In this document: piece by piece, positions 1-64,000 of the stretch
How the letters are laid out: every line of letters begins with the position of its first letter
Numbering within the stretch: the first letter of the stretch is position 1
NCBI GenBank assembly: GCA_964593795.1
Contig: CAZQJC010000111.1
Span: 12,608 to 76,607 of the forward strand
From: an uncultured Myxococcales bacterium
GTDB lineage: Bacteria > Myxococcota_A > Polyangia > JAHFDS01
Length of the DNA: 64,000 nucleotides
Direction of reading: 5' to 3'
Translations under genes and position numbers: made by a program
Notes under the pieces: generated by a model
The model's database searches: none
Told to the model about the DNA's origin: nothing
What the model saw: the letters and a program-made list of their open reading frames with translations, nothing else

Positions 1-1569
1 GACGCGAAGGTCGAGACGAGCGCGCTCGTGTTCCTCGGCGATCGCTTCGTCGCCGAGGTCGCGGGGCCGCGGCAGAAGATCGGCCAGCTCCGCCGCATGA
101 TCGCGCAGGCGGAGCTCGCGGTTCCCGGCTACGCGCAGCTCCTCTACGGGCGCATCCACGGGCGCACGCCCGCGAGCACGGCGGAGCTCCTGAAGTCGCG
201 GTTGCTCGTCAAGGAGGACCTCGTCCACGGCGCGGGCGGGGCGATCTCGTTCGCCCCGAGCACGTCGGCGCGCTCGCGCTTCGGCACCTCGTCGGCGCTG
301 GTGCCGCTCATCGACCTGCCGGGCGTGGACCGCGTGACCGCTGGCGAGCGCGACGCCTATGTCCGCTTCGCGGAGACGTACCAGCAGTACTGGCGCGCGT
401 ACGTGGACCCGATCGCCATCCGCGTGCGGGTGGCGCAGAGCGAGCTCGGCGTCGACGTGCGCGTGCTGCCGCTCATCGAGGCCAGCGACTACCGCAAGCT
501 CGTGCGCACCGTGGGCAAGGCGCGCGTCTCGACGCCGGGCATCGACGCCGGCATGCGCTGGGTGCTCGGCATCGGACAGGACGCGGAGCTCCGCAGGCTC
601 CTGACCGGGACGGCGCGGCACACGCCCTTCGGTCAGTTCGGGCTGGACTGGCTCGGGGACTGGGCGATGGCGGGCATCGAGGACAAGGTCGTGCTCGCGC
701 AGTTCGCGCTCCGGAGCCGCGACCTCGTGGAGCAACGGCCGGCCCAGAGCGAGGAGGATCGGGGCCGAGCCCGGTTCGAGGACGTGCTGCGCCTGCCGCT
801 CTACGGCGGCCTCGAGGTGAAGTCGACCGCCGGCGCGATCGCGTTCCTGGCGGGCGTCAAGCAGACCCTCGACACCTCGGCGCCGGGCCTCGTCGAGTGG
901 ACGCGCATCGATCACCGGGGCGTGGCGATCATGCGCGTGCGGCCGGCGCCCGGGACCGCGGAGAGCCGGAAGCTCGCGGAGGCCGGGGCCGCGGATGTCG
1001 CCGTCTACTACGCGCTCGCCGAGGGCGCGCTGCTCGTGGCGCTGCAGGAGCCGGTCATCAAGCGACGCATCGACGAGCGCAAGGACGGGCGCGGCCCGCA
1101 GGCCGGCAAGCAAGGCGATACGCAGCTCGTGTTCGACGTGGCCACGAAGGCCGCCTCGCCGATGGGCCGCGTGATCACCTGGGCGCTCGACCGCGAGATC
1201 GCGCGCGAGACGCATCACTCGTTCGAGGAGGCGTTCGTGCTCCTCTCCGGCGCACCCGAGCTGCGGACCGATCCTTCGCGCTATCGCGCGGTCGCGATGG
1301 CGACGCTCGGGCGCGTGCCGCTCACGACCGACGGCCAGCCCTACACGTGGACGGAGGAGGGAGTCACCGACCCGGTGCGCGGGTCGATGATGCGGCGGCG
1401 CTGGCCGAAGCTGCCGGTCGCGGGCTCGGCGGTGGAGCGCCTCGTGACCTCGCTCGTGCGCCTTCGCGGCGAGGTGGGCTTCGACGAGGAGCCAGGTCCG
1501 GCGGCGCCCGGCGGCGAGCGGCTCGGGAGCCTGCACGCGCGGGTGACGGTGGGGCTCGGCGCGCGGTGA
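1..1569 (+). CDS. Hypothetical protein, 5'-truncated by the window edge
   Basis: Frame 1 is open from base 1 to the TGA at 1567-1569, with GC3-rich codons and an ordinary globular composition. No family motif recognised. Confidence 0.75.
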   Translation, partial: DAKVETSALVFLGDRFVAEVAGPRQKIGQLRRMIAQAELAVPGYAQLLYGRIHGRTPASTAELLKSRLLVKEDLVHGAGGAISFAPSTSARSRFGTSSALVPLIDLPGVDRVTAGERDAYVRFAETYQQYWRAYVDPIAIRVRVAQSELGVDVRVLPLIEASDYRKLVRTVGKARVSTPGIDAGMRWVLGIGQDAELRRLLTGTARHTPFGQFGLDWLGDWAMAGIEDKVVLAQFALRSRDLVEQRPAQSEEDRGRARFEDVLRLPLYGGLEVKSTAGAIAFLAGVKQTLDTSAPGLVEWTRIDHRGVAIMRVRPAPGTAESRKLAEAGAADVAVYYALAEGALLVALQEPVIKRRIDERKDGRGPQAGKQGDTQLVFDVATKAASPMGRVITWALDREIARETHHSFEEAFVLLSGAPELRTDPSRYRAVAMATLGRVPLTTDGQPYTWTEEGVTDPVRGSMMRRRWPKLPVAGSAVERLVTSLVRLRGEVGFDEEPGPAAPGGERLGSLHARVTVGLGAR

Positions 1570-2360
1570 GGCCGGGCGAGCGCGTCGGCGAGCGCTTCGA
1601 GCTCATCGCGCTCTCGCGCATCGGCGGGATGGGAGAGGTCTGGCGGGCGCGCGACACGCTCGACGGCCGCGAGGTCGCGGTCAAGCTGCAGCGCGACGAC
1701 GGCGGGCCGATGGGCGCGCGGTTCCTGCGCGAGGCGCGCCTGCTCGCCGCGCTGCACCACCCGGCGATCGTCGGCTACGTGGCCCACGGCCGCGCGCCCG
1801 ACGAGGTGCTCTTCCTCGCGATGGAGTGGCTCGAGGGCGAGGACCTCGGCCGGCGCCTGACCGGTGGCGGCCTCGAGCCCTCGGAGACGGTGGCGCTCGG
1901 GCGGCGCATCGCGGGCGCGCTCGGGACCCTCCACGCGGCAGGCGTCGTGCACCGCGACGTCAAGCCCGGGAACCTGTTCCTGCCCGGCGGGCTCGTCTCG
2001 GAGGCGACGCTGCTCGACCTCGGCATCGCGCGCACGGCGGAGCGCACCAGCATGCCGACGCGTGCCGGCGCCGTCATCGGCACGATCGGGTACATGGCGC
2101 CGGAGCAGGCGCGCGGGGCGCCGGGGATCGACGCGCGCGCCGACGTCTTCGCGCTCGGGTGCGTGCTCTACCAGTGCCTGACCGGCCGCCTGCCCTACCC
2201 CGGCGCCGACGAGATCGCGATCCTCGCGCGCATCCTGTTCGACGATCCGCCGCGCCTGTGCGACGCGCGGCCCGATCTGCCCGCCGCGCTCGACTCGCTC
2301 CTCGCGCGCATGCTGGCGAAGGATCCCGCCCTGCGCCCCGCCGACGGGCGCGAGGTGTAG
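1566..2360 (+). CDS. Ser/Thr protein kinase domain; N-terminal part of a kinase/cyclase-like/AAA-ATPase/TPR gene interrupted by an in-frame TAG
   Basis: GTG at 1566 overlaps the upstream stop. Motifs IGGMGEVW, VAVK, HRDVKPGN, DLG, GTIGYMAPEQ, DVFALG. Ends at TAG 2358-2360 while the frame continues. Confidence 0.85.
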   Translation: MRPGERVGERFELIALSRIGGMGEVWRARDTLDGREVAVKLQRDDGGPMGARFLREARLLAALHHPAIVGYVAHGRAPDEVLFLAMEWLEGEDLGRRLTGGGLEPSETVALGRRIAGALGTLHAAGVVHRDVKPGNLFLPGGLVSEATLLDLGIARTAERTSMPTRAGAVIGTIGYMAPEQARGAPGIDARADVFALGCVLYQCLTGRLPYPGADEIAILARILFDDPPRLCDARPDLPAALDSLLARMLAKDPALRPADGREV

Positions 2361-5474
<3,114 letters not shown>

Positions 5475-5477
5475 CGA

Positions 5478-6725
5478 CTACTGCGCGGGGGCCCAGCGGA
5501 CGGGCCACCACGGCGGGCGGAGCGCTCCGGCCGACGTCGTGCTCGTGACGCGACCGTCGGGAGCGACGGAGAACGTGGCGACGCCGAGCGGCGCGGCGGA
5601 CGCGGTGAGCGCGCACTGCCACGCGCCGGGGTGGCTCGCGCGGCGCGTGGCCGTGTCCACGACCAGCGGCAGCGCGACGTGGTGCCGGCGCAGGCCCTCG
5701 CCCAAGGAGCTGTTCTGGTCGCGCGACCGGAGCGCGCCCTCGAGCGGGCGGCCGTCCACCGTGCACCGTGCGTAGACGTCCGCCGGGTTCGAAGGGCGCG
5801 CGTGGACCACGAGGTAGGCGCGCTCGGCCTTCGGCGTGGGCTCGTCGAGCGGCTCGGGCGCGAACGCGACGAACGCGTGCGCCTTGCGCCAGCCGAGCGA
5901 CGTGTCGAGCGTGCCGAGGGTGCTCTCGGCGCCGCTCGCGCCGGGCCGGTAACGCACCTCGAAGCGATCGGGCAGCGCGCTCGCGCACTCGGCGCGGCCG
6001 GTGGAGCTCCCGCCCCCGCGCGGCGCGATCCGCCTGACCGTGCACCGCACCGGCGGCTCGCCCACGAGGACCGCGTCGTCGTCCTGCACGTCCGCCGGCG
6101 CGTGCCCACGGAGCTGCAGCCACACCTTTTGGGTCTCCACGGACCGCGCGAAGCCGGTCACGTCCGGCACACCGGGCGCGATCCGCGGTGCGCGCGGCGG
6201 CTGCACGGCAGCGTCGACGAACACCTCGGACGCGCGACGGAGGGCGCGTTCGGGCGCGCGCGGCGGCTCCTTGTCGCGGCCGGGCGCCCGCGGCGCGTCG
6301 GTGATCACGGCGATGAGCTCCTCGAGCAGGCGCGCGCGCGTCGCGCCGTCGGTGGCGGGGCTCCGGAGCTGCTCGGCGATCGCCGTCAGCGCGGTGAAGC
6401 GCCGGTCCGCGCGCTCACGCTTCTCGCGGTACTCGGCGGGGGCCACGCGACAGGCGTTGAAGTCGCGGCAGAGCTGCAGCGACTGGTGCGCGAGGAGCTG
6501 CAGCGTCTCGCTCGGATCGCGCAGCGACTCCTGACCGGCCTTGACCGCGACGCCGACACCACCCAGCGAGAAGCCGAGGTCCACCTTGAGGCTCTCGTAG
6601 CGCGTGCGATAGACGTCGCAGTCGTCGCGCACGATCGCCCCGACGGGTGCGGGGCAGACGTACTCGCCGTAGGTGCCCGCGCAGGTCGAGGCCGCGAGCG
6701 CCAGGAGCAGCGCGAGCGGCCTCAT
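5478..6725 (-). CDS. Hypothetical exported/lipoprotein, paralogue B (415 aa)
   Basis: ATG at 6725 overlaps the upstream stop (ATGA). Signal-like MRPLALLLALAASTC. Shares CPAPxGxIVRDDC, LCxDxNACR and PWW motifs with the upstream gene. Confidence 0.75.
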   Translation of the reverse strand: MRPLALLLALAASTCAGTYGEYVCPAPVGAIVRDDCDVYRTRYESLKVDLGFSLGGVGVAVKAGQESLRDPSETLQLLAHQSLQLCRDFNACRVAPAEYREKRERADRRFTALTAIAEQLRSPATDGATRARLLEELIAVITDAPRAPGRDKEPPRAPERALRRASEVFVDAAVQPPRAPRIAPGVPDVTGFARSVETQKVWLQLRGHAPADVQDDDAVLVGEPPVRCTVRRIAPRGGGSSTGRAECASALPDRFEVRYRPGASGAESTLGTLDTSLGWRKAHAFVAFAPEPLDEPTPKAERAYLVVHARPSNPADVYARCTVDGRPLEGALRSRDQNSSLGEGLRRHHVALPLVVDTATRRASHPGAWQCALTASAAPLGVATFSVAPDGRVTSTTSAGALRPPWWPVRWAPAQ

Positions 6726-8215
6726 CGCCCCGCCTCGAGGTTCGCCTCGATCGCATTCGGCAGCGGGCGCGCCTCCACGCGCCACCACGGCGAGTCGATC
6801 CCACCGCGCGTCCCCCGCTGCGTCGCGTGGGGCTCGGGCCTGCCGTCGGCGCCGATGCGGAAGGTGACCTCGCGCAGCTTCTCGCCGCCGGCGGTGACCG
6901 TGCAAAGCCACGCGCCAGGCCGGCCAGACAGGAGCCCGAGCCCCGGGGGAGGCGTCGCCTGGTCGTGCGGGAGGACGAACGGCAGCGGGAACGCGAAGCG
7001 ACGCCACTCGATCTCGGGCGCGGGCTCCGCGATCGACGAGTTTCCCTTCTCGTGATAGCGGGGGCGGTCCTGGTAGGTCTCGAGCTGCGCGCCGCCGCGG
7101 CCCGGGCGGATCGCATCGTCGGTGACGAGCGCGCCGCCGACCTGGCAGCGCAGCGTCGGCGGCGGGTACTTGCCGCGCAGGCGCAGCGTCACCATCACGC
7201 TCGGCCGCTCGAACGCGGCCGGCAGGAAGCGCGGCTCGGGATCGAAGGCGAGGTAGGCCCGCTCGCGCTCGGCGTCGACGTCCACCCCGTAGTGGTGCAC
7301 GCCTGCGCGGATGCCGGCCTCGCGGTTCGGGTGCTCGAGGATGGTGTAGCGCCAGGTGCCGAGGACGCTCCGCTGGCCGGTCGCCGCTCGCCGGTACGCG
7401 AGCGCCACGGTCACCGCGCGATCGGTGCGGCGCGTGCCGTCGCGCTCGGCGCAGGCCACGGTGTGGAGGACGTCCTTGCCCTTGGCGTCCTTGCGCACCA
7501 GGCAGGACACGGTGCCGCTGCCGAAGTCCGCCTCGAGCACGTCGTCCGGCTCGAGCCGCCCGTACAGGTCCACACGCACGGTGGGCAGGAATGAATCGCG
7601 CGAGTCCTTGCCGTCGCGGATGAACTGCAGGCGCAGCGCGAGCTGCGGCTCGCCGAGGAGGCGCGGGACGCCATCGGCCACCGGCCCGGGCGACGGCGGC
7701 AACGTCCGCGCGCCCAGCCAGTAGCGCCCGAAGAACGGCTCGCGCCGCGTCGCCGCCACCGGCTCGGCCGGCGCTCGATCGGTGGGCGGGCCCCCCAGGG
7801 CCGCGAGGAGCCGCTCGAGGATGCGCTGCCGTTCCGGCTCGGACAGGCTCGGCGCCCGCAGCTCGGCCGACAGCGCGGCGACGACGACGAACGTGCGATC
7901 GAGCTCGTCGCGGCGACGGCGGTATTCCTCGGGCGCGAGCCGGCAGGCGTTCCAGTCCTGGCACAGGGCGTGGGCGCGCGTGGCGAGGAGCTGCACGAGC
8001 TCGCTCGGCGCGTGCGTCTGCTCCGACCCGACCTTGACGTTGCCCCCGACGACGCCCGCGAGGCTCGCGCCGACATCCACCGCCATCTTCTCGTAGCGCA
8101 CGCGGTACTGCTCGCAGTCGTCGCGCACGATCTCGCCGATGGGCGCCGGGCACGTGTATCGCCCGGTGGAGGCGCACGCGGAGAGGAGGAGCGCGAGGAG
8201 GAGACGCGGTCGCAC
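6722..8215 (-). CDS. Hypothetical lipoprotein, paralogue A (497 aa)
   Basis: GTG at 8215 gives MRPRLLLALLLSAC (lipobox LSAC). TAGAGT -10-like hexamer 7 nt upstream. Paralogous to 5478-6725. Confidence 0.78.
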   Translation of the reverse strand: MRPRLLLALLLSACASTGRYTCPAPIGEIVRDDCEQYRVRYEKMAVDVGASLAGVVGGNVKVGSEQTHAPSELVQLLATRAHALCQDWNACRLAPEEYRRRRDELDRTFVVVAALSAELRAPSLSEPERQRILERLLAALGGPPTDRAPAEPVAATRREPFFGRYWLGARTLPPSPGPVADGVPRLLGEPQLALRLQFIRDGKDSRDSFLPTVRVDLYGRLEPDDVLEADFGSGTVSCLVRKDAKGKDVLHTVACAERDGTRRTDRAVTVALAYRRAATGQRSVLGTWRYTILEHPNREAGIRAGVHHYGVDVDAERERAYLAFDPEPRFLPAAFERPSVMVTLRLRGKYPPPTLRCQVGGALVTDDAIRPGRGGAQLETYQDRPRYHEKGNSSIAEPAPEIEWRRFAFPLPFVLPHDQATPPPGLGLLSGRPGAWLCTVTAGGEKLREVTFRIGADGRPEPHATQRGTRGGIDSPWWRVEARPLPNAIEANLEAGR

Positions 8216-8562
8216 GGGGACGACTCTATCCCCGGCGCATGTGTAAGACCACGAACGCAGGTCCGTCGAGGTGACCGGGCCCCCCCCGGTCATGCGGGGA
8301 CCGCGCCCCCGGCTGCGGCCCCCGGTCCGCACGCGCTATCGCACCCTTACCCTGCCCTCCCCACGCTGGCCTTCGCGTTGCACATGGGATGGCGCAGTTC
8401 CCTCCCGGTCGCCTCGCGCTCGGAGCCCTACCCCTGGCCTGCAACACTGGGCGCCGAGGCGGGGCGATCGGGGGAGAACTGTTTCCCGCGCGACCGACGG
8501 CGGCTGATGCGCGCCGGGCCCTCGTGGCGGCGATGCGCCGGGCGCGCTACGATCAAGCACGA

Positions 8563-8958
8563 ATGCAGCGCCTCCTCTTCCTCGCGCTGGCTGTCGTGGT
8601 CTTCGAGGCCCTGTGGCCGCGGCCCACGCTCGCGCAGATCGGCCACACGCCGGCCGTGCACGTCTACTCGGCGAGCTGGTGCGGCGCCTGCCGCCAGGCC
8701 AAGACGTACCTCACGGCCCACAAGGTCGACTTCGACGACGTCGACATCGAGTCCTCGCGAGCGCACCGCGATGCCTTCGACGCGCTCGGCGGCACGAGCG
8801 TGCCGCTCGTGCTGGTGGACGAAGAGCGGATGGTCGGCTGGAGCGGCGAGGAGTTCGAGGCGCGCTTCCGCGACGCGGCGAAGTGGCGCAAGGGGCGCTG
8901 GTGGCAGCGCCTGTGGATGAGCGTCAGGGGCGCGCCGGCCGCGGCTCCGGCCGGCTGA
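8563..8958 (+). CDS. Glutaredoxin/NrdH-like CxxC protein with an N-terminal signal-like segment
   Basis: VHVYSASWCGAC and VPLVLVDEERMVGW match the glutaredoxin fold. Hydrophobic N-terminus after ATG 8563. Confidence 0.8.
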   Translation: MQRLLFLALAVVVFEALWPRPTLAQIGHTPAVHVYSASWCGACRQAKTYLTAHKVDFDDVDIESSRAHRDAFDALGGTSVPLVLVDEERMVGWSGEEFEARFRDAAKWRKGRWWQRLWMSVRGAPAAAPAG

Positions 8959-10219
8959 TCACTTCAGGAAGTCGGGTACGCGCTCGGAGCGGACCACGTC
9001 CTCCCAGCTCTCCCGCGCGCGGATGACCTCGAAGCGATCGCCGTGCACGAGCACCTCGGCCGCGCGCCCGCGCGTGTTGTAGTTCGAAGCCATCGCGAAG
9101 CCGTACGCGCCGGCGCTCATGAACGCCATGAGGTCGCCGCGCTCCGGCCAGTCGACCTCGCGATCGCGCGCCAGGAAGTCGCCCGTCTCGCAGATGGGGC
9201 CCACGACGTCGGCGAGCACGCGCTCGGCGCCCGCGCGCCGCAGGACCGGCCGGATGCCGTGGTAGGAGTCGTAGAACGACGGCCGGATGAGGTCGTTCAT
9301 GCCCGCGTCGATGATCACGAAGCGCTTGATCTCGCCGACCTTGCGGTAGAGGACGCGCGTGAGGAGCACGCCGGCGTTGCCGACGATGACGCGCCCCGGC
9401 TCGAACACGAGCTCGAGGTTCAGGCCCTCGAACGGCCGCACGGCGTCCTCGATGGCCGCCGCGTAGTCGGCCGGCGACGGCGGGGGCCCCTGCTCCTCCT
9501 GGTAGGGGATGCCGAGCCCGCCGCCCACGTCGAGGTAGCGGAGCGTACAGCCCGCCTCGGAGAGCTCGCGGGCGAGCGACGCCACGCGCGCGATCGCGTC
9601 GCGGAACGGCGCCACCTTGGTGAGTTGCGAGCCGATGTGGCAGTCGATGCCCACGACCTCGATCCCCGCCATCTTGCGCGCGCGCGCGTACGCCTCGCGC
9701 GCCTCGCCGATCGGCAGGCCGAACTTGTTCTTGCGCAGGCCGGTCGAGATGTACGGGTGCGTCTCCGCGTCCACGTCCGGGTTCACGCGCAGCGCGATCG
9801 GTGCGCGCTGCCCGAGCTTGCGCGCGACCGCGTCGATGGCGCCCAGCTCCTCGGCGCTCTCGACGTTGAGCATCAGCACGTTCGACTCGATGGCGTAGGC
9901 GATCTCCTCGTCGCGCTTGCCGACGCCCGAGAACACGATCTTCTTCGGGTCGGCGCCGGCCGTGAGCGCGCGTCGCAGCTCGCCGCCCGAGACCACGTCG
10001 AACCCCGACCCGAGGCGCACGAGCGCGCGCAGGATCGCCAGGTTCGAGCACGCCTTGACGGAGAAGCACACGCGGTGCGGCCGCCCCGCGAACGCGGAGT
10101 CGAACACCTGGAAGTGCCGCTCGAGCGTCGCCAGGCTGTAGACGTACGTGGGCGTGCCCACCTCGTCCGCGATGCGCGAGAGCGGGACGTCCTCGCACCA
10201 GAGTTGATCTCCTTTGTAC

Positions 10220-10233
<14 letters not shown>
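8959..10233 (-). CDS. lysA: Diaminopimelate decarboxylase
   Basis: [14 protein letters not shown] (PLP Lys), [30 protein letters not shown] and SNYN motifs. GTG at 10233 with a GAGGAGG RBS. Confidence 0.95.
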
Positions 10234-11602
<1,369 letters not shown>

Positions 11603-11693
11603 GACGCAGTGAGTCTAGACGGGGTCCGGCTCAACTTCTCAACTTTCGAGAAGCCGGCCCCTCCCTGGCCTCGCGAATCGACGTGGTTTCGAG

Positions 11694-13130
11694 CTACTTG
11701 AGCTCGGCGTTCGTGCGGGCGTCGAAGGTGGCGATCTCGCCGGGATTGTCGGCGGAGAGGGGGTCCGCCTCGCTGCCGAGGTCGGCGAGCCTCGCCCCGC
11801 GGTCGCCGAGGAGCGCGACCGCGAGCTGGAGCTTGCCGGCGCCCTCGGGCGCCAGCAGCAGGGCGTCGCCGCCCTCGATCGGCGCCTCGCGCATCTCCCA
11901 CGCCTGCGTGCCGCGCCGGAGCTGCAGGCGCACGCGCTTGACCAGCTCCTCCGGGTCCGAGATCACCTTGACCTCGATCCCGACGCCCTCCTTGGTGGGC
12001 TTGGCCGCACGTGAGACCACGATGCGCAGTGGCTTGCGCGTCTGCATGCCCTTCTGCGCGATGTCGAACGTTCGCTTCTCGACCGCGCCGGCTCCGGCCG
12101 GTAGCGCGAACCCGGGCTCGAGTGACAGGAGCCCGCGCCACGCGCGCACTGCCTCCTCCAGATCCTTGCGCGGCTCGAGCGCGTTCTCGGATCGCCGCGC
12201 CGCCAGCCGCGCGCGCACGCGCAGGGAGGCCAGGAACAGCGGACGCCCGGGATCGGCGTCCGCCGCGACGCGCCTTGCGACCTGCTCCGCCTCGGCGAGC
12301 TTGCCCCGCTCGAGCAGCCGATCGGCGAGATCGCACGCCTCCAGGCCGCGCGCGCTCGCCACCTCGATCGCGTCGAGCTCCTCCTCGAGCGGACCGAGCT
12401 TGGGCGTGATCTTCGTCGACGCGGCCGGATCCTTGGTGCTCGAGAGCGCCTGCCGGTACGAGGCGACGGCCCTGCGCAGGGCCTCGGGCGTGCGCGCCTT
12501 CTTCCACACCTCGGCGTTCGCCCGGCCGGCGGCCAGGAGGAGCTGCCAGGGCCTCGACCGGTCGACCAGATCCGCCGGCTCGGTCAGCCCCTCGGGCGCC
12601 ACGGCCGTCGCGAGCGCGTGCGCCTCGGTGAAGGCTCGCGCCGCGTCGTCGAACGCGCCCTGCTGGAACTGCTGCGTCCCCTCGCGGATGAGCTCGCCGA
12701 GGCGCGCCCGCTTCTTCGGGACCTCCTCCGCCTTGCGGGCCACCTCCTCGCGCGCTTTCTGCTGCTCGCGCATGAGGAGCGGCTTGTACTGTCCCAGCAT
12801 CGACAGCGCGCTCTGCTTGCGCACGACGTCCTGCTCGACGAGCTGCTCGAGCAGCGCCACCGCGCGGTCGAGCGCCTTCGGATCCTTGTTGGCGTCCCAG
12901 GCGCGGCCATAGGCCGTGGCGGCGGCGAAGAGGAGCGCCAGATCGGGCAGGACGGCGTACGCCTCCTCGAAGCGCGCGCCGGCCTCGGCGGACTTGCCCG
13001 CCTTGAGCAGCGCCTGCGCCTCGTCGCTCTTCCGCTTGACCTCCTGCTTTCGCTTCTCGAGGGGCTCGGCCGCGGCGCTTGCCGCCGGACACGCCACGCC
13101 GAGCAGGAGGACCAGAGCGAGGAGGCGCAC
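11694..13130 (-). CDS. Exported TPR-like helical-repeat protein with a C-terminal beta-rich domain
   Basis: Signal/lipobox-like VRLLALVLLLGVAC, then helical repeats (AGARFEEAYA, FDDAARAFTEA). Start codon uncertain. Confidence 0.65.
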   Translation of the reverse strand: MRLLALVLLLGVACPAASAAAEPLEKRKQEVKRKSDEAQALLKAGKSAEAGARFEEAYAVLPDLALLFAAATAYGRAWDANKDPKALDRAVALLEQLVEQDVVRKQSALSMLGQYKPLLMREQQKAREEVARKAEEVPKKRARLGELIREGTQQFQQGAFDDAARAFTEAHALATAVAPEGLTEPADLVDRSRPWQLLLAAGRANAEVWKKARTPEALRRAVASYRQALSSTKDPAASTKITPKLGPLEEELDAIEVASARGLEACDLADRLLERGKLAEAEQVARRVAADADPGRPLFLASLRVRARLAARRSENALEPRKDLEEAVRAWRGLLSLEPGFALPAGAGAVEKRTFDIAQKGMQTRKPLRIVVSRAAKPTKEGVGIEVKVISDPEELVKRVRLQLRRGTQAWEMREAPIEGGDALLLAPEGAGKLQLAVALLGDRGARLADLGSEADPLSADNPGEIATFDARTNAELK

Positions 13131-13214
13131 GGGAGGATCCAGGGCGAGATCATAGCACCGCGCCGCTGCACGACCGCGCGCGGCCGACACCCCGCGGGGC
13201 TAGAATACGAGGGG

Positions 13215-14213
13215 ATGGGCGACGACCTGCTCGCGACGCGGCTCGACCGCCCGCTCCTCGTCGTGGAGGTCTCCGGCGGCTCGCTCGACGGCCTCCGCTT
13301 CCCGCTCGGTCCGACGGAGCTCACCCACGGCGTCGCCATCGGCCGCAACCCCGAGTGCTTGATCCGGTTCGACGCCACACGCGACCGCGCCGTCTCGGGC
13401 AGCCATGCGCTCCTCGAGTCGCGGGACGGCCGCTTCTTCGTGCGCGACCTCGGCAGCGCCAACGGCCTCTTCGTCGACGGCAAGCGCGTCGGCGACCAGA
13501 GCTGCGAGATCCAGAGCGGCACGCGCATCCGGCTGGGGGAGAGCGGGCCGGTGCTGCGCGCGATGGTGCCGGGTGAGCCGCTCGCGCACGCCACGACGGA
13601 GCTCGGCACGACCGCCACGCCCGACCCGGGTACGCCACCGACCGAGGTGCCCGGCCGCGATCGCCCGCCGGGCGCCCGCACCCAGATCCTCCTCGATCAG
13701 GTGGCCGAGCGCGTGGCCGCCGGCGCAGCCGCGACGCGCCGGCGACTGCTCTTCGCGCTCGGCGCGCTCGGCGTGTTGCTCGTGGCGGGCGGCGGCGTGG
13801 GCGCCTGGTACCTGGCGCAGGACCGCAAGGCGGTGGCCCGGATCGAGGAAGGAGCGCGGCAGGCCCGCGAGGCGATGGAGCGCGAGCGCGCGGCGGACCG
13901 CAAGCGCATCGACGAGGCCCTCGCCGCGGCCAGGGCGGCGCGAGACGAGCTCGACCGGCAGAAGCGCGCCTACGACGAGCTGAAGAGGCAGCTCGAGCAG
14001 AAGACCGACGAAACGGAGCGCGCGGCGCTGCAGGCACGCATCGAGGAGCAGGCCAAGAAGATCACGACCGTACGCAAGGACGCCCGGGCCAAGGGCCGCG
14101 CTCTGCGCGACGAGGCCCGCAAGCTCCGCGAGAAGGGCCGCGCGGCGGCTGGCGAGGCGGCGGACGAGATGACCGACGAGGAGCTCGAGGCCCTCGGCGC
14201 CGACGACGAGTAG
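13215..14213 (+). CDS. FHA-domain membrane protein with a coiled-coil C-terminus
   Basis: FHA motifs IGR, VSGSHA and DLGSANG; one TM segment (LLFALGALGVLLVAGGGVGAWYL); long E/K/R-rich coiled coil. Confidence 0.88.
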   Translation: MGDDLLATRLDRPLLVVEVSGGSLDGLRFPLGPTELTHGVAIGRNPECLIRFDATRDRAVSGSHALLESRDGRFFVRDLGSANGLFVDGKRVGDQSCEIQSGTRIRLGESGPVLRAMVPGEPLAHATTELGTTATPDPGTPPTEVPGRDRPPGARTQILLDQVAERVAAGAAATRRRLLFALGALGVLLVAGGGVGAWYLAQDRKAVARIEEGARQAREAMERERAADRKRIDEALAAARAARDELDRQKRAYDELKRQLEQKTDETERAALQARIEEQAKKITTVRKDARAKGRALRDEARKLREKGRAAAGEAADEMTDEELEALGADDE

Positions 14214-14270
14214 TCCCATCTGCGCGCGTGATTTGAGCGAGGCCGCCACGACGCGGTACCATGGTCCGGG

Positions 14271-15977
<1,707 letters not shown>

Positions 15978-15990
15978 CCCGTCCTCCCCC

Positions 15991-17787
15991 GTGGCAGCGC
16001 CGATCGATCCGCTCGCAGGAGAGCCGCCGCGCGCGGACGAGCCCGGCGCGCGCGCGCCCGAGACGCGCCGCCTGCTCGCGCTGGTGCGCCCGCACCTGCC
16101 GCGGCTGCTCCTCGCGACGCTCGCCCTGCTGGTGGCGACCTGCGCGGGGCTCGTCGCACCCCGCGTCGCCGGCGAGATCGTCGACACCGCGCTCGGCCCG
16201 GGAGGAGGCGCCTCGCTCGGCCACATCGCGCTCGCGCTGGTGGGCCTGTTCGCCGTGCTCGGAGCGTGCAGCTTCGCCGAGCTGTACCTCCTGCAATCCG
16301 CGGGGGCGCGCCTCCTGCGCAAGCTGCGCGGCGACCTCTTCTCGCACCTCGTCGCGCTGCCGCCGGCCTTCTTCGTCCGGCAGCGCACCGGAGAGCTGCT
16401 GTCGCGCCTCGGCGCCGACCTGCAGGTGGTCCAGAGCGTGCTCACCGATCAGGTCCCGAACGGCATCCAGGCCGCGTTCGGCCTCTGCGCCACGCTCATC
16501 GTGCTGCTCCTCCTGCACACGCGCCTGACCGCGGTCGCGCTCGCCGTGGTGCCGCCCGTCGTCGTGATCGCGCTCCTGTGGGGGCGCCGCCTCGAGCTCG
16601 CGTCGAAGCGAGCGCAGGACGCCCTCGCCGAGACCGGCGGGCTCGCCGAGGAGGTGCTCTCGGGCGTGCGCACGGTGCAGGCGTTCGCGCGGGAGGATCA
16701 CGAGCGGAGCCGCTACGGCTCCGCGCTCGACGCCCTCCTCGGCCGGCAGCTCGCGAGCTCGCGCATGGTCGCGTCGTTCTCGGGTGTCGTGGAGTTCGCC
16801 GCGTTCTCGGCGCTCGCCATCGTGCTGTGGTACGGGGGCCGCCTCATCCTGCGGCGCGAGATGACCCCGGGCGCGCTGACGTCGTTCCTCCTCTACACGT
16901 TCTCGGTGGCCGCACAGGTGACGAGCCTCGGCTCGCGGTACGCGGCGTTTCGCAGCCTGCGCGGCGCCGCGGCGCGCGTGTTCGCCCTGCTCGACACGCC
17001 GTCCAGCGTGCCCGAGCCCGCGGAGGCCGCCCCGCTCGACGCGCCCAGAGGCGCGCTCCGCCTCGAGGGCGTGCGCTTCTCGTACCCCGAGGCGAAGGCC
17101 GCGGCGCTCGAGGGCGTCGACCTCGACGTCCCCGCGGGGCAGGTGCTCGCGGTGGTCGGGCCCTCCGGCGCCGGCAAGAGCACGCTCCTGCACCTGCTCC
17201 TGCGCTTCGCGGATCCGACCGCCGGCGCGATCACGCTCGACGGTCGCGACCTGCGCACGCTGCGCTCCGGGGACCTGCGCCGCGCCATCGGGATCGTGCC
17301 GCAGGACGTGTTCCTGTTCTCGGGCAGCGTGCGCGAGAACATCCGCTACGGTGACCTCGAGGCCACGGACGAGCGCGTCGAGGCCGCCGCCCGCGCAGCC
17401 GGCGCCGAGCCCTTCGTGCGCGCGCTGCCCCGCGGCTTCGACGAGCCGGTCGGCGAGCGCGGCACGCGGCTGTCAGCCGGCCAGCGCCAGCGCCTCGCCA
17501 TCGCGCGCGCGTTCCTGCGCGATCCCGCGGTGCTGCTCCTCGACGAGGCCACGAGCTCGCTCGACGCGGAGAGCGAAGCCGCAATCCAGACCGCCCTCGA
17601 GGCGCTCATGCGAGGCCGCACGACCCTCGTGGTGGCGCACCGCCTGTCCACCGTGCGCCGCGCCGATCGCATCGTCGTCCTCGACGCCGGCCGCATCGTC
17701 GGAAGCGGCACGCACGAGTCGCTCCTCGTCGACAGCGACCTCTACCGCCGCTACTGGTCCCTGCAATCCCTCCCCGGCCCCGCCTGA
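15991..17787 (+). CDS. ABC exporter, fused TMD-NBD (MsbA/ABCB type)
   Basis: Six TM segments, GPSGAGKST, Q-loop VPQD, LSAGQRQR, LLLDEATSSLD, VAHRLST. Confidence 0.92.
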   Translation: MAAPIDPLAGEPPRADEPGARAPETRRLLALVRPHLPRLLLATLALLVATCAGLVAPRVAGEIVDTALGPGGGASLGHIALALVGLFAVLGACSFAELYLLQSAGARLLRKLRGDLFSHLVALPPAFFVRQRTGELLSRLGADLQVVQSVLTDQVPNGIQAAFGLCATLIVLLLLHTRLTAVALAVVPPVVVIALLWGRRLELASKRAQDALAETGGLAEEVLSGVRTVQAFAREDHERSRYGSALDALLGRQLASSRMVASFSGVVEFAAFSALAIVLWYGGRLILRREMTPGALTSFLLYTFSVAAQVTSLGSRYAAFRSLRGAAARVFALLDTPSSVPEPAEAAPLDAPRGALRLEGVRFSYPEAKAAALEGVDLDVPAGQVLAVVGPSGAGKSTLLHLLLRFADPTAGAITLDGRDLRTLRSGDLRRAIGIVPQDVFLFSGSVRENIRYGDLEATDERVEAAARAAGAEPFVRALPRGFDEPVGERGTRLSAGQRQRLAIARAFLRDPAVLLLDEATSSLDAESEAAIQTALEALMRGRTTLVVAHRLSTVRRADRIVVLDAGRIVGSGTHESLLVDSDLYRRYWSLQSLPGPA

Positions 17788-17800
17788 GCGTGTCGCAACT

Positions 17801-17830
17801 CCCGAGCCCGAGCCCGAGCCCGAGCCCGAC
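17801..17830. repeat. Hexamer tandem repeat (CCCGAG)4 plus CCCGAC between convergent genes
   Basis: Read directly from the sequence. Confidence 0.85.
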
Positions 17831-18484
17831 CTACCCGAGCAGCCCCGCCAGCTCCGACGCCGCCGCGAGCACCACGTCGGGCCTGGCCGCCTCCAGCGCG
17901 CCGCGCTCCCCGTAGCCCCAGGCGGCCACCGCCACCCGCGCGCCTGCCCCCCGGGCCGTCGCCACGTCGAGCGGCAGGTCGCCCACGTACCAGGCGTCCG
18001 CCGGCGCGACCGCGAGCCGCTCGCAGCACGCGACCAGCCCCGACGGATCGGGCTTGAGCGCGGGCACGTCGCCGCCACCGAGCACGAGGTCGAACCGCGC
18101 CTCGAGCCCGAGCTGCGCGATCACCTGCCGGGCCGCCTCTCCGTGCTTGTTCGTCAGCACCGCGAGCGCCGCGCCGCGCGCCCGCAGCGCGTCGAGCGCG
18201 AGGACGATCCCGGGATACGGCCTCGTGTCGTCGGTGGCGTGCAGCTTGTAGTGCGCGCGGAACACGACCAGCCCGCGCTCGATCTCGGGCTCGGTGCGCG
18301 CCGCCTCGGGCAGGCCCCGCAGCACGAGCATGCGCAGGCCGTCGCCGATGTACGAGAAGATCTCGCCGAGCTCGCGCGGCGGATGGCCGAGCTCGGCGAG
18401 CATGTGCGCCAGCGATCGCGCGATGTCGGCGCGTGAATCGACGAGCGTGCCGTCGAGATCGAACACGACGGCCTGCCGGATCAT
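17831..18484 (-). CDS. gph: HAD-family phosphatase, phosphoglycolate phosphatase-like
   Basis: VVFDLDGTLVDS, LTNK, KPDP and YVGD motifs. Confidence 0.85.
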   Translation of the reverse strand: MIRQAVVFDLDGTLVDSRADIARSLAHMLAELGHPPRELGEIFSYIGDGLRMLVLRGLPEAARTEPEIERGLVVFRAHYKLHATDDTRPYPGIVLALDALRARGAALAVLTNKHGEAARQVIAQLGLEARFDLVLGGGDVPALKPDPSGLVACCERLAVAPADAWYVGDLPLDVATARGAGARVAVAAWGYGERGALEAARPDVVLAAASELAGLLG

Positions 18485-18513
18485 GGAAGGGGATAGGAGA
18501 TGAGGCGGGAGGG

Positions 18514-19305
18514 CTACGACGCGCGCTTCTGGCGGCGGACGGTCTGGACCTCGTCGAGGAACTTGAGCGCCGTGTCGACGCCGTTCGTCAGCGAGTCAAC
18601 GACGAGCGGCAGGATGCCCGCGTTCTCGTTGCGCATGACCTCGTAGTAGCGCTGGCGGTCCGTGTAGTGGACCACGCAGGGCATGTAGCCCTCGCGCACG
18701 AGCATGTAATTCATCAGGAGGCGCGCCACGCGGCCGCTGTTCTTGGTCCAGGGGTAGATGGCGAGGAGCCGGTAGTGCGCGAACGCGGCCCGCTTGACCA
18801 CGTGCATCGACTGCGCCTCGTCGTCCTCGATCCAGTCGACCAGCTTCTTGACCGCAGCCTGGATCTTATCGGGCTGCGCGATGTCGTGATAGTAGAGCCG
18901 GTGGATCGGGTTCTCCTTCCTGTACTGGAGCTGCTTGGCCGCGAGCTCCGGCGACAGGAAGTCGTGCAGCTTCTTGATGAGGTCCATCGTGATGGGCGGG
19001 CGCTTCTTGGCCGCCTTCTGCTGGACGGCCTGGTCCCGGATCCAGTCGATGGCCTCCTTCTGGCGCTTGATCTCCTCGTACATCGGGATCAGCGTGACGT
19101 CGCTGATGATGCGGCTGTCGATGGCCGCCTTGAGCTCCGAGTACGAGAGCACGACGCCCTCGAGCGCGTGGTCGTGGTAGATCCACGACAGGTCCAGCTT
19201 GGCCTGGAAGTCGGTCGCAATGTAGCGTAGCGACTGCGGAAACCCCGCCATCCGCTCGGCGACCTGCGCCATCTTCCCGTCCAACTCGATCAGTCTATTC
19301 TCCAT
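18514..19305 (-). CDS. Fic/Fido-domain protein with a degenerate catalytic motif
   Basis: WIYHDHALEG (compare WxYxSNAIEG) and HYRLLAIYPWTKNSGRVARLLMN (compare HPFxDGNGRxxR). GAGAGG RBS. Confidence 0.85.
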   Translation of the reverse strand: MENRLIELDGKMAQVAERMAGFPQSLRYIATDFQAKLDLSWIYHDHALEGVVLSYSELKAAIDSRIISDVTLIPMYEEIKRQKEAIDWIRDQAVQQKAAKKRPPITMDLIKKLHDFLSPELAAKQLQYRKENPIHRLYYHDIAQPDKIQAAVKKLVDWIEDDEAQSMHVVKRAAFAHYRLLAIYPWTKNSGRVARLLMNYMLVREGYMPCVVHYTDRQRYYEVMRNENAGILPLVVDSLTNGVDTALKFLDEVQTVRRQKRAS

Positions 19306-19537
19306 CGAATGCGTCCTCTCCCCGGGGGACCAGCCTGCCCCGCGAATTCGCGACCCCCGCCCCGGCCCTCAGCCGACGACGGCTTCGGGCTCCCTCCGGG
19401 TCGTTCAGGCCGCGCTTCCAAAGGAATCTGCGACTTCTACTGCGCCGACTCTCCGCCCATCTGCTCCACCGACCCGCCCGGCTCGATCGCCGTCACCGAC
19501 TCTGGCGGCGCCAGATCCGGGCTTGGTAGGCGCGCGG

Positions 19538-19566
19538 AACCTATCTCTTAAAACCTTGTCGGTCAA
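19538..19566 (-). promoter_or_regulatory. Sigma70-like promoter for the Fic-like gene
   Basis: Minus strand reads TTGACC-N17-TAGGTT, in an AT-richer intergenic patch. Confidence 0.5.
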
Positions 19567-19656
19567 GGCTCTCCCGCCAAATCTGCGGGGAATCGGTCAC
19601 TATTATAACCGCCTGGGCGGATATGTCATCTCCCGCCTTGCACTCCTGCCGGAACT

Positions 19657-19672
19657 CCCCACCCTTCCCCAC
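19657..19672 (-). promoter_or_regulatory. Inverted MraZ-type boxes (GTGGGG twice, 10-bp period, minus strand)
   Basis: CCCCAC at 19657 and 19667. Confidence 0.45.
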
Positions 19673-19715
19673 TCAGATCTTGCTGTATTTCCACACGGAA
19701 TTGCCGCCCAAAACC

Positions 19716-19743
19716 TTGACACCGCATTTCACACCGCTAGGGT
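19716..19743 (+). promoter_or_regulatory. Sigma70-like promoter of mraZ/dcw
   Basis: TTGACA-N16-TAGGGT upstream of mraZ. Confidence 0.6.
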
Positions 19744-19786
19744 GGCTCGAGAGTGGTAAAAAGTGGGGAATCGTGTTGACCGTGGG
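19742..19786 (+). promoter_or_regulatory. MraZ operator: GTGG-type direct repeats at ~10-bp spacing
   Basis: GTGG/GTGT cores at 19742, 19753, 19763, 19773 and 19782, matching the known MraZ-box architecture. Confidence 0.65.
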
Positions 19787-20176
19787 TCTCCACGGAAGCC
19801 ACTTCTCGACCCTGGACGCCAAGGGCCGAGTGGCGGTTCCGGCGCGCTTCCGGCCCCTGCTGGCCGAGGACGGCCACGTCATGCTCACGTTCCAGCGAGA
19901 GCCTTGCATCCTCGTGTATTCCCTGGGGAACTGGCAGGCGATCGCACGCTCGCTTTCGGGGACGAGCCCGTTCGACGACGAGGCGAACCGGCGAAAGCGC
20001 CTGCTCTTCGGGAACGCGGCCACCTGCCCGCTCGACCGGCAGGGGCGGGTGCTCGTGCCGCCGCCGCTCCGGGCCTACGCCCAGCTCAGCAAGGACGTCG
20101 TGTGGCTCGGCGTCGAGGATCGCGCCGAGATCTGGGACCGCGCCCGCTGGCAGAGCGAGCTCACCGCGGGCCCTCG

Positions 20177-20180
<4 letters not shown>
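19776..20180 (+). CDS. mraZ: Division/cell-wall cluster transcriptional repressor MraZ
   Basis: TLDAKGRVAVPARFR, LDRQGRVLVP, GVEDRAEIW. Start is one of 19773, 19776 or 19782. Confidence 0.92.
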
Positions 20181-21069
<889 letters not shown>

Positions 21070-21073
<4 letters not shown>

Positions 21074-21453
21074 GCGTGATCGGGGCAGGCGTGGCGGCGG
21101 CCACCAGGCCCGCCAAGGCGAGCCGCAGCGGCACCCCCGCGGTGCGCCCGACGGTGCTCGTGGTCCTCGGGGGCCTGCTCGCGTGCACGTTCGCGATGGG
21201 CTACGTGTGGATCCGCCTGAGGGTCGTGGACCTCGGCTACCAGCTCGGCAAGGAGAGCAGGCTCGCGCAGCAGCTCGACGACGAGAACCGCCGGTTGCGG
21301 GTCGCCGTGGAGTCGCTCAAGGCGCCCGGCCGCATCGAGCGCGTGGCCAGGGAGAAGCTCGGCATGGTGCCGCCGACGGTCGGCGAGATCCGCAGCGTCA
21401 GCGTGCTGCGCCCTGCGGCCGCGGCCGGCCCGAAGGCGGACCGAGAGGACTGA
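21070..21453 (+). CDS. ftsL: Cell division protein FtsL
   Basis: Position between rsmH and ftsI; single TM segment, leucine zipper, RIERVAREKLGM. Confidence 0.85.
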
Positions 21454-21456
21454 GGA

Positions 21457-23490
21457 ATGCACGAGCAACTCGAGGCCAGCGAGGGCAAGTGGGTCAAGGG
21501 CCGCATCCTGCTCTGCGGGGTGGTCGCGTTCGGCATCCTGGGTCTGCACGTGCGCCGCGCGCATCACCTGCAGGTCGAGAGCGGCGAGCACTTCCGCGAG
21601 CTGGCGGAGGAGCAGTACCTCCGGCAGGTGGAGCTGCCGCCGCGGCGGGGGGCGATCCACGACCGCAACGGCAGCGAGCTCGCGACCAGCGCCGACGTCG
21701 ACTCGGTGTACTGCAACCCGCGCATGGTGCCGGCGGGCTCCGCGGCGCGCCTCGCCCCTGCGCTCGGCATGCCGCTGCGCGAGGTCGAGGAGAAGCTCCG
21801 CTCGCGGAAGTTCTTCGCGTGGATCAAGCGCCGGGTGGCCAAGAACGAGGCCGAGCGCGTGCAGAAGCTCGAGATCCCCGGGGTGACCATCACCAAGGAG
21901 CCGCGCCGCTACTACCCGAACGCGGAGCTCGCCGGGCCGCTGCTCGGCTTCACGGACTCGGACGGCAACGGCATCGAGGGCCTCGAGAAGATCCTCGACA
22001 CGACGCTCGCGGGCGAGCGCCGCGAGATGTCGGGGATGCGCGACGCGCTCGGGCGTGACCTCATGACCGAGGTGGTGCCCGACGTCGAGGAGACGTCGGG
22101 GCAGGCGGTGTCGCTGACGATCGACCGCTTCGTGCAGTTCACGGCCGAGCGCGTGCTCAAGGCGACCGTCGAGAAGTTCCACGCGCAGGCGGGCACCGCG
22201 ATCATGGTCGACGTGCGCACGGGCGAGGTGCTCGCGAGCGCGACGTTCCCGACCTACGACCCCAACAAACCAGGCGAGATCGGCGGCTCGGGGCCGGGGC
22301 CGAAGGTGCCAGCGCGGAACCGCGCGGTCACCGACGGCTACGAGCCGGGCTCGACGGTCAAGACGTTCACCATCGCGGCGGCGCTCGACGCGGGGGTCGT
22401 CAAGCCGACGGACCTCTGGAACACCACGGGCGGCGTGATGAAGATCGGCAAGTACACGATCCACGACTCGCACGCCCACGGCGTCCTCAACACGGCCGAG
22501 GTGCTCAAGGTCAGCTCGAACATCGGCGCGGCCAAGATCGGCAAGCGCCTCGGCGCGGAGGCCCTGTACGCCGGCCTGCGCGCGTTCGGCTTCGGCCAGC
22601 GCACCGGCATCGAGATGCCCGGCGAGCAGGCGGGGCGGCTGCGCAAGACCGAGAGCTGGGGCGACATCGGCCTGGCGACCGTCGCCTTCGGGCAGGGCCT
22701 CACGGCGACGCCGCTGCAGGTCGCGAACGCCTACGCAACCATCGCCAACGGCGGCGTGTGGCACGCCCCGCGGATCGTGCGCGGCTCGAAGGCGCCGCCC
22801 GAGCGGCGTGCCATCGACGCCGAGACGGCGGATGTCGTGCGCAGGATGCTCGAGAGCGTGACCGACGAGGGCGGCACGGCCGCGTCGCTCAAGACCTCGC
22901 TCTACAAGATCGCGGGCAAGACGGGCACCGCGCAGAAGGTCGACCCGGGGACGCGGCGCTACTCGGCCACCAAGTACATCTCGAGCTTCGCGGGGTTCGC
23001 GCCGGCGCACGCGCCACGGATCGCGATGGTGGTGGCGATCGACGAGCCGGTCGGGCAGCATTTCGGCTCGGTGGTGGCAGCCCCGGCCTTCCAGCAGATC
23101 GCGGAGGAGACCCTCCGCTACCTCGGCGTCGCGCCTGCGGCGTCCGACGCGCCGCGCCCCGAGGCCCTCGCGAAGAAGGACGCCGCGCCCGCGCGCGCGA
23201 AGAAGGCCAAGGCGCCCGTGATCGAGCCGACGCCCGAGCTCGACTCGACGGAGATCGAGGCCGACGCCGACGCGGTTCCGGACTTCACGGGCATGACGAT
23301 GGCGGAGGCCCTGGCGGCGGCGAGGCGAGTCGGGATCGCGCTCGAGATCGAGGGCACCGGCCGCGCCGTCTCGCAGAGCGTCGAGCCGGGGACCGGATCG
23401 CGCGGGGGCTCTTGCCGCATCTCGTTCGCGCCGCCGGCGACGCTGGTCGCGGCGAGCGCGCCTGCGAAGGCGGTCCGCGGCAAGCGATGA
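21457..23490 (+). CDS. ftsI: Penicillin-binding protein 3 with a C-terminal PASTA-like domain
   Basis: RGAIHDRNG, YEPGSTVK (SxxK), SSN, KTGTAQK, VPDFTGMT. Confidence 0.95.
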   Translation: MHEQLEASEGKWVKGRILLCGVVAFGILGLHVRRAHHLQVESGEHFRELAEEQYLRQVELPPRRGAIHDRNGSELATSADVDSVYCNPRMVPAGSAARLAPALGMPLREVEEKLRSRKFFAWIKRRVAKNEAERVQKLEIPGVTITKEPRRYYPNAELAGPLLGFTDSDGNGIEGLEKILDTTLAGERREMSGMRDALGRDLMTEVVPDVEETSGQAVSLTIDRFVQFTAERVLKATVEKFHAQAGTAIMVDVRTGEVLASATFPTYDPNKPGEIGGSGPGPKVPARNRAVTDGYEPGSTVKTFTIAAALDAGVVKPTDLWNTTGGVMKIGKYTIHDSHAHGVLNTAEVLKVSSNIGAAKIGKRLGAEALYAGLRAFGFGQRTGIEMPGEQAGRLRKTESWGDIGLATVAFGQGLTATPLQVANAYATIANGGVWHAPRIVRGSKAPPERRAIDAETADVVRRMLESVTDEGGTAASLKTSLYKIAGKTGTAQKVDPGTRRYSATKYISSFAGFAPAHAPRIAMVVAIDEPVGQHFGSVVAAPAFQQIAEETLRYLGVAPAASDAPRPEALAKKDAAPARAKKAKAPVIEPTPELDSTEIEADADAVPDFTGMTMAEALAAARRVGIALEIEGTGRAVSQSVEPGTGSRGGSCRISFAPPATLVAASAPAKAVRGKR

Positions 23491-24991
23491 GCCGGTCGGT
23501 CCCGCTCGAGACGCTGCTCGAAGGCGTGCCGGTGCTGGCGCGCCGAGGGGCATCCGATGTGGCTGTCGGCGCGGTCGTCGAGGACTCGCGCAAGGCGGCC
23601 CCGGGCGCGCTGTTCGTGGCGGTGCGTGGCGAGGCGCGCGACGGTCACGCGTTCGTGGCCGACGTGCTGCGCGCGGGCGCCGCGGCGGTGGCGGTCGAGC
23701 ATGACGAGGGCTGGCCGCTCTCCGAGGGCCAGGCGCTCGTCGTCGTGGGCAGCGGCCGACGCGCGCTCGGGCGCATCGCGCTCGCGCTGCTCGGCCACCC
23801 GGAGCGGCAGCTCGCGCTCGTCGGCGTCACCGGCACGAACGGCAAGACGACCACCACGTACCTCGTCGAGGCCATCCTGCGCGCCGCGGGGGCGCGACCG
23901 GGCGTCATCGGCACCGTCGAGTACCGCTTCGAGACGCACCGGCTGCCCGCACCGAACACCACCCCCGGGCCGCTCGAGCTCGCCGAGGCGCTCGGCGCCA
24001 TGCGCGACCGCGGCGCCACGCACGTCGTGATGGAGGTGACGTCGCACGCCCTCGTGCAGGGGCGCGTCGACGCGCTGGCATTCCGCGTGGGCGCCTTCAC
24101 GAACCTCACGCAGGACCACCTCGACTTCCACGGCACGATGGAGGCCTATTTCGAGGCCAAGCGGCGCCTGTTCACCGAACGGTTGGCGCCGGACGGCCTG
24201 GCCGTGGCGCTCGTCGACACGCCCGAGGGGCGGAGGATGCTCGAGGGCATCGCGCGAGCCCTGCCCTGCGCGACGCGGGGCGACGGCGCGGTGCGCGTCG
24301 TGCGGCAGGCGCAGTCCGTGGGCGGAATCGACGCCGCGCTCGAGACGCCCGCGGGGCCGCTCGCGCTGCGCTCGCCCCTCGTCGGGGACTTCAACCTCGA
24401 GAACCTCGTGGTCGCGGTGGGCGTGGGCGTCGCGCTCGGCCTTCCGAACGCGGCCATCGCGGCGGGGCTCGCGGGCTGCGCGGGGGCGCCGGGGCGGCTC
24501 GATCGCGTGGCGGGGCCGGGGTTCGACGCCTTCGTCGACTACGCGCACACACCGGACGCGCTCGAGCGCGTGCTGGCGACCGTCAAGCCGCTCACCCGTG
24601 GGCGCCTCTTCTGCGTGTTCGGCTGCGGCGGCGACCGGGACCGCACCAAGCGCCCGAAGATGGGGGCGATCGCCGTGCGCGGCGCCGACCTCGCGATCGT
24701 CACGTCGGACAACCCGCGCACCGAGGATCCGGCGGCGATCGTGCAGATGATCGTGGACGGCGCGCGCGAGGCGGGCGGCGTGCCCGTGGCGCTCGAGGCG
24801 CTGCCGGACGCGAGGCGCGGCTACGCGGTCGAGGTCGACCGGCGGCGCGCCATCCAGGAGACGGTGCGCGCGGCGCGGCCGGGCGATGTGGTGGTCGTCG
24901 CCGGCAAGGGCCACGAGGACTACCAGATCCTCGGCACGACGAAGATCCACTTCGACGACCGGGAAGAGGTCCGCGCGGCGATGGCGGCGCC

Positions 24992-24995
<4 letters not shown>
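23487..24995 (+). CDS. murE: UDP-MurNAc-tripeptide synthetase (meso-DAP type)
   Basis: GVTGTNGKTTT, NTTPGP, MEVTSH, TNLTQDHLDFH, DYAHTPDAL, DNPR, GKGHEDYQ. Confidence 0.96.
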
Positions 24996-26425
<1,430 letters not shown>

Positions 26426-26427
26426 CC

Positions 26428-27549
26428 GTGCTCTTCCATCTCGCGATGTGGCTCAAGGACCACGTGCCGGCCTTCAAGTGGCTGAACGTGGTGCGCTACA
26501 CGTCCTCGCGCATCCTCCTCGCGACGCTCACGGCGCTCGTCATCTCCTTCCTGCTCTCGCCGTGGTTCATCCGGCTCCTCAAGCAGAAGACGATCGGCCA
26601 GGTCGTGCGCGACGACGGCCCGCAGTCCCACTTCTCGAAGAAGGGCACGCCGACCATGGGCGGAGCGCTGATCTTGTTTGCGCTCACGGTGCCGACGCTC
26701 CTGTGGTGCGACCTGCGCAACGGGCTCATCTGGCTGGCGCTCCTCGTGACGCTCGGCTACGGGTTCGTGGGGTTCCTCGACGACTACCTCAAGATCTCCA
26801 AGAAGAACACCAAGGGCCTGCCCGGCCGGTACAAGATGCTCGGGCAGTACATCATCGGCGGCGTGGCGGTGGGCCTCTTGTACTACTGGCCCGACCTGGT
26901 CGAGCCGTCGCTGCGCGGGCGTCTCGCCCTGCCCTTCACGGACTTCTACAAGCACCCTATCGAGCTACCGGTCTGGCTCTACGCCACGTTCGCGCTCTTC
27001 GTGGTGGTCGGCTCGTCGAACGCGGTGAACCTCACCGACGGCCTCGACGGCCTCGCGATCGGCCCGGTCATCATGGCGTCGGGCGCGCTGCTCATCCTCG
27101 CGTACGGCGCCGGCACCGTCTTCTACGGCGTCAACATCGCCACGTACCTCAAGATCCCGTTCCTCCGCGGCACCGGTGAGCTCGCGGTCTTCTGCGGGGC
27201 CATGGCCGGGGCCGGCATCGGCTTCCTCTGGTACAACACGTTCCCCGCGAGCGTCTTCATGGGCGACGTGGGCGCGCTGGCCCTCGGCGGCGCGCTCGGC
27301 ATCGTCGCGGTCATGACCAAGAACGAGTTCACGCTCGCGGTCATCGGCGGGGTCTTCGTGGTCGAAGCGCTCTCGGTCATGATCCAGGTCGCGTCGTTCA
27401 AGCTGACCGGCAAGCGCGTGTTCAAGATGGCGCCCATCCACCACCACTTCGAGCTCAAGGGCTGGCCCGAGCCGAAGGTGATCGTGCGCTTCTGGATCAT
27501 CAGCTTCATGCTGGCGCTGACGGGCCTGGCCACGCTCAAGCTGCGATGA
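26428..27549 (+). CDS. mraY: Phospho-MurNAc-pentapeptide transferase
   Basis: KKGTPTMGG, DDYLK, NAVNLTDGLDGL, FMGDVG, MAPIHHHFE. Confidence 0.98.
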   Translation: MLFHLAMWLKDHVPAFKWLNVVRYTSSRILLATLTALVISFLLSPWFIRLLKQKTIGQVVRDDGPQSHFSKKGTPTMGGALILFALTVPTLLWCDLRNGLIWLALLVTLGYGFVGFLDDYLKISKKNTKGLPGRYKMLGQYIIGGVAVGLLYYWPDLVEPSLRGRLALPFTDFYKHPIELPVWLYATFALFVVVGSSNAVNLTDGLDGLAIGPVIMASGALLILAYGAGTVFYGVNIATYLKIPFLRGTGELAVFCGAMAGAGIGFLWYNTFPASVFMGDVGALALGGALGIVAVMTKNEFTLAVIGGVFVVEALSVMIQVASFKLTGKRVFKMAPIHHHFELKGWPEPKVIVRFWIISFMLALTGLATLKLR

Positions 27550-28850
27550 CGACGCTCGTCGTCGGGGCGGGTGCGACCGGGATCGAGGTCGCGCGGTTCC
27601 TCGCTCGGTCGGGCGACCGGGTCGTGCTCACGGATCGGGCGGAGAAGCGCGCCATCCCGGACGAGGTGCGGGGCGCGGTGGAGCTCGTGCTCGGCGAGCA
27701 CCGGCTCGCGGACTTCACGGGCGCGGACCGCATCGTGCTCTCGCCGGGCGTGGATCCGCGCGGGCCGGAGCTGGCGGCGGCGCGCGCGCGCGGCGTGCCC
27801 ATCACGGGCGAGATCGAGCTCGCCTCGGCGCACGTGCGCGGGACGCTCGTCGCGATCACCGGCACGAACGGCAAGAGCACCGCGACCTCGCTGTGCGGGG
27901 CGATCTGCGCGGCCACGGGCCGGCCGACGTTCGTGGGCGGGAACCTCGGTACGCCGCTCGTCTCGGCGATCGGCACGCCGGCGCTCGCGCCGGGCGGCTT
28001 CTGCGTGCTCGAGCTGTCGAGCTACCAGCTCGAGACCTGCGTGACGATGCGGCCGCACGTGGCGGTGCTCCTCAACCTCACGCCCGATCACCTCGACCGC
28101 TACGATTCTATGGCGGCGTACGGGGCCGCGAAGGCGCGCATTTTTTCCGCCCAGACCGCGGACGACTTCGCGGTCGTGCACGGCGGCGACCCGACGTGCG
28201 TGGCGCTCGCCCGGGGCCATGCGTCGCGCCTCGTGGCGCTTCCCGCGCCGACCGACGCGGAGCTCGTCCTGCCGCTACCGGCGGGCGAGGAGCGCTTCCC
28301 GACCGCGGACCTCGCGCTCGTCGGCCGGCACAACCTGGAGAACGCGGCGGCCGCCTACGCCGCCGCCCGGCTGGCGGGGGTGCCCGCCGAGGACGTGCGC
28401 GCGGGGGCGCGCGGGTTCCGGCCGCTCGACCACCGCATGCAGCTCGTCGGCGAGGCCCGCGGCGTGCGCTACTTCGACGACTCGAAGGGCACCAACGTCG
28501 ACGCGGTCGTGGCCTCCGTGCGCGGGTTCCCGACGCCGTACGTGCTCATCTGCGGGGGCAAGGACAAGGGCGGCAGCTACGCGCCGCTGGCCGAGGCGGT
28601 GCGGGGGCGGGCGCGCGCGGTGGTGCTCCTCGGCGAGGCCGCGCCGCTCATCGAAGCCGCCCTCGGCGACGCCGCGCCCCACGAGCGCGCCTCGAGCATG
28701 GGCGACGCCGTGCAGAGGGCGGCCGCGCTGGCGCGCCCCGGAGACGCCGTGGTGCTCTCGCCGGCGTGCTCGTCGTTCGACATGTTCACCGACTACAAGG
28801 ACCGCGGCCGGAGGTTCCAGGCCGCCGTGGCCGCCCTGCCCCGCGATTGA
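27546..28850 (+). CDS. murD: UDP-MurNAc-L-Ala:D-Glu ligase
   Basis: ITGTNGKST, GGNLG, ELSSYQL, DHLDRY, DDSKGTN, LSPACSSFDMF. Confidence 0.96.
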   Translation: MTTLVVGAGATGIEVARFLARSGDRVVLTDRAEKRAIPDEVRGAVELVLGEHRLADFTGADRIVLSPGVDPRGPELAAARARGVPITGEIELASAHVRGTLVAITGTNGKSTATSLCGAICAATGRPTFVGGNLGTPLVSAIGTPALAPGGFCVLELSSYQLETCVTMRPHVAVLLNLTPDHLDRYDSMAAYGAAKARIFSAQTADDFAVVHGGDPTCVALARGHASRLVALPAPTDAELVLPLPAGEERFPTADLALVGRHNLENAAAAYAAARLAGVPAEDVRAGARGFRPLDHRMQLVGEARGVRYFDDSKGTNVDAVVASVRGFPTPYVLICGGKDKGGSYAPLAEAVRGRARAVVLLGEAAPLIEAALGDAAPHERASSMGDAVQRAAALARPGDAVVLSPACSSFDMFTDYKDRGRRFQAAVAALPRD

Positions 28851-28882
28851 CGCGCGCGCCGCGCAGCGGGACCATGCGACTC

Positions 28883-30592
28883 ATGCGGATCTGTGCATGG
28901 ATGCTGGCGGTGCCGCTCGGGTGCGGCGGAGGCAAGGCCCCGGCGCCGCAGCCGAGCGTGCTCGGCACGCCGCGGCTGCACCGGCTGGACGTGGGCGGAC
29001 AGCCGTCGGGCCTCGTGCGCCTCGCCGTCGCGTTTTCGGGCGACAGGGGCAGCGCGATGCTGCTCAACGTGGCCGCGGACCTCGACGGCGACGGCAAGGT
29101 CTCGGCCGCCGAGTGGCTCGTGGTCAACACGCCGGTGGCCGTCCAGCAGGGCGAGCAGGTGATGTACCTCGCGGCGGAGACGTCGCAGCCGACGGTGCGC
29201 CTGCAGGTGGCGCTCGGCGCGCAGCTCCTGCCCGCCGGCTGGGACGGCAAGCGTCCAGCGGACGCCGACCACCTCGAGGCCAAGGTGGAGCTCGTGCCCG
29301 TCGCGATCACGCCCGCGCGGGCGAGCGCCACGCCCGGTCGCTACGGCGCGCCGCCCGCGGGCCTGCCGGTCGCGCGCCCGGTCGGCGCCGGCGCCCCCAC
29401 GCGCGACGACGGCACGAGCGTGCTCCTCAAGGACACGCCGAACATCGCGCAGGGCGACTTCGAGTGCCTGCCGACGACCATCGCAGGCAACCTCACGTAC
29501 CTCGCGCGCAAGAACAACGAGTCCATGCTCGGCACCGCCGACGCGCCGATCGACGTGGGGATCCCGGCCGATCACGTCGGCAAGAACGGCTCCGTCAACG
29601 ACGGCGTGGCCGACCTGCGCGACGCGATCAAGAAGGGAATGGGGCCGCTCTTCCACGAGCCGATGGGCGACGAGGGCGGCGTCGATCGCAAGGACCTCGT
29701 CAAGGCCAAGCACGCGGCCGTCAAGGCGCTCGGGCTCGGCGACAAGGTCGTCACGTCGCTCATCAACCCCAAGCGGGGCGCCGACGGCATGCCGCTCAAG
29801 GGGCCCGACGGCATGCCCACCGACGAGCCCGGGAGCGACGGCGCGGGCGTCTACGACGCCATCAAGGAGGCGCTCCGCCAGGGCTGCGTGGTCGAGGTCG
29901 GGATCCGCTACAAGCCGGGCGCCGCGCCGGATCCGACCATGCCCGACGACGGCTACGGCCACATCGTCAACGTCGTCGGCTTCGCCGAGGCGGGCGGAAA
30001 GGCGTCCGTCTATCTGCAGGATCCCGCGCGCGGCGCGATCCCGGGCATCGACGTGCGCGGCGACGCACCCCCGATCAGCCAGCCCGAGGTGCAGGAGCTC
30101 GGCGCGGATCACACCTCGCTGCCCGGCTACCAGAACGAGAGCTTCCGCGACATGCGAACGGGCAAGGCGCGCAGCACGCCCGGGCGGCTCGAGTTCGCGA
30201 TCAAGCAGTGCTGGCAGAAGACGCAACAGACGGGCTGCGCGGCGTTCCAGCCGGGGACGTACGCGGCTTCGCTGCTCGGCGTGACCGACAACGGCGGCCA
30301 CCAGTCGCACATCGGCAACCCGTTTGCGGGGTCGATCTCCGTCTCGGGCGGCTCGGGCAGCATCGCCTTCTCGGGCGGCTCGCCGTTCGTGCCCGTCTCG
30401 GGCTCGCTCGACGCGAGCTGCGGCGTGTCGGCGACCGGACAGGGCACGGTCGCGGGTCAGCCAGGCGTGTCGGTCGAGCTGCGCGGCACGGTGTCCGGCA
30501 GCGAGATCACCGGGACGTACCGCATGGGCACGCGCAGCGAGCTCCCGGGCGGCGGCGACATCACCTACCGCTACCGCCTCGCGAAGGAGTAG
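28883..30592 (+). CDS. Lipoprotein with a putative papain-fold cysteine peptidase domain and an EF-hand-like loop
   Basis: Lipobox VPLGC; DLDGDGKVSAAEW; IAQGDFECLPTT, GYGHIVNVVGF and YLQDP in papain-fold order. Start is 28883 or 28874. Confidence 0.6.
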   Translation: MRICAWMLAVPLGCGGGKAPAPQPSVLGTPRLHRLDVGGQPSGLVRLAVAFSGDRGSAMLLNVAADLDGDGKVSAAEWLVVNTPVAVQQGEQVMYLAAETSQPTVRLQVALGAQLLPAGWDGKRPADADHLEAKVELVPVAITPARASATPGRYGAPPAGLPVARPVGAGAPTRDDGTSVLLKDTPNIAQGDFECLPTTIAGNLTYLARKNNESMLGTADAPIDVGIPADHVGKNGSVNDGVADLRDAIKKGMGPLFHEPMGDEGGVDRKDLVKAKHAAVKALGLGDKVVTSLINPKRGADGMPLKGPDGMPTDEPGSDGAGVYDAIKEALRQGCVVEVGIRYKPGAAPDPTMPDDGYGHIVNVVGFAEAGGKASVYLQDPARGAIPGIDVRGDAPPISQPEVQELGADHTSLPGYQNESFRDMRTGKARSTPGRLEFAIKQCWQKTQQTGCAAFQPGTYAASLLGVTDNGGHQSHIGNPFAGSISVSGGSGSIAFSGGSPFVPVSGSLDASCGVSATGQGTVAGQPGVSVELRGTVSGSEITGTYRMGTRSELPGGGDITYRYRLAKE

Positions 30593-30603
30593 CCTCCACC
30601 CCC

Positions 30604-31869
30604 ATGTCCGAGCCCCCCGCCCCCGCAGCCGACGCGGCCGCGCCGACCGGCGTGCAGCCACGCCGCGCCGCGCTCGCGTTCGTCTTCGTGACGGTCCTGC
30701 TCGACATGCTCGCGCTCGGCATGATCATCCCGGTCCTGCCGCGCCTCGTCGTGGGCTTCGTCGGCGGGGACACGGCCCGCGCGGCAGAGATGTATGGCCT
30801 CTTCGGCACGGTCTGGGCGCTCATGCAGTTCCTGTGGTCGCCGCTCCTCGGGGCGCTGTCGGACCGCGTGGGGCGGCGCCCGGTCATCCTGATCTCGAAC
30901 TTCGGCCTGGCCGGCGACTACGTCCTCATGGCCCTCGCCCCCACGCTCGGGTGGCTCTTCGTCGGGCGTGTCGTCTCGGGCATCACCGCCGCGAGCATCC
31001 CCACCGCGAGCGCCTACATCGCCGACGTCACACCGCCCGAGAAGCGGGCGGGCGCGTTCGGAATGCTCGGCGCGGCGTTCGGCCTCGGCTTCGTGCTCGG
31101 CCCGGCGCTCGGCGGCCTGCTGGGCGGCCACGACCCCCGCCTGCCCTTCTGGGTCGCGGCGGGCCTCTCGCTGACGAACGCCTGCTATGGCCTCTTCGTG
31201 CTGCCGGAGTCGCTGCCGCGCGAGCGGCGCGCGGGCTTCCGCTGGGCGCGCGCGAACCCCGTCGGGGCGCTCGTGCTCCTGCGGCGTCACCCCGAGCTGC
31301 TGGGCCTGTCGGCCGTGTCGTTCCTGAGCTACCTCGCGCACCAGGTGCTGCCCTCCACGTTCGTCCTCTACGCGGGGCACCGCTACTCCTGGGGCGAGCG
31401 CGAGGTGGGACTGACGCTCGCGGGCGTCGGCGTGTGCACGGCGATCGTCCAGGGCGGGCTCATCAAGCCGCTCGTCCAGCGTCTCGGCGAGCGCAAGGCG
31501 CTCCTCATCGGCCTCCTCTGCGGCGCCGCCGGCTTCGGGATCTACGGCCTCGCACCCACGGGCCTGCTGTTCAACCTCGGCATCCCGGTGATGGCGTTCT
31601 GGGGGCTGGCCGGGCCGTCGTGCCAGGGGCTCATGACGCGGCACGTGAGCCCGTCCGAGCAGGGCCAGCTCCAGGGGGCCCAGTCGAGCCTGACCGGCAT
31701 CACCGGCATGATCGGCCCGGGCCTCTTCGCGTGGACGTTCGCGCGCGCGCTCGACCCGCACATCGCGCTGCCCGGGGCGCCCTATCTGCTCGCAGCCGGC
31801 GTCCTCGTGCTGGCGATGGGCATGGCGACCTGGGCCAGCCGCGCGGCGCGGGCCCCACAAGCTCCCTGA
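30604..31869 (+). CDS. TetA/TCR-family MFS efflux transporter
   Basis: Motif A GALSDRVGRRP, motif C FGLGFVLGPALGG, about 12 TM segments. Confidence 0.9.
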   Translation: MSEPPAPAADAAAPTGVQPRRAALAFVFVTVLLDMLALGMIIPVLPRLVVGFVGGDTARAAEMYGLFGTVWALMQFLWSPLLGALSDRVGRRPVILISNFGLAGDYVLMALAPTLGWLFVGRVVSGITAASIPTASAYIADVTPPEKRAGAFGMLGAAFGLGFVLGPALGGLLGGHDPRLPFWVAAGLSLTNACYGLFVLPESLPRERRAGFRWARANPVGALVLLRRHPELLGLSAVSFLSYLAHQVLPSTFVLYAGHRYSWGEREVGLTLAGVGVCTAIVQGGLIKPLVQRLGERKALLIGLLCGAAGFGIYGLAPTGLLFNLGIPVMAFWGLAGPSCQGLMTRHVSPSEQGQLQGAQSSLTGITGMIGPGLFAWTFARALDPHIALPGAPYLLAAGVLVLAMGMATWASRAARAPQAP

Positions 31870-31875
31870 TCCGGA

Positions 31876-32001
31876 GAACAAGGAACAGAGCAGTAGAACA
31901 ACAGGCAACACGGACCACGGAATCGCTGACCTGGGCCGAGGACAGCCTCCGACATTCCACGCTCCCTGTTGCTCTGTTGCCCTGATCCTGGTTCCTTGTT
32001 C
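31876..32001. repeat. Hairpin element with GAACAAGGAAC...GTTCCTTGTTC termini and ~7-nt periodic arms (family B, copy 1)
   Basis: 11-bp perfect terminal inverted repeat; homologous to 54698-54802 in the opposite orientation. Confidence 0.8.
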
Positions 32002-32069
32002 ACGCCGTTTGCTCCGGCGAAAAACTGGCTCCCGTTCCAGTCCGGCCCTACCGTCGAAGGTGGCGCCGC

Positions 32070-33269
32070 ATGCACGAGAAGCCGGTCGACATCCTGCTGT
32101 TCCTGGCCGTCGTGGCCCTGCTGACGCTGGGCTCCATCATGGTGTTCTCGGCGGGCGCCGTGTACGCCCAGCAGAAGCACGGCTCGTACACGTACTTCCT
32201 CGTCCGCCAGGCCTTCTACCTGTCGCTCGGCGGGCTCGCGATGTGGCGCTTCGCGCGCATCGACTTCGGGCGCCTGCGCAAGTACGCGCCGTCGATGGTC
32301 GCCGCGTCGTTCGCGCTCCTCGTCGCCGTGCTCTTCCTCGGCGCGCGGATCAACGGCGCTCGCCGCTGGTTCCGCCTCGGGCCGCTGTCGTTCCAGCCGG
32401 CCGAGGTCGCCAAGCTCGCGCTCGTCGTGTTCCTCGCGCACTCGCTGGCCAAGCAAGCGCAGAAGCTCGGACGCTCGCCGCTCGCGTTCATCCCGCAGTT
32501 CACCATCGCGAGCATCCTGATGGGCCTCGTGCTGGTGCAGCCCGACCTCGGCACGGCGGCCATCCTCGGCTTCACGACCATCGCGGTCCTGTTCGTGTCG
32601 GGCGCGCGCATGTCGTACCTGTTCATCGCCGTGCTCGCGGCCGCGCCGGTCGCGTGGAAGCACCTCGCCGGCACGCCCTGGCGCCTCAAGCGCGTCGTCG
32701 CGTTCGTCGATCCGTGGCCGTTCCGCCGCGACATCGGCTACCAGATCACCGAGTCGCTCATCAGCGTCGGCTCGGGGGGAACCTACGGCATGGGCCTCGG
32801 CGACGGCAGGCAGAAGCTGTTCTTCCTGCCCGAGGCGCACACCGACTTCATCCTGTCGATCCTCTGCGAGGAGCTCGGGTTCGTGGGCCTTTGCTGCGTG
32901 GTCGCGCTCTTCGGCCTGCTCGTGTGGCGCGGCCTCCGCGCCGCCTGGGGCGCGCGTGACGCGTTCGGCACGTACCTGGCCTTCGGCATCACGATGCTCT
33001 TCGCGTCGCAGGCGCTCATCAACATCGGCGTCGTCCTCGGCTCGCTGCCCACCAAGGGCCTGACGCTGCCGTTCGTCAGCTACGGCGGCAGCTCCCTCGT
33101 CGTGACGATGGCGATGGCGGGGGTGCTGCTCAACATCTCGCGGCGAAACCCGGCGCCGGTCGGCCCGGACCTGCACGAGTCGCAGCGCGAGCCGCTGTGG
33201 CGTCGAATCTTCCGCCCGCGCACCTCGAAGAACCGCGCGGTCGGACGCCAGGTGGTGATCGAGTCGTGA
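32070..33269 (+). CDS. ftsW: Peptidoglycan polymerase FtsW (SEDS family)
   Basis: INGARRW, FQPAEVAK, QPDLG, LPEAHTDFI, LPFVSYGGSS. Confidence 0.96.
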   Translation: MHEKPVDILLFLAVVALLTLGSIMVFSAGAVYAQQKHGSYTYFLVRQAFYLSLGGLAMWRFARIDFGRLRKYAPSMVAASFALLVAVLFLGARINGARRWFRLGPLSFQPAEVAKLALVVFLAHSLAKQAQKLGRSPLAFIPQFTIASILMGLVLVQPDLGTAAILGFTTIAVLFVSGARMSYLFIAVLAAAPVAWKHLAGTPWRLKRVVAFVDPWPFRRDIGYQITESLISVGSGGTYGMGLGDGRQKLFFLPEAHTDFILSILCEELGFVGLCCVVALFGLLVWRGLRAAWGARDAFGTYLAFGITMLFASQALINIGVVLGSLPTKGLTLPFVSYGGSSLVVTMAMAGVLLNISRRNPAPVGPDLHESQREPLWRRIFRPRTSKNRAVGRQVVIES

Positions 33270-34324
33270 CCGTCCTCATCGCCGGTGGCGGGACGGGCGG
33301 GCACCTCTACCCCGGCATCGCCGTCGCCGAGGAGCTGCGCCGCCGCGGCCACGCCGTGTCGTTCGTCGGCACCGAGCGCGGCCTCGAGATGACCGCCGTC
33401 CCGAAGGCCGGCTTCGAGCTCGACCTCGTGGACGTCAGTGGCCTAAAGCGCGTCGGTGCGCGCGCGCTCGCGGCGGGCCTGCTGCGCCTGCCGCGCGCCA
33501 TCAGCCAGGCGCGCATCCTCCTCATGCGCCGGCATCCGTCGTTCGTGCTGGGAGTGGGCGGCTACGCCTCCGGGCCCATGCTGATCGCCGCGAAGCTCTT
33601 CGGCCTGCCGACCGCGATCATGGAGCAGAACTCGATCCCGGGCCTGACGAACAAGGTGCTCGGGCGCCTGGTCGATCGCGTGTTCGTGGCGTTCGAGGGC
33701 TCGCGCGCGTTCTTCCCGGCCAGCAAGACGGCCCTCGTCGGGAACCCGGTGCGCTCGGCCCTCGCAGGGAGCCTCCCTGCGAGCGGCGCAGCAAGGCCCA
33801 GCCTGCTGGTGTTCGGGGGCTCGCAGGGAGCGCGGCGCCTGAACGAGCTGGTGCCGCAGGCGATCGCGCTCTGCCCCGAGCGGCCGCGGGTCCTCCACCA
33901 GACGGGCGCCGCGGACGTCGACGCCACGCGCGAGCGCTACGCGCAGCTCGGCGTCGAGGCCGACGTGCGGCCGTTCATCGACGACATGGCGAGCGCGTAC
34001 CGCGGGGCGGACGTGGTGGTCTGCCGCGCGGGCGCGACCACGCTGGCGGAGCTCGGAATCGTCGGAAAGCCCGCGATCCTGGTGCCGCTGCCCACCGCGG
34101 CCGACGACCACCAGACCAAGAACGCGGCGGAGCTCGTCGCCGCGGGCGCGGCGCTACTCCTGCCGCAGCCTGGCCTCGAGCCGCCGGCGATCGCGGAGGC
34201 GCTCGGGGCGCTGCTCCGCGATCCCGCGCGCCGCGCGCAGATGTCCGAGCGCATGCGCGCCCTCGGGCGGCCGCGCGCCGCGAGCGACATCGCCGACGCG
34301 GTCGAGCAGCTGGGCAAGCGCTGA
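33266..34324 (+). CDS. murG: Lipid II GlcNAc transferase
   Basis: GGGTGGH, GGYAS, EQN, GGSQG, RAGATT, DHQTKNA. Confidence 0.97.
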   Translation: MTVLIAGGGTGGHLYPGIAVAEELRRRGHAVSFVGTERGLEMTAVPKAGFELDLVDVSGLKRVGARALAAGLLRLPRAISQARILLMRRHPSFVLGVGGYASGPMLIAAKLFGLPTAIMEQNSIPGLTNKVLGRLVDRVFVAFEGSRAFFPASKTALVGNPVRSALAGSLPASGAARPSLLVFGGSQGARRLNELVPQAIALCPERPRVLHQTGAADVDATRERYAQLGVEADVRPFIDDMASAYRGADVVVCRAGATTLAELGIVGKPAILVPLPTAADDHQTKNAAELVAAGAALLLPQPGLEPPAIAEALGALLRDPARRAQMSERMRALGRPRAASDIADAVEQLGKR

Positions 34325-34337
34325 CCGCGCCCGATGC

Positions 34338-34823
34338 CTAGCCCGGGATGCAGAAGGAAAAGACGCCGAAGTCGCTCTTCATCCCGGCCGACACGGTGAT
34401 CGTGACCTGCCAGAGCCCCGCCATGAACAGGTTCACGTTGTCGACCTTGTACGCGTCGCCGGCCGGCGTGATCGTGGGCACGATCGACGTGCCGTGGCCG
34501 TGGTCCGGCATGAACGGCTTGACGTCCAGCGTGGCGCCCATCACCGGTGCGCCCGCGGCGTCGAGCACCTTGAGCATCCAGTTGTTGTTGCCCTTGGTGG
34601 GCGGCGCCGGGTCGCTCGAGACGAGCACCAGCTTGAGCCGCGCCTCCTTGCTCGGCAGCTCCATGTTGGCCGCGTAGGTCATCGCCCGCATGTCGGTCAG
34701 GCAGCCGACCACGTTGCTGCCCCCCGCCCCGGCCGTGCCGGCCGCGCCCGCGCCCCCACCGCCGTCACCGCCACAGGAGGAGCCAACCAGAATCGCGAGG
34801 ACCAGTCCGATTGCGAGCTTCAT
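34338..34823 (-). CDS. YtkA/FixH-like lipoprotein (MPDHGHG motif)
   Basis: Lipobox GSSC, Gly linker, PFMPDHGHG, LFMAGLWQVTI. Confidence 0.75.
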   Translation of the reverse strand: MKLAIGLVLAILVGSSCGGDGGGGAGAAGTAGAGGSNVVGCLTDMRAMTYAANMELPSKEARLKLVLVSSDPAPPTKGNNNWMLKVLDAAGAPVMGATLDVKPFMPDHGHGTSIVPTITPAGDAYKVDNVNLFMAGLWQVTITVSAGMKSDFGVFSFCIPG

Positions 34824-34937
34824 GACCACCTTGCCTACGTACGCGCGAGCTTGGCAGAGCGTTACACACATCGCAAGGCGCCCGGTCGTGCGCCGGAACC
34901 CTTGACGGATCGCCCCGCCCCGGGTCTGCTTCGGACG

Positions 34938-35372
34938 ATGTGGCGTGCGGGGGCCGCGATGGCCCTGTCGATCCTGTTCGGTGGCTGTGGCGACTCGGCG
35001 CCGCCTGCCACCCCGATGTGCGTGCCGAGCCTGGACCTCGCCTGCCGGCCGCTCTACGCGGACACCTCGTACCAGAACCTCTTCGACAAGATCATCAAGC
35101 CCACCTGCGCGAGCAGCGCGGGCCAGTGCCACAGCGCCGGCGGGCGCGAGGGTGGGCTCGTCCTCGAGGACGCCGACGCCGCCTACGCGCTGCTCCTCGG
35201 CACCACTGACGGTCGAGCGCGCGTCAAGGCCGGCGACCCGAAGTGCAGCCTGGTGATGGAACGGCTGGAATCCGACGACGCCGCGTTCCGGATGCCGCCC
35301 TCGTCGGCGAAGCTCTCGAGCGAGATGCGCTGCAACTTCACGCTCTGGATCGCGCAAGGAGCCAAGCGATGA
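34938..35372 (+). CDS. Lipoprotein with a non-canonical CX6CH haem-like motif (probable monohaem cytochrome c)
   Basis: Lipobox FGGC; IIKPTCASSAGQCH; distal RMPP Met ligand candidate. Confidence 0.6.
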   Translation: MWRAGAAMALSILFGGCGDSAPPATPMCVPSLDLACRPLYADTSYQNLFDKIIKPTCASSAGQCHSAGGREGGLVLEDADAAYALLLGTTDGRARVKAGDPKCSLVMERLESDDAAFRMPPSSAKLSSEMRCNFTLWIAQGAKR

Positions 35373-36889
35373 CCCTTCGGCGCGCCCTGTGGGCGCTCGC
35401 CTGTGTCCTGTCCGCGTGCGGTGAGCGCACGCCGTCCAAGCTCCTCTCGCGCGAAAAGCTCATGGACCCGATGTCCTGCGCCGAGTGCCACGCGGACCAC
35501 TACAAGGACTGGTCGGGCAGCATGCACGCCTACGCCGCCGAGGACCCGGTCTTCATCGCGATGAACAAGCGCGGCCAGCGCGAGACCGGCGGCGCGCTCG
35601 GCGACTTCTGCATCAAGTGCCACGCGCCGCTCGCCGTCTCCGAGGGGCTGACCAGGGACGGCCTGAACCTCGACAGCGTGCCGAAGCACTTGAAGGGCGT
35701 GACCTGCTACTTCTGCCACAACGTCGTCGCCGTCGAGGGCACGCACAACAACCCCCTCAGGCTCGCGAACGACACGACGATCCGCGGCCCGCTCAAGGAT
35801 CCCGACGCGGTCCCGAACACGGCGCACGCGTCGGCGTACTCGACGCTGCACGACCGCGACGAGGCCGACTCCGCCAAGCTCTGCGGGAGCTGCCACGACA
35901 TCGTGACGCCGAAGGGGGCGTTCATCGAGCGCACGTACGACGAGTGGCAGAAGTCCGTCTTCTCGATGCTCGCCAAGGGCGTCACGTGCGGGCAGTGCCA
36001 CATGCCGCAGTCGCGCGACCTGCGGCCCGTCGCCAAGGCCCCCGGCGTGGGCGTGCGCCGCTACCACAGCCACCAGTTCGCCGGCGTCGACGTCGCGCTG
36101 ACGCCCTTCCCGGAGAAGGAGGCGCAGCGCGCGGCCATCGACGACTTCTTCGAGTCCAGCACGCAGAGCGCGCTCTGCGTGCTCAACCGCGGCACGAACG
36201 CAGCCGTGCGCGTGATCGTGGACACCGTCGACGTCGGCCATTCGCTGCCGAGCGGCTCGTCGCAAGACCGCCGCCTGTGGACCGAGGTCATCGCCTACAA
36301 GGACGGCCAGGTCATCTACCAGAGCGGCGTCCTGCCCCCGAACGGCCGCATCACCGAGGCCGACGCCGACACGTGGATCCTCCGCGACCGCATGCTCGAC
36401 GACGCGGGCAAGGAGGTGCACATGTTCTGGGAGGCGGCCTGCTACGAGTCCCAGACGCTGCCGGCACAGACGACGTTCGACACGCGGAGCCCCGACTTCT
36501 TCAAGACCCACAAGGTGCAGTCGTTCCCGCGCGGCGACTTCAGCAAGACGTTCGCGGGCGTACCCGATCGGGTGACGCTGCGGCTTCGCCTGCAGCCGAT
36601 CGGCCGCGACGTGCTCGACGACCTCGTGGCGAGCGGCGATCTCGATCCCGCGGTGCGCGACGCCATGCCGATCTTCGATGTCGTGATCGGGCACCAGACG
36701 CTGCCGAGCGGCGAGACGAAGCCGCTGACCGTGCTCGAGTGGACCCCCGAGCTCGCGATGGACGCGACCGTCGGCTTCCCCTACACGGAGCAGGGCATCC
36801 CGGTGACCTGCGTCACCCAGTCGAACATGAACAAGTCCGCCGAGAAGTTCCCGCCCGAGACGACGACGTCCTGCCCGGCCCGCCCCTGA
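35369..36889 (+). CDS. Pentahaem c-type cytochrome lipoprotein
   Basis: Lipobox LSAC; five CxxCH motifs: CAECH, CIKCH, CYFCH, CGSCH, CGQCH. Confidence 0.92.
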   Translation: MTLRRALWALACVLSACGERTPSKLLSREKLMDPMSCAECHADHYKDWSGSMHAYAAEDPVFIAMNKRGQRETGGALGDFCIKCHAPLAVSEGLTRDGLNLDSVPKHLKGVTCYFCHNVVAVEGTHNNPLRLANDTTIRGPLKDPDAVPNTAHASAYSTLHDRDEADSAKLCGSCHDIVTPKGAFIERTYDEWQKSVFSMLAKGVTCGQCHMPQSRDLRPVAKAPGVGVRRYHSHQFAGVDVALTPFPEKEAQRAAIDDFFESSTQSALCVLNRGTNAAVRVIVDTVDVGHSLPSGSSQDRRLWTEVIAYKDGQVIYQSGVLPPNGRITEADADTWILRDRMLDDAGKEVHMFWEAACYESQTLPAQTTFDTRSPDFFKTHKVQSFPRGDFSKTFAGVPDRVTLRLRLQPIGRDVLDDLVASGDLDPAVRDAMPIFDVVIGHQTLPSGETKPLTVLEWTPELAMDATVGFPYTEQGIPVTCVTQSNMNKSAEKFPPETTTSCPARP

Positions 36890-36985
36890 CGCCGCGCGCG
36901 GCACGCCGCCCCGCCTCCGCGACATCTTGACGCAGGGCCGGGACACGACCGGCTGCGTAGCATCTGCGACCGAACCCCTCGGAGG

Positions 36986-37687
36986 ATGACGATGAAGACG
37001 GCTTTCTGGATCGCTGGAGTGCTCTGCGTGGCGCTGGCTGGGTGTGGGGATGACAAGGGCGCTGCGGGGACCGGCGGCGCTGGAACCGGGGGCGCGGGCG
37101 GCATGACCGGTGGTGGGGGCGGCGCGGGCGCCGGCGGAGCGGCGGCGTGCGCGAGCCCCGGCGGCGCGGTGACGGGCGCAGCCGACGCGCACTGCACGAT
37201 GACCGTGACCATCAACCAGGCCTCCTGCGGCGGCGCGGGTGGGGCGGGCGGCATGGGCGGCCACGACCACGGAATGGCCGGCATGGGCGGCGCGGGCGCG
37301 GGCGGCGAGATGGGCGGCGAGATGTACCCGCCCACGATGAGCAACGCCGAGGGCGACGACGACGACTGCAAGTACCACCTCAAGTGGACCTCGACCGCCG
37401 TGTGCCAGAACAGCGACGTCTTCTTCACGGTGACGCTCACCAAGAAGAAGGACGGCATGGCCGCCGGTGGCGGCAAGACCTCCGCCGAGGTCTACCTCGA
37501 CGAGATGCACCCCGCGCCGAACTCCAACCAGATGACGACCGAGACCTCGCCCGGCGTCTACAAGGTGGGCCCGATCCGGTTCGACAAGGCCGGCAAGTGG
37601 ACGGTCCGCTTCCACACGTTCGAGGAGTGCGCCGACGCAGAGGACTCGCCGCACGGCCACGCCGCGTTCTACGTCAACGTGCCGTGA
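36986..37687 (+). CDS. His/Met-rich lipoprotein with a YtkA/FixH-like C-terminal domain
   Basis: Lipobox LAGC; GGHDHGMAGM linker; DEMHPAPN; GKWTVRFHTFEEC; PHGH. GGAGG RBS. Confidence 0.6.
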   Translation: MTMKTAFWIAGVLCVALAGCGDDKGAAGTGGAGTGGAGGMTGGGGGAGAGGAAACASPGGAVTGAADAHCTMTVTINQASCGGAGGAGGMGGHDHGMAGMGGAGAGGEMGGEMYPPTMSNAEGDDDDCKYHLKWTSTAVCQNSDVFFTVTLTKKKDGMAAGGGKTSAEVYLDEMHPAPNSNQMTTETSPGVYKVGPIRFDKAGKWTVRFHTFEECADAEDSPHGHAAFYVNVP

Positions 37688-37703
37688 CCGTGCGCGCGGC
37701 CGG

Positions 37704-38093
37704 ATGAGCCTGCTCCGCGCCGCCCTTGTCGCCGCCGTCGTCGCCTCGGGCTGCGGCGGCGGCGATCCCGCGGGCCCGGCCGACGCGGGCGCGCGCGACG
37801 CGGCGCTGACCTGCCCGAACGATCTCCCCGCCGCCTGTCCCGCACCCGCACCGAGCTACGCGAACGACGTTGCGCCGCTCATCCAGCGCCGCTGCACGCC
37901 GTGCCACTTCCCGGGTGGCGTCGCCGCGATGGGAATGCACGATCTGTCGACCTACGCGCGCGTGTTCGCGCAGAAGCGCGAGGTGCTGACGCAGGTCTAC
38001 GCGTGCAAGATGCCGCCGGCCGACGCGGGCGCCCCGACGCCCGACGAGCGCAGGACGATGCTCGGCTGGCTCGTCTGCGGGGCCCCCGAGTAG
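37704..38093 (+). CDS. Monohaem cytochrome c lipoprotein
   Basis: Lipobox ASGC; CTPCH; distal KMPP. Confidence 0.82.
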   Translation: MSLLRAALVAAVVASGCGGGDPAGPADAGARDAALTCPNDLPAACPAPAPSYANDVAPLIQRRCTPCHFPGGVAAMGMHDLSTYARVFAQKREVLTQVYACKMPPADAGAPTPDERRTMLGWLVCGAPE

Positions 38094-38094
38094 C

Positions 38095-38279
38095 TCCGAG
38101 CCGGCCACTAGCACGAACGAATAGTCTCGCCGGTCCGTCCGAGGCGAGCGCAGCGAGCCGCACGGGCGTCGCGAGCGCAGCGAGCGAAGACGCAGGGAGG
38201 GGGGCCCAGTTGGGCTGTGCCCAACTGGGGGAGGGGCGGCGCGCCCCTCCTGGTGGCCGGCTTCCGAGCCGGCCACTAG
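38095..38279. repeat. Dispersed palindromic element (family A) flanked by a 17-bp direct repeat TCCGAGCCGGCCACTAG
   Basis: Direct repeats at 38095-38111 and 38263-38279. 38133-38247 is the reverse complement of 46929-47042 with about 6 differences. Confidence 0.85.
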
Positions 38280-39193
38280 TAAGAGGCCCAGCGCAGGCCG
38301 AGCGAGCCGCCTACCCGGCCGGGCTGGTTGTCGCCGAGGTGATCGAAGAGCAAGCCCACGTCGATGCCCGCCTGCGCGGTGAAGTGCTCGCTGAAGTCCC
38401 ACGCCACCGAGAGGCCCACGCCCGAGTCCGCGCGGCCGGAGTTGTCGACCGTGCGCCCGTCGACCGTGAGGGACGACTCCCACGACATGCGCAGGAGCGC
38501 GCCGACCACCACCTTGCCGGGCACCACCTCGAGGCCGCTCGCGAGGCCCACCGCCACGCCGGGCCCGAAGCGCTGCGAGACCTGCGTGTCCGCGCGCTCG
38601 CGCGGCAGGGGGATCGTGGCGCCCACCGTGCCCTGGAGGAACGTGCCGCCCCAGACCTGCTCGAGGATCAGCGCGGGCGAGAGCACCCACGCGCCCCGGC
38701 CCGTGGTGTCGGCGGCGAGCTGGCTTCGCGACTCGTCGACCGGACGCCCGAGCGGCGCGAGGACGCCGAGCGAGAGCGCCACGCCCGGCCACGCGCCCGC
38801 CTCGCCCACGTTGTAGAGGTCGTAGCGCGCCGCGACCTGCGCGTCGCCGAGGCCCCCGCCGCGCTCGCTCCGCAGCGTGCCGTCGCGCTGGTTGAGCACC
38901 ACCGGCAGGAGCGCGTAGAGCTGCACGCGCTTCTGCACGCGCACGAGGCCGAACGCCGAGAGCCGCCACTCGCGCTCACCGTAGCCCTCGAAGCCTCGGA
39001 AGCGACCGTCGGCGTCCCACTGCCCCGGCGCCGTGGAGAACGCGCCCGTCAGCCCGACCGCGCCGTCCTCCCACATGCGCAGGCGCGGCACGCCGACCGA
39101 CGACGACACGCAGCACGCCGCGGCCGCCGCGTCACGCGCGAGCGCGAGCCCACCGAGGCAGATCACGGCCGCCAAGGGCCAGCCGCACCTCAC
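38276..39193 (-). CDS. Putative outer-membrane beta-barrel ('transporter'/MetA-pathway-like) with a Cys-Cys pair at the mature N-terminus
   Basis: Signal peptide then AACC; GGLGD motif; alternating beta-strand pattern; C-terminal GLRWASY. GTGA overlap with the upstream gene. Confidence 0.6.
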   Translation of the reverse strand: MRCGWPLAAVICLGGLALARDAAAAACCVSSSVGVPRLRMWEDGAVGLTGAFSTAPGQWDADGRFRGFEGYGEREWRLSAFGLVRVQKRVQLYALLPVVLNQRDGTLRSERGGGLGDAQVAARYDLYNVGEAGAWPGVALSLGVLAPLGRPVDESRSQLAADTTGRGAWVLSPALILEQVWGGTFLQGTVGATIPLPRERADTQVSQRFGPGVAVGLASGLEVVPGKVVVGALLRMSWESSLTVDGRTVDNSGRADSGVGLSVAWDFSEHFTAQAGIDVGLLFDHLGDNQPGRVGGSLGLRWASY

Positions 39194-39579
39194 GGCACGT
39201 CGACGGGGAACATCTTCTTGCCACGCAGCGCCCCCTGCGTGGCCGTCACGTTGACCTCCCAGCGGCCCACCATGATGAGCGACACGGGATCGGCCTTGTA
39301 CTGCCCGCCGCCGAGATCCTGGATGACCGGGACCTCGGGGCTGCCGTGCCCGTGGGCCGGCATCTCCGGGTCCACGGCGAGCGTCGCCCCCGCCACCGGG
39401 TTGCCCATGAGGTCCTTGAGCGTGAGCGTCATCGTGTTGCGCCCGACGATGGGCGGCGTCTGATCGACCCTCGCCTCGATCACGAAGTCGGACTTCTCGT
39501 AGGGTGGGGCATCGCTGCCGCACGCGGCGGCGACGCACGCGGCGACCAGGATCAAGCAGACGTGGCGTACGGACCGCAT
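39190..39579 (-). CDS. YtkA/FixH-like lipoprotein (MPAHGHG motif)
   Basis: Lipobox AAAC; PEMPAHGHG; LIMVGRWEVNV. Alternative start at 39597. Confidence 0.8.
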   Translation of the reverse strand: MRSVRHVCLILVAACVAAACGSDAPPYEKSDFVIEARVDQTPPIVGRNTMTLTLKDLMGNPVAGATLAVDPEMPAHGHGSPEVPVIQDLGGGQYKADPVSLIMVGRWEVNVTATQGALRGKKMFPVDVP

Positions 39580-39593
39580 CGAGACCTCTCGGT

Positions 39594-39968
39594 TCATTCC
39601 ACGACGGCGAGCACGCCGCCGATCATCATGCCCATCGCACAGCCGAACTTGACGTCGCCCGAGCGAGCCGGTGTGTAGGTCACCTCGACCGCCTTGCCGA
39701 TCGGCAGCTCGGTCGCGCCGGGCTGGCCGTCGAACTGGATCTCGGTCGCGCACGTCTTGCCGACCTCGCGCGTGATGACGAGCCTCAGCGGCACGCCCTT
39801 CCTCGCCGGGATGCGCGCAGGCACGAAGCCCGCGTCGGTCACCTTGACGACCACGCGGTCGCCGCTCGCCGGGGGGCCCGCCACCGGGGCACCCGCCGGA
39901 GGCGGCGCCGGCTGCGACGCGCACGCGAGCAGGCCAGCGGCCAGGAGGAGGAGCGTCGAACAGGTCAT
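39594..39968 (-). CDS. Cupredoxin-domain lipoprotein
   Basis: Lipobox LLAC; KVTDAGFVPARI, KTCATEI and FGCAMGMMIG match CupA/EfeO-type cupredoxins. Confidence 0.82.
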   Translation of the reverse strand: MTCSTLLLLAAGLLACASQPAPPPAGAPVAGPPASGDRVVVKVTDAGFVPARIPARKGVPLRLVITREVGKTCATEIQFDGQPGATELPIGKAVEVTYTPARSGDVKFGCAMGMMIGGVLAVVE

Positions 39969-40121
39969 GCGACATGCATGCCCGCCGGGCACGAGGCTGT
40001 CAAGGCGCCCGCGCGGCACACCCCAGCGTACAACCCGCCTCGCCCCACGCCCTGCGGCGAAACGTCGCAGGGCGCCGCCCCCGGAGTTGCCCCGGCGCGG
40101 CCGACCGCGTCAAATGTGGGC

Positions 40122-41501
40122 GTGTTCCGGGGACGCCGCATCCGCATCCATTTCGTAGGCATCGGCGGCATCGGCATGTCCGGCATCGCCGAGGTGCTGG
40201 TCAACCTCGGCTACGACGTGCGCGGCTCCGACGCGGCCGACCAGGAGACCACGCGTCGCCTGGCGCGCCTCGGCGCGCACCTCCACCGCGGGCACGCGCG
40301 CGAGCACGTCGGCGACGCGGAGGTCCTCGTCGTCTCGAGCGCCATCGGCCCCGACAACCCCGAGGTGATCGAGGCGCGCGCCCGGAAGATCCCGGTCATC
40401 CAGCGCGCCGAGATGCTCGCCGAGCTCATGCGCATGAAGTACGGCGTCGCGGTCGCGGGCTCGCACGGCAAGACCACGACCACCTCGCTCGTCGCCACGG
40501 TCATGATGGCCGCCGGCCTCGATCCCACGGTCGTCGTCGGCGGCAAGCTCAGCGCCTTCGGCTCGTCGGCGCGCCTCGGGGCGGGCGACACGCTGGTCGC
40601 CGAGGCCGACGAGAGCGACGGCTCCTTCCTGCACCTGACGCCGACCGTCGCGGTCGTGACCAACGTCGACCGCGAGCACCTGTCGCACTTCGGCACCTTC
40701 GAGCGCCTGTGCGACGCGTTCCGGCAGTTCGTCGACAAGGTGCCCTTCTACGGCGCCGCGGTGCTCTGCGCCGACCACCCGGTGTGCGCGCAGCTCGCGC
40801 GCGACCTCGAGCGCCCCGTCGTCACCTACGGCTTCGCCGAGGGCGCGGACTTCCGCGGCCGCGACGTGCGCTTTGCGGGCACCACCACGCGCTTCGACCT
40901 CGAGCGCCGCGGCGAGCCGCTCGGCACGTTCGCGATCGCCATGCCTGGCGCGCACAACGCGCAGAACGCGCTCGCCACGCTGGCCGTCGCGGACTTCCTC
41001 GGCATCGACCTCGAGACCGCGCGCGTCGCGCTCGAGGCCTTCGGGGGCGTGGCCCGCCGCTTCACCATCCACGGCGAGGCCGCGGGCGTCCTCGTGGTCG
41101 ATGACTACGGGCACCACCCGGCGGAGATCGAGGCCACGCTCGCGGGCGCGCGCGGCGCCTACCCCGACCGGCGCCTGGTGGTCGCCTTCCAGCCGCACCG
41201 CCACAGCCGCACGCGCGATCTGTTCGACGAGCTCGCCGCCGCCTTCCGCGGCGCGGACCGCGTGCTCCTCGCCGACACCTACGCGGCCGGCGAGGCGCCG
41301 ATCGCGGGCTTCGACGCCGCGCGCCTCGCGCAGGCGATGGCGAGCCACGGCATCGCCGTGACGCACGTCGGGCCGCGCGCCCAGGTGACGCCGGCCGCGG
41401 TCGCGGAGCTGCGCGCGGGGGACCTCTTCCTCGCGCTCGGCGCCGGCGACATCGTGCACTCGGCGGACGAGGTGCTCGCGAGGCTCGCCGCGCGGACATG
41501 A
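40122..41501 (+). CDS. murC: UDP-MurNAc:L-Ala ligase
   Basis: HFVGIGGIGMSG, GSHGKTTTT, EADESD, DDYGHHPAE, FQPHR. Confidence 0.97.
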   Translation: MFRGRRIRIHFVGIGGIGMSGIAEVLVNLGYDVRGSDAADQETTRRLARLGAHLHRGHAREHVGDAEVLVVSSAIGPDNPEVIEARARKIPVIQRAEMLAELMRMKYGVAVAGSHGKTTTTSLVATVMMAAGLDPTVVVGGKLSAFGSSARLGAGDTLVAEADESDGSFLHLTPTVAVVTNVDREHLSHFGTFERLCDAFRQFVDKVPFYGAAVLCADHPVCAQLARDLERPVVTYGFAEGADFRGRDVRFAGTTTRFDLERRGEPLGTFAIAMPGAHNAQNALATLAVADFLGIDLETARVALEAFGGVARRFTIHGEAAGVLVVDDYGHHPAEIEATLAGARGAYPDRRLVVAFQPHRHSRTRDLFDELAAAFRGADRVLLADTYAAGEAPIAGFDAARLAQAMASHGIAVTHVGPRAQVTPAAVAELRAGDLFLALGAGDIVHSADEVLARLAART

Positions 41502-42409
41502 GCGACTGGCGGAGCGAGCTCGCCGCCGCCTGCCGGGGCGAGGTGCGCAGGGACGAGCCCCTCGCGCGTCACACCACGCTGCGCATCGGCGGCCCCGTGG
41601 ACGCCTGGGTGGCGCCGGCCGACCTCGCCGATCTCGCGGCCGTGCGCGCCTTCTGCCACGCGCGGGGCCTGCCGTGCGCGCCGCTCGGCGCGGGCTCGAA
41701 CCTCCTCGTGCGGGACGGCGGCGTGCGCGGGGTGCTCCTCGCGACGGACAACCTGCGCGGCCTCGAGCGCACCGGCGAGGTGATCCGCTGCGAGGCAGGC
41801 GTCTCGACCGGCAAGCTGCTCTCGGTGGCCACGCAGGCCTCGCTCGGCGGCCTCGAGTTCCTCGGCGGCGTCCCGGGCTCGGTGGGCGGGGGACTGCTCG
41901 GTAACGCCGGCACGTACCTCGGCGAGTTCAAGGACGTCACCACCGAGGTCGTCTCCATCGACGCCGCGGGCCGCGAGGTCCGCCGGGACAACGCCGCCTG
42001 CGGCTTCGTCTACCGCGGCAGCGCCCTGCCGCGGAGCGAGATCATCGCCTCCGCGACGTTCACCCTGCGCCCGCGCCCCAGGGCCGAGATCGAGGCCGAC
42101 GTGCGCGCGCTGCGCGACCGCCGCCACGCGCGCGAACCGAAGAAGGTCGCCAACGCCGGCTCCTTCTTCAAGAACCCGCCGGGCGACTTCGCGGGCCGCC
42201 TCATCGAGGCGTGCGGCCTCAAGGGCCGCCGGCAGGGCGCGGCGGAGATCTCGCCCGTGCACGCCAACTGGATCGTCAACACGGGCGGCGCGACCGCGGC
42301 CGACGTCCTGGCGCTGGTGGAGCTGGCGCGCGCCGCGGTGGAGGCCCGCTTCGGCGTCCGGCTCGAGCTCGAGGTCAAGGTGATCGGAGAGGAGACCCAT
42401 GCGGCTTGA
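41498..42409 (+). CDS. murB: UDP-N-acetylenolpyruvoylglucosamine reductase
   Basis: LRIGG, GAGSNLL, PGSVGG, GNAG, AGSFFKNP, HANWIVN, LELEV. Confidence 0.96.
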   Translation: MSDWRSELAAACRGEVRRDEPLARHTTLRIGGPVDAWVAPADLADLAAVRAFCHARGLPCAPLGAGSNLLVRDGGVRGVLLATDNLRGLERTGEVIRCEAGVSTGKLLSVATQASLGGLEFLGGVPGSVGGGLLGNAGTYLGEFKDVTTEVVSIDAAGREVRRDNAACGFVYRGSALPRSEIIASATFTLRPRPRAEIEADVRALRDRRHAREPKKVANAGSFFKNPPGDFAGRLIEACGLKGRRQGAAEISPVHANWIVNTGGATAADVLALVELARAAVEARFGVRLELEVKVIGEETHAA

Positions 42410-43718
42410 CGCATGCATAGCGCTCGCGCTCTGGGCCTTGCCCGCCTGCTCGGCGCTGACGTCCAGGGACCGGCCGGCCGCGGCGGCGGACGGCGCCGCA
42501 GGTCGCTCCGACGGCGGGCGCGGGGGCGCGGGCATGGGGATGGCGGGGGCGGGCGGCGGAGGTACGGGCGGCGGAGTTGCGGGCGGCGGTGGCGCCGGCA
42601 TGGGCGGCGGGGGAAGCCCCGGACCTGGACCGGATGGCCCGGGCTCGTGGCAGCCGATGACGCAAACAGGCGCGCCGTCCCGGCGCGTCTTCCACGGCAG
42701 CGCATGGAACGGAAACCACCTCGCGATCTTCGGCGGCGAGAACGGCAACGGGGTCCCGGTCGCAGACGGCGCGCTCTACGAGCCCGTGGGCGACGTCTGG
42801 CTCCCCCTGCCGACGGCGAACGGCCCGAGCGCGCGGCGCTGGCCCGCCTGCGTGTGGGCCGGCAGCGAGCTCTTCGTCTGGGGCGGCGACGGCAGCGCCG
42901 ACTCCACCGCGCTCCGCGGCGACGGCGCGCGCTACCAGCCGCTCAACGGCCGCGGCACCTGGGCCCCGACACCCGCGGACGGCGCGCCCGGCGCGCGGAT
43001 CCAGCACACGGTGGTGTGGACCGGCTCCGAGGTCCTGCTCTGGGGCGGTTTCACCAACCTGCCGGCCCTCGGTCCGCTCGACGACGGCGCGCGCTACCGG
43101 CCCGGCGATCCCTCCTTCACCCCGATCCCGGGCGGCCAGGGCCCCGAGAAGCGCATGGACCACTCGGCCGTGTGGACCGACAGCGAGATGATCGTCTGGG
43201 GTGGCCACGATGGTCTGCGCACGCCCTACGACAGCGGCGGGATCTTCACGCCCTCGAGCGGCGCCTGGCGACCGACCACCAAGGCCAGCGCGCCGACCCC
43301 GCGCCTCGGCCACGTCGCGGTGTGGACCGGCAGCGAGATGATCGTCTGGGGCGGGCAGGCGCTCGGCATCGGCGACGGGCTCGGGACCGGCGGCGCCTAC
43401 GATCCCACGACCGACAGGTGGCGAATCCTGCCGACGGAGGGCGCGCCGAGCCCCCGCGTCTACACGAGCGCCGCCTGGACCGGCAGCGAGATGATCGTCT
43501 GGGGAGGCGCCATCGAGGTGCCGACGCGACGCACGTTCGGAGACGGCGCGCGCTACCGCCCCGCAGAGGATCGCTGGCTGCCGCTGGCGACGGACGGCGC
43601 GCCCGCGGGCCGTACGTACGCCTCGATCGTCTGGACCCGGAGCGAGCTCATCGTCTGGGGCGGCCTCGCGGAAGGCGGCGCCGTCGCCGACGGCGCGCGC
43701 TGGAGACCCGATCGGTAG
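42399..43718 (+). CDS. Kelch-like seven-bladed beta-propeller lipoprotein
   Basis: Lipobox LPAC, Gly linker, seven WxGSEMIVWGG-type repeats. Confidence 0.85.
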   Translation: MRLDACIALALWALPACSALTSRDRPAAAADGAAGRSDGGRGGAGMGMAGAGGGGTGGGVAGGGGAGMGGGGSPGPGPDGPGSWQPMTQTGAPSRRVFHGSAWNGNHLAIFGGENGNGVPVADGALYEPVGDVWLPLPTANGPSARRWPACVWAGSELFVWGGDGSADSTALRGDGARYQPLNGRGTWAPTPADGAPGARIQHTVVWTGSEVLLWGGFTNLPALGPLDDGARYRPGDPSFTPIPGGQGPEKRMDHSAVWTDSEMIVWGGHDGLRTPYDSGGIFTPSSGAWRPTTKASAPTPRLGHVAVWTGSEMIVWGGQALGIGDGLGTGGAYDPTTDRWRILPTEGAPSPRVYTSAAWTGSEMIVWGGAIEVPTRRTFGDGARYRPAEDRWLPLATDGAPAGRTYASIVWTRSELIVWGGLAEGGAVADGARWRPDR

Positions 43719-43822
43719 TCCCGCTCACACACGCGCATACACAAGAAAACAGGACCGAAAATTGGACCACCGCGATCGGGCGACGCACAGTGGAACCGCC
43801 TCGCCGTCGCGAGGCCGATCCA

Positions 43823-44743
43823 ATGACGACAAGGCGCCGTGTCGGGGTTCTGATGGGTGGTCGCTCCAGCGAGCGCGAGATCTCGCTGCGCACTGGCCGC
43901 GCGGTCGCCGATGCCCTCGAGGCGCGCGGCCACCTGGTGATCCGCGTGGATCTCGACCAGCGCCGCTGGTCGTCCGTGCTCGCGGACGCGCGCATCGACG
44001 TCGCGTGGATCGCGCTGCACGGCACGCTCGGTGAGGACGGCTGCATCCAGGGCCTGCTCGAGATCGAGGGGATCCCCTACACGGGCTCGGGCGTGCTCGC
44101 GAGCGCGCTGGCGATGGACAAGGTCATGTCCAAGCGCGTCTTCGAGTCGAACCGGATCCCGACGCCCGCCTGGCGCATCGTCACCGAGCCGGCCGACGCG
44201 CTCGCCGTCGGCCTCCCCGTCGTCGTCAAGCCGTCGGAGGAGGGCTCGTCGGTAGGCGTCACGCGCGTGCTCGAGGAGCGGGACCTCGGCGCCGCGATCG
44301 ACGTCGCGAGGAGGCTCCACGGCGTCGTGCTCGCCGAGCGGATGATCGCCGGCAACGACTTCTCGGTCGGCATCCTCGGCGAGACCGTGCTCGGCACGGT
44401 CGAGATCCGCCCCAAGAACGCGTTCTACGACTACGAGGCCAAGTACGAGCGCAAGGACACGGAGTACCTGTGCCCCGCGCCGCTGCCGCCGGAGATCGAT
44501 CGCGCGATGCGCGACGCCTCGCTCGCGGCCCACCGCGCCCTCGGGTGCAAGGGCTACAGCCGCGTGGACGCCATCGTGACGCCGGATCACCAGGAGATGG
44601 CGATCCTCGAGGTGAACACGCTGCCCGGCATGACGGCGACGAGCCTGCTGCCCAAGATGGCCGCGGCCGCCGGCCTGAGCTACGGCGAGCTGTGCGAGCG
44701 GATCCTCGAGGGCGCCTCGCTCGAGGCCGGGAGGCGCGCGTGA
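43823..44743 (+). CDS. ddl: D-Ala-D-Ala ligase
   Basis: GGRSSEREISL, LHGTLGEDG, PYTGSG, EGSSVG, YDYEAKY, LEVNTLPGMT. Confidence 0.97.
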   Translation: MTTRRRVGVLMGGRSSEREISLRTGRAVADALEARGHLVIRVDLDQRRWSSVLADARIDVAWIALHGTLGEDGCIQGLLEIEGIPYTGSGVLASALAMDKVMSKRVFESNRIPTPAWRIVTEPADALAVGLPVVVKPSEEGSSVGVTRVLEERDLGAAIDVARRLHGVVLAERMIAGNDFSVGILGETVLGTVEIRPKNAFYDYEAKYERKDTEYLCPAPLPPEIDRAMRDASLAAHRALGCKGYSRVDAIVTPDHQEMAILEVNTLPGMTATSLLPKMAAAAGLSYGELCERILEGASLEAGRRA

Positions 44744-45603
44744 AGCTCGGCAAGCACGCCAACAAGCGCCGCCGCGCCACGCGGGCACCGGGCGAGCCGC
44801 TCGGTCCGCGGATAACGGCGCGCCTGCGGGGCCTCGGCGCCACCATCGTGCGCGCGGGCCGCCCGGCGCTCAAGGCCTCGGCCGCCATCGGCGTCGCCGC
44901 GATGCTGGTGGGCGGCGGGCTCGGCGCCTGGCGCCTCGTCGAGCGCTCGCCGCGCTTCGCGATCGGCGAGATCCGCCTCCCGCCGCTCGAGCGCGTCACC
45001 GTGAGCGACGTCGAGCGCGCGCTCGACGCGAAGGTCGGACAGAGCCTGCTCGGCGTGCGGGTCACCGCCGCGGAGCGGGCCATCGCGGCGCTGCCCTGGG
45101 TGAAGTCGGTGCACGTCCGGCGCGAGTTGCCGCGGACCCTCTCGGTCGAGATCGTCGAGCGCAAGCCGGTGGCTCTCGTCGCGCTCGGCGGCCCGCTCTA
45201 CCTCGTCGAGAAGGACGGCGTGCCGTTCAAGCGCGCGCAGGTGTCCGAGACCGAGGGCCTGCCGATCATCACGGGCATCTCGCGCGAGCGGTACCGCGCC
45301 GTCCCCGAGGCCGCCCACGCGCTCGTCCGCGAGGCGCTCACGGTCGCGGACGCCTACGCGCAGGCGGGCTCGAGGCCGCGACTCGGCGAGATCCACGCGC
45401 ACCCGCTGCGGGGCTTCGAGATCGAGGCGGTGCCGGCCGGGGGACGCGCGGTGCGCGTCTACCTCGGCAAGGGCGACCTCGAAGGCAAGCTGCGCCGGCT
45501 CGATCAGGTGCTCGGCAAGGTCGGCGGGGCGGGCGCGACGAGCGTGAGGCTCGACAACGCGTCCCGGCCCGACCGCGTCACGGTTCGACTCGCGTCAGGC
45601 TGA
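44740..45603 (+). CDS. ftsQ: Cell division protein FtsQ/DivIB
   Basis: TM segment, POTRA (LPWVKSVHVRRELP, ERKP), position before ftsA. Confidence 0.9.
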   Translation: MKLGKHANKRRRATRAPGEPLGPRITARLRGLGATIVRAGRPALKASAAIGVAAMLVGGGLGAWRLVERSPRFAIGEIRLPPLERVTVSDVERALDAKVGQSLLGVRVTAAERAIAALPWVKSVHVRRELPRTLSVEIVERKPVALVALGGPLYLVEKDGVPFKRAQVSETEGLPIITGISRERYRAVPEAAHALVREALTVADAYAQAGSRPRLGEIHAHPLRGFEIEAVPAGGRAVRVYLGKGDLEGKLRRLDQVLGKVGGAGATSVRLDNASRPDRVTVRLASG

Positions 45604-45678
45604 CGCGGGTGAAGCATTCGGTTTTCGCTCGCGCCCCGGCGCGGGCAGGGCTTTCACAGCTCGAAACGAGAGGGTTCG

Positions 45679-46896
45679 ATGGGAAAGAGCTCTGAGATCA
45701 TCGTCGGCCTCGACATCGGCACCACCAAGATCGCGGCGCTCGTCGGCGAGGTGACCGACGAGGGCATCGACGTCATCGGCGTGGGCACCGCGCCGTCGAC
45801 GGGGCTGAAGAAGGGCGTCGTCGTGAACATTGACGCCACGATGTCGGCCATCAAGAACGCGGTCGAGGAAGCCGAGCACATGGCCGGCTGCGAGATCTCG
45901 GTCGTCTACGCCGCGATCGGCGGCGCGCACGTGCGGTCGATGAACTCGCACGGCACGGTGGCGGTCAAGGACAAGGAGGTCCGCGGCGCCGACGTGGCGC
46001 GCGTGCACGAGACCGCGCGCGCGGTGCCGCTGCCGCAGGACCGCGAGATCATCCACGTGCTCCCGCAGGAGTACATCGTCGACGATCAGGACGGCGTCCG
46101 GGAGCCGCTCGGCATGTCGGGCGTGCGCCTGCAGGCCAAGGTCCACATCGTCACGGCCGCCGCGCCGAGCGTGCAGAACATCATCAAGTGCTGCAACCGC
46201 TGCGGCCTCACAGTCGCCGGCATCGTGCTCGCCCCGCTCGCGTCGTCGTACGCCGCGCTCGACGAGGACGAAAAGGAGCTCGGCGTCGCGCTCCTCGACA
46301 TCGGCGGCGGCACCACGGACCTCGTCATCTTCCTCGACGGCTCCGTCGTGCACACGGCCGTCCTCGGGGTGGGCGGCAACCAGATCACGAGCGACATCGC
46401 GTACGGCCTGCGCACGCCGCTCCACGAGGCCGAGCGAGTCAAGCAGCGCTACGGCTGCGCGATGGCGGCGCTGGTCGACAAGGACGACAAGATCGAGGTG
46501 CCCGCCGTGGGCGGCCGCCCTGCGCGCGAGCTGCCGCGCCAGACGCTGGCGGAGATCGTCGAGCCCCGCGTCGAGGAGATCTTCGGTATGGCGCAAAAGG
46601 AGATCGAGCGCAGCGGCTTCGCCGATCGTCTCGCCTCCGGCGCCGTCATCACCGGCGGCACGGTGAGCCTCGACGGCATGACCGAGCTCGCCGAGGAGGT
46701 GCTCGGCCTTCCCGTCCGTCGCGGCGCGCCCAAGCGCATCGGGGGCCTCGTGGACGTGGTCAAGGCGCCGAGCTTCACGACCGGCGTGGGCCTCGTGCTC
46801 TACGGCGCCAAGCAGGTGGAGGCCGCCGTGGCGACGCAGGAGCGCCGCGGCCGCTCGATGGGCCGGCTCCGCGGCTGGTTCTCCGAGATCTTTTGA
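45679..46896 (+). CDS. ftsA: Cell division protein FtsA
   Basis: GLDIGTTKI, GLKKGVVVNI, REPLGMSGVRL, LDIGGGTTD, VITGG. Confidence 0.98.
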   Translation: MGKSSEIIVGLDIGTTKIAALVGEVTDEGIDVIGVGTAPSTGLKKGVVVNIDATMSAIKNAVEEAEHMAGCEISVVYAAIGGAHVRSMNSHGTVAVKDKEVRGADVARVHETARAVPLPQDREIIHVLPQEYIVDDQDGVREPLGMSGVRLQAKVHIVTAAAPSVQNIIKCCNRCGLTVAGIVLAPLASSYAALDEDEKELGVALLDIGGGTTDLVIFLDGSVVHTAVLGVGGNQITSDIAYGLRTPLHEAERVKQRYGCAMAALVDKDDKIEVPAVGGRPARELPRQTLAEIVEPRVEEIFGMAQKEIERSGFADRLASGAVITGGTVSLDGMTELAEEVLGLPVRRGAPKRIGGLVDVVKAPSFTTGVGLVLYGAKQVEAAVATQERRGRSMGRLRGWFSEIF

Positions 46897-47165
46897 GCGA
46901 TCGGCGGCCTCGGAAGGCCGCCGCAGGCGGGGCGCGCCGCCCCTCCCCCAGTTGGGCAAAGCCCAACTGGGCCCCCCTCCCTGCGTCTTCGCTCGCTGCG
47001 CTCGCTACGCCCTTGCGGCTCGCTCCGCTCGCCTCCACGGACAGCTTCGCTGCGCGACGGCGGACCGATTCGCTTCACTCGCTTCGACGGACAGCTTCGC
47101 TGCGCTCGCCTCCGCGGACACCTTTGCTGCGCTCGCCTCGACGGACGGCTTCAGAACAACAGCGG
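46897..47165. repeat. Composite repeat after ftsA: GGCGGCCT hairpin, family A palindrome and degenerate tandem ACGGACAGCTTCGCTGCGCT units
   Basis: 46897-46942 matches 57209-57254; 46929-47042 matches the reverse complement of 38133-38247; further degenerate tandem copies run to about 47155. Confidence 0.8.
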
Positions 47166-47252
47166 ACCGGGCCACTTCACTTCGTCGCAACAAATCTCGT
47201 TTCTTTAATGTGATAGCGCGGTACTGTCTTTGCTCCTGTTACGGAGGATCCC

Positions 47253-47612
47253 ATGGGCACGCGGCTGTACGTCGGTAACCTTTCCTACAACACCACTGAG
47301 AGCTCGCTCCGCGCTGCTTTCGAGCAGTTCGGCCAGGTCGTCGACCTCAAGGTCCCGACCGATCGCGAGACCGGCCAGCCGCGCGGCTTCGCGTTCGTCG
47401 AGATGAGCAGCCCGGCTGACGCCGAGGCGGCCATGTCGGGCATGAACGGCAAGGAGCTCGATGGTCGTCGCCTCAAGGTCAGCGAGGCGCAGGAGCGTCC
47501 GCGCGGCGGTGGCGGCGGTGGCGGCGGCGGCGGCGGTGGTGGCGGCCGTGGCGGCGGCGGCGGTGGCCGCGGTGGCCGCGGCGGCGGCGGCGGCGGCGGC
47601 GGCCGCTGGTAG
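47253..47612 (+). CDS. RRM (RNP-1) RNA-binding protein with a Gly-rich tail
   Basis: LYVGNL (RNP2), RGFAFVEM (RNP1), GGR tail. GGAGG RBS. Confidence 0.95.
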
Positions 47613-47715
47613 CAGCGTCGCCCTCTCGAGGGCCTCGCTGATACGAAGCGTCGTCTCGATCCTCGGGCTCGCGTCCTGCCTTTCTTGTAGACGCGAGCCC
47701 GAGAGACCGCTCGAC

Positions 47716-48360
47716 GTGCGTCGGGTCGGCGATGGCGCCGGCCCAGCCCTGGTTCTTCTACACGGCTACGGCGCCCCCCCAGACGACCTGGTTTCCCTGT
47801 CCCGGGAGCTCGATGCTCCGGCGGGAACGCGGTTCGTGTTCCCTGCGGCCCCCTTGCGGGTGCCAAGCACAGGGGGCCTCGGCTGGTGGCCCATCGACTT
47901 CGCAGAGGTACAAGGCGCTCTTCGCGCAGGCGACGAGCGTGTCTTCGCGCGCCAGCGGCCGAGCGAGCTGCTGGCGGCGCGCCGCATGGTGAGCGCGCTG
48001 CTGGAACAGGTGGCGCGCGAGCGGCCGCAGGCGCCGGTCGTGCTCGGCGGTTTCTCGCAGGGCGCGATGGTCGCCGCCGACGTCGCCCTGCTCGGGCCGC
48101 GCGCGCCGCGGTGCCTGATCCTGTTCTCGCCGGCCATCGCAGCCGAGGCCGAGTGGCGCGCTGCCCGGCGTCCCGGCCTCGAGGTCTTCCTCTCCCACGG
48201 GGACAAGGACCGCATCCTCCCCGTGTCCGAGTCGCGGCGCCTCGCGCAGCTCCTCGAGGCCGCAGGCGCGCACGTCGAGCTCCACGTCTTCGACGGCGGG
48301 CACACGATGCCGGGCGAGATCCTGGCGGCCGCAAGCGCGTTCCTCGAGCGCTGCCGCTGA
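47716..48360 (+). CDS. Phospholipase/carboxylesterase-family alpha/beta hydrolase
   Basis: LLHGYG, GGFSQG nucleophile elbow, HGDKD, GGH. Start uncertain and may lie further upstream. Confidence 0.85.
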   Translation: MRRVGDGAGPALVLLHGYGAPPDDLVSLSRELDAPAGTRFVFPAAPLRVPSTGGLGWWPIDFAEVQGALRAGDERVFARQRPSELLAARRMVSALLEQVARERPQAPVVLGGFSQGAMVAADVALLGPRAPRCLILFSPAIAAEAEWRAARRPGLEVFLSHGDKDRILPVSESRRLAQLLEAAGAHVELHVFDGGHTMPGEILAAASAFLERCR

Positions 48361-48458
48361 CGAGGCACGACCGGCGGTGGGGGCCACACCCACACCACAT
48401 TGCAGGGAACCCGCGGCCGCCTCGCGCGTCTATGATCCACATGCGCGGGAGGTTTCCC

Positions 48459-49253
48459 ATGGGGCTTCGTCAGTGCGTCGTGGCCATGCTGCTCGCGGGC
48501 GGCTGCGGCGGAGACGGCGATCCGAGCGGCTACGTGCTGCTCGATCGCGAGGCGCGCGCGGCGGGGCTCACGATCCAGGCCGTGGGCTTCCAGGGGGCGC
48601 CTGCCCTCCCGATGGCGCTGCACGTCGACGACCGCGTGACGCTCCACGTCCCCGGCGGCCCGCCACGCGCGATCGCGGTTCGGCCAGGCGCGCTCGCGTG
48701 GGTGCGACGCGCCACCGGAGACGTCGAGTACGCGGACGTCGGCGTGAAGGCCCGGGCCGATCTGCTCGTCGTCGACGCGGACCCCGGCGGCGCGCGCGCG
48801 CTCGCGGACCTGCTCGGCGGAAGCCTCTGGCCGCGCCCCGACGGGCGCTGGTCGATCGAGGCGCCCGACGTGCTCGATCGCGCGAGCTTCCTGCCCGAAC
48901 CGGGCGGCGTCCGCGAGGCGGCGCCGGCGATCGTCGCCGACGGTGCCTCGACGTCGACCGCGCGCGTGGCCGTGCGGATCGAGGCGGCGCCAGACGAGCG
49001 CCTCGAGCGCTTCGCCGCGACCGTGGAGACCACGTCGGCGGGCCTCGTCGGCGTCTACCGATCGCAAGAGGGCCTGCTCGTCATCGACGCGGGCGGGGGC
49101 TTCTCGCTGCACTGCGGCCAGACGCGCGGTCACGTGACGATCGACCGCGGGCGCGTGCAGCTCGTGCCGGAGCACGGCGCGGCGCAGGCGGCGATCGTGA
49201 TCAAGGACGGCGAGCTCGAGCTCGGCGGCGAGCGCTTCGCGGTGGTCGAGTGA
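48459..49253 (+). CDS. Hypothetical lipoprotein, first gene of the MNIO operon
   Basis: GGAGG RBS; lipobox AGGC; TATGAT -10-like hexamer at 48431; stop overlaps the next start (GTGA). Confidence 0.7.
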   Translation: MGLRQCVVAMLLAGGCGGDGDPSGYVLLDREARAAGLTIQAVGFQGAPALPMALHVDDRVTLHVPGGPPRAIAVRPGALAWVRRATGDVEYADVGVKARADLLVVDADPGGARALADLLGGSLWPRPDGRWSIEAPDVLDRASFLPEPGGVREAAPAIVADGASTSTARVAVRIEAAPDERLERFAATVETTSAGLVGVYRSQEGLLVIDAGGGFSLHCGQTRGHVTIDRGRVQLVPEHGAAQAAIVIKDGELELGGERFAVVE

Positions 49254-49951
49254 ACACCACGCGGCGACATTTCCTCGCGGGCGCGGCCGCGGCGATGGTG
49301 CTCGGGCCACGGCTCGTGTTCGCCGAGCCGTGCGAGCGCGACTGCACCGACGGCGCGGCGCTCGTGGCGGCGGCGTTCCGGCGTGCGCAGCGCGGCAAGC
49401 GGCCGCTGCTGGTCGTCGTGATCCCCGAGGACGGCAAGAAGCATGACCGGGGGCGCGCCTTCGGCGAGCTCCTCAACCACGGCGGCGACGCGCACCTCGC
49501 GCCCTTCGGCGCGGCCGAGGTCGTCTGCGCGACGCTCGAGGATCTGCGCCGCATCGTCCCCGCGGTGCCGTCCGGGCGCCCCGTCGCGGTCGTCGTCACG
49601 CCGCACACGACACCGATCGGCGTGCAGCTCGTCGACGCCGCGCTCGAGGAGGGCGAGCGCGACGGCGAGGACGACCTCGCCGATCAGCGCATCGCGATCC
49701 TCGGCGGCGCGATCCGGAGGGCGCTCCGCGTGCCCGCCGCGGACGTCAAGCGCCTTGCGGCCGAGGCGCGCGAGGCGGTCGTGAAGAAGCCCCCACCCGG
49801 CGCGCGGTGGGCCAGCGGCTCCGGCTGCGGCGAGCGCGTCGAGGGCGACGACCATCCGCTCATGGTCAAGTGCGGCATGGGCCACGTGCCCGCCAAGAGC
49901 CGCCGCTTCCTCTACCTGTGGGCGAAGCTGCCGTCGGAGCGCTACCGATGA
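49250..49951 (+). CDS. Twin-arginine-signal Cys-motif protein, paralogue 1 (candidate MNIO substrate, 233 aa)
   Basis: TRRHFL; CERDC; GELLNHG; GSGCG; CGMGHVPAKSRRFLYL. Confidence 0.8.
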   Translation: MNTTRRHFLAGAAAAMVLGPRLVFAEPCERDCTDGAALVAAAFRRAQRGKRPLLVVVIPEDGKKHDRGRAFGELLNHGGDAHLAPFGAAEVVCATLEDLRRIVPAVPSGRPVAVVVTPHTTPIGVQLVDAALEEGERDGEDDLADQRIAILGGAIRRALRVPAADVKRLAAEAREAVVKKPPPGARWASGSGCGERVEGDDHPLMVKCGMGHVPAKSRRFLYLWAKLPSERYR

Positions 49952-50661
49952 TGCGCCGAAGGGAGCTGCTCTTCGGCGCCACCGCCGCCATCGTCCTCGG
50001 CCCGCGCCTCGTGTTCGCCGACGACTGCGAGCGCGACTGCGCCGAGGGCGTCGCGCGCGTGGCGGCCGCGTTCCGCCGCGCGCAGCGAGCGAGCCGGCCG
50101 CTCCTCGTCCTCGTGATCCCGAAGGACGACGCGCGAAAGCACCCCGCGGGGGTCGCGTGGGGCGAGCTCCTCAACCACGGCACCGACGCGCAGCTCGCGC
50201 CCTTCGGCGCCGCCGAGGTGATCTGCGCGACCGCCGAGGACCTCCGCCGCATCGTGCCCGCGGAGGGCGAGCGGGAGCCGGTGGCGTACGCGGTGCTGCC
50301 CGGCTCGCGCGTGCTCGCCCAGGCCATCGAGGTCACGCTGCCGGCGGGGCGCGAGGACAAGGATGCCGAGCGGCGCATGGCGCTCCTGGGCGCCGCCGTC
50401 GCGCGGGCGATCGCCACGGATCCGAGGCGCGCACGGTCGCTGGCCGCCGCCGCGCGCGCGAACGTGGTGAAGAAGCCGCCCGCCGGGGCGCGCTGGGCGA
50501 GCAGCGCCGGGTGCGGCGTCGAGGTCGAGGGCGCCCCCGACGACGGCATGGTCGTCGGCTGCGGGATGGGCCACGTGCCGCAGAAGAGCCAGCGCTTCCT
50601 GTACCTCTTCGCCAAGCTGCCGCACGAGCGATTCCGCGAGGCCGCCAAGGAGCGCAAGTGA
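49948..50661 (+). CDS. Twin-arginine-signal Cys-motif protein, paralogue 2 (237 aa)
   Basis: RRRELL; CERDC; GELLNHG; SAGCG; CGMGHVPQKSQRFLYL. ATGA overlap. Confidence 0.8.
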   Translation: MMRRRELLFGATAAIVLGPRLVFADDCERDCAEGVARVAAAFRRAQRASRPLLVLVIPKDDARKHPAGVAWGELLNHGTDAQLAPFGAAEVICATAEDLRRIVPAEGEREPVAYAVLPGSRVLAQAIEVTLPAGREDKDAERRMALLGAAVARAIATDPRRARSLAAAARANVVKKPPAGARWASSAGCGVEVEGAPDDGMVVGCGMGHVPQKSQRFLYLFAKLPHERFREAAKERK

Positions 50662-51383
50662 ACCGTCGCCACTTCGTCTCGCTCACCGCCGCCGCGCTCG
50701 CGCTGCCGCGACGCCTCGTGTTCGCCACGCCGTGCGAGAGCGACTGCACCGACGGCGCAGCGCGCGTCGCTGCCGCCTTCCGCCGCGCCGAGCGGGCGCG
50801 CGTGCCGCTCGTCGTCATCGTCAACCCCGCGGCGGATGCGGGGAAATACGCGCGCGGCACCGCGTTCGGCGAGCTGCTCAACCACGGCTCCGACGCGCAG
50901 CTCGCGCCGCTCGCGCTCGTCGAGGTCGTCGTCGCGGGCATGGAGGAGCTGCGGCGCATCGTCCCGAACCAGCTCGCGGGTGAGCCTTGGCTGGTGGTCG
51001 TGGCGACCGATCGCACGCCCGCGAGGACGACGGCGATCGATCCAGCCGTGCCCGAGCGGGGCCCGAGCAAGCGCGGGCGCGGCGATCCTGACGAGGACAA
51101 GGCGGTCGACCGCCGGATCGCCGTGCTCGGCGGCGCCGTCGCGGCCGCCCTGCCCCGCCCCGAGGCCTCTCGCGTCGCCGAGCTCGCGGCGCGCACCCGC
51201 GAGCGGCTGGTCAAGCGTGCGCCGGAGGGAGCGCGCTGGGCCGTGGGCAGCGGCTGCGGCGTGGACGTCGAGGGCGAGGAGCCCGACGCGGTCGACTGCG
51301 GCATGGGCCACGTGCCCGCCAAGAGCCGCCGCTTCCTCTACCTCTACGCGAAGACCCCGAACGACCGCCGCAAGTCGCGCTGA
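50658..51383 (+). CDS. Twin-arginine-signal Cys-motif protein, paralogue 3 (241 aa)
   Basis: NRRHFV; CESDC; GELLNHG; GSGCG; CGMGHVPAKSRRFLYL. GTGA overlap. Confidence 0.8.
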   Translation: MNRRHFVSLTAAALALPRRLVFATPCESDCTDGAARVAAAFRRAERARVPLVVIVNPAADAGKYARGTAFGELLNHGSDAQLAPLALVEVVVAGMEELRRIVPNQLAGEPWLVVVATDRTPARTTAIDPAVPERGPSKRGRGDPDEDKAVDRRIAVLGGAVAAALPRPEASRVAELAARTRERLVKRAPEGARWAVGSGCGVDVEGEEPDAVDCGMGHVPAKSRRFLYLYAKTPNDRRKSR

Positions 51384-51392
51384 TCGAGGCGC

Positions 51393-52271
51393 ATGGTCCC
51401 CGTGGGCTTCACCCTGCAGCCCGAGCTCGAGTTCCTCGAGCGCTGCGCGCCACTCATCCGCATGGCCGAATATTTCGAGGTCACACCCGAGACGCTCTGG
51501 CGTCCGGATGCGCGCGGGGCGCTCGAGCCGAACGGCTTCCACCGGCGCTTCGCCGCGCTCACCTCCACGGGCAAGCCCTTCGTCGCGCACGGCGTGGGCC
51601 TCTCGATGGGCACCACGGCGTCCGCCGATCGCGCGCGCCGCCGCCGCTGGCTCGCCGCCGTGCGCCGCGACCACGCCACCTTCCGCTTCCGCTGGTACAC
51701 CGAGCACCTCGGCGCCAGCTCCCTGGGCGGGCTCGCGATGACGCTGCCGATGCCGCTGCCGATGACCGCCGCGGCCGCGCGCACCGTGCGGGCGCGCCTG
51801 CGCGCGATGCAGGCCGTGGTGCCCGACGTGGGCGTCGAGAACAACGTCGCCTATTTCACGCTCGGCGCCCCCCTCGAGGAGCCCGCGTTCCTGGGCGCGT
51901 GCACGCGCGCGCCGCGTACGCACCTGCTGCTCGACCTGCACAACGTGCACACGATGGCCGAGAACTTCGGCTTCGATCCCGACGACTACCTCGCGCGCCT
52001 GCCGCTGGAGCGAGTGATCGAGCTCCACCTCTCCGGCGGCCGCTCGAGCGACGGCGCGTGGCTCCCCGGCGGGCGCGTGATGCGGCTCGACAGCCACGAC
52101 GACGCGGTCCCCGAACGTGTCTGGAGCCTCTACGAGCGCTGGGCGCCGCGGTGCCCACGCCTGCGCGGCGTGACGCTCGAGCGCATGGAGGGCACGGTCG
52201 GAGACGGAGACGTGCCCGTCCTCCGCGAGGAGCTCCGGCGGGCGCGCACGACCGCGAGACGCTGCAGATGA
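51393..52271 (+). CDS. DUF692 family multinuclear non-haem iron oxidative enzyme (MNIO; MbnB/TglH/ChrH superfamily)
   Basis: HGVGLSMG, WYTEHL, VENN, LLDLHNV, ELHLSGG, DSHDDAVP and VTLER carry the full H/H/E/D/N/H/D/H/E ligand pattern. Confidence 0.92.
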   Translation: MVPVGFTLQPELEFLERCAPLIRMAEYFEVTPETLWRPDARGALEPNGFHRRFAALTSTGKPFVAHGVGLSMGTTASADRARRRRWLAAVRRDHATFRFRWYTEHLGASSLGGLAMTLPMPLPMTAAAARTVRARLRAMQAVVPDVGVENNVAYFTLGAPLEEPAFLGACTRAPRTHLLLDLHNVHTMAENFGFDPDDYLARLPLERVIELHLSGGRSSDGAWLPGGRVMRLDSHDDAVPERVWSLYERWAPRCPRLRGVTLERMEGTVGDGDVPVLREELRRARTTARRCR

Positions 52272-52633
52272 AGCCGCACGAACGACGCGGGGCCGCCTTC
52301 GAGCGCATCCTGGCCGCGGCCATGACCGCAGCCGATCCGGTGCGCGCCCTGCGTCGCGCGGCGCGAGCCGGTGGCGTCGATGCGGACCTCCGGGCGCGCC
52401 TCCTGGCGGCCGACGCGGACGGCGTGCGCATGTCCGCTCTGCTGGTCGCACGCCTGCGCTTCGAGCGCCTGCTGCGTGGGTCGGCCTCCGCCGAGGCCTT
52501 CTACGAGTCCGACCCGGCAGCGTTCACGGCCACCTTCCGCCGGTATCACCAGGCAGTGCCCCCGAACGCGTTCTTCCCGCGCGAGGAGGCCGCGCTCTGG
52601 GAGGAGTTTCTCGCTCGCCGCCGCCGGCGCTGA
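52268..52633 (+). CDS. Small helical MNIO partner-like protein (121 aa)
   Basis: ATGA-coupled to the DUF692 gene. LRFERLL, FRRYHQAVPP and EAALWEEFL resemble the N-terminal domain of DUF2063-type partners. Confidence 0.65.
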   Translation: MKPHERRGAAFERILAAAMTAADPVRALRRAARAGGVDADLRARLLAADADGVRMSALLVARLRFERLLRGSASAEAFYESDPAAFTATFRRYHQAVPPNAFFPREEAALWEEFLARRRRR

Positions 52634-52714
52634 CTGTTTTCTCGAGACAACAGGGGTGCGCCACGGCGTGCCAGCGTCGCGCGCCCCGATGAACGGAATC
52701 CACAGGTTGCCTGG

Positions 52715-52730
52715 TGGCACGGCGCCTGCT
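52715..52730 (+). promoter_or_regulatory. Sigma54-type -24/-12 promoter candidate
   Basis: TGGCACGGCGCCTGCT has GG-N10-GC spacing with the TGGCAC core. Confidence 0.45.
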
Positions 52731-52743
52731 CAAGGGCCGCGAC

Positions 52744-53532
52744 ATGCGCAAGCAAGCGACGCGAGCCTCTCGCCTCTGGATCTCCTCGATGACCCTTTGC
52801 GCAGCCCTCGTGGCCGCGGGCTGCGGCTCGGACCCCGCCGGGGGATCTGGCAGCGGCGGCGCCGGTGCCTCGGGAACCGGTGGTGCGGGCCCGGGGGGCG
52901 CGGGCGCAGGCGGTGCCGGCTCCGGCGGCGCGGGAAGAGGCGGCGCGGGCGGCGCAGGTACTGGCGGCACTGGTGGCGCGGGCACGGGCGGCGCGGGCAG
53001 AGGTGGCGCAGGTGCGGGTGGCGCAGGCGCGGGTGCGGGTGGCGCAGGCGCGGGGGGCGCTGGCGGCTCCACCGGACGCCTGTGCGGCGGCCTGCTCGGC
53101 GCGAGCTGCGCGACCGGCGAGTACTGCGACTACGGCGCGAACCGCTGCGGCAACGGCGACGAGCAGGGCCAGTGCAAGGCGCGGCCGGGCGCCTGCCCCG
53201 ACCTCTACGCGCCCGTCTGCGCGTGCAACGGCATGACCTACGGCAACGAGTGCGACGCCAACGCCGCCGGCTTCGACGTCGCGGCCTCTGGCGGGTGTCC
53301 CGCGCCGCAAGGAATGTTCGCGTGCGGCACGCAATTCTGCCAGCACGGGACGCAGTACTGCCGCCGCGACATCTCCGACGTCGGCGGCTTCCCGGATGGA
53401 TTCAGCTGCCACACCCTGCCCGCCGCGTGCGGCACTGCGCCGAGCTGCGCGTGCGTCCGCGCCGAGACCTGCGGCTCGAGCTGCGAGGCCACGGCCGCCT
53501 CGGATCTCACGGTGTCCTGCGCCGGCGGCTGA
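52744..53532 (+). CDS. Cys-rich lipoprotein with a Gly-rich linker and a Kazal-like module
   Basis: Lipobox AAGC; long GAGG linker; CPDLYAPVCACNGMTYGNEC. Confidence 0.78.
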   Translation: MRKQATRASRLWISSMTLCAALVAAGCGSDPAGGSGSGGAGASGTGGAGPGGAGAGGAGSGGAGRGGAGGAGTGGTGGAGTGGAGRGGAGAGGAGAGAGGAGAGGAGGSTGRLCGGLLGASCATGEYCDYGANRCGNGDEQGQCKARPGACPDLYAPVCACNGMTYGNECDANAAGFDVAASGGCPAPQGMFACGTQFCQHGTQYCRRDISDVGGFPDGFSCHTLPAACGTAPSCACVRAETCGSSCEATAASDLTVSCAGG

Positions 53533-53546
53533 CCACGCCGAAGACG

Positions 53547-53574
53547 TTGACGCGTCGCGGCATCGCAGTAAGCT
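53547..53574 (+). promoter_or_regulatory. Sigma70-like promoter placed for a leaderless asd mRNA
   Basis: TTGACG-N16-TAAGCT-N7-ATG. Confidence 0.5.
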
Positions 53575-53581
53575 CCCGAGG

Positions 53582-54676
53582 ATGTCGCAACCACGTTCCA
53601 GGATCCCGGTCGCGGTCGTCGGCGCCACGGGCGTCGCCGGCCAGCAGTTCCTCGCCAGCCTCGCGAATCACCCCTGGTTCGAGGTCAAACGCCTCGCCGC
53701 CTCGTCCCGCTCGGCAGGCAAGAAGTACCGCGATGCGCTGACGGAGTCGTCCGGCGCCTTCCGGTGGTACTGCTCGGAGCCGCTCGCGCCGGCGCTCGCC
53801 GAGATCGTGGTCGAGGACGCCGAGCAGATGGACGCGAGCGACGTGCGCTTCGTGTTCTCCGCCGTGGAAGCGGACGCCGCCAAGGTGCTCGAGCCGCGCT
53901 ACGCGCACCAGGGCGCCGCGGTCGTGTCGACGGCCTCCGCCTTCCGCTACGAGCCCGACGTGCCGGTCCTCATCCCGGGCGTCAACCTGGAGCACCTCGG
54001 CCTCATCTCGGCGCAGCGCAAGAAGCGCGGCTGGAAGGGCCTCATCACGCCCGGCCCGAACTGCACCACCATTGGCCTCTGCATCACGCTAGAGCCGCTG
54101 CGCCAGCAGTTCGGCCTGCGGCGCGTGCTCATGACCTCCATGCAGGCCGTCTCCGGCGCGGGCCGCTCGCCCGGCGTCCTCGCCATGGACATCATCGACA
54201 ACGTCGTGCCGTACATCGCCAAGGAAGAGGAGAAGGTCGAGAAGGAGACCAAGAAGATCCTCGGCCGCCTGCAGGGCGACGACATCGTCCCGCACGACGT
54301 GAAGGTGAGCTGCACCTGCACGCGCGTCCCCGTCCTCGAAGGTCACACCGAGAGCGTCTTCGTCGAGCTCGAGCGCGCCGCCTCGGTCGCCGACGCCAAG
54401 GCCGCGATGCGGGCCTTCGGCGAGGGCCTCAAGGCGATGGGCCTGCCGAGCGCGCCCGAGCGCCTCATCCACGTGCACGAGGATCCCTATCGCCCGCAGC
54501 CGCGCCTCGACCGCGACCACGGCGACGGCATGGTGACCGTGGTCGGCCGCATGCGCGAGGACGCCGCCCTCGGCGGCCTCAAGTACGTGCTGGTCTCGCA
54601 CAACACCAAGATGGGCGCCGCCAAGGGCGCCATCCTGACGGCGGAGATCCTGGAGCAAAAGGGCCTCGCCGGGTAG
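53582..54676 (+). CDS. asd: Aspartate-semialdehyde dehydrogenase (archaeal/eukaryal-like type)
   Basis: VGATGVAGQ, NHPWFEV, ASSRSAGKKY, PNCTT (catalytic Cys), QAVSGAG, EEEK, RVPVLEGH, SHNTKMGAA. Confidence 0.93.
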   Translation: MSQPRSRIPVAVVGATGVAGQQFLASLANHPWFEVKRLAASSRSAGKKYRDALTESSGAFRWYCSEPLAPALAEIVVEDAEQMDASDVRFVFSAVEADAAKVLEPRYAHQGAAVVSTASAFRYEPDVPVLIPGVNLEHLGLISAQRKKRGWKGLITPGPNCTTIGLCITLEPLRQQFGLRRVLMTSMQAVSGAGRSPGVLAMDIIDNVVPYIAKEEEKVEKETKKILGRLQGDDIVPHDVKVSCTCTRVPVLEGHTESVFVELERAASVADAKAAMRAFGEGLKAMGLPSAPERLIHVHEDPYRPQPRLDRDHGDGMVTVVGRMREDAALGGLKYVLVSHNTKMGAAKGAILTAEILEQKGLAG

Positions 54677-54697
54677 CCGTCCCCGGCGGGACGGCGT

Positions 54698-54802
54698 GAA
54701 CAAGGAACAGGGCAACAAGCAACAGCGCAATACGAACAAGGACTGGCCGGAGCAGGTTCCGTGCTCCGTGTTGCGTGTTGTTCTATTGCCTGTTCCTTGT
54801 TC
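54698..54802. repeat. Hairpin element with GAACAAGGAAC...GTTCCTTGTTC termini (family B, copy 2)
   Basis: Same 11-bp terminal inverted repeat as 31876-32001. Its 3' arm is the reverse complement of that copy's 5' arm with few changes. Confidence 0.8.
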
Positions 54803-54811
54803 CCCCTGGGA

Positions 54812-55801
54812 TCAGCGGCGGCCCGAGACGGGGCCCGTTCCGATCACGGTGTCCCTGGGCGCCTTGACTTTCTGCGTCTCCGTCGGCTCGTCGCTGTCCG
54901 CGTCCTCTTCGCCGAGCGTCTCGTCGCTCGAGGACAGGATCGCGGCCCGCAGCTCCGACGCGGTCTGGTAGCGGTCGTCCGCCTTCTTCGCGAGCGCCCT
55001 CTTGATGACGCCCATCAGCGCTGGCGGGATCGTGCCCATGCCGTAGTCGGGCCGGAGCGGCGGCAGCGGATCCTCGCAGTGCTTGCGGTAGATCTCGCTG
55101 TTCTTCGCGCCGTCGAACGGCACGCGGCCAGCGAGCATCTCGTACATGATGATGCCGATCGCGTAGAGGTCGGCGCGGCCGTCGATGTCCTTGGCCAGCG
55201 TCTGCTCGGGCGCCATGTAGTAGGGGCTGCCGACCGCGAAGCCCGCCTGCGTCTTGTGCGCGACCGCGGTCGCGAACTTCGCCACGCCGAAGTCGAGCAG
55301 CTTGACGAAGTCAGGGATCCCGGCGCGCTCGATGAGATAGACGTTCTCCGGCTTGACGTCCCGGTGGACGACGCCCATCGCGTGCGCGGCGCCGAGCCCC
55401 GCGGCGAGCTGCGCGCCTATGTGCATCGCGCGCTCGGGCTTGATCCGCCGCTCGCGCATCAGCACCTGGCGGAGATCCTCGCCCTCGAGGAACTCCATGA
55501 TGTACGCGCAGCACCCGGTGTCCTTGTCGCGGATGAAGTCGTAGACCTCCACGAGGTTCTCGTGCGAGGCCTCGCCGGCCGCCTTGGCCTCGTGGAAGAA
55601 GCGCGACACCGCGTGCGAGTCGCGCGCGGCCTCGGCGGACAGCACCTTGACGGCGGCCTTGCGGCCGATCCGCGCGTGCTTCGCCAGGTAGATTCTCCCC
55701 ATCCCACCCTCGCCGATGAGCTTCTCCAGGCGGTAGGAGCCCATCAGCCGTCCGATCAGCGGATCCCAGGTGGTCTCAGCGGCCAAGACGCCTCCACGCA
55801 T
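54812..55801 (-). CDS. Cytoplasmic Ser/Thr protein kinase
   Basis: IGEGGMG, AAVK, HRDVKPEN, DFG, GSPYYMAPEQ; short acidic tail and no TM segment. Confidence 0.9.
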   Translation of the reverse strand: MRGGVLAAETTWDPLIGRLMGSYRLEKLIGEGGMGRIYLAKHARIGRKAAVKVLSAEAARDSHAVSRFFHEAKAAGEASHENLVEVYDFIRDKDTGCCAYIMEFLEGEDLRQVLMRERRIKPERAMHIGAQLAAGLGAAHAMGVVHRDVKPENVYLIERAGIPDFVKLLDFGVAKFATAVAHKTQAGFAVGSPYYMAPEQTLAKDIDGRADLYAIGIIMYEMLAGRVPFDGAKNSEIYRKHCEDPLPPLRPDYGMGTIPPALMGVIKRALAKKADDRYQTASELRAAILSSSDETLGEEDADSDEPTETQKVKAPRDTVIGTGPVSGRR

Positions 55802-55960
55802 GCACCCCAGCGATGCAGTTTAGGTGCCGTGCGTTTCCCATCTTATCATCGCAATCGCGCGATTCGCTGGGGTGAATCGTCAGGGTCGAAAGATCGCCGC
55901 TCGGGCCTGCAGACCCGGACGCGCCCACCTCGTCGCACATGCCACGCACCGGGCGGCAGG

Positions 55961-55989
55961 TTGACCGCGGCAGCTTCGAGCGCTAGGGT
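55961..55989 (+). promoter_or_regulatory. Sigma70-like promoter of rpoZ
   Basis: TTGACC-N17-TAGGGT, followed by an AGGAGG RBS. Confidence 0.6.
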
Positions 55990-56009
55990 CACGCACTTCA
56001 GGAGGTCCC

Positions 56010-56258
56010 GTGGCCCGAGTCACCGTAGAAGATTGCCTCGAGAAGGTCGGCAACCGGTTCGCCCTTGTGATCCTCGGCGCCGAGCGCGCGCGTCAGCTCG
56101 CCAAGGGCGGCGAGCCGCTGGTCGAGTGCGACAACAAGCCCGCCGTCACCGCTCTTCGCGAGATCGCCGAGGGCGAGGTCCGCTTCACCGAGGACGTCAG
56201 CGAGGTCGTCCGCAAGTACCTCATCGAGGTGCGCGCCCGCACCGCCGGCGGCAAGTAG
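56010..56258 (+). CDS. rpoZ: RNA polymerase omega subunit
   Basis: [29 protein letters not shown]. Confidence 0.97.
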
Positions 56259-56336
56259 CCGCCCGATCCCGCCTCGCGCGCGCCTGCCACCTGGCAAAAA
56301 CTAGCGGCGCCCGCGGGCGCCCCTTAGCATCCGGGC

Positions 56337-57206
56337 GTGATCCCCGAGCTGCGCAGCGCGCTCTTCTGGCACCTCTCCACCCGCGCCACCGGCGCGCTCC
56401 GCAGCCCCTGCAAGTCCAAGGTGGGCGCCGACGCGCCCGACGCCGCGATCTACCTGCGGCGCGGCTACGTCGTCGGCGTGGCCGCTCCGACCTCGACCGT
56501 GCGCCTCGGTGATCTGCTCCGCGCGGACGGCACCGTGACCGACGAGGAAGCCGAGCGCGGCCACGCCCGGGCGCGCGCCGAGAGCGGCCCCGGTGGACGC
56601 GCGCTCGTCGCGCTCGGCGCCGCCCAACCGGGGGACGTAGAGCGGGCGCTCAAGCGACAGACCGAGCTGCGCCTCGACGACGTCGCCGCCCACGCGGCCG
56701 GCCCGGTCGTGTTCGACGTCGCCGCGCAGCCGCCCGCGCAGCTCGCGATCCCGCCGCTGGCGCCGTGGCGCTGGCTGCGGGAGCGGGTCCGCCCGTTGCT
56801 CGACGAGGAGGCGCGACCACACATCCGCGCGCTCTTGCTGCGCGGGCAGCTCGAGATCCGCCCGAAGCCCCCGGGCGCGATGCTCGAGCCCGGCGACCGC
56901 GCCATCCTCGATCGCCTGCTCGCGGGCGAGTCGTCGCAGCTCGGCGCCGACCCGGCGGCCGTCGAGCTCTTCGCCATCTTCGACGCGTGCGGCGCGCTCG
57001 AGCTCAAGCTGGGCGAGGACCTCGACGCGCGAGAGATCCTCGGCGTGCGCCAGGGCGCCGACCGCACCGAGATCAAGAGCGCGTACCACCGCCTCGCGCG
57101 ATCGCTCCACCCGGACGCGCACCCCGGTGCCTCGGCGCGCGAGCGCGCCCGCTTCGCCGCCCGCTTCGCCGCCGCCACCGCCGCCTACCGCCAGCTCGTG
57201 CGGTAG
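56337..57206 (+). CDS. C-terminal J-domain protein with a DUF4388-like N-terminal region
   Basis: ILGV, EIKSAYHRLARSLHPD (HPD motif); N-terminal RLGDLL/ALVALG segment. Confidence 0.82.
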   Translation: MIPELRSALFWHLSTRATGALRSPCKSKVGADAPDAAIYLRRGYVVGVAAPTSTVRLGDLLRADGTVTDEEAERGHARARAESGPGGRALVALGAAQPGDVERALKRQTELRLDDVAAHAAGPVVFDVAAQPPAQLAIPPLAPWRWLRERVRPLLDEEARPHIRALLLRGQLEIRPKPPGAMLEPGDRAILDRLLAGESSQLGADPAAVELFAIFDACGALELKLGEDLDAREILGVRQGADRTEIKSAYHRLARSLHPDAHPGASARERARFAARFAAATAAYRQLVR

Positions 57207-57208
57207 GT

Positions 57209-57254
57209 GCGATCGGCGGCCTCGAGAGGCCGCCGCAGGCGGGGCGCGCCGCCC
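57209..57254. repeat. GGCGGCCT-N4-AGGCCGCC hairpin repeat, shared with the post-ftsA element
   Basis: 46 bp identical to 46897-46942 except for two loop bases; starts just after a stop codon. Confidence 0.8.
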
Positions 57255-57308
57255 GCCTCACCGCCGGTCATCCAGTCCCAAGGATCGCCTCAGTTGAGCC
57301 GGGACCGA

Positions 57309-57391
57309 CTGGCCCTGGCCCTGGTCTTGGCCCTGGTCCCTTCCGGCTCCGACGGAGATCGACCAGCACCAGGACCAAGGCCGAGACCAGG
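57309..57391. repeat. Imperfect inverted repeat built from 6-nt units (CCTGGY / RCCAGG)
   Basis: Left arm CCTGGTCTTGGCCCTGGTCC against the reverse complement of the right arm, CCTGGTCTCGGCCTTGGTCC. Confidence 0.65.
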
Positions 57392-57465
57392 TGGAGCGCG
57401 ACCGGGATCAACCGAGGCGAACCCTGGGATTAGAGCCCCTCCCGCAGGGGTGGTATCGTGCTCGC

Positions 57466-57936
57466 GTGGCCGCGGCTGGGATCCCCGCAAAGCACGTGTG
57501 CTTCCACCTGCGCGGCCAGCGCTTCGGCGCCGGGATCGATCACGTCAAGGAGACCGTCGAGCTCGGGCCGCTCACGCGCGTGTTCCGCGTCGACCGCTGC
57601 ATCGCGGGCGTGATGAGCCTGCGCGGCGACATCGTGGCGGTCATCGATCTCGCGCGCTTCCTCGGCCTGCCCGATGGCCCGCACGGCAAGCGCATCCTCA
57701 TCGCGCAGGTCGAGGAGGGCGGGCGCGAGCGCACCGCGGGGCTCCTCGTGGACCAGCTCGACGAGGTGCGCCTGCTCGACGAGGCGCAGATCCAGCCGGC
57801 GCCGCCGGCCATCGACGCCGCGGCCGCGGCCTACTTGCGCGGGGTGGTGTCGCTGCCGGAGGGGCCGCTCGGCGTGCTCGACCTGCCGCGCGTGATCTCG
57901 AGCGAGCGCTTCCGGCCGTACCGGAGGGTGGCGTGA
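57466..57936 (+). CDS. cheW: CheW-family coupling protein
   Basis: [35 protein letters not shown]. Start uncertain (GTG 57466, 6 nt after TATCGT). Confidence 0.88.
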
Positions 57937-57958
57937 AGAAAGCACCGAGAGGGAACCC

Positions 57959-59953
57959 ATGCGCGTGACCGACGCCGTCACTGGATTGACCGACGTGTCC
58001 GGGCGCTTCCGCCGGTCCCGCATCACGATCCGCAGCAAGATCACGGGCACCTGCGTCGTGCTCGCGCTCGTCATCATCGCGGGCAGCTTCGCTTGGTCGC
58101 GGCACCTCGCGATCAAGGCATCGCGCGGCGAGGGGCTCGAGCCGTACTTCTCGCGCTACCTCGGCTACCGGCAAGCGCAGGCGGAGCCCCTGCAGACCGC
58201 GGTCGAGCTCGTCGCGAGCGACGACGCGCTGCGCCGGGCCCTCGCCGAGGGCCCGCCGGAGGCCGTGCAGCGCGAGGTCGCGCGCGCGGTCGAGGCGCTC
58301 GGGCGCGGGCTGCGCCCCGACCTCATCGTGCTCCTCGACGCCAAGGGCAAGGTCCTCGCGGGTCAGGGCGGCATCAGCGAGGAGGACACCCGCGAGATGG
58401 GCGTGTTCTCCCACCTGCGGCAGGGCCTCGTGGTGCGCGATCAGCTCCTCGTCCAGGCGGGGCGCGCCTTCGCCGTGTGCGGCCAGGCGCTGCGCTCGGG
58501 CGACCGCACCGTGGGCATCCTCCTCGTCGGCGTGTCCGCGTCGCGCGACATGGACCTCTTCCGCAAGCAGAGCCACTCGGATCCCGAGCGCCAGGTGACC
58601 GTCGCGCTCGTGGCCAAGGATGCGGTGGTCGCGCAGGGCGATCCGTCACGCCAGAAGCTGATCGAGGAGGCGCTCGCGTCCACGGAGCGCGAGAGCTCGC
58701 ACGGGGGTACGCAGATCGTGCGGGTGTCGTCGGGCCAGGTGGACCTCTACGTGCACCAGGCGGATGGCCACGCGGGCCTCCTCTCGGGCGCGATCGGGCG
58801 CTACGTCCTCCTGCGCGATCGGCGCTACGTCGACGCGGAGCTGGCCGAGCTGCAGCGCACGTCGATCTGGCTCGGGGCCGCGGCCTGGGTGCTCGCGGCC
58901 CTCTTCGGCTACTGGCTCGCGCGCTGGATCGACCTGCCGATCCGCCGCTTCGTGGCCGCGACTGCCGAGATCGCGCACGGGCGCGGCGACCTCACCAAGC
59001 GCCTCGAGGTCGAGTCGAACGACGAGCTCGGGGATCTGGCGACGAACCTCAACGAGCTGTTCGAGCACCTGCGCGTGCTCGCCGCGCGCGTCCAGGTGGC
59101 GAGCCAGCAGGTGGGCTCGTCGAGCCAGGAGATCTCCGGCGCGTCCAAGCAGATGCTCGAGGGCGCCAAGGACCAGGCGCTCAAGATCGAGAGCACGACG
59201 GCGGCGGTCACCGAGCTCTCCGCGTCGATCCAGAGCGTGGCCACGAACGCCATCGAGGCCACCAAGGTGGCGCAGCAGTCGGGCGAGGCGGCCAAGGACG
59301 CGATCAAGCGCATGGCCGACATCCGTCACACCGTCGAGGAGGCGGGCGACAAGATCCGCCAGCTCGGCGAGAGCGGAAAGCGCATCGGCAACATCGTCGA
59401 GGTGATCCGCCAGATCAGCGAGCAGACGTCCCTGCTGGCGCTCAACGCCTCGATCGAGGCGGCGCACGCGGGCGAGCAGGGGCGCGGCTTCGCGGTGGTC
59501 GCCGACGAGGTGAGCTCGCTCGCGCGGCGCGTCGGCCAGAGCGCCAAGGACATCGAGGACCTCATCGCGACGATCAGCGAGCAGACGAGCGAGGCCGTGC
59601 GGTCGATGGAGACCGGCACGCAGGAGGTCGAGGGCGGCACCAAGCTCGTGACCGGCACGCTCGGCAACCTCGAGCAGATCGTCGAGGTCATCACGGACAC
59701 GGCGCGCCAGGTCCAGGAGCAGGCCGTCGTCTCCGACGAGATCGCGCGCAACATGGACGCGGTGCGGAAGATCGCGCAGGAGGTGCTGGCGTCGAGCGAG
59801 GAGGCTGTGATCCAGGGCGAGCAGCTAGCGGGCCTGTCCACCGAGCTCGACCGCTCGGTGCGCGGCTTCCAGGTGGACGAGGGCCAGCCGCCGGGTGAGG
59901 TGGCGGGCCGGCTGCCGCCACCGCGGCGCGCGCTCGAATCCAAGCGGTCGTGA
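57959..59953 (+). CDS. Methyl-accepting chemotaxis protein
   Basis: Two TM segments, HAMP (GDLTKR, DELGDL), [33 protein letters not shown]. Confidence 0.95.
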
Positions 59954-60729
59954 GCGCGGTGGCTGTGGCGCCCCCTCCGGATCGCTCGCCTGCGGCGAGG
60001 CCGAGCCCGGCGGCCCCGGCCCTCGAGCGCGTCCGGAGCGCGCTCGTTCGCCACGCCGGCATCGCGCCGCACCCGTGGCGCCTGCGCGATCGCGCGGCGG
60101 AGCGGGCGCTCGCGCGCGGTGTCCCCTTCGAGGCCTACGCCGCCGCCCTCGACCCCGCCGAGCTCGAGGCGCTCTTCGAGCGGCTGCGCGTCGCGCACAG
60201 CGGCTTCTTCCGCGACGCCACGGAATTCATCCGCCTTGGCGCATGGATTGCCGAGAGCCCAGGTGCGCGCGTCTGGTGCGCGGGTGTCGGCGAGGGCCAG
60301 GAGGCGTTCAGCTTCGCCGCGCTGGCGCCGCACGCGCGGGTGCTCGGCACGGACCTCTCGCGGCGAGCCATCGAGCACGCGCAGCGCGCGACCTATCCGC
60401 GCCAGGCCCTCGAGGCCGTGCCCCCCGCGTTTCGCGGTCGCCTGCTCGACGGGTCCGACGGAGGGGAGCGGGTGCGCCTCCCCGAGCGCGTGCGCGGCCG
60501 CGTGACGTTCGAGGTGCGGAACCTCCTCGGTCCCGCGCCCCCAGGCCCCTTCTCGCTCGTGGTGTGCCGGAACGTGCTCTACCACCTCGACGCGCAAGCC
60601 CGCGCCTCGGCGCTCGATCGGCTCGCCGGAGCGCTCGGCCCGTCAGGTCGGCTGTGGATCGGCGAGCGCGTGAGTCACCCGCTCCTCGAGCGGGTGGGCA
60701 GCGGCCTCTACGCGCGGGGCGCCCGATGA
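59950..60729 (+). CDS. cheR: CheR-type methyltransferase (divergent)
   Basis: [32 protein letters not shown]. Confidence 0.82.
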
Positions 60730-63455
60730 GGGATCCGCTCTGGGCGCGCTTCCTGCCGGCGGCGCAGGCGTTCTCTCGCGCGGCCCGGGACTGGATCGGC
60801 ACCGCCGAGGCCGCGACGTCGGAGAGCGCGCGCGAGGTGCGGCGCAATCTGTTTGCGCTGCGGTGCGGCGCCGCCGCGATCGGCCTGTCGGATCTGGCGC
60901 ACACGGCGGGTCGCCTCGAGCGCCTCGTCGCAGCGGCCGCCGAACGCCGGACGGCCCGGAGGCGCGTGGACCCGGCCGTCGCCCTGCCCGCCGCGCGCGT
61001 CGCGGCCGAGGCGCTGTTCCAGGCGATCGACCGCGCCGACTCGGAGCGGCCCCGGCTCGACGACGACGCCCTCGAGCGGGCGATCTCGACCCTGCTCCCG
61101 TTCGCCGACGCCCTCGAGGGCGTCCCCTCGGCGCCGGTGCGCAAGACCGAGCCGCCGCCGGACGACTCGACGTGGAACCCGAGCGTCGAGGACGACATGG
61201 TCGAGGCGTTCCTCGAGGAAGCCGCCGAGCGCCTCGAGGCGCTCGCCGAGAAGCTCGTCCACCTGGAGGGCGATCCCGGCAACGCCGAGCTCGTGCGCGA
61301 GATCTTCCGCGACCTGCACACGCTCAAGGGAGGCTCGGCCTTCGTGGGCCTCGCGCGCATGAATCGCCTCGCGCACAAGGCGGAGGATCTCGTCGCCAAG
61401 GTGCGGGACGGCTCGCGCGGCGTCGACGCGGCCGTGGTGGACGTGCTGCTCGGGACGCTCGATTCCCTGCGTCAGATCCTCGATCGCGCGGCCCGCCGCG
61501 CGCCCATCGACGTCGCCGTGGAGGAGCTCATCGCGCGGCTCGAGGAGCCGGGCGCAGCGCCTCCGGCCCCGCCGCCGGGGGTGCCGCTGCGGCGCTCCGA
61601 GGATCCAGCACCGGCCCAAGCGCCGACGCGCCCCACGAGCGGCCCGCCCGCGCCCGTCGCGACGGCGACGGAGTCCGGCAAGCAGACGCTCCGCGTCGAC
61701 TTCGAGAAGCTCGACGACCTGCTGAACCTCGTCGGCGAGCTCGTGATCGGCAAGAACGCGCTCTCGCAGTCGGTGCTGGGTCTCGCGTCGCTCTCCCGCC
61801 TGCTCGGCGTGCACAAGCGCATCGTGCGGCGCGCGGGCCTCGCGGGCGACGTCTCGGGGGCCGAGCGCAAGGCCCTGCTGCGCGAGCTGGTGGAGGAGAT
61901 CGCGCGCACCGAGCGCGCCTTCGACGAGACGAGCCGCGGCATCGAGCGCGCTGGCGGGCGCCTCGACCGCATCAGCGGCAACCTGCGCGATCAGGTGATG
62001 AAGCTCCGCATGGTGCCCATCGCCCGCGTGTTCACGAAGTACCACCGCACGGTGCGTGACCTGTCGAAGCAGCTCGGCAAGAAGGTGCGGCTCGAGATCC
62101 AGGGCGGCGAGACCGAGCTCGACAAGATCCTGGTGGAGGCGCTCGACGGCCCCCTCATGCACCTCGTGCGGAACTCACTCGATCACGGCGTCGAGAGCGA
62201 GCACGCGCGCGTCTCCGCGGGAAAGCCCGCCGAGGGTGTGCTGACGCTCGCGGCGCACCAGCGCGGCAACCAGATCGTCGTCGAGGTCTCCGACGACGGC
62301 GCGGGCATCCCGCCGGAGAAGATCAAGGCCAAGGCGCTCGAGAAGGGGCTCGTCACGGCCGACGAGCTCGCGCGCATGGACGAGCGCCAGGTGCTCGAGC
62401 TCATCTTCCGCGCCGGCTTCTCGACGGCCGCGAAGGTCACGGACGTGTCCGGCCGCGGCGTCGGCATGGACGTGGTGCGCGAGGCGATCTCGCAGCTCAA
62501 GGGCACGGTGGACGTGTCGTCCACGCCGGGTGTCGGCAGCACCTTCACGATGAAGCTGCCGCTCACGCTCGCGATCATCCAGGTGCTGCTCGTGCGCGCC
62601 GGCGGAGAGACGCTGGCGCTGCCCATCGATCTCGTGCAACGCACGCTGCACGTCGAGCGCGGCGCCGTACGGCGCCTCTACGACCGCGACGTCATCGACG
62701 TCGCCGGCAAGCAGGTGCCGCTCCTGTCGCTGGCGCGCGCGCTCGACCTCGAGACCGGCGCCGACGCCTACGTCACGCCGATGGTGTCCGTGATCCTGGT
62801 CGACCTCTTCGGCGAGACGTTCGGCCTCGTCGCGGATCGCCTCGACGGCAAGCGCGAGATCGTCATCAAGAGCCTCGGCGATCTGCTCGAGAACGTGCGC
62901 GGCTGCGCCGGCGCGACGCTCGACGGCGAGAAGCCCGTCTTGATCCTGGACGTGCCGGCGGTGATCTCGCTCGCGCTCGAGACGACGCGGGGCGGCGAGC
63001 CCACGATGGCCGCGCCCGCCACGCGCGTCGGCGGCCCGCGCATCCTCGTCGTCGACGACTCCGACATGGTGCGCGACACGGTCGCCCGCGCCCTGCGCTC
63101 GGTCGGCTACGCGGTCGTCGAGGCGGCCGACGGCGTGGACGGCCTCGCCGCGGCCACCGCCGCGGCCAGCGCCGGGCGGCCCTTCGACCTCGTGACGAGC
63201 GACGTGATGATGCCGCGCATGGACGGCTACGACCTCGCGCGGGCCCTGCGCGCCACCTCGGCCTACGCGGCCGTGCCCATCGTGATGCTGACGAGCCGAG
63301 GCGAGACGATCGACCGCATCCGCGGCTTCGACGCGGGGGTGAGCGAGTACCTGGTCAAGCCGGTCGACCGCGCCGAGCTCCTGCGCGCGGTATCGCGGCA
63401 GCTCGAGGCACGACGCGGCGCCGCCGACGGAGACGCAGAGGTAGGGACGCCATGA
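60726..63455 (+). CDS. cheA: Hybrid CheA histidine kinase with an extra pseudo-Hpt domain and a C-terminal receiver domain
   Basis: LHTLKG Hpt, DDLLNLVGELV, HLVRNSLDHG, DDGAG, GRGVGMDV, CheW-like domain, REC (VVDDS, SDVMMP, VKP). Confidence 0.95.
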   Translation: MRDPLWARFLPAAQAFSRAARDWIGTAEAATSESAREVRRNLFALRCGAAAIGLSDLAHTAGRLERLVAAAAERRTARRRVDPAVALPAARVAAEALFQAIDRADSERPRLDDDALERAISTLLPFADALEGVPSAPVRKTEPPPDDSTWNPSVEDDMVEAFLEEAAERLEALAEKLVHLEGDPGNAELVREIFRDLHTLKGGSAFVGLARMNRLAHKAEDLVAKVRDGSRGVDAAVVDVLLGTLDSLRQILDRAARRAPIDVAVEELIARLEEPGAAPPAPPPGVPLRRSEDPAPAQAPTRPTSGPPAPVATATESGKQTLRVDFEKLDDLLNLVGELVIGKNALSQSVLGLASLSRLLGVHKRIVRRAGLAGDVSGAERKALLRELVEEIARTERAFDETSRGIERAGGRLDRISGNLRDQVMKLRMVPIARVFTKYHRTVRDLSKQLGKKVRLEIQGGETELDKILVEALDGPLMHLVRNSLDHGVESEHARVSAGKPAEGVLTLAAHQRGNQIVVEVSDDGAGIPPEKIKAKALEKGLVTADELARMDERQVLELIFRAGFSTAAKVTDVSGRGVGMDVVREAISQLKGTVDVSSTPGVGSTFTMKLPLTLAIIQVLLVRAGGETLALPIDLVQRTLHVERGAVRRLYDRDVIDVAGKQVPLLSLARALDLETGADAYVTPMVSVILVDLFGETFGLVADRLDGKREIVIKSLGDLLENVRGCAGATLDGEKPVLILDVPAVISLALETTRGGEPTMAAPATRVGGPRILVVDDSDMVRDTVARALRSVGYAVVEAADGVDGLAAATAAASAGRPFDLVTSDVMMPRMDGYDLARALRATSAYAAVPIVMLTSRGETIDRIRGFDAGVSEYLVKPVDRAELLRAVSRQLEARRGAADGDAEVGTP

Positions 63456-64000
63456 CCGAGCCTCCTCCGATGGGACGGCAGCGCACGTTCGACCCGCCGA
63501 GCGAGCGGCTCGCGGTCCTGTTCTGCGTCGAGCCCGTCGTGCCCGAGCTGCTCGAGCCCACGCTGCGCGAGGCCGGCTTCTACGTCGAGCACGCGGCCGA
63601 TCGCGAGGGTCTCTTCGCCCTGTGCGGAGCGCGCGCGCCGCAGGTGGTGCTCCTGTGCTGCGAGGACGCGCCCGCGGTCACCACGCGGCTGCGCGGAGAG
63701 GCCTCGACCCGCGAGGTGCCGATCGTCGTGGTCTCGCCCGACGAGGACGACCGCGTGCTCGCCCGCTCGGCGCAGGCGGGCGGCTTCCTCGTCGTGCCGT
63801 TCTCGGCGACCGAGGCGCGCGAGGTGCTCTCCGCCGCCACGCGCAAGCGGCGCGTGGTGCTCCTCGCGGACGACTCACCGCTCATCCACAAGCACACGAC
63901 GCCCATCCTCGAGGAGGCCGGCTACACGGTGGTCTCGGCCCTCGACGGCGAGGAGGGGCTCGCGCGCGCGCGCGAGGAGGTGCCCGACCTCGTCATCAGC
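63452..64000 (+). CDS. Multi-receiver-domain response regulator, 3'-truncated by the window edge
   Basis: My own translation from ATG 63452 (ATGA overlap). First REC-like domain lacks the acidic residues (VLFCVEP, VVLLCCE); the second begins VLLADDS...PDLVIS. Frame is open to the edge. Confidence 0.8.
   Translation, partial: MTEPPPMGRQRTFDPPSERLAVLFCVEPVVPELLEPTLREAGFYVEHAADREGLFALCGARAPQVVLLCCEDAPAVTTRLRGEASTREVPIVVVSPDEDDRVLARSAQAGGFLVVPFSATEAREVLSAATRKRRVVLLADDSPLIHKHTTPILEEAGYTVVSALDGEEGLARAREEVPDLVIS

Follow-up and report, generated by a model that had tools for sequence, protein, structure and literature searches.

A pentahaem cytochrome and YtkA-like lipoprotein gene cluster of Polyangia with a possible role in copper redox and trafficking

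Eight exported proteins between murG and murC

The window, a 64,000-nucleotide stretch of DNA from an uncultured Myxococcales bacterium, encodes eight exported proteins at 34338–39968, with murG (33197–34324) and murC (40110–41501) on either side. Gene coordinates, Pfam matches and the lipobox pattern bear out the eight genes that an earlier note on this DNA had placed there. Seven of the products carry a lipobox (PROSITE-type pattern), and in the eighth, g6, A-C-C comes after the signal peptide, in agreement with the seven lipoproteins and one probable outer-membrane barrel of that note. The island comprises three transcription units on two strands, with start and stop codons overlapping from g2 to g3, g8 to g7 and g7 to g6. 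By gene coordinates, a divergent intergenic region of 114 nt (34824–34937) splits g1 from the g2–g5 unit and presumably holds the promoters; neither a sigma-70-like site nor an Rfam match was found in it. The convergent spacer between g5 and g6 (38094–38275) is flanked by a 22-nt direct repeat (38095–38116 and 38263–38284, 91% identical, repeat family D9), which duplicates the 3′ end of g6. The insertion between murG and murC had been presented as a feature of the island. The location is correct, but the dcw position does not appear meaningful, as in the closest relative murC adjoins the island while the opposite side is occupied by genes for an acyltransferase and an Fe-SOD. The dcw cluster of this genome has other unrelated insertions, which encode an MFS transporter and a Kelch protein.

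Three of the lipoproteins belong to paralogous YtkA-like families. g1 (34338–34823, minus strand, 161 aa) matches PF13115 with 45.1 bits and g7 (39190–39597, minus strand, 135 aa) with 41.6 bits, against a gathering cut-off of 25.9 bits, so that the two YtkA/FixH-like lipoproteins with MPxHGHG described previously are upheld. g1 contains FMPDHGHG, LFMAGLW and a C-terminal FCIPG, and represents the family most commonly found beside, or fused with, the pentahaem cytochrome. g7 contains EMPAHGHG, shares 4-nt start/stop overlaps with both g8 and g6, and matches FixH weakly (16.8 bits, under the cut-off). In other loci its subfamily always stands immediately upstream of the barrel, and the alignment of this barrel-adjacent subfamily shows W-M-P-x-[M/H]-x-H-G. 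g4 (36986–37687, plus strand, 233 aa) is a second, divergent YtkA-like family. Its direct YtkA match is below the cut-off (20.4 bits), but iterating its profile leads to the same 107 ORFs as for the YtkA set. The motifs D-x-HC, EGDDDDCKYH, HPAPN, RFH and SPHGH are conserved among 27 g4 homologues from 24 loci. The earlier note described g4 as a third, His/Met-rich lipoprotein. The Gly/Met/His-rich insert, however, is peculiar to this genome and missing in a relative of 84% identity, and the conserved His residues lie elsewhere in the protein. Across the families the putative metal site keeps the form M-P-x-[H/M]-x-H ... M-P-G-x-W, its columns being occupied by Met in 80 of 110 sequences, His in 69 or Met in 11, His in 107 of 110 and Met in 81 of 110. 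The interchange of His and Met also occurs in the barrel-adjacent subfamily.

Two further lipoproteins are small and cytochrome-like. g2 (34938–35372, plus strand, 144 aa) is PSCyt1-like (PF07635, 35 bits), and its stop codon overlaps the start of g3. It contains RMPP and no CXXCH; instead it has a C-X6-CH sequence (CASSAGQCH), a spacing kept in 32 syntenic homologues; of the 150 best representatives, 143 likewise show an expanded spacing. g5 (37704–38093, plus strand, 129 aa) is a monohaem c-type cytochrome whose CXXCH (CTPCH) is accompanied by CPNDLPxxC, YACKMPP and WLVCGAP. It has no Pfam match of its own and is related to PSCyt1 and g2, its profile picking up g2-family ORFs. Both had been called haem proteins; since g2 lacks CXXCH, only g5 has a canonical haem motif, and g2 is a putative haem protein.

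The pentahaem cytochrome and its recurrent neighbours

g3 (35369–36889, plus strand, 506 aa) is a pentahaem c-type cytochrome lipoprotein, as had been proposed, and a member of the PHC (pentahaem c552/ExtKL) fold family. Its five haem motifs (CAECH, CIKCH, CYFCH, CGSCH and CGQCH) are invariant among 30 homologues, as is the lipobox Cys17. The five-haem cap is N-terminal and is followed by a C-terminal Ig-like stem bearing a GHSLPSGS loop, in which G290 and H291 are invariant and P294 and G296 conserved. A profile of g3 matches PDB 5ze8 (E 1.6e-13), with the GHxxPxG loop aligned to the loops of 5ze8 and MccSep, and the AlphaFold2 model (pLDDT 83) matches the same structure in Foldseek (E 7e-13, probability 1.00, TM 0.53/0.68). 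Together, fold and haem motifs argue for an electron-transfer role of the module.

A different role for g3 is suggested by its relatives. The fold and the GHxxPxG loop are common to g3, MccSep and Thermochromatium tepidum c552, and MccSep has been characterised as an enzyme (bioRxiv 10.1101/2025.11.18.688581). g3 might therefore be a small-molecule oxidoreductase, MccSep- or NrfA-like, whose substrates would be sulfur, nitrogen or peroxide species, with the YtkA-like proteins serving structurally or presenting the substrate, as the ExtH rhodanese does for ExtKL. E187 and R188 of g3 are invariant at the place of the haem-ligating Cys of MccSep, which fits such an activity. However, both residues that define catalysis in the polysulfide reductase MccSep are missing from g3. 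Sec325 in the D-G-U-P loop corresponds to Ser297 (GHSIPDG-U aligned to GHSLPSG-S), Ser being the family consensus, and Cys239, the distal ligand of haem 2, falls at Ile186/Glu187 (QCCTSY aligned to AFIERTY) in a weakly aligned stretch. The invariant His residues of g3 are also enough for five bis-His haems. An oxidoreductase would leave the conserved Met/His site, the fusions and the CupA-like addition described below unexplained, and we regard it as rather unlikely.

Comparison of 81 Myxococcota loci carrying a g3 homologue showed that seven of the eight families stay linked, giving the neighbourhood conservation across the phylum that had been named as a check on the island. A YtkA-like gene is present in 68 loci, and in 63 of these it lies within 2.5 kb of the g3 homologue. 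The g2 family occurs in 32 loci, g5 in 33 by tblastn (32 by profile with g2-family ORFs excluded), the g4 family in 24 and the barrel g6 in 12. YtkA-like genes have a density of 0.261 per kb within 2.5 kb of g3 homologues and 0.014 per kb in the 2.5–10 kb flanks, an 18-fold difference; enrichment is similar for three other families, and the range across families is 12- to 40-fold over the flanks. In L007, L008, L014 and L028 the genes form a single same-strand operon, g4-g7-g6-g5-(g2)-g3-g1. Three proteins (P0036, P0085 and P0092) are fusions of g3 with a g1-type YtkA domain that retain MPDHGH and FMPGxW. Since the families recur together around g3 homologues, share same-strand operons and include g3–YtkA fusions, g1–g7 constitute one functional module. 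They are a real, conserved and previously undescribed envelope gene cluster of Polyangia.

These data also bear on whether two or three unrelated operons have come together by chance in the dcw gap. Such a juxtaposition would account for the three transcription units on two strands and for a cupredoxin that is unlinked in other genomes, and it has a precedent in the MFS transporter and Kelch protein insertions. The repeated co-occurrence of seven families, as a single operon in several genomes, refutes it for g1–g7, as does the existence of fusion proteins, and for the island as a whole it is very improbable. No recurrent partner was found beyond the module, which speaks for its being self-contained: 106 flanking ORFs, sampled in 63 of the 81 loci, matched 133 Pfam families, each in four ORFs or fewer. 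MYXO-CTERM BNR propellers adjoin g3 in 24 loci.

The barrel, the cupredoxin and the metal

g6 (38276–39193, minus strand, 305 aa) starts with a GTG overlapping the g7 stop codon. It has no Pfam match, PF13557 included, a domain carried by two of 12 database homologues. The AlphaFold2 model (pLDDT 83) is an outer-membrane β-barrel of 12 long strands, and the best Foldseek matches are FapF (5o67, E 1e-15, TM 0.70/0.74) and the COG4313 channel 4rl8 (E 8e-13). A-C-C directly follows the signal peptide and the C-terminal residue is aromatic. The Cys-Cys pair reported in the earlier note is conserved in every full-length homologue; P0128, truncated N-terminally, is without that region. The suggestion that the barrel passes Cu(I) is not supported, as the structures nearest to it are channels for polypeptides or hydrophobic molecules, a class not known to carry metal ions. 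The barrel is considered accessory because it occurs in only 12 of 81 loci.

The structure of g6 brings two further possibilities into view, a trans-outer-membrane electron conduit and a FapF-like barrel that exports lipoproteins or unfolded polypeptide to the surface. A multihaem lipoprotein encoded with a barrel recalls the Mtr and Ext clusters (PMC6148476), and the nearest structure to g6 is a polypeptide transporter. None of the lipoproteins has Lys at +2, an inner-membrane signal in Myxococcus xanthus (PMC3222651), which suggests that they are anchored in the outer rather than the inner membrane. The BNR propellers beside g3 would also suit surface display. However, a 305-residue barrel with 12 strands is not large enough to enclose a cytochrome, a periplasmic deca- or dodecahaem partner is absent and the barrel itself is accessory. 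We consider a conduit or display system quite improbable.

g8 (39594–39968, minus strand, 124 aa; alternative GTG start at 40019) is a CupA-like cupredoxin lipoprotein (Cupredoxin_1, PF13473, 34.7 bits, cut-off 27). It matches CupA (2mry/4f2e) by phmmer with E 7e-9 and keeps equivalents of Cys74, Cys111, Met113 and Met115. The Cu(I) motif C…CxMxM is thus complete, with Cys73 and C111-A-M-G-M, and its four residues are conserved in nine homologues. Homologues of 60–70% identity are stand-alone genes in unrelated contexts, and among the 81 loci g8 is found only in L003. A CopA partner was sought as an ATPase with the DKTGT motif and was present in none of the 81 loci and none of the scanned ORFs of the window. 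The cupredoxin identity given previously is therefore sound, but g8 is a lineage-specific, recent addition to the cluster and not a core member.

We tentatively favour, at a little under an even chance, the reading that the island is a module of Polyangia for copper redox chemistry and trafficking outside the cytoplasm, driven by the cytochrome. It is linked to copper by its YtkA domain, by the CupA motif and by a Met/His site with His/Met interchange, and such an interchange plausibly fits a soft Cu(I) site; judged from sequence, copper is a plausible metal. In the proposed arrangement, the lipid-anchored pentahaem cytochrome g3 would form the core and one or more of the YtkA-like partners g1, g7 and g4 would present the Met/His metal site. 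g5 and g2 would most likely link g3 to the respiratory chain, and g6, which in every case comes with a YtkA protein of the g7 type, may provide passage across the outer membrane. g8 is the CupA-type cupredoxin gained in this lineage, its translation coupled to that of g7 and g6. Copper would be bound at the YtkA-like site and toggled between Cu(II) and Cu(I) by the cytochrome. Cu(I) would then pass to the cupredoxin and on to extracytoplasmic cuproenzymes or, alternatively, toxic Cu(I) would be oxidised.

Published work is consistent with parts of this scheme. CupA has two Cu(I)-binding sites and can reduce Cu(II), for which it needs an as yet unidentified source of electrons (PMC5646241). In Bacillus, a YtkA domain is needed for CuA assembly at low copper and the substitution His118Tyr is inactivating (PMC9145763, PMC13344008); this link to copper is genetic and comes from Bacillus only, and the YtkA-domain proteins studied so far are Bacillus paralogues (PMC12362106).

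Several findings count against copper. No copper regulator, cuproenzyme, CopA, Sco or CopCD gene was found in the scanned window ORFs or in the sampled flanks of the 81 loci, and no Sco or cox gene in those window ORFs or in the 106 flanking ORFs. The Pfam scan of the window covered the main ORFs of 1–56 kb and detected no oxidase, P-type ATPase or Sco gene, which confirms the absence of oxidase and CopA genes noted before. The sole unambiguous copper protein, g8, is missing from all other loci, and the Met/His site could hold another soft metal. The supposed association with an MNIO operon about 9 kb away is not supported either. The MNIO gene (51384–52271) is 11.4 kb from the island and the probable first gene of its operon starts at 49948, about 10 kb away, with murC, murB, the Kelch protein gene, ddl, ftsQ, ftsA and others in between; none of the 81 loci has an MNIO homologue. 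From the original proposal of electron transfer coupled to copper, a single module with an electron-transfer role is retained on the strength of synteny, fusions and the PHC fold, the copper link is plausible and indirect (CupA motif, Met/His site), and the route through the barrel is without support.

The same architecture could serve another metal, for instance in a reductive handling of iron or manganese at the envelope. g3 would then be a ferric or manganic reductase or oxidase, the YtkA-like proteins would carry the metal, and its uptake would run through the pore of the barrel. PHC relatives are encoded in the Geobacter ext clusters, which have a part in the reduction of Fe(III) and Mn(IV) (PMC6148476), the invariant acidic EGDDDDCKYH patch of g4 suits hard cations, and TonB-dependent receptors appear in four of the 106 flanking ORFs. 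However, Met-rich sites with His/Met interchange are poor ligands for iron or manganese, the added protein g8 is of the Cu(I) chaperone type, and iron permease, siderophore and Fur-type genes are not recurrent among the flanking ORFs. We judge iron or manganese handling unlikely and retain copper as the working interpretation.

Comparison with known systems

The Mtr, Ext and Pcc porin–cytochrome conduits need a barrel of at least 20 strands sheathing a periplasmic cytochrome, together with a surface cytochrome, whereas g6 has 12 strands and is present in 12 of 81 loci; ExtI has 21 predicted strands. g6 resembles instead FapF (5O65) and the COG4313 channel Pput2725 (4RL8; PF13557), which are 12-stranded, of about 300 residues and superpose with a TM of about 0.7. 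Identity is 13–18%, and g6 differs in its invariant N-terminal A-C-C and in having no Fap genes around it. In the CcoG/FixG with FixH and PCuAC systems, a cupric reductase and a FixH/YtkA-like or Met/His Cu(I) carrier supply copper to an oxidase, a logic similar to that proposed for the island. CcoG is an inner-membrane Fe-S protein, whereas the candidate reductase here is a multihaem lipoprotein; the FixH score of g7 is sub-threshold, and ccoI and ccoNOQP are not near the island.

Streptococcus pneumoniae CupA (4F2E/2MRY) and the N-terminal cupredoxin of CopA (4F2F) share with g8 the Cupredoxin_1 fold, both Cys residues and the CxMxM motif (E 7e-9 and 2e-6). In contrast to CupA, g8 is exported as a lipoprotein rather than attached at the cytoplasmic face, has no CopA/CopY partner and is encoded alongside a YtkA-like protein and a barrel. 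Like g1 and g7, the Bacillus YtkA-domain proteins carry this Pfam domain and are lipoproteins with conserved His and Met, sited at the cytoplasmic membrane's outer face or within the envelope (PMC9145763). CtaK-type factors are recognised by their action with Sco and a caa3/aa3 oxidase and by an oxidase defect that copper suppresses. The Bacillus proteins act with Sco and CopC/CopD in CuA assembly, whereas Sco, CopCD and oxidase genes are not near the island and its YtkA-like proteins are paired or fused with a pentahaem cytochrome.

The closest relatives of g3 are T. tepidum c552 (PDB 5ZE8) and the PHC family, including Geobacter ExtKL/MccSep, Gsu2801 and the cable-bacteria PHCs, which share its N-terminal five-CXXCH cap, Ig-like stem and GHxxPxG loop. 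At about 17% identity to these proteins, g3 differs in being a lipoprotein, in lacking a Cys haem ligand, in a loop that has Ser297 and neither Sec nor Cys, in its Polyangia host, and in having a YtkA-like metal-site protein rather than a rhodanese as its partner. ExtKL is, like g3, encoded beside an outer-membrane barrel and accessory lipoproteins (PMC6148476).

Layout and recurrence of the island

The island (34338–39968) comprises eight genes in three transcription units. The minus-strand g1 stands alone, divergent from the plus-strand unit g2, g3, g4 and g5, where the stop of g2 and the start of g3 overlap; g8, g7 and g6 follow on the minus strand, with a 4-base overlap in each neighbouring pair. 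murG ends at 34324 on one flank, and murC starts at about 40110 on the other. The family search assigned g1 and g7 to the YtkA-like family (45.1 and 41.6 bits; cut-off, 25.9 bits), with g4 below that threshold at 20.4 bits. It also identified g2 as PSCyt1 (35 bits) and g8 as Cupredoxin_1 (34.7 bits), matched g3 to Cytochrome_C554 and several further multihaem families, and returned no match for g5 or g6. A PROSITE-type lipobox pattern is present in seven of the eight proteins, the exception being the barrel g6, whose signal peptide leads into A-C-C. The earlier note had described eight genes between murG and murC and seven lipoboxes, and this description holds with small corrections.

Island GC (0.68–0.77) is the same as that of the flanks, and no tRNA genes, flanking repeats or GC anomaly were found at the island, which therefore shows no sign of recent foreign insertion. 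An Rfam scan of 33–41 kb gave chance-level matches only, and searches at the island for sigma-70-like promoters and meaningful terminators found none. Sequencing runs containing the sequence are DNA from bioreactor and pond metagenomes only. A 22-nt direct repeat (38095–38116 and 38263–38284, 91% identical) flanks the 182-nt convergent g5–g6 spacer. Its sequence repeats the 3′ terminus of g6, possibly as the footprint of a rearrangement that joined the g5 and g6 units.

A look-up of the g3 protein from the window contig gave no record, and the locus of an 84%-identical relative, L003, was taken in its place. In L003 the island adjoins murC on one side and genes for an acyltransferase and an Fe-SOD on the other. 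Because of these neighbours, the position within the dcw (cell-wall and division) cluster is incidental. Two further, unrelated insertions interrupt the window's dcw cluster. Between murD and ftsW (28850–31869) lie an MFS transporter gene and an ORF without a Pfam match; between murB and ddl (42399–43718) lies a Kelch-repeat gene, which L003 lacks.

A g3-family profile searched against one genome per species matched at least 599 stretches, at least 559 of them confirmed. Nearly all of the best 80 of these at least 559 loci are labelled Myxococcota, mainly Polyangiaceae or Polyangiales. To count partner families, iterated profiles were run against the six-frame ORFs from 81 loci. YtkA-like genes occur in 68 of the 81, in 63 of these within 2.5 kb of g3, and g2-type genes occur in 32. 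The g5 type was found in 33 loci by tblastn (32 by profile, without g2-family ORFs), the g4 type in 24 and the barrel in 12. The cupredoxin g8 appears in one, L003. Partner-family genes are 12–40 times as dense within 2.5 kb of g3 as in the 2.5–10 kb flanks. Four loci (L007, L008, L014 and L028) carry a single same-strand array, g4-g7-g6-g5-(g2)-g3-g1, and g3 is fused to a g1-type domain in the database proteins P0036, P0085 and P0092 and at loci L002 and L021, with MPDHGH and FMPGxW kept. Neighbourhood conservation in relatives is thus borne out for seven of the eight families. On the evidence of these family counts, densities, arrays and fusions, seven of the eight island genes form one conserved, modular system. 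We regard the cluster as an undescribed envelope system, represented by the at least 559 matching stretches in species-representative genomes.

Proposed metal sites and the case for copper

An alignment of 107 YtkA-like ORFs and three window proteins (110 rows) revealed the conserved pattern M-P-x-[H/M]-x-H ... M-P-G-x-W with four strong positions: Met in 80 rows, His in 69 or Met in 11, His in 107 and Met in 81. A disulfide is probable in the family. One subfamily invariably precedes the barrel, and many of its members have Met for the first His, as in W-M-P-A-M-G-H-G. Such His/Met interchange fits a soft Cu(I) site and argues against iron or zinc. g4 is a member of the second family, in which EGDDDDCKYH and SPHGH are invariant. 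It had been described as a third, His/Met-rich lipoprotein, and a Gly/Met/His-rich stretch of short GC-rich direct repeats, GGMGGHDHGMAGMGG, does exist in the window (37230–37330, residues ~82–115), but this insert is absent from L003. It is therefore not a conserved feature but a recent low-complexity expansion.

[quoted passage not shown] Our literature search found no paper linking YtkA or FixH to multihaem or pentahaem cytochromes. The copper link of YtkA/CtaK comes from Bacillus genetics only, and the recurrent pairing and fusion with a five-haem cytochrome leads us to hypothesize that the metal of this domain is handled by redox chemistry.

Both CupA (2MRY/4F2E; E 7e-9) and the cupredoxin domain of CopA (4F2F) align with the cupredoxin g8. 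In the alignment, Cys73 and C111-A-M-G-M are the counterparts of the CupA ligands C74, C111, M113 and M115. CupA binds Cu(I) and reduces Cu(II), after which an electron source that the paper leaves unnamed resets it (PMC5646241). Homologues sharing 60–70% identity with g8 stand alone, as lipoprotein genes in unrelated contexts, and most carry Lys at position +2, after the lipobox Cys (P0144, P0156, P0208, P0223); the island-linked copies (window g8, P0135, P0136, P0138, P0139) have Ala. A +2 Lys is an inner-membrane retention signal in M. xanthus (PMC3222651). Applied across classes, this rule hints that the change from Lys to Ala would have moved the island-linked cupredoxin from the inner towards the outer membrane.

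The earlier note had proposed electron transfer coupled to copper. This interpretation is supported in part: there is good support for the module and for its redox character, and copper we infer as the best-fitting substrate because of the YtkA domain identity, the conserved-site chemistry and the recruitment of a CupA-type protein. We put the chance that the island is a copper redox and trafficking system at somewhat below even; another metal, a small-molecule enzyme, or a surface or electron-conduit role together account for the remainder. Rather unlikely, in our estimate, is the more specific proposal that the pentahaem cytochrome and the YtkA-like Met/His domain constitute an unrecognised haem-driven extracytoplasmic copper reductase or oxidase, fused in some genomes and widespread in Polyangia. 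If true, the YtkA/CtaK domain would acquire a specific biochemical function, that of a redox-gated copper carrier, and the haem-driven system would be the electron source that CupA-type chaperones lack.

The barrel, small lipoproteins and neighbouring genes

The model of g6 is a 12-stranded barrel (pLDDT 83.4), whose nearest structural relatives are FapF, a polypeptide transporter (E 1e-15, TM 0.70/0.74), and a COG4313 channel (E 8e-13). A-C-C stands directly after the signal peptide in all full-length homologues (39107–39115, g6 residues 26–28) and might act as a plug, bind metal or form a vicinal disulfide; a conserved G-R-L-x-x-W-E segment follows. None of the model, the structural relatives and A-C-C indicates a metal channel, and the idea that copper passes through the barrel is not supported. 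A porin-cytochrome conduit was rejected on barrel size.

Two small haem proteins had been proposed. g5 has CXXCH and MPP, but g2 has C-X6-CH. Searched with the g2 family, 1.84 billion cluster representatives yielded 1133 matches at E ≤ 1e-3 and 257 at 1e-10. A single C-X4-8-CH is present in 143 of the best 150 representatives (P0254–P0403; X6 98, X8 28, X5 10, X4 4, X7 3), CXXCH in six multi-domain proteins only, and MP[PR] is kept in 118. A side product is thus a large family of small PSCyt1-like lipoproteins with an unusual, putative haem motif.

Across 106 flanking ORFs, the Pfam census counted 133 families, each in at most four ORFs. A conserved copper partner was sought among the neighbours and none was found, the recurrent genes being kinases, TonB-dependent receptors and BNR propellers only. 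The P-type ATPase motif is absent from all 81 loci, and no oxidase, Sco or CopCD genes occur among the scanned window ORFs, in agreement with the original reading that no oxidase or CopA gene is present. A BNR/Sortilin-like beta-propeller of ~480 residues with a MYXO-CTERM-like tail adjoins g3 homologues in 24 loci (including L019, L024, L029, L044, L050 and L054), often directly upstream; some of these loci lack YtkA-like genes, and the window lacks the propeller.

The MNIO (MbnB/TglH-family) gene at 51384–52271 lies 11.4 kb from the island behind housekeeping genes. Its homologues occur in none of the 81 loci, and the suggested link to the island was rejected. Directly upstream of it are two tandem paralogues, 49% identical (49948–50661 and ~50655–51383), which carry twin-arginine-like signals and share, at the C-terminus, a conserved G-C-G-V-[ED]-V-E-G ... 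C-G-M-G-H-V-P; the MNIO enzyme may have them as substrates or partners.

The pentahaem cytochrome and its relatives

The g3 profile matched the Thermochromatium tepidum pentahaem c552 (PDB 5ZE8) at E 1.6e-13 and MccSep more weakly, and 5ZE8 was the sole significant structural match (E 7e-13) of its AlphaFold2 model (pLDDT 83.4). This pentahaem c552/ExtKL (PHC) fold family includes Geobacter ExtKL, since renamed MccSep, a polysulfide reductase whose active site consists of Sec325 on an Ig-like stem and the haem 2-ligating Cys239 (bioRxiv 10.1101/2025.11.18.688581). Like MccSep, g3 keeps the GHxxPxG loop. Unlike MccSep, it has Ser297 in place of Sec and Ile186/Glu187 in place of the ligating Cys, and MccSep membership was rejected on these two defining residues. 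Because the fold and loop are kept while Sec and the ligating Cys are replaced, g3 belongs to the PHC family without being an enzyme of the MccSep type. The g3 system takes this little-studied cytochrome family beyond sulfur respiration. ExtKL is encoded alongside an outer-membrane barrel and accessory lipoproteins, one of them a variable rhodanese (PMC6148476). By analogy, the island and the ExtKL cluster may share one arrangement, in which a PHC cytochrome is combined with a barrel and with a lipoprotein that handles the substrate.

Follow-up and report, generated by a model that had tools for sequence, protein, structure and literature searches.

A candidate operon for protein maturation and export

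Six genes at positions 48459-52633 of the window (the whole stretch of DNA that was analysed, 64 kb in length) raise the question of what an MNIO (DUF692) enzyme modifies when the genes upstream of it encode three proteins of roughly 235 residues. The initial annotation proposed that these proteins, which carry apparent twin-arginine signals, are themselves the substrates. Some 80 related gene clusters, taken from genome and metagenome loci, support full-size twin-arginine proteins as the probable substrates and point to the residues that might be modified.

Gene organization

All six ORFs are on the + strand, and an ORF check of the 64-kb window reproduces both the coordinates and the gene contents that had been assigned to them. 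The first gene (48459-49253) encodes a 264-residue lipoprotein of a family without a known name. An alternative in-frame ATG is present at 48432, but the start at 48459 is preferred because GGGAGG is located shortly upstream of its ATG. Next are three paralogues, A (49250-49951, 233 residues), B (49948-50661, 237 residues) and C (50658-51383, 241 residues), which are the putative MNIO substrates. Each has a predicted Tat signal and a C-terminal module, with a globular domain between them in A and a globular alpha/beta domain in B. The MNIO gene (51393-52271, 292 residues) and a gene for a 121-residue helper protein (52268-52633) complete the set.

Neighboring genes overlap at GTGA 49250, ATGA 49948, GTGA 50658 and ATGA 52268, the last of which couples translation of the helper to that of the MNIO. 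Paralogue C and the MNIO gene are separated by a 9-nucleotide gap (51384-51392) that includes a GAGG Shine-Dalgarno-like motif. All six genes exhibit a high-GC coding signature, with GC3 of 0.86-0.97 versus GC2 of 0.52-0.58. Inspection of the junctions reveals no room for an extra ORF within the operon, and no CG[ML]G-bearing ORF beyond the three paralogues occurs anywhere in the 64-kb window. Near the cluster, a search likewise revealed no additional peptide with CG[ML]G or CPxCG, in agreement with the earlier observation that a short precursor is missing.

The MNIO and its helper protein

The product of the fifth gene is an MNIO by family match. It matches the Pfam model PF05114 (MbnB_TglH_ChrH) with an E-value of 4.8e-39 and 134.6 bits, compared with a cut-off of 25, and the match spans model positions 21-260 of 263. 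Its closest relative of solved structure is TglH (8hci, E-value 6.4e-16), followed by 3bww. The motifs HG..LS, EHL, VEN, LDLHN, LHLSG, DSHDD and LER align with the metal-site motifs of both structures. The initial annotation had all iron ligands in place, and the alignment bears this out for the motifs, among which we take the ligand positions to be those assigned from MbnB and TglH. The enzyme does not reach the cut-off of any of four NCBIfam equivalog models, scoring 112 of the 310 bits needed for BufB, 105 of 360 for HvfB, 98.2 of 600 for ChrH (NF050165) and 59 of 400 for ApyH. It was therefore rejected as a ChrH equivalog, for which it scores no better than for BufB or HvfB. Neither the MNIO nor the helper sequence contains a signal peptide, so any modification must precede export.

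The AlphaFold2 model of the helper is an all-helical bundle of seven helices (pLDDT 95.1), consistent with the helical protein first described. Its 167 homologues include none with a name, and profile searches and Foldseek revealed no match in Pfam or NCBIfam, or among the sequences and folds of the PDB. The Foldseek comparison with PDB, a method that is insensitive for small helical bundles, returned nothing below an E-value of 6.3. The helper was considered as a PME-type 2 partner, as represented by NGO1945 (3dee) and TglI (8hi7), but there is no match in fold or PDB profile, although distant kinship is possible. No homology to the C-terminal domain of ChrH is detectable with the ChrH model, and an artificial fusion of the MNIO and helper gives a match to this model that is neither longer nor higher scoring.

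The family of predicted Tat substrates

The three paralogues share 52-62% identity (59-62% in comparisons with A, 52-61% with B). They belong to an unnamed family found mainly in Myxococcota, with 78 relatives in a first search and 959 representatives at E<=1e-3 in a later one; 487 of these remain at E<=1e-30, and nearly all are full length. The putative Tat signals comprise approximately residues 1-25 of paralogue A (TRRHFLAG...VFA), 1-24 of B and 1-23 of C. Of 207 family members, 197 have an RRxFL-type motif (RRx[FLV][LV], residues 3-7), 178 a hydrophobic stretch after it and 180 an AxA-like site. On these three features the family is predicted to consist of Tat substrates. The Pfam TAT_signal model matches paralogue A with an E-value of only 0.034, but it matches 13 of 33 family members (best 2.4e-5), and one homologue bears the NCBI name Tat-signal protein. 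The assignment thus draws on relatives as well as on the conserved RRxFL motif. Many Tat substrates acquire cofactors before they are exported.

The AlphaFold2 model of paralogue B (pLDDT 85.8, pTM 0.82) is confidently globular, with residues 1-28 disordered. Its best Foldseek matches all have the thioredoxin fold (AGR2, QSOX, calsequestrin, PDI b' and ERp18), and all are weak, with E-values of 0.7-7 and TM scores of 0.2-0.5. No CxxC is present at the canonical thioredoxin position in the family alignment. Family members have between two and nine cysteines (median of four), and the window paralogues have four or five.

Conservation of the cluster

In 46 of 51 informative genome loci, an orthologous MNIO gene lies directly downstream of the Tat-protein genes, which number one to four in tandem. 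The helper gene is next in 43 of these 46, and the remaining three contigs end before it could be seen. Across all related loci, a helper homologue follows the MNIO wherever the contig continues, with the exception of L072. Metagenome loci were retrieved by their MNIO (at least 50% identity, readable upstream DNA), and all except L059 and L060 have a member of the Tat family upstream. The co-occurrence of paralogues and MNIO clade that the initial annotation proposed to test is therefore observed, in order, in both search directions. Likewise, 46 of the 51 genome loci, and the metagenome loci too, keep the order typical of MNIO systems, with a Cys-containing gene upstream and a partner downstream. 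Orphan Tat-family genes, with no MNIO within 10 kb, are confined to five of the 51 loci (L021, L023, L032, L043 and L051), two of which are from metagenome-assembled genomes that have a complete cluster elsewhere. Tandem multiplication is common for RiPP precursor genes.

The lipoprotein appears to be a conserved yet facultative fourth component. Its homologues adjoin Tat-protein genes in 28 of 53 genome loci when searched with a family profile, and in 22 of the 53 by tblastn with the window protein. Homologues are sometimes located between paralogue genes. The protein contains a lipobox-like LLAGGC whose Cys, the only invariant one of the family, is retained in all homologues. No match was found in Pfam or PDB, even with a profile. 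The hydrolase and Kazal-like genes that flank the cluster do not recur in other loci, and no conserved metal-homeostasis gene is found near the cluster.

The C-terminal module and its occurrence in short peptides

Nine of the 13 invariant columns of the Tat-protein family are within the last 36 aligned residues, which form the module W..GCG-x13-19-CGMGH..KS.RFL. The module is encoded at 49808-49912 in paralogue A (W187..GC193G-x14-C208GMGHVPAKSRRFL), at 50494-50601 in B (W183..GC189G-x15-C205GMGHVPQKSQRFL) and at 51237-51338 in C (W194..GC200G-x13-C214GMGHVPAKSRRFL), all on the + strand. The cysteine pairs are thus Cys193/Cys208, Cys189/Cys205 and Cys200/Cys214, respectively. The only cysteines invariant throughout the family are these two. 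CG[ML][GA] is present in 205 of 207 members, the modal spacing between the two cysteines is 14 residues, and the tail after the second is about 23 residues long. In the window proteins, GCG-x13-15-CGMGH lies 20-33 residues from the C terminus. In the model of paralogue B, the CGMGH loop (block 201-210, pLDDT 66) is the floppiest portion of the folded part, flanked by confident strands.

In L059, L060 and L082, the Tat protein is replaced by a peptide of 74-78 residues whose gene overlaps the MNIO start. These peptides combine a leader-like N terminus (MKTL..EVRGG) with the same CGMG..RFL module at the C terminus. An hhalign comparison of the Tat-family module with the short precursors (93.9% probability, E-value 1.6e-7) shows, at the level of sequence, that the two are homologous. 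The nearest outgroup MNIO, that of L072, shares 46% identity and follows a 99-residue ORF with an embedded NCPACGMAV, and a member of the same helper family is nearby on the opposite strand. In a neighbor-joining tree without support values, L059 falls within the clade and L072 beyond it. The motifs of the sister-cluster and outgroup peptides are CTGCGMG, CPGCGLA or CPACGMA. The initial annotation had noted that a separate short precursor might be the true substrate. However, the short peptides share the motif of the Tat proteins and replace them rather than accompany them, so this objection fails.

Because the sister and outgroup peptides carry the CGMG..RFL module or CPACGM, the module of the Tat proteins seems to resemble the CPxCGxG motif that is rearranged by ChrH-type MNIOs, with only the CGMG half retained. 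In that rearrangement, the reaction starts at the Cys of CGMG and uses the amide nitrogens of Gly and Met (PMC10214503, PMC13056109). The window proteins lack CPxC, and 13-15 residues separate the first Cys of their module from the second; the first may be the counterpart of the first Cys of ChrA.

Proposed maturation and alternatives

Ordered co-occurrence, tandem copies, conservation centered on the module and the existence of short peptides with the same module together favor the Tat proteins as substrates, as the initial annotation had suggested. We consider it probable that the cluster is a four-component operon for maturation and export, found mainly in Myxococcota, in which the Tat proteins are modified by the MNIO and helper, with chemistry that is probably chryseobasin-like. 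The cytoplasmic MNIO (51393-52271) would act together with the co-translated helical helper (52268-52633) and would oxidatively modify both invariant cysteines of each protein of about 235 residues. A four-electron oxidation would begin at the CGMG cysteine, a hydantoin would arise from the Cys-Gly-Met backbone, and the upstream GCG cysteine would capture it, closing a loop of about 15-17 residues, compared with a four-residue ring in ChrA. This chemistry appears most likely because CGMG is a target of ChrH-type enzymes and because the sister peptides carry C[TP]GCG[ML] or CPACGM. The three tandem proteins may adopt a thioredoxin-like globular fold and leave by the Tat pathway through their RRxFL signals. 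Covalent closure of a loop within a folded domain would explain why Tat is used instead of Sec. Once exported, the proteins probably work jointly with the co-encoded lipoprotein, a role that we infer, as we do the modification and its timing, from gene context and motif conservation. Several observations stand against this reading: the low ChrH score of the enzyme, the helper's lack of detectable homology to the ChrH C-terminal domain, the absence of CPxC, the five orphan loci and the tree without support values. In addition, the model packs the motif between strands of the folded domain, where access for an enzyme is hard to explain.

The Cys, Met and His that the module holds are typical soft-metal ligands, and the same substrates might undergo other chemistry, with bufferin-type 5-thiooxazoles or methanobactin/oxazolin-type oxazolone-thioamides forming on one or both cysteines, and Met and His of CGMGH completing a periplasmic site for a metal such as copper. 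A Gly follows both cysteines, as in the EGKCG of oxazolins, and copper is bound by most of the characterized MNIO products that derive from secreted precursors (PMC12452194). Also, the MNIO scores marginally higher on BufB (112 bits) and HvfB (105) than on ChrH (98), but all three scores are far under their cut-offs and do not discriminate among the families. The cluster has neither a DUF2063 partner nor a DoxX gene, its neighborhood includes no conserved metal-homeostasis gene, and the invariant CGMG together with the CPACGM and C[TP]GCG of the sister peptides points specifically to a ChrA-type motif. We therefore regard this chemistry as unlikely. The copper or zinc binding suggested in the initial annotation finds no backing in the comparative analysis.

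It is still less probable that the Tat proteins are periplasmic accessory, carrier or immunity proteins with a thioredoxin fold, and that the MNIO targets something else, such as an unrecognized small peptide or the lipoprotein. The operon leaves no space for a further ORF, no CG[ML]G or CPxCG peptide besides the Tat proteins lies near the cluster, and the lipoprotein gene is undetected in nearly half of the loci, its sole invariant Cys being that of the lipobox. The size and folding of the Tat proteins, their weak likeness to thioredoxin folds and the orphan copies without an MNIO would fit such a role, and Antoine et al. caution that it is hazardous to regard ORFs as precursors when they lack distinctive features (PMC12452194). 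However, the Tat proteins occupy the canonical precursor position upstream of the MNIO, where they are tandemly multiplied, and their invariant cysteines are within a module common to the seemingly genuine short precursors that stand in their place in L059 and L082. Finally, Cys…CGMGH as a cofactor or metal site filled in the cytoplasm, with the MNIO and helper as assembly or insertion factors and not covalent modifiers, would explain Tat export and the Cys, Met and His of the motif, but is very improbable because all characterized MNIOs covalently modify a peptide substrate (PMC13056109) and the module is also carried by short, unstructured peptides of the leader type, in which no protein cofactor pocket could form.

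Returning to modification of the Tat proteins by the MNIO and helper, a more far-reaching version can be offered only tentatively. These would be the first Tat-exported proteins matured by an MNIO, closed in the cytoplasm by a long-range staple from Cys to CGMG with a backbone heterocycle within the folded domain, and the helper would represent a new class of partner. If so, a large and mainly myxococcal family of periplasmic thioredoxin-like proteins would be stapled by an iron enzyme, Tat would be used because Sec cannot thread the stapled fold, and the C-terminal module of the protein would have given rise, in evolution, to the short leader-type peptides.

Relation to known systems

The closest parallels are with ChrH-type systems, namely ChrA/ChrH, DybA/DybH and, above all, MelA1/MelH/MelHc of Melainabacteria (PMC10214503; PMC13056109). 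Both have a two-cysteine motif with C-G-M-G and a substrate gene directly upstream of the MNIO. As in the MelA1 system, whose substrate exceeds 30 kDa, the candidate substrate is a predicted secreted protein, and a small helical protein is encoded beside the MNIO; MelHc is needed for activity (PMC13056109). The additional helical bundle of ChrH-type systems is about 7.8 kDa and is either fused or separate (MelHc); its counterpart here may be the separately encoded seven-helix protein. The window proteins were rejected as substrates of the CPxCGxG type, having GCG-x13-15-CGMGH instead. They also differ in having a predicted Tat signal in place of a Sec or lipoprotein signal, and in a split motif with a conserved KS.RFL tail (about 20 residues) inside a predicted globular, possibly thioredoxin-like domain, in contrast to the terminal motif of a TPR protein or a peptide. 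A point in common is that the motif of myxobacterial ChrH-type variants is embedded and not C-terminal (PMC10214503; PMC13056109). The conserved lipoprotein gene is a further difference.

BufABC and HvfABC systems share the order of secreted Cys-containing precursor, MNIO and partner; some of their precursors are protein-sized, and modification precedes export. However, their Sec signals, DUF2063-RRE partner (PME-type 1) and frequent DoxX are absent here, as are DUF2282, Buf_6/12Cys or EGKCG precursors. Classification as a bufferin system was rejected on the BufB score (112 of 310 bits), the lack of matches to DUF2063, DUF2282 and DoxX, and the twin-arginine signal. TglH and TglI, of the 3-thiaglutamate pathway, similarly form a set of MNIO and helper, and the TglH complex targets a cysteine near the C terminus, but TglA is a cytoplasmic carrier peptide, and the window helper matches TglI in neither sequence nor fold.

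For their adjamnio candidate precursors, Antoine et al. (2025, PMC12452194) likewise predicted MNIO modification of long, signal-less or unusual proteins encoded upstream, with short helical partners downstream. Adjamnio-I candidates (122-293 residues, 8-21 Cys, followed by genes for an MNIO and its PME-type 2 partner) differ, when compared by description, from the present family with its 2-9 Cys, and none of the described adjamnio families fits the paralogues, judging by the text descriptions. Those authors report five DUF692 genes and no bufferin-type precursor in Sorangium cellulosum So ce56, and neither Tat nor Myxococcota comes up in their main text (PMC12452194).

The initial annotation considered full-size MNIO substrates to be potentially new. 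Long precursors were already predicted in 2025 (PMC12452194), and experiments in 2026 established a 34 kDa secreted, Sec-exported protein as a substrate of MelH with its small helical partner MelHc (PMC13056109), so this part of the claim is less novel than it then seemed. Judged from sequence, the elements that appear to be new are the predicted Tat export, a Cys…CGMGH motif that is split and set within a folded domain, and a helper whose family has no detectable relatives.

Operon organization and the MNIO enzyme

The operon at 48459-52633 (+) lies in DNA of about 75% GC, a region in which scanning found no promoters or terminators. It comprises six co-directional ORFs with a high-GC coding signature (GC3 of 0.86-0.97 versus GC2 of 0.52-0.58). 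Stop/start overlaps join the genes on the + strand at 49250 (GTGA), 49948 (ATGA), 50658 (GTGA) and 52268 (ATGA), and a 9-nt spacer containing GAGG precedes the ATG of the MNIO gene at 51393 (+); the six-gene arrangement described in the initial annotation is thus reproduced in its ORFs, overlaps and spacer. The product of the first gene has 264 aa and a lipobox-like LLAGGC; the genes that follow encode three paralogues of 233, 237 and 241 aa (pairwise identity 52-62%), the 292-aa MNIO enzyme, and a 121-aa helper protein that lacks a family match.

The product of 51393-52271, previously called a DUF692 enzyme by inspection, matches Pfam PF05114 (MbnB_TglH_ChrH) with an E-value of 4.8e-39. Its closest solved relatives are TglH (8hci, E 6.4e-16) and then a DUF692 protein of Histophilus (3bww), and the sequences HG..LS, EHL, VEN, LDLHN, LHLSG, DSHDD and LER are all retained in the alignments to these proteins. 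A signal peptide is absent. Bit scores against the equivalog models, with the cut-off of each after the slash, are 112/310 for BufB, 105/360 for HvfB, 98/600 for ChrH and 59/400 for ApyH. Judged from its sequence, the enzyme is an MNIO that lies outside all named equivalog families tested.

The Tat family and its C-terminal module

A word-indexed search returned 78 relatives of the paralogues, only one of which is named, by NCBI, as a Tat-signal protein. Those with a taxon label belong to Polyangia, Sorangium, Sandaracinaceae or Kofleriaceae. When 1.84 billion cluster representatives were searched with a profile, 959 family members were found at E<=1e-3, counted as representatives at 50% clustering, and 487 at E<=1e-30. 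Nearly all are full length, at 220-357 aa.

Among 207 retrieved family sequences, 197 start with M-[NK]-R-R-x-F-L, and this twin-arginine motif is followed by a hydrophobic stretch and then an AxA-like site. CG[ML][GA] is present in 205 of the 207, most commonly as CGMGHVP, and in 184 sequences the preceding Cys occurs in a GCG context. The spacing from Cys to Cys is 13-19 residues in 184 of 205 sequences, with a mode of 14, and a tail of roughly 23 residues that includes KS.RFL follows the second Cys. Thirteen columns are invariant among 33 diverse members; two of these are the twin arginines, and nine fall in the C-terminal module W..GCG...CGMG...R.L. Within the 64-kb window, CG[ML]G is confined to the three paralogues, and CPxCG or CxxCGxG peptides were not found near the cluster.

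In the AlphaFold2 model of paralogue B (pLDDT 85.8, pTM 0.82), the signal region is disordered and precedes a globular domain of alpha/beta structure. Within the fold, confidence is lowest for the CGMGH loop (block 201-210, pLDDT 66), which lies between confident strands. Comparison with PDB structures by using Foldseek gave no significant neighbour; the weak matches (E 0.7-7) are uniformly of the thioredoxin fold. Because the alpha/beta model is confident, the paralogues are predicted to be real folded proteins, rather than disordered peptides.

Directly after the predicted Tat cleavage site, the paralogues of the window and their closest relatives carry a CxxxC pair (C-E-R/S-D-C) that is not conserved family-wide. 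These pairs, at the start of the mature proteins (49325-49345, 50020-50040 and 50727-50747, all +), could form an extra disulfide or a metal site. Nothing found here backs the earlier suggestion of a role for copper.

Association with MNIO and helper genes

The initial annotation had raised the question of whether the paralogues mostly occur with or without an MNIO gene. A genome scan with one genome per species and 10-kb flanks returned 53 loci, mostly from Sorangium, Chondromyces, Minicystis, Nannocystis, Sandaracinaceae and other Myxococcota MAGs. The query was an 18-sequence subset of the 33-sequence family alignment, because the full alignment was too diverse. Loci were searched by tblastn and HMM, and the contig continues in 51 of the 53. 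In 46 of these 51, an MNIO orthologue (42-69% identity) is located downstream of the family gene or genes, directly so in 44, and the helper follows the MNIO gene in all 43 of those loci whose contig continues. The family genes occur in one to four tandem copies, for example four in locus L022 and three in L026.

Five loci (L021, L023, L032, L043 and L051) are orphans without an MNIO gene within 10 kb, and the motif is intact in all of them. For L023 and L051, the same MAG has a full cluster on another contig (L019 and L040). Genes neighbouring the orphans, which encode an FKBP-type peptidyl-prolyl isomerase, an HtrA-like protease, an MFS transporter, PlsX and DHFR, do not suggest an alternative maturase. 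In L021 (1298-1888 and 1896-2921), genes for a secreted protein rich in His and Gly and for a serine protease resembling HtrA follow the orphan, a neighbourhood of the periplasmic stress type.

A reciprocal scan of metagenome contigs, with the MNIO as query, yielded 28 loci. Where MNIO relatives are at least 50% identical and the upstream DNA is readable, the Tat family is found upstream in all except two loci, L059 and L060. Locus L038, on a contig binned as Actinomycetes, has two divergent substrate-MNIO-helper modules at 164-2123 (+) and 6400-8163 (-), whose fragmented HMM matches suggest frameshifts. A few other loci are binned as Acidobacteria, Holophagales or Alphaproteobacteria. The binning of these loci outside Myxococcota points to bin contamination or horizontal transfer.

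Short precursor-like peptides with the same module

In L059 and L060, the MNIO and helper are 61% and 49% identical to those of the window. A 78-aa peptide, MKTLTIKDVSREEELDGKAMAEVRGG-SRLFVDLNKETIKAANIDVLGRWNVGETAACTGCGMGSITDKSSRFLNVYAG, is encoded there by the gene that ends in an overlap with the start of the MNIO gene, and this peptide has three more homologues. One of them is 68% identical and contains GCPGCGLAVMGDTSSRFLNVY; its gene is again overlapped by the start of an MNIO gene, the product of which is 53% identical to the window enzyme. These short peptides look like classical leader-plus-core RiPP precursors, with a core that can be aligned to the Tat-family C-terminal module (93.9% probability, E 1.6e-7). 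The initial annotation had considered that a separate short precursor could be the true substrate, at the expense of the Tat proteins. Since these peptides stand in for the proteins and have the module in common with them, this observation turns into support for the Tat proteins as substrates.

In L072, the MNIO is 46% identical and a helper homologue is convergent to it. The upstream ORF (5684-5983) encodes a 99-aa protein with an embedded NCPACGMAV. This protein starts with MDQQQRRRLTDILYLGGATLAAVSVGLLM, possibly a membrane anchor or a signal of the Tat type, a hint that twin-arginine N-termini are older than the fusion to the globular domain. A neighbour-joining tree, which carries no support values, places L072 outside and L059 inside the Tat-associated MNIO clade.

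Helper, lipoprotein and flanking genes

The helper (52268-52633) is predicted to be a seven-helix bundle, with a confident model (pLDDT 95.1). No relative was found among PDB sequences by single-sequence or profile searches, nor among PDB folds when the model was compared by using Foldseek, and 25 members of the helper family gave no match in Pfam or NCBIfam. An artificial MNIO-helper fusion did not extend the match to the ChrH model. Assignment of the helper as a DUF2063, TglI or PME-type partner was dropped, because sequence, profile and fold searches were all negative. One Sorangium locus, L004, has two helper homologues (11538-11897 and 12624-12938). In Sorangium (L003 of Sorangium cellulosum So ce56, 11379-12092 and 12096-12600), the reading frame that precedes the helper gene contains variable ARGGAGE-type repeats, and the DNA directly 3' comprises tandem repeats that translate as RQQRFLAPLPGVSSASLHPCRASAALPCTPAG.

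The lipoprotein gene is present in 28 of the 53 genome loci according to the family profile, and in 22 of 53 by tblastn with the window protein. In some loci (L026, L052, L070 and L074) it is located between paralogue genes or before the MNIO gene, instead of heading the operon. The lipoprotein family has no relative in Pfam or PDB.

Directly downstream of the operon lies a Kazal-like lipoprotein gene (52714-53532, +; weak Kazal_1 match, E 9.5e-5), the product of which has a long linker rich in Gly and a C-terminal part rich in Cys. An alpha/beta-hydrolase gene is listed at 47461-48360, with a Pfam match from residue 93. Neither gene is kept in any related locus, so both were left out of the system. 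The listed hydrolase ORF overlaps by 150 nt the gene at 47253-47612 (+), which encodes a small RNA-binding protein of the RRM type (LYVGNL ... RGFAFVEM) that ends in a Gly/Arg tail of 40 residues; the true start of the hydrolase is therefore probably later.

Proposed modification and export

The range of unusual peptide chemistry attributed to MNIO enzymes is growing fast. Their known substrates are nearly all short peptides that are exported by Sec or by dedicated transporters. The proposal in the initial annotation that full-size Tat proteins are the substrates here is backed by comparative genomics, in both co-occurrence and the shared module, and we regard this assignment as likely. With somewhat less assurance, we favor the overall explanation that the MNIO and helper modify the CGMG-type module of the Tat proteins before Tat export. 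Both would act in the cytoplasm, which would place the modification ahead of export. The substrate would be a globular domain whose motif is woven between strands, and in which a covalent loop would be closed in the cytoplasm. Such a loop would be hard to thread through SecYEG, and this may be why the Tat pathway, which carries folded proteins, is used.

The nature of the modification can be proposed only tentatively. ChrA peptides have CPACGMG at their C-terminus. [quoted passage not shown] The invariant C-G-M-G and second invariant Cys of the Tat family, together with the CPACGM and C[TP]GCG forms in sister clusters, make a ChrH-like transformation the best guess, as a likeness in working and not as family membership. 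The window enzyme fails the ChrH equivalog test, and its match to the ChrH model is not extended by fusion with the helper; bufferin-type or oxazolone chemistry may occur instead. If the transformation is ChrH-like, it would give a macrocycle of about 15-17 residues within a folded domain.

If this explanation is true, the MNIO substrates would gain a large set of folded proteins, a family with 959 representatives, and RiPP-style maturation would be tied to the Tat pathway. One modification module, borne by proteins in some clusters and by peptides in others, would offer a natural comparison, which could reveal how the enzyme recognizes its substrate and what purpose the ChrH-type product serves. 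The helper and the lipoprotein would each define an unnamed protein family, and the motif could be used by annotation pipelines.

Comparison with known systems

Substrates of protein size and short helical partners were predicted in a 2025 paper on the MNIO landscape; Tat and Myxococcota go unmentioned in its main text, and its genome table includes five DUF692 genes in S. cellulosum So ce56 without an assigned bufferin-type precursor (PMC12452194). None of the adjamnio families described in that paper fits the Tat family, and membership in Adjamnio-I was rejected on the Cys count. The ChrH subfamily uses CPxCGxG motifs and has an additional helical bundle of roughly 7.8 kDa; in Cyanobacteria this bundle is encoded separately, as MelHc, and is needed for activity (PMC13056109). 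This subfamily can modify MelA1, a 34 kDa protein with a Sec signal, and in some myxobacterial ChrH-type precursors the motif is embedded, rather than terminal (PMC13056109). In the literature searched, no relevant paper linked MNIO enzymes to twin-arginine or Tat signals or dealt with CGMGH; the loci described here may be among those in the ChrH dataset of PMC13056109.

That an MNIO, aided by a small helical protein, can modify a secreted protein at a motif of the CGMG type is therefore already known, and the novelty earlier attributed to the architecture does not extend to a protein-size secreted substrate (PMC13056109). What is new is the Tat signal, the split motif in a thioredoxin-like domain, and the distinct enzyme clade and helper family, as well as the conserved lipoprotein and the Tat family itself, with its roughly one thousand representatives.
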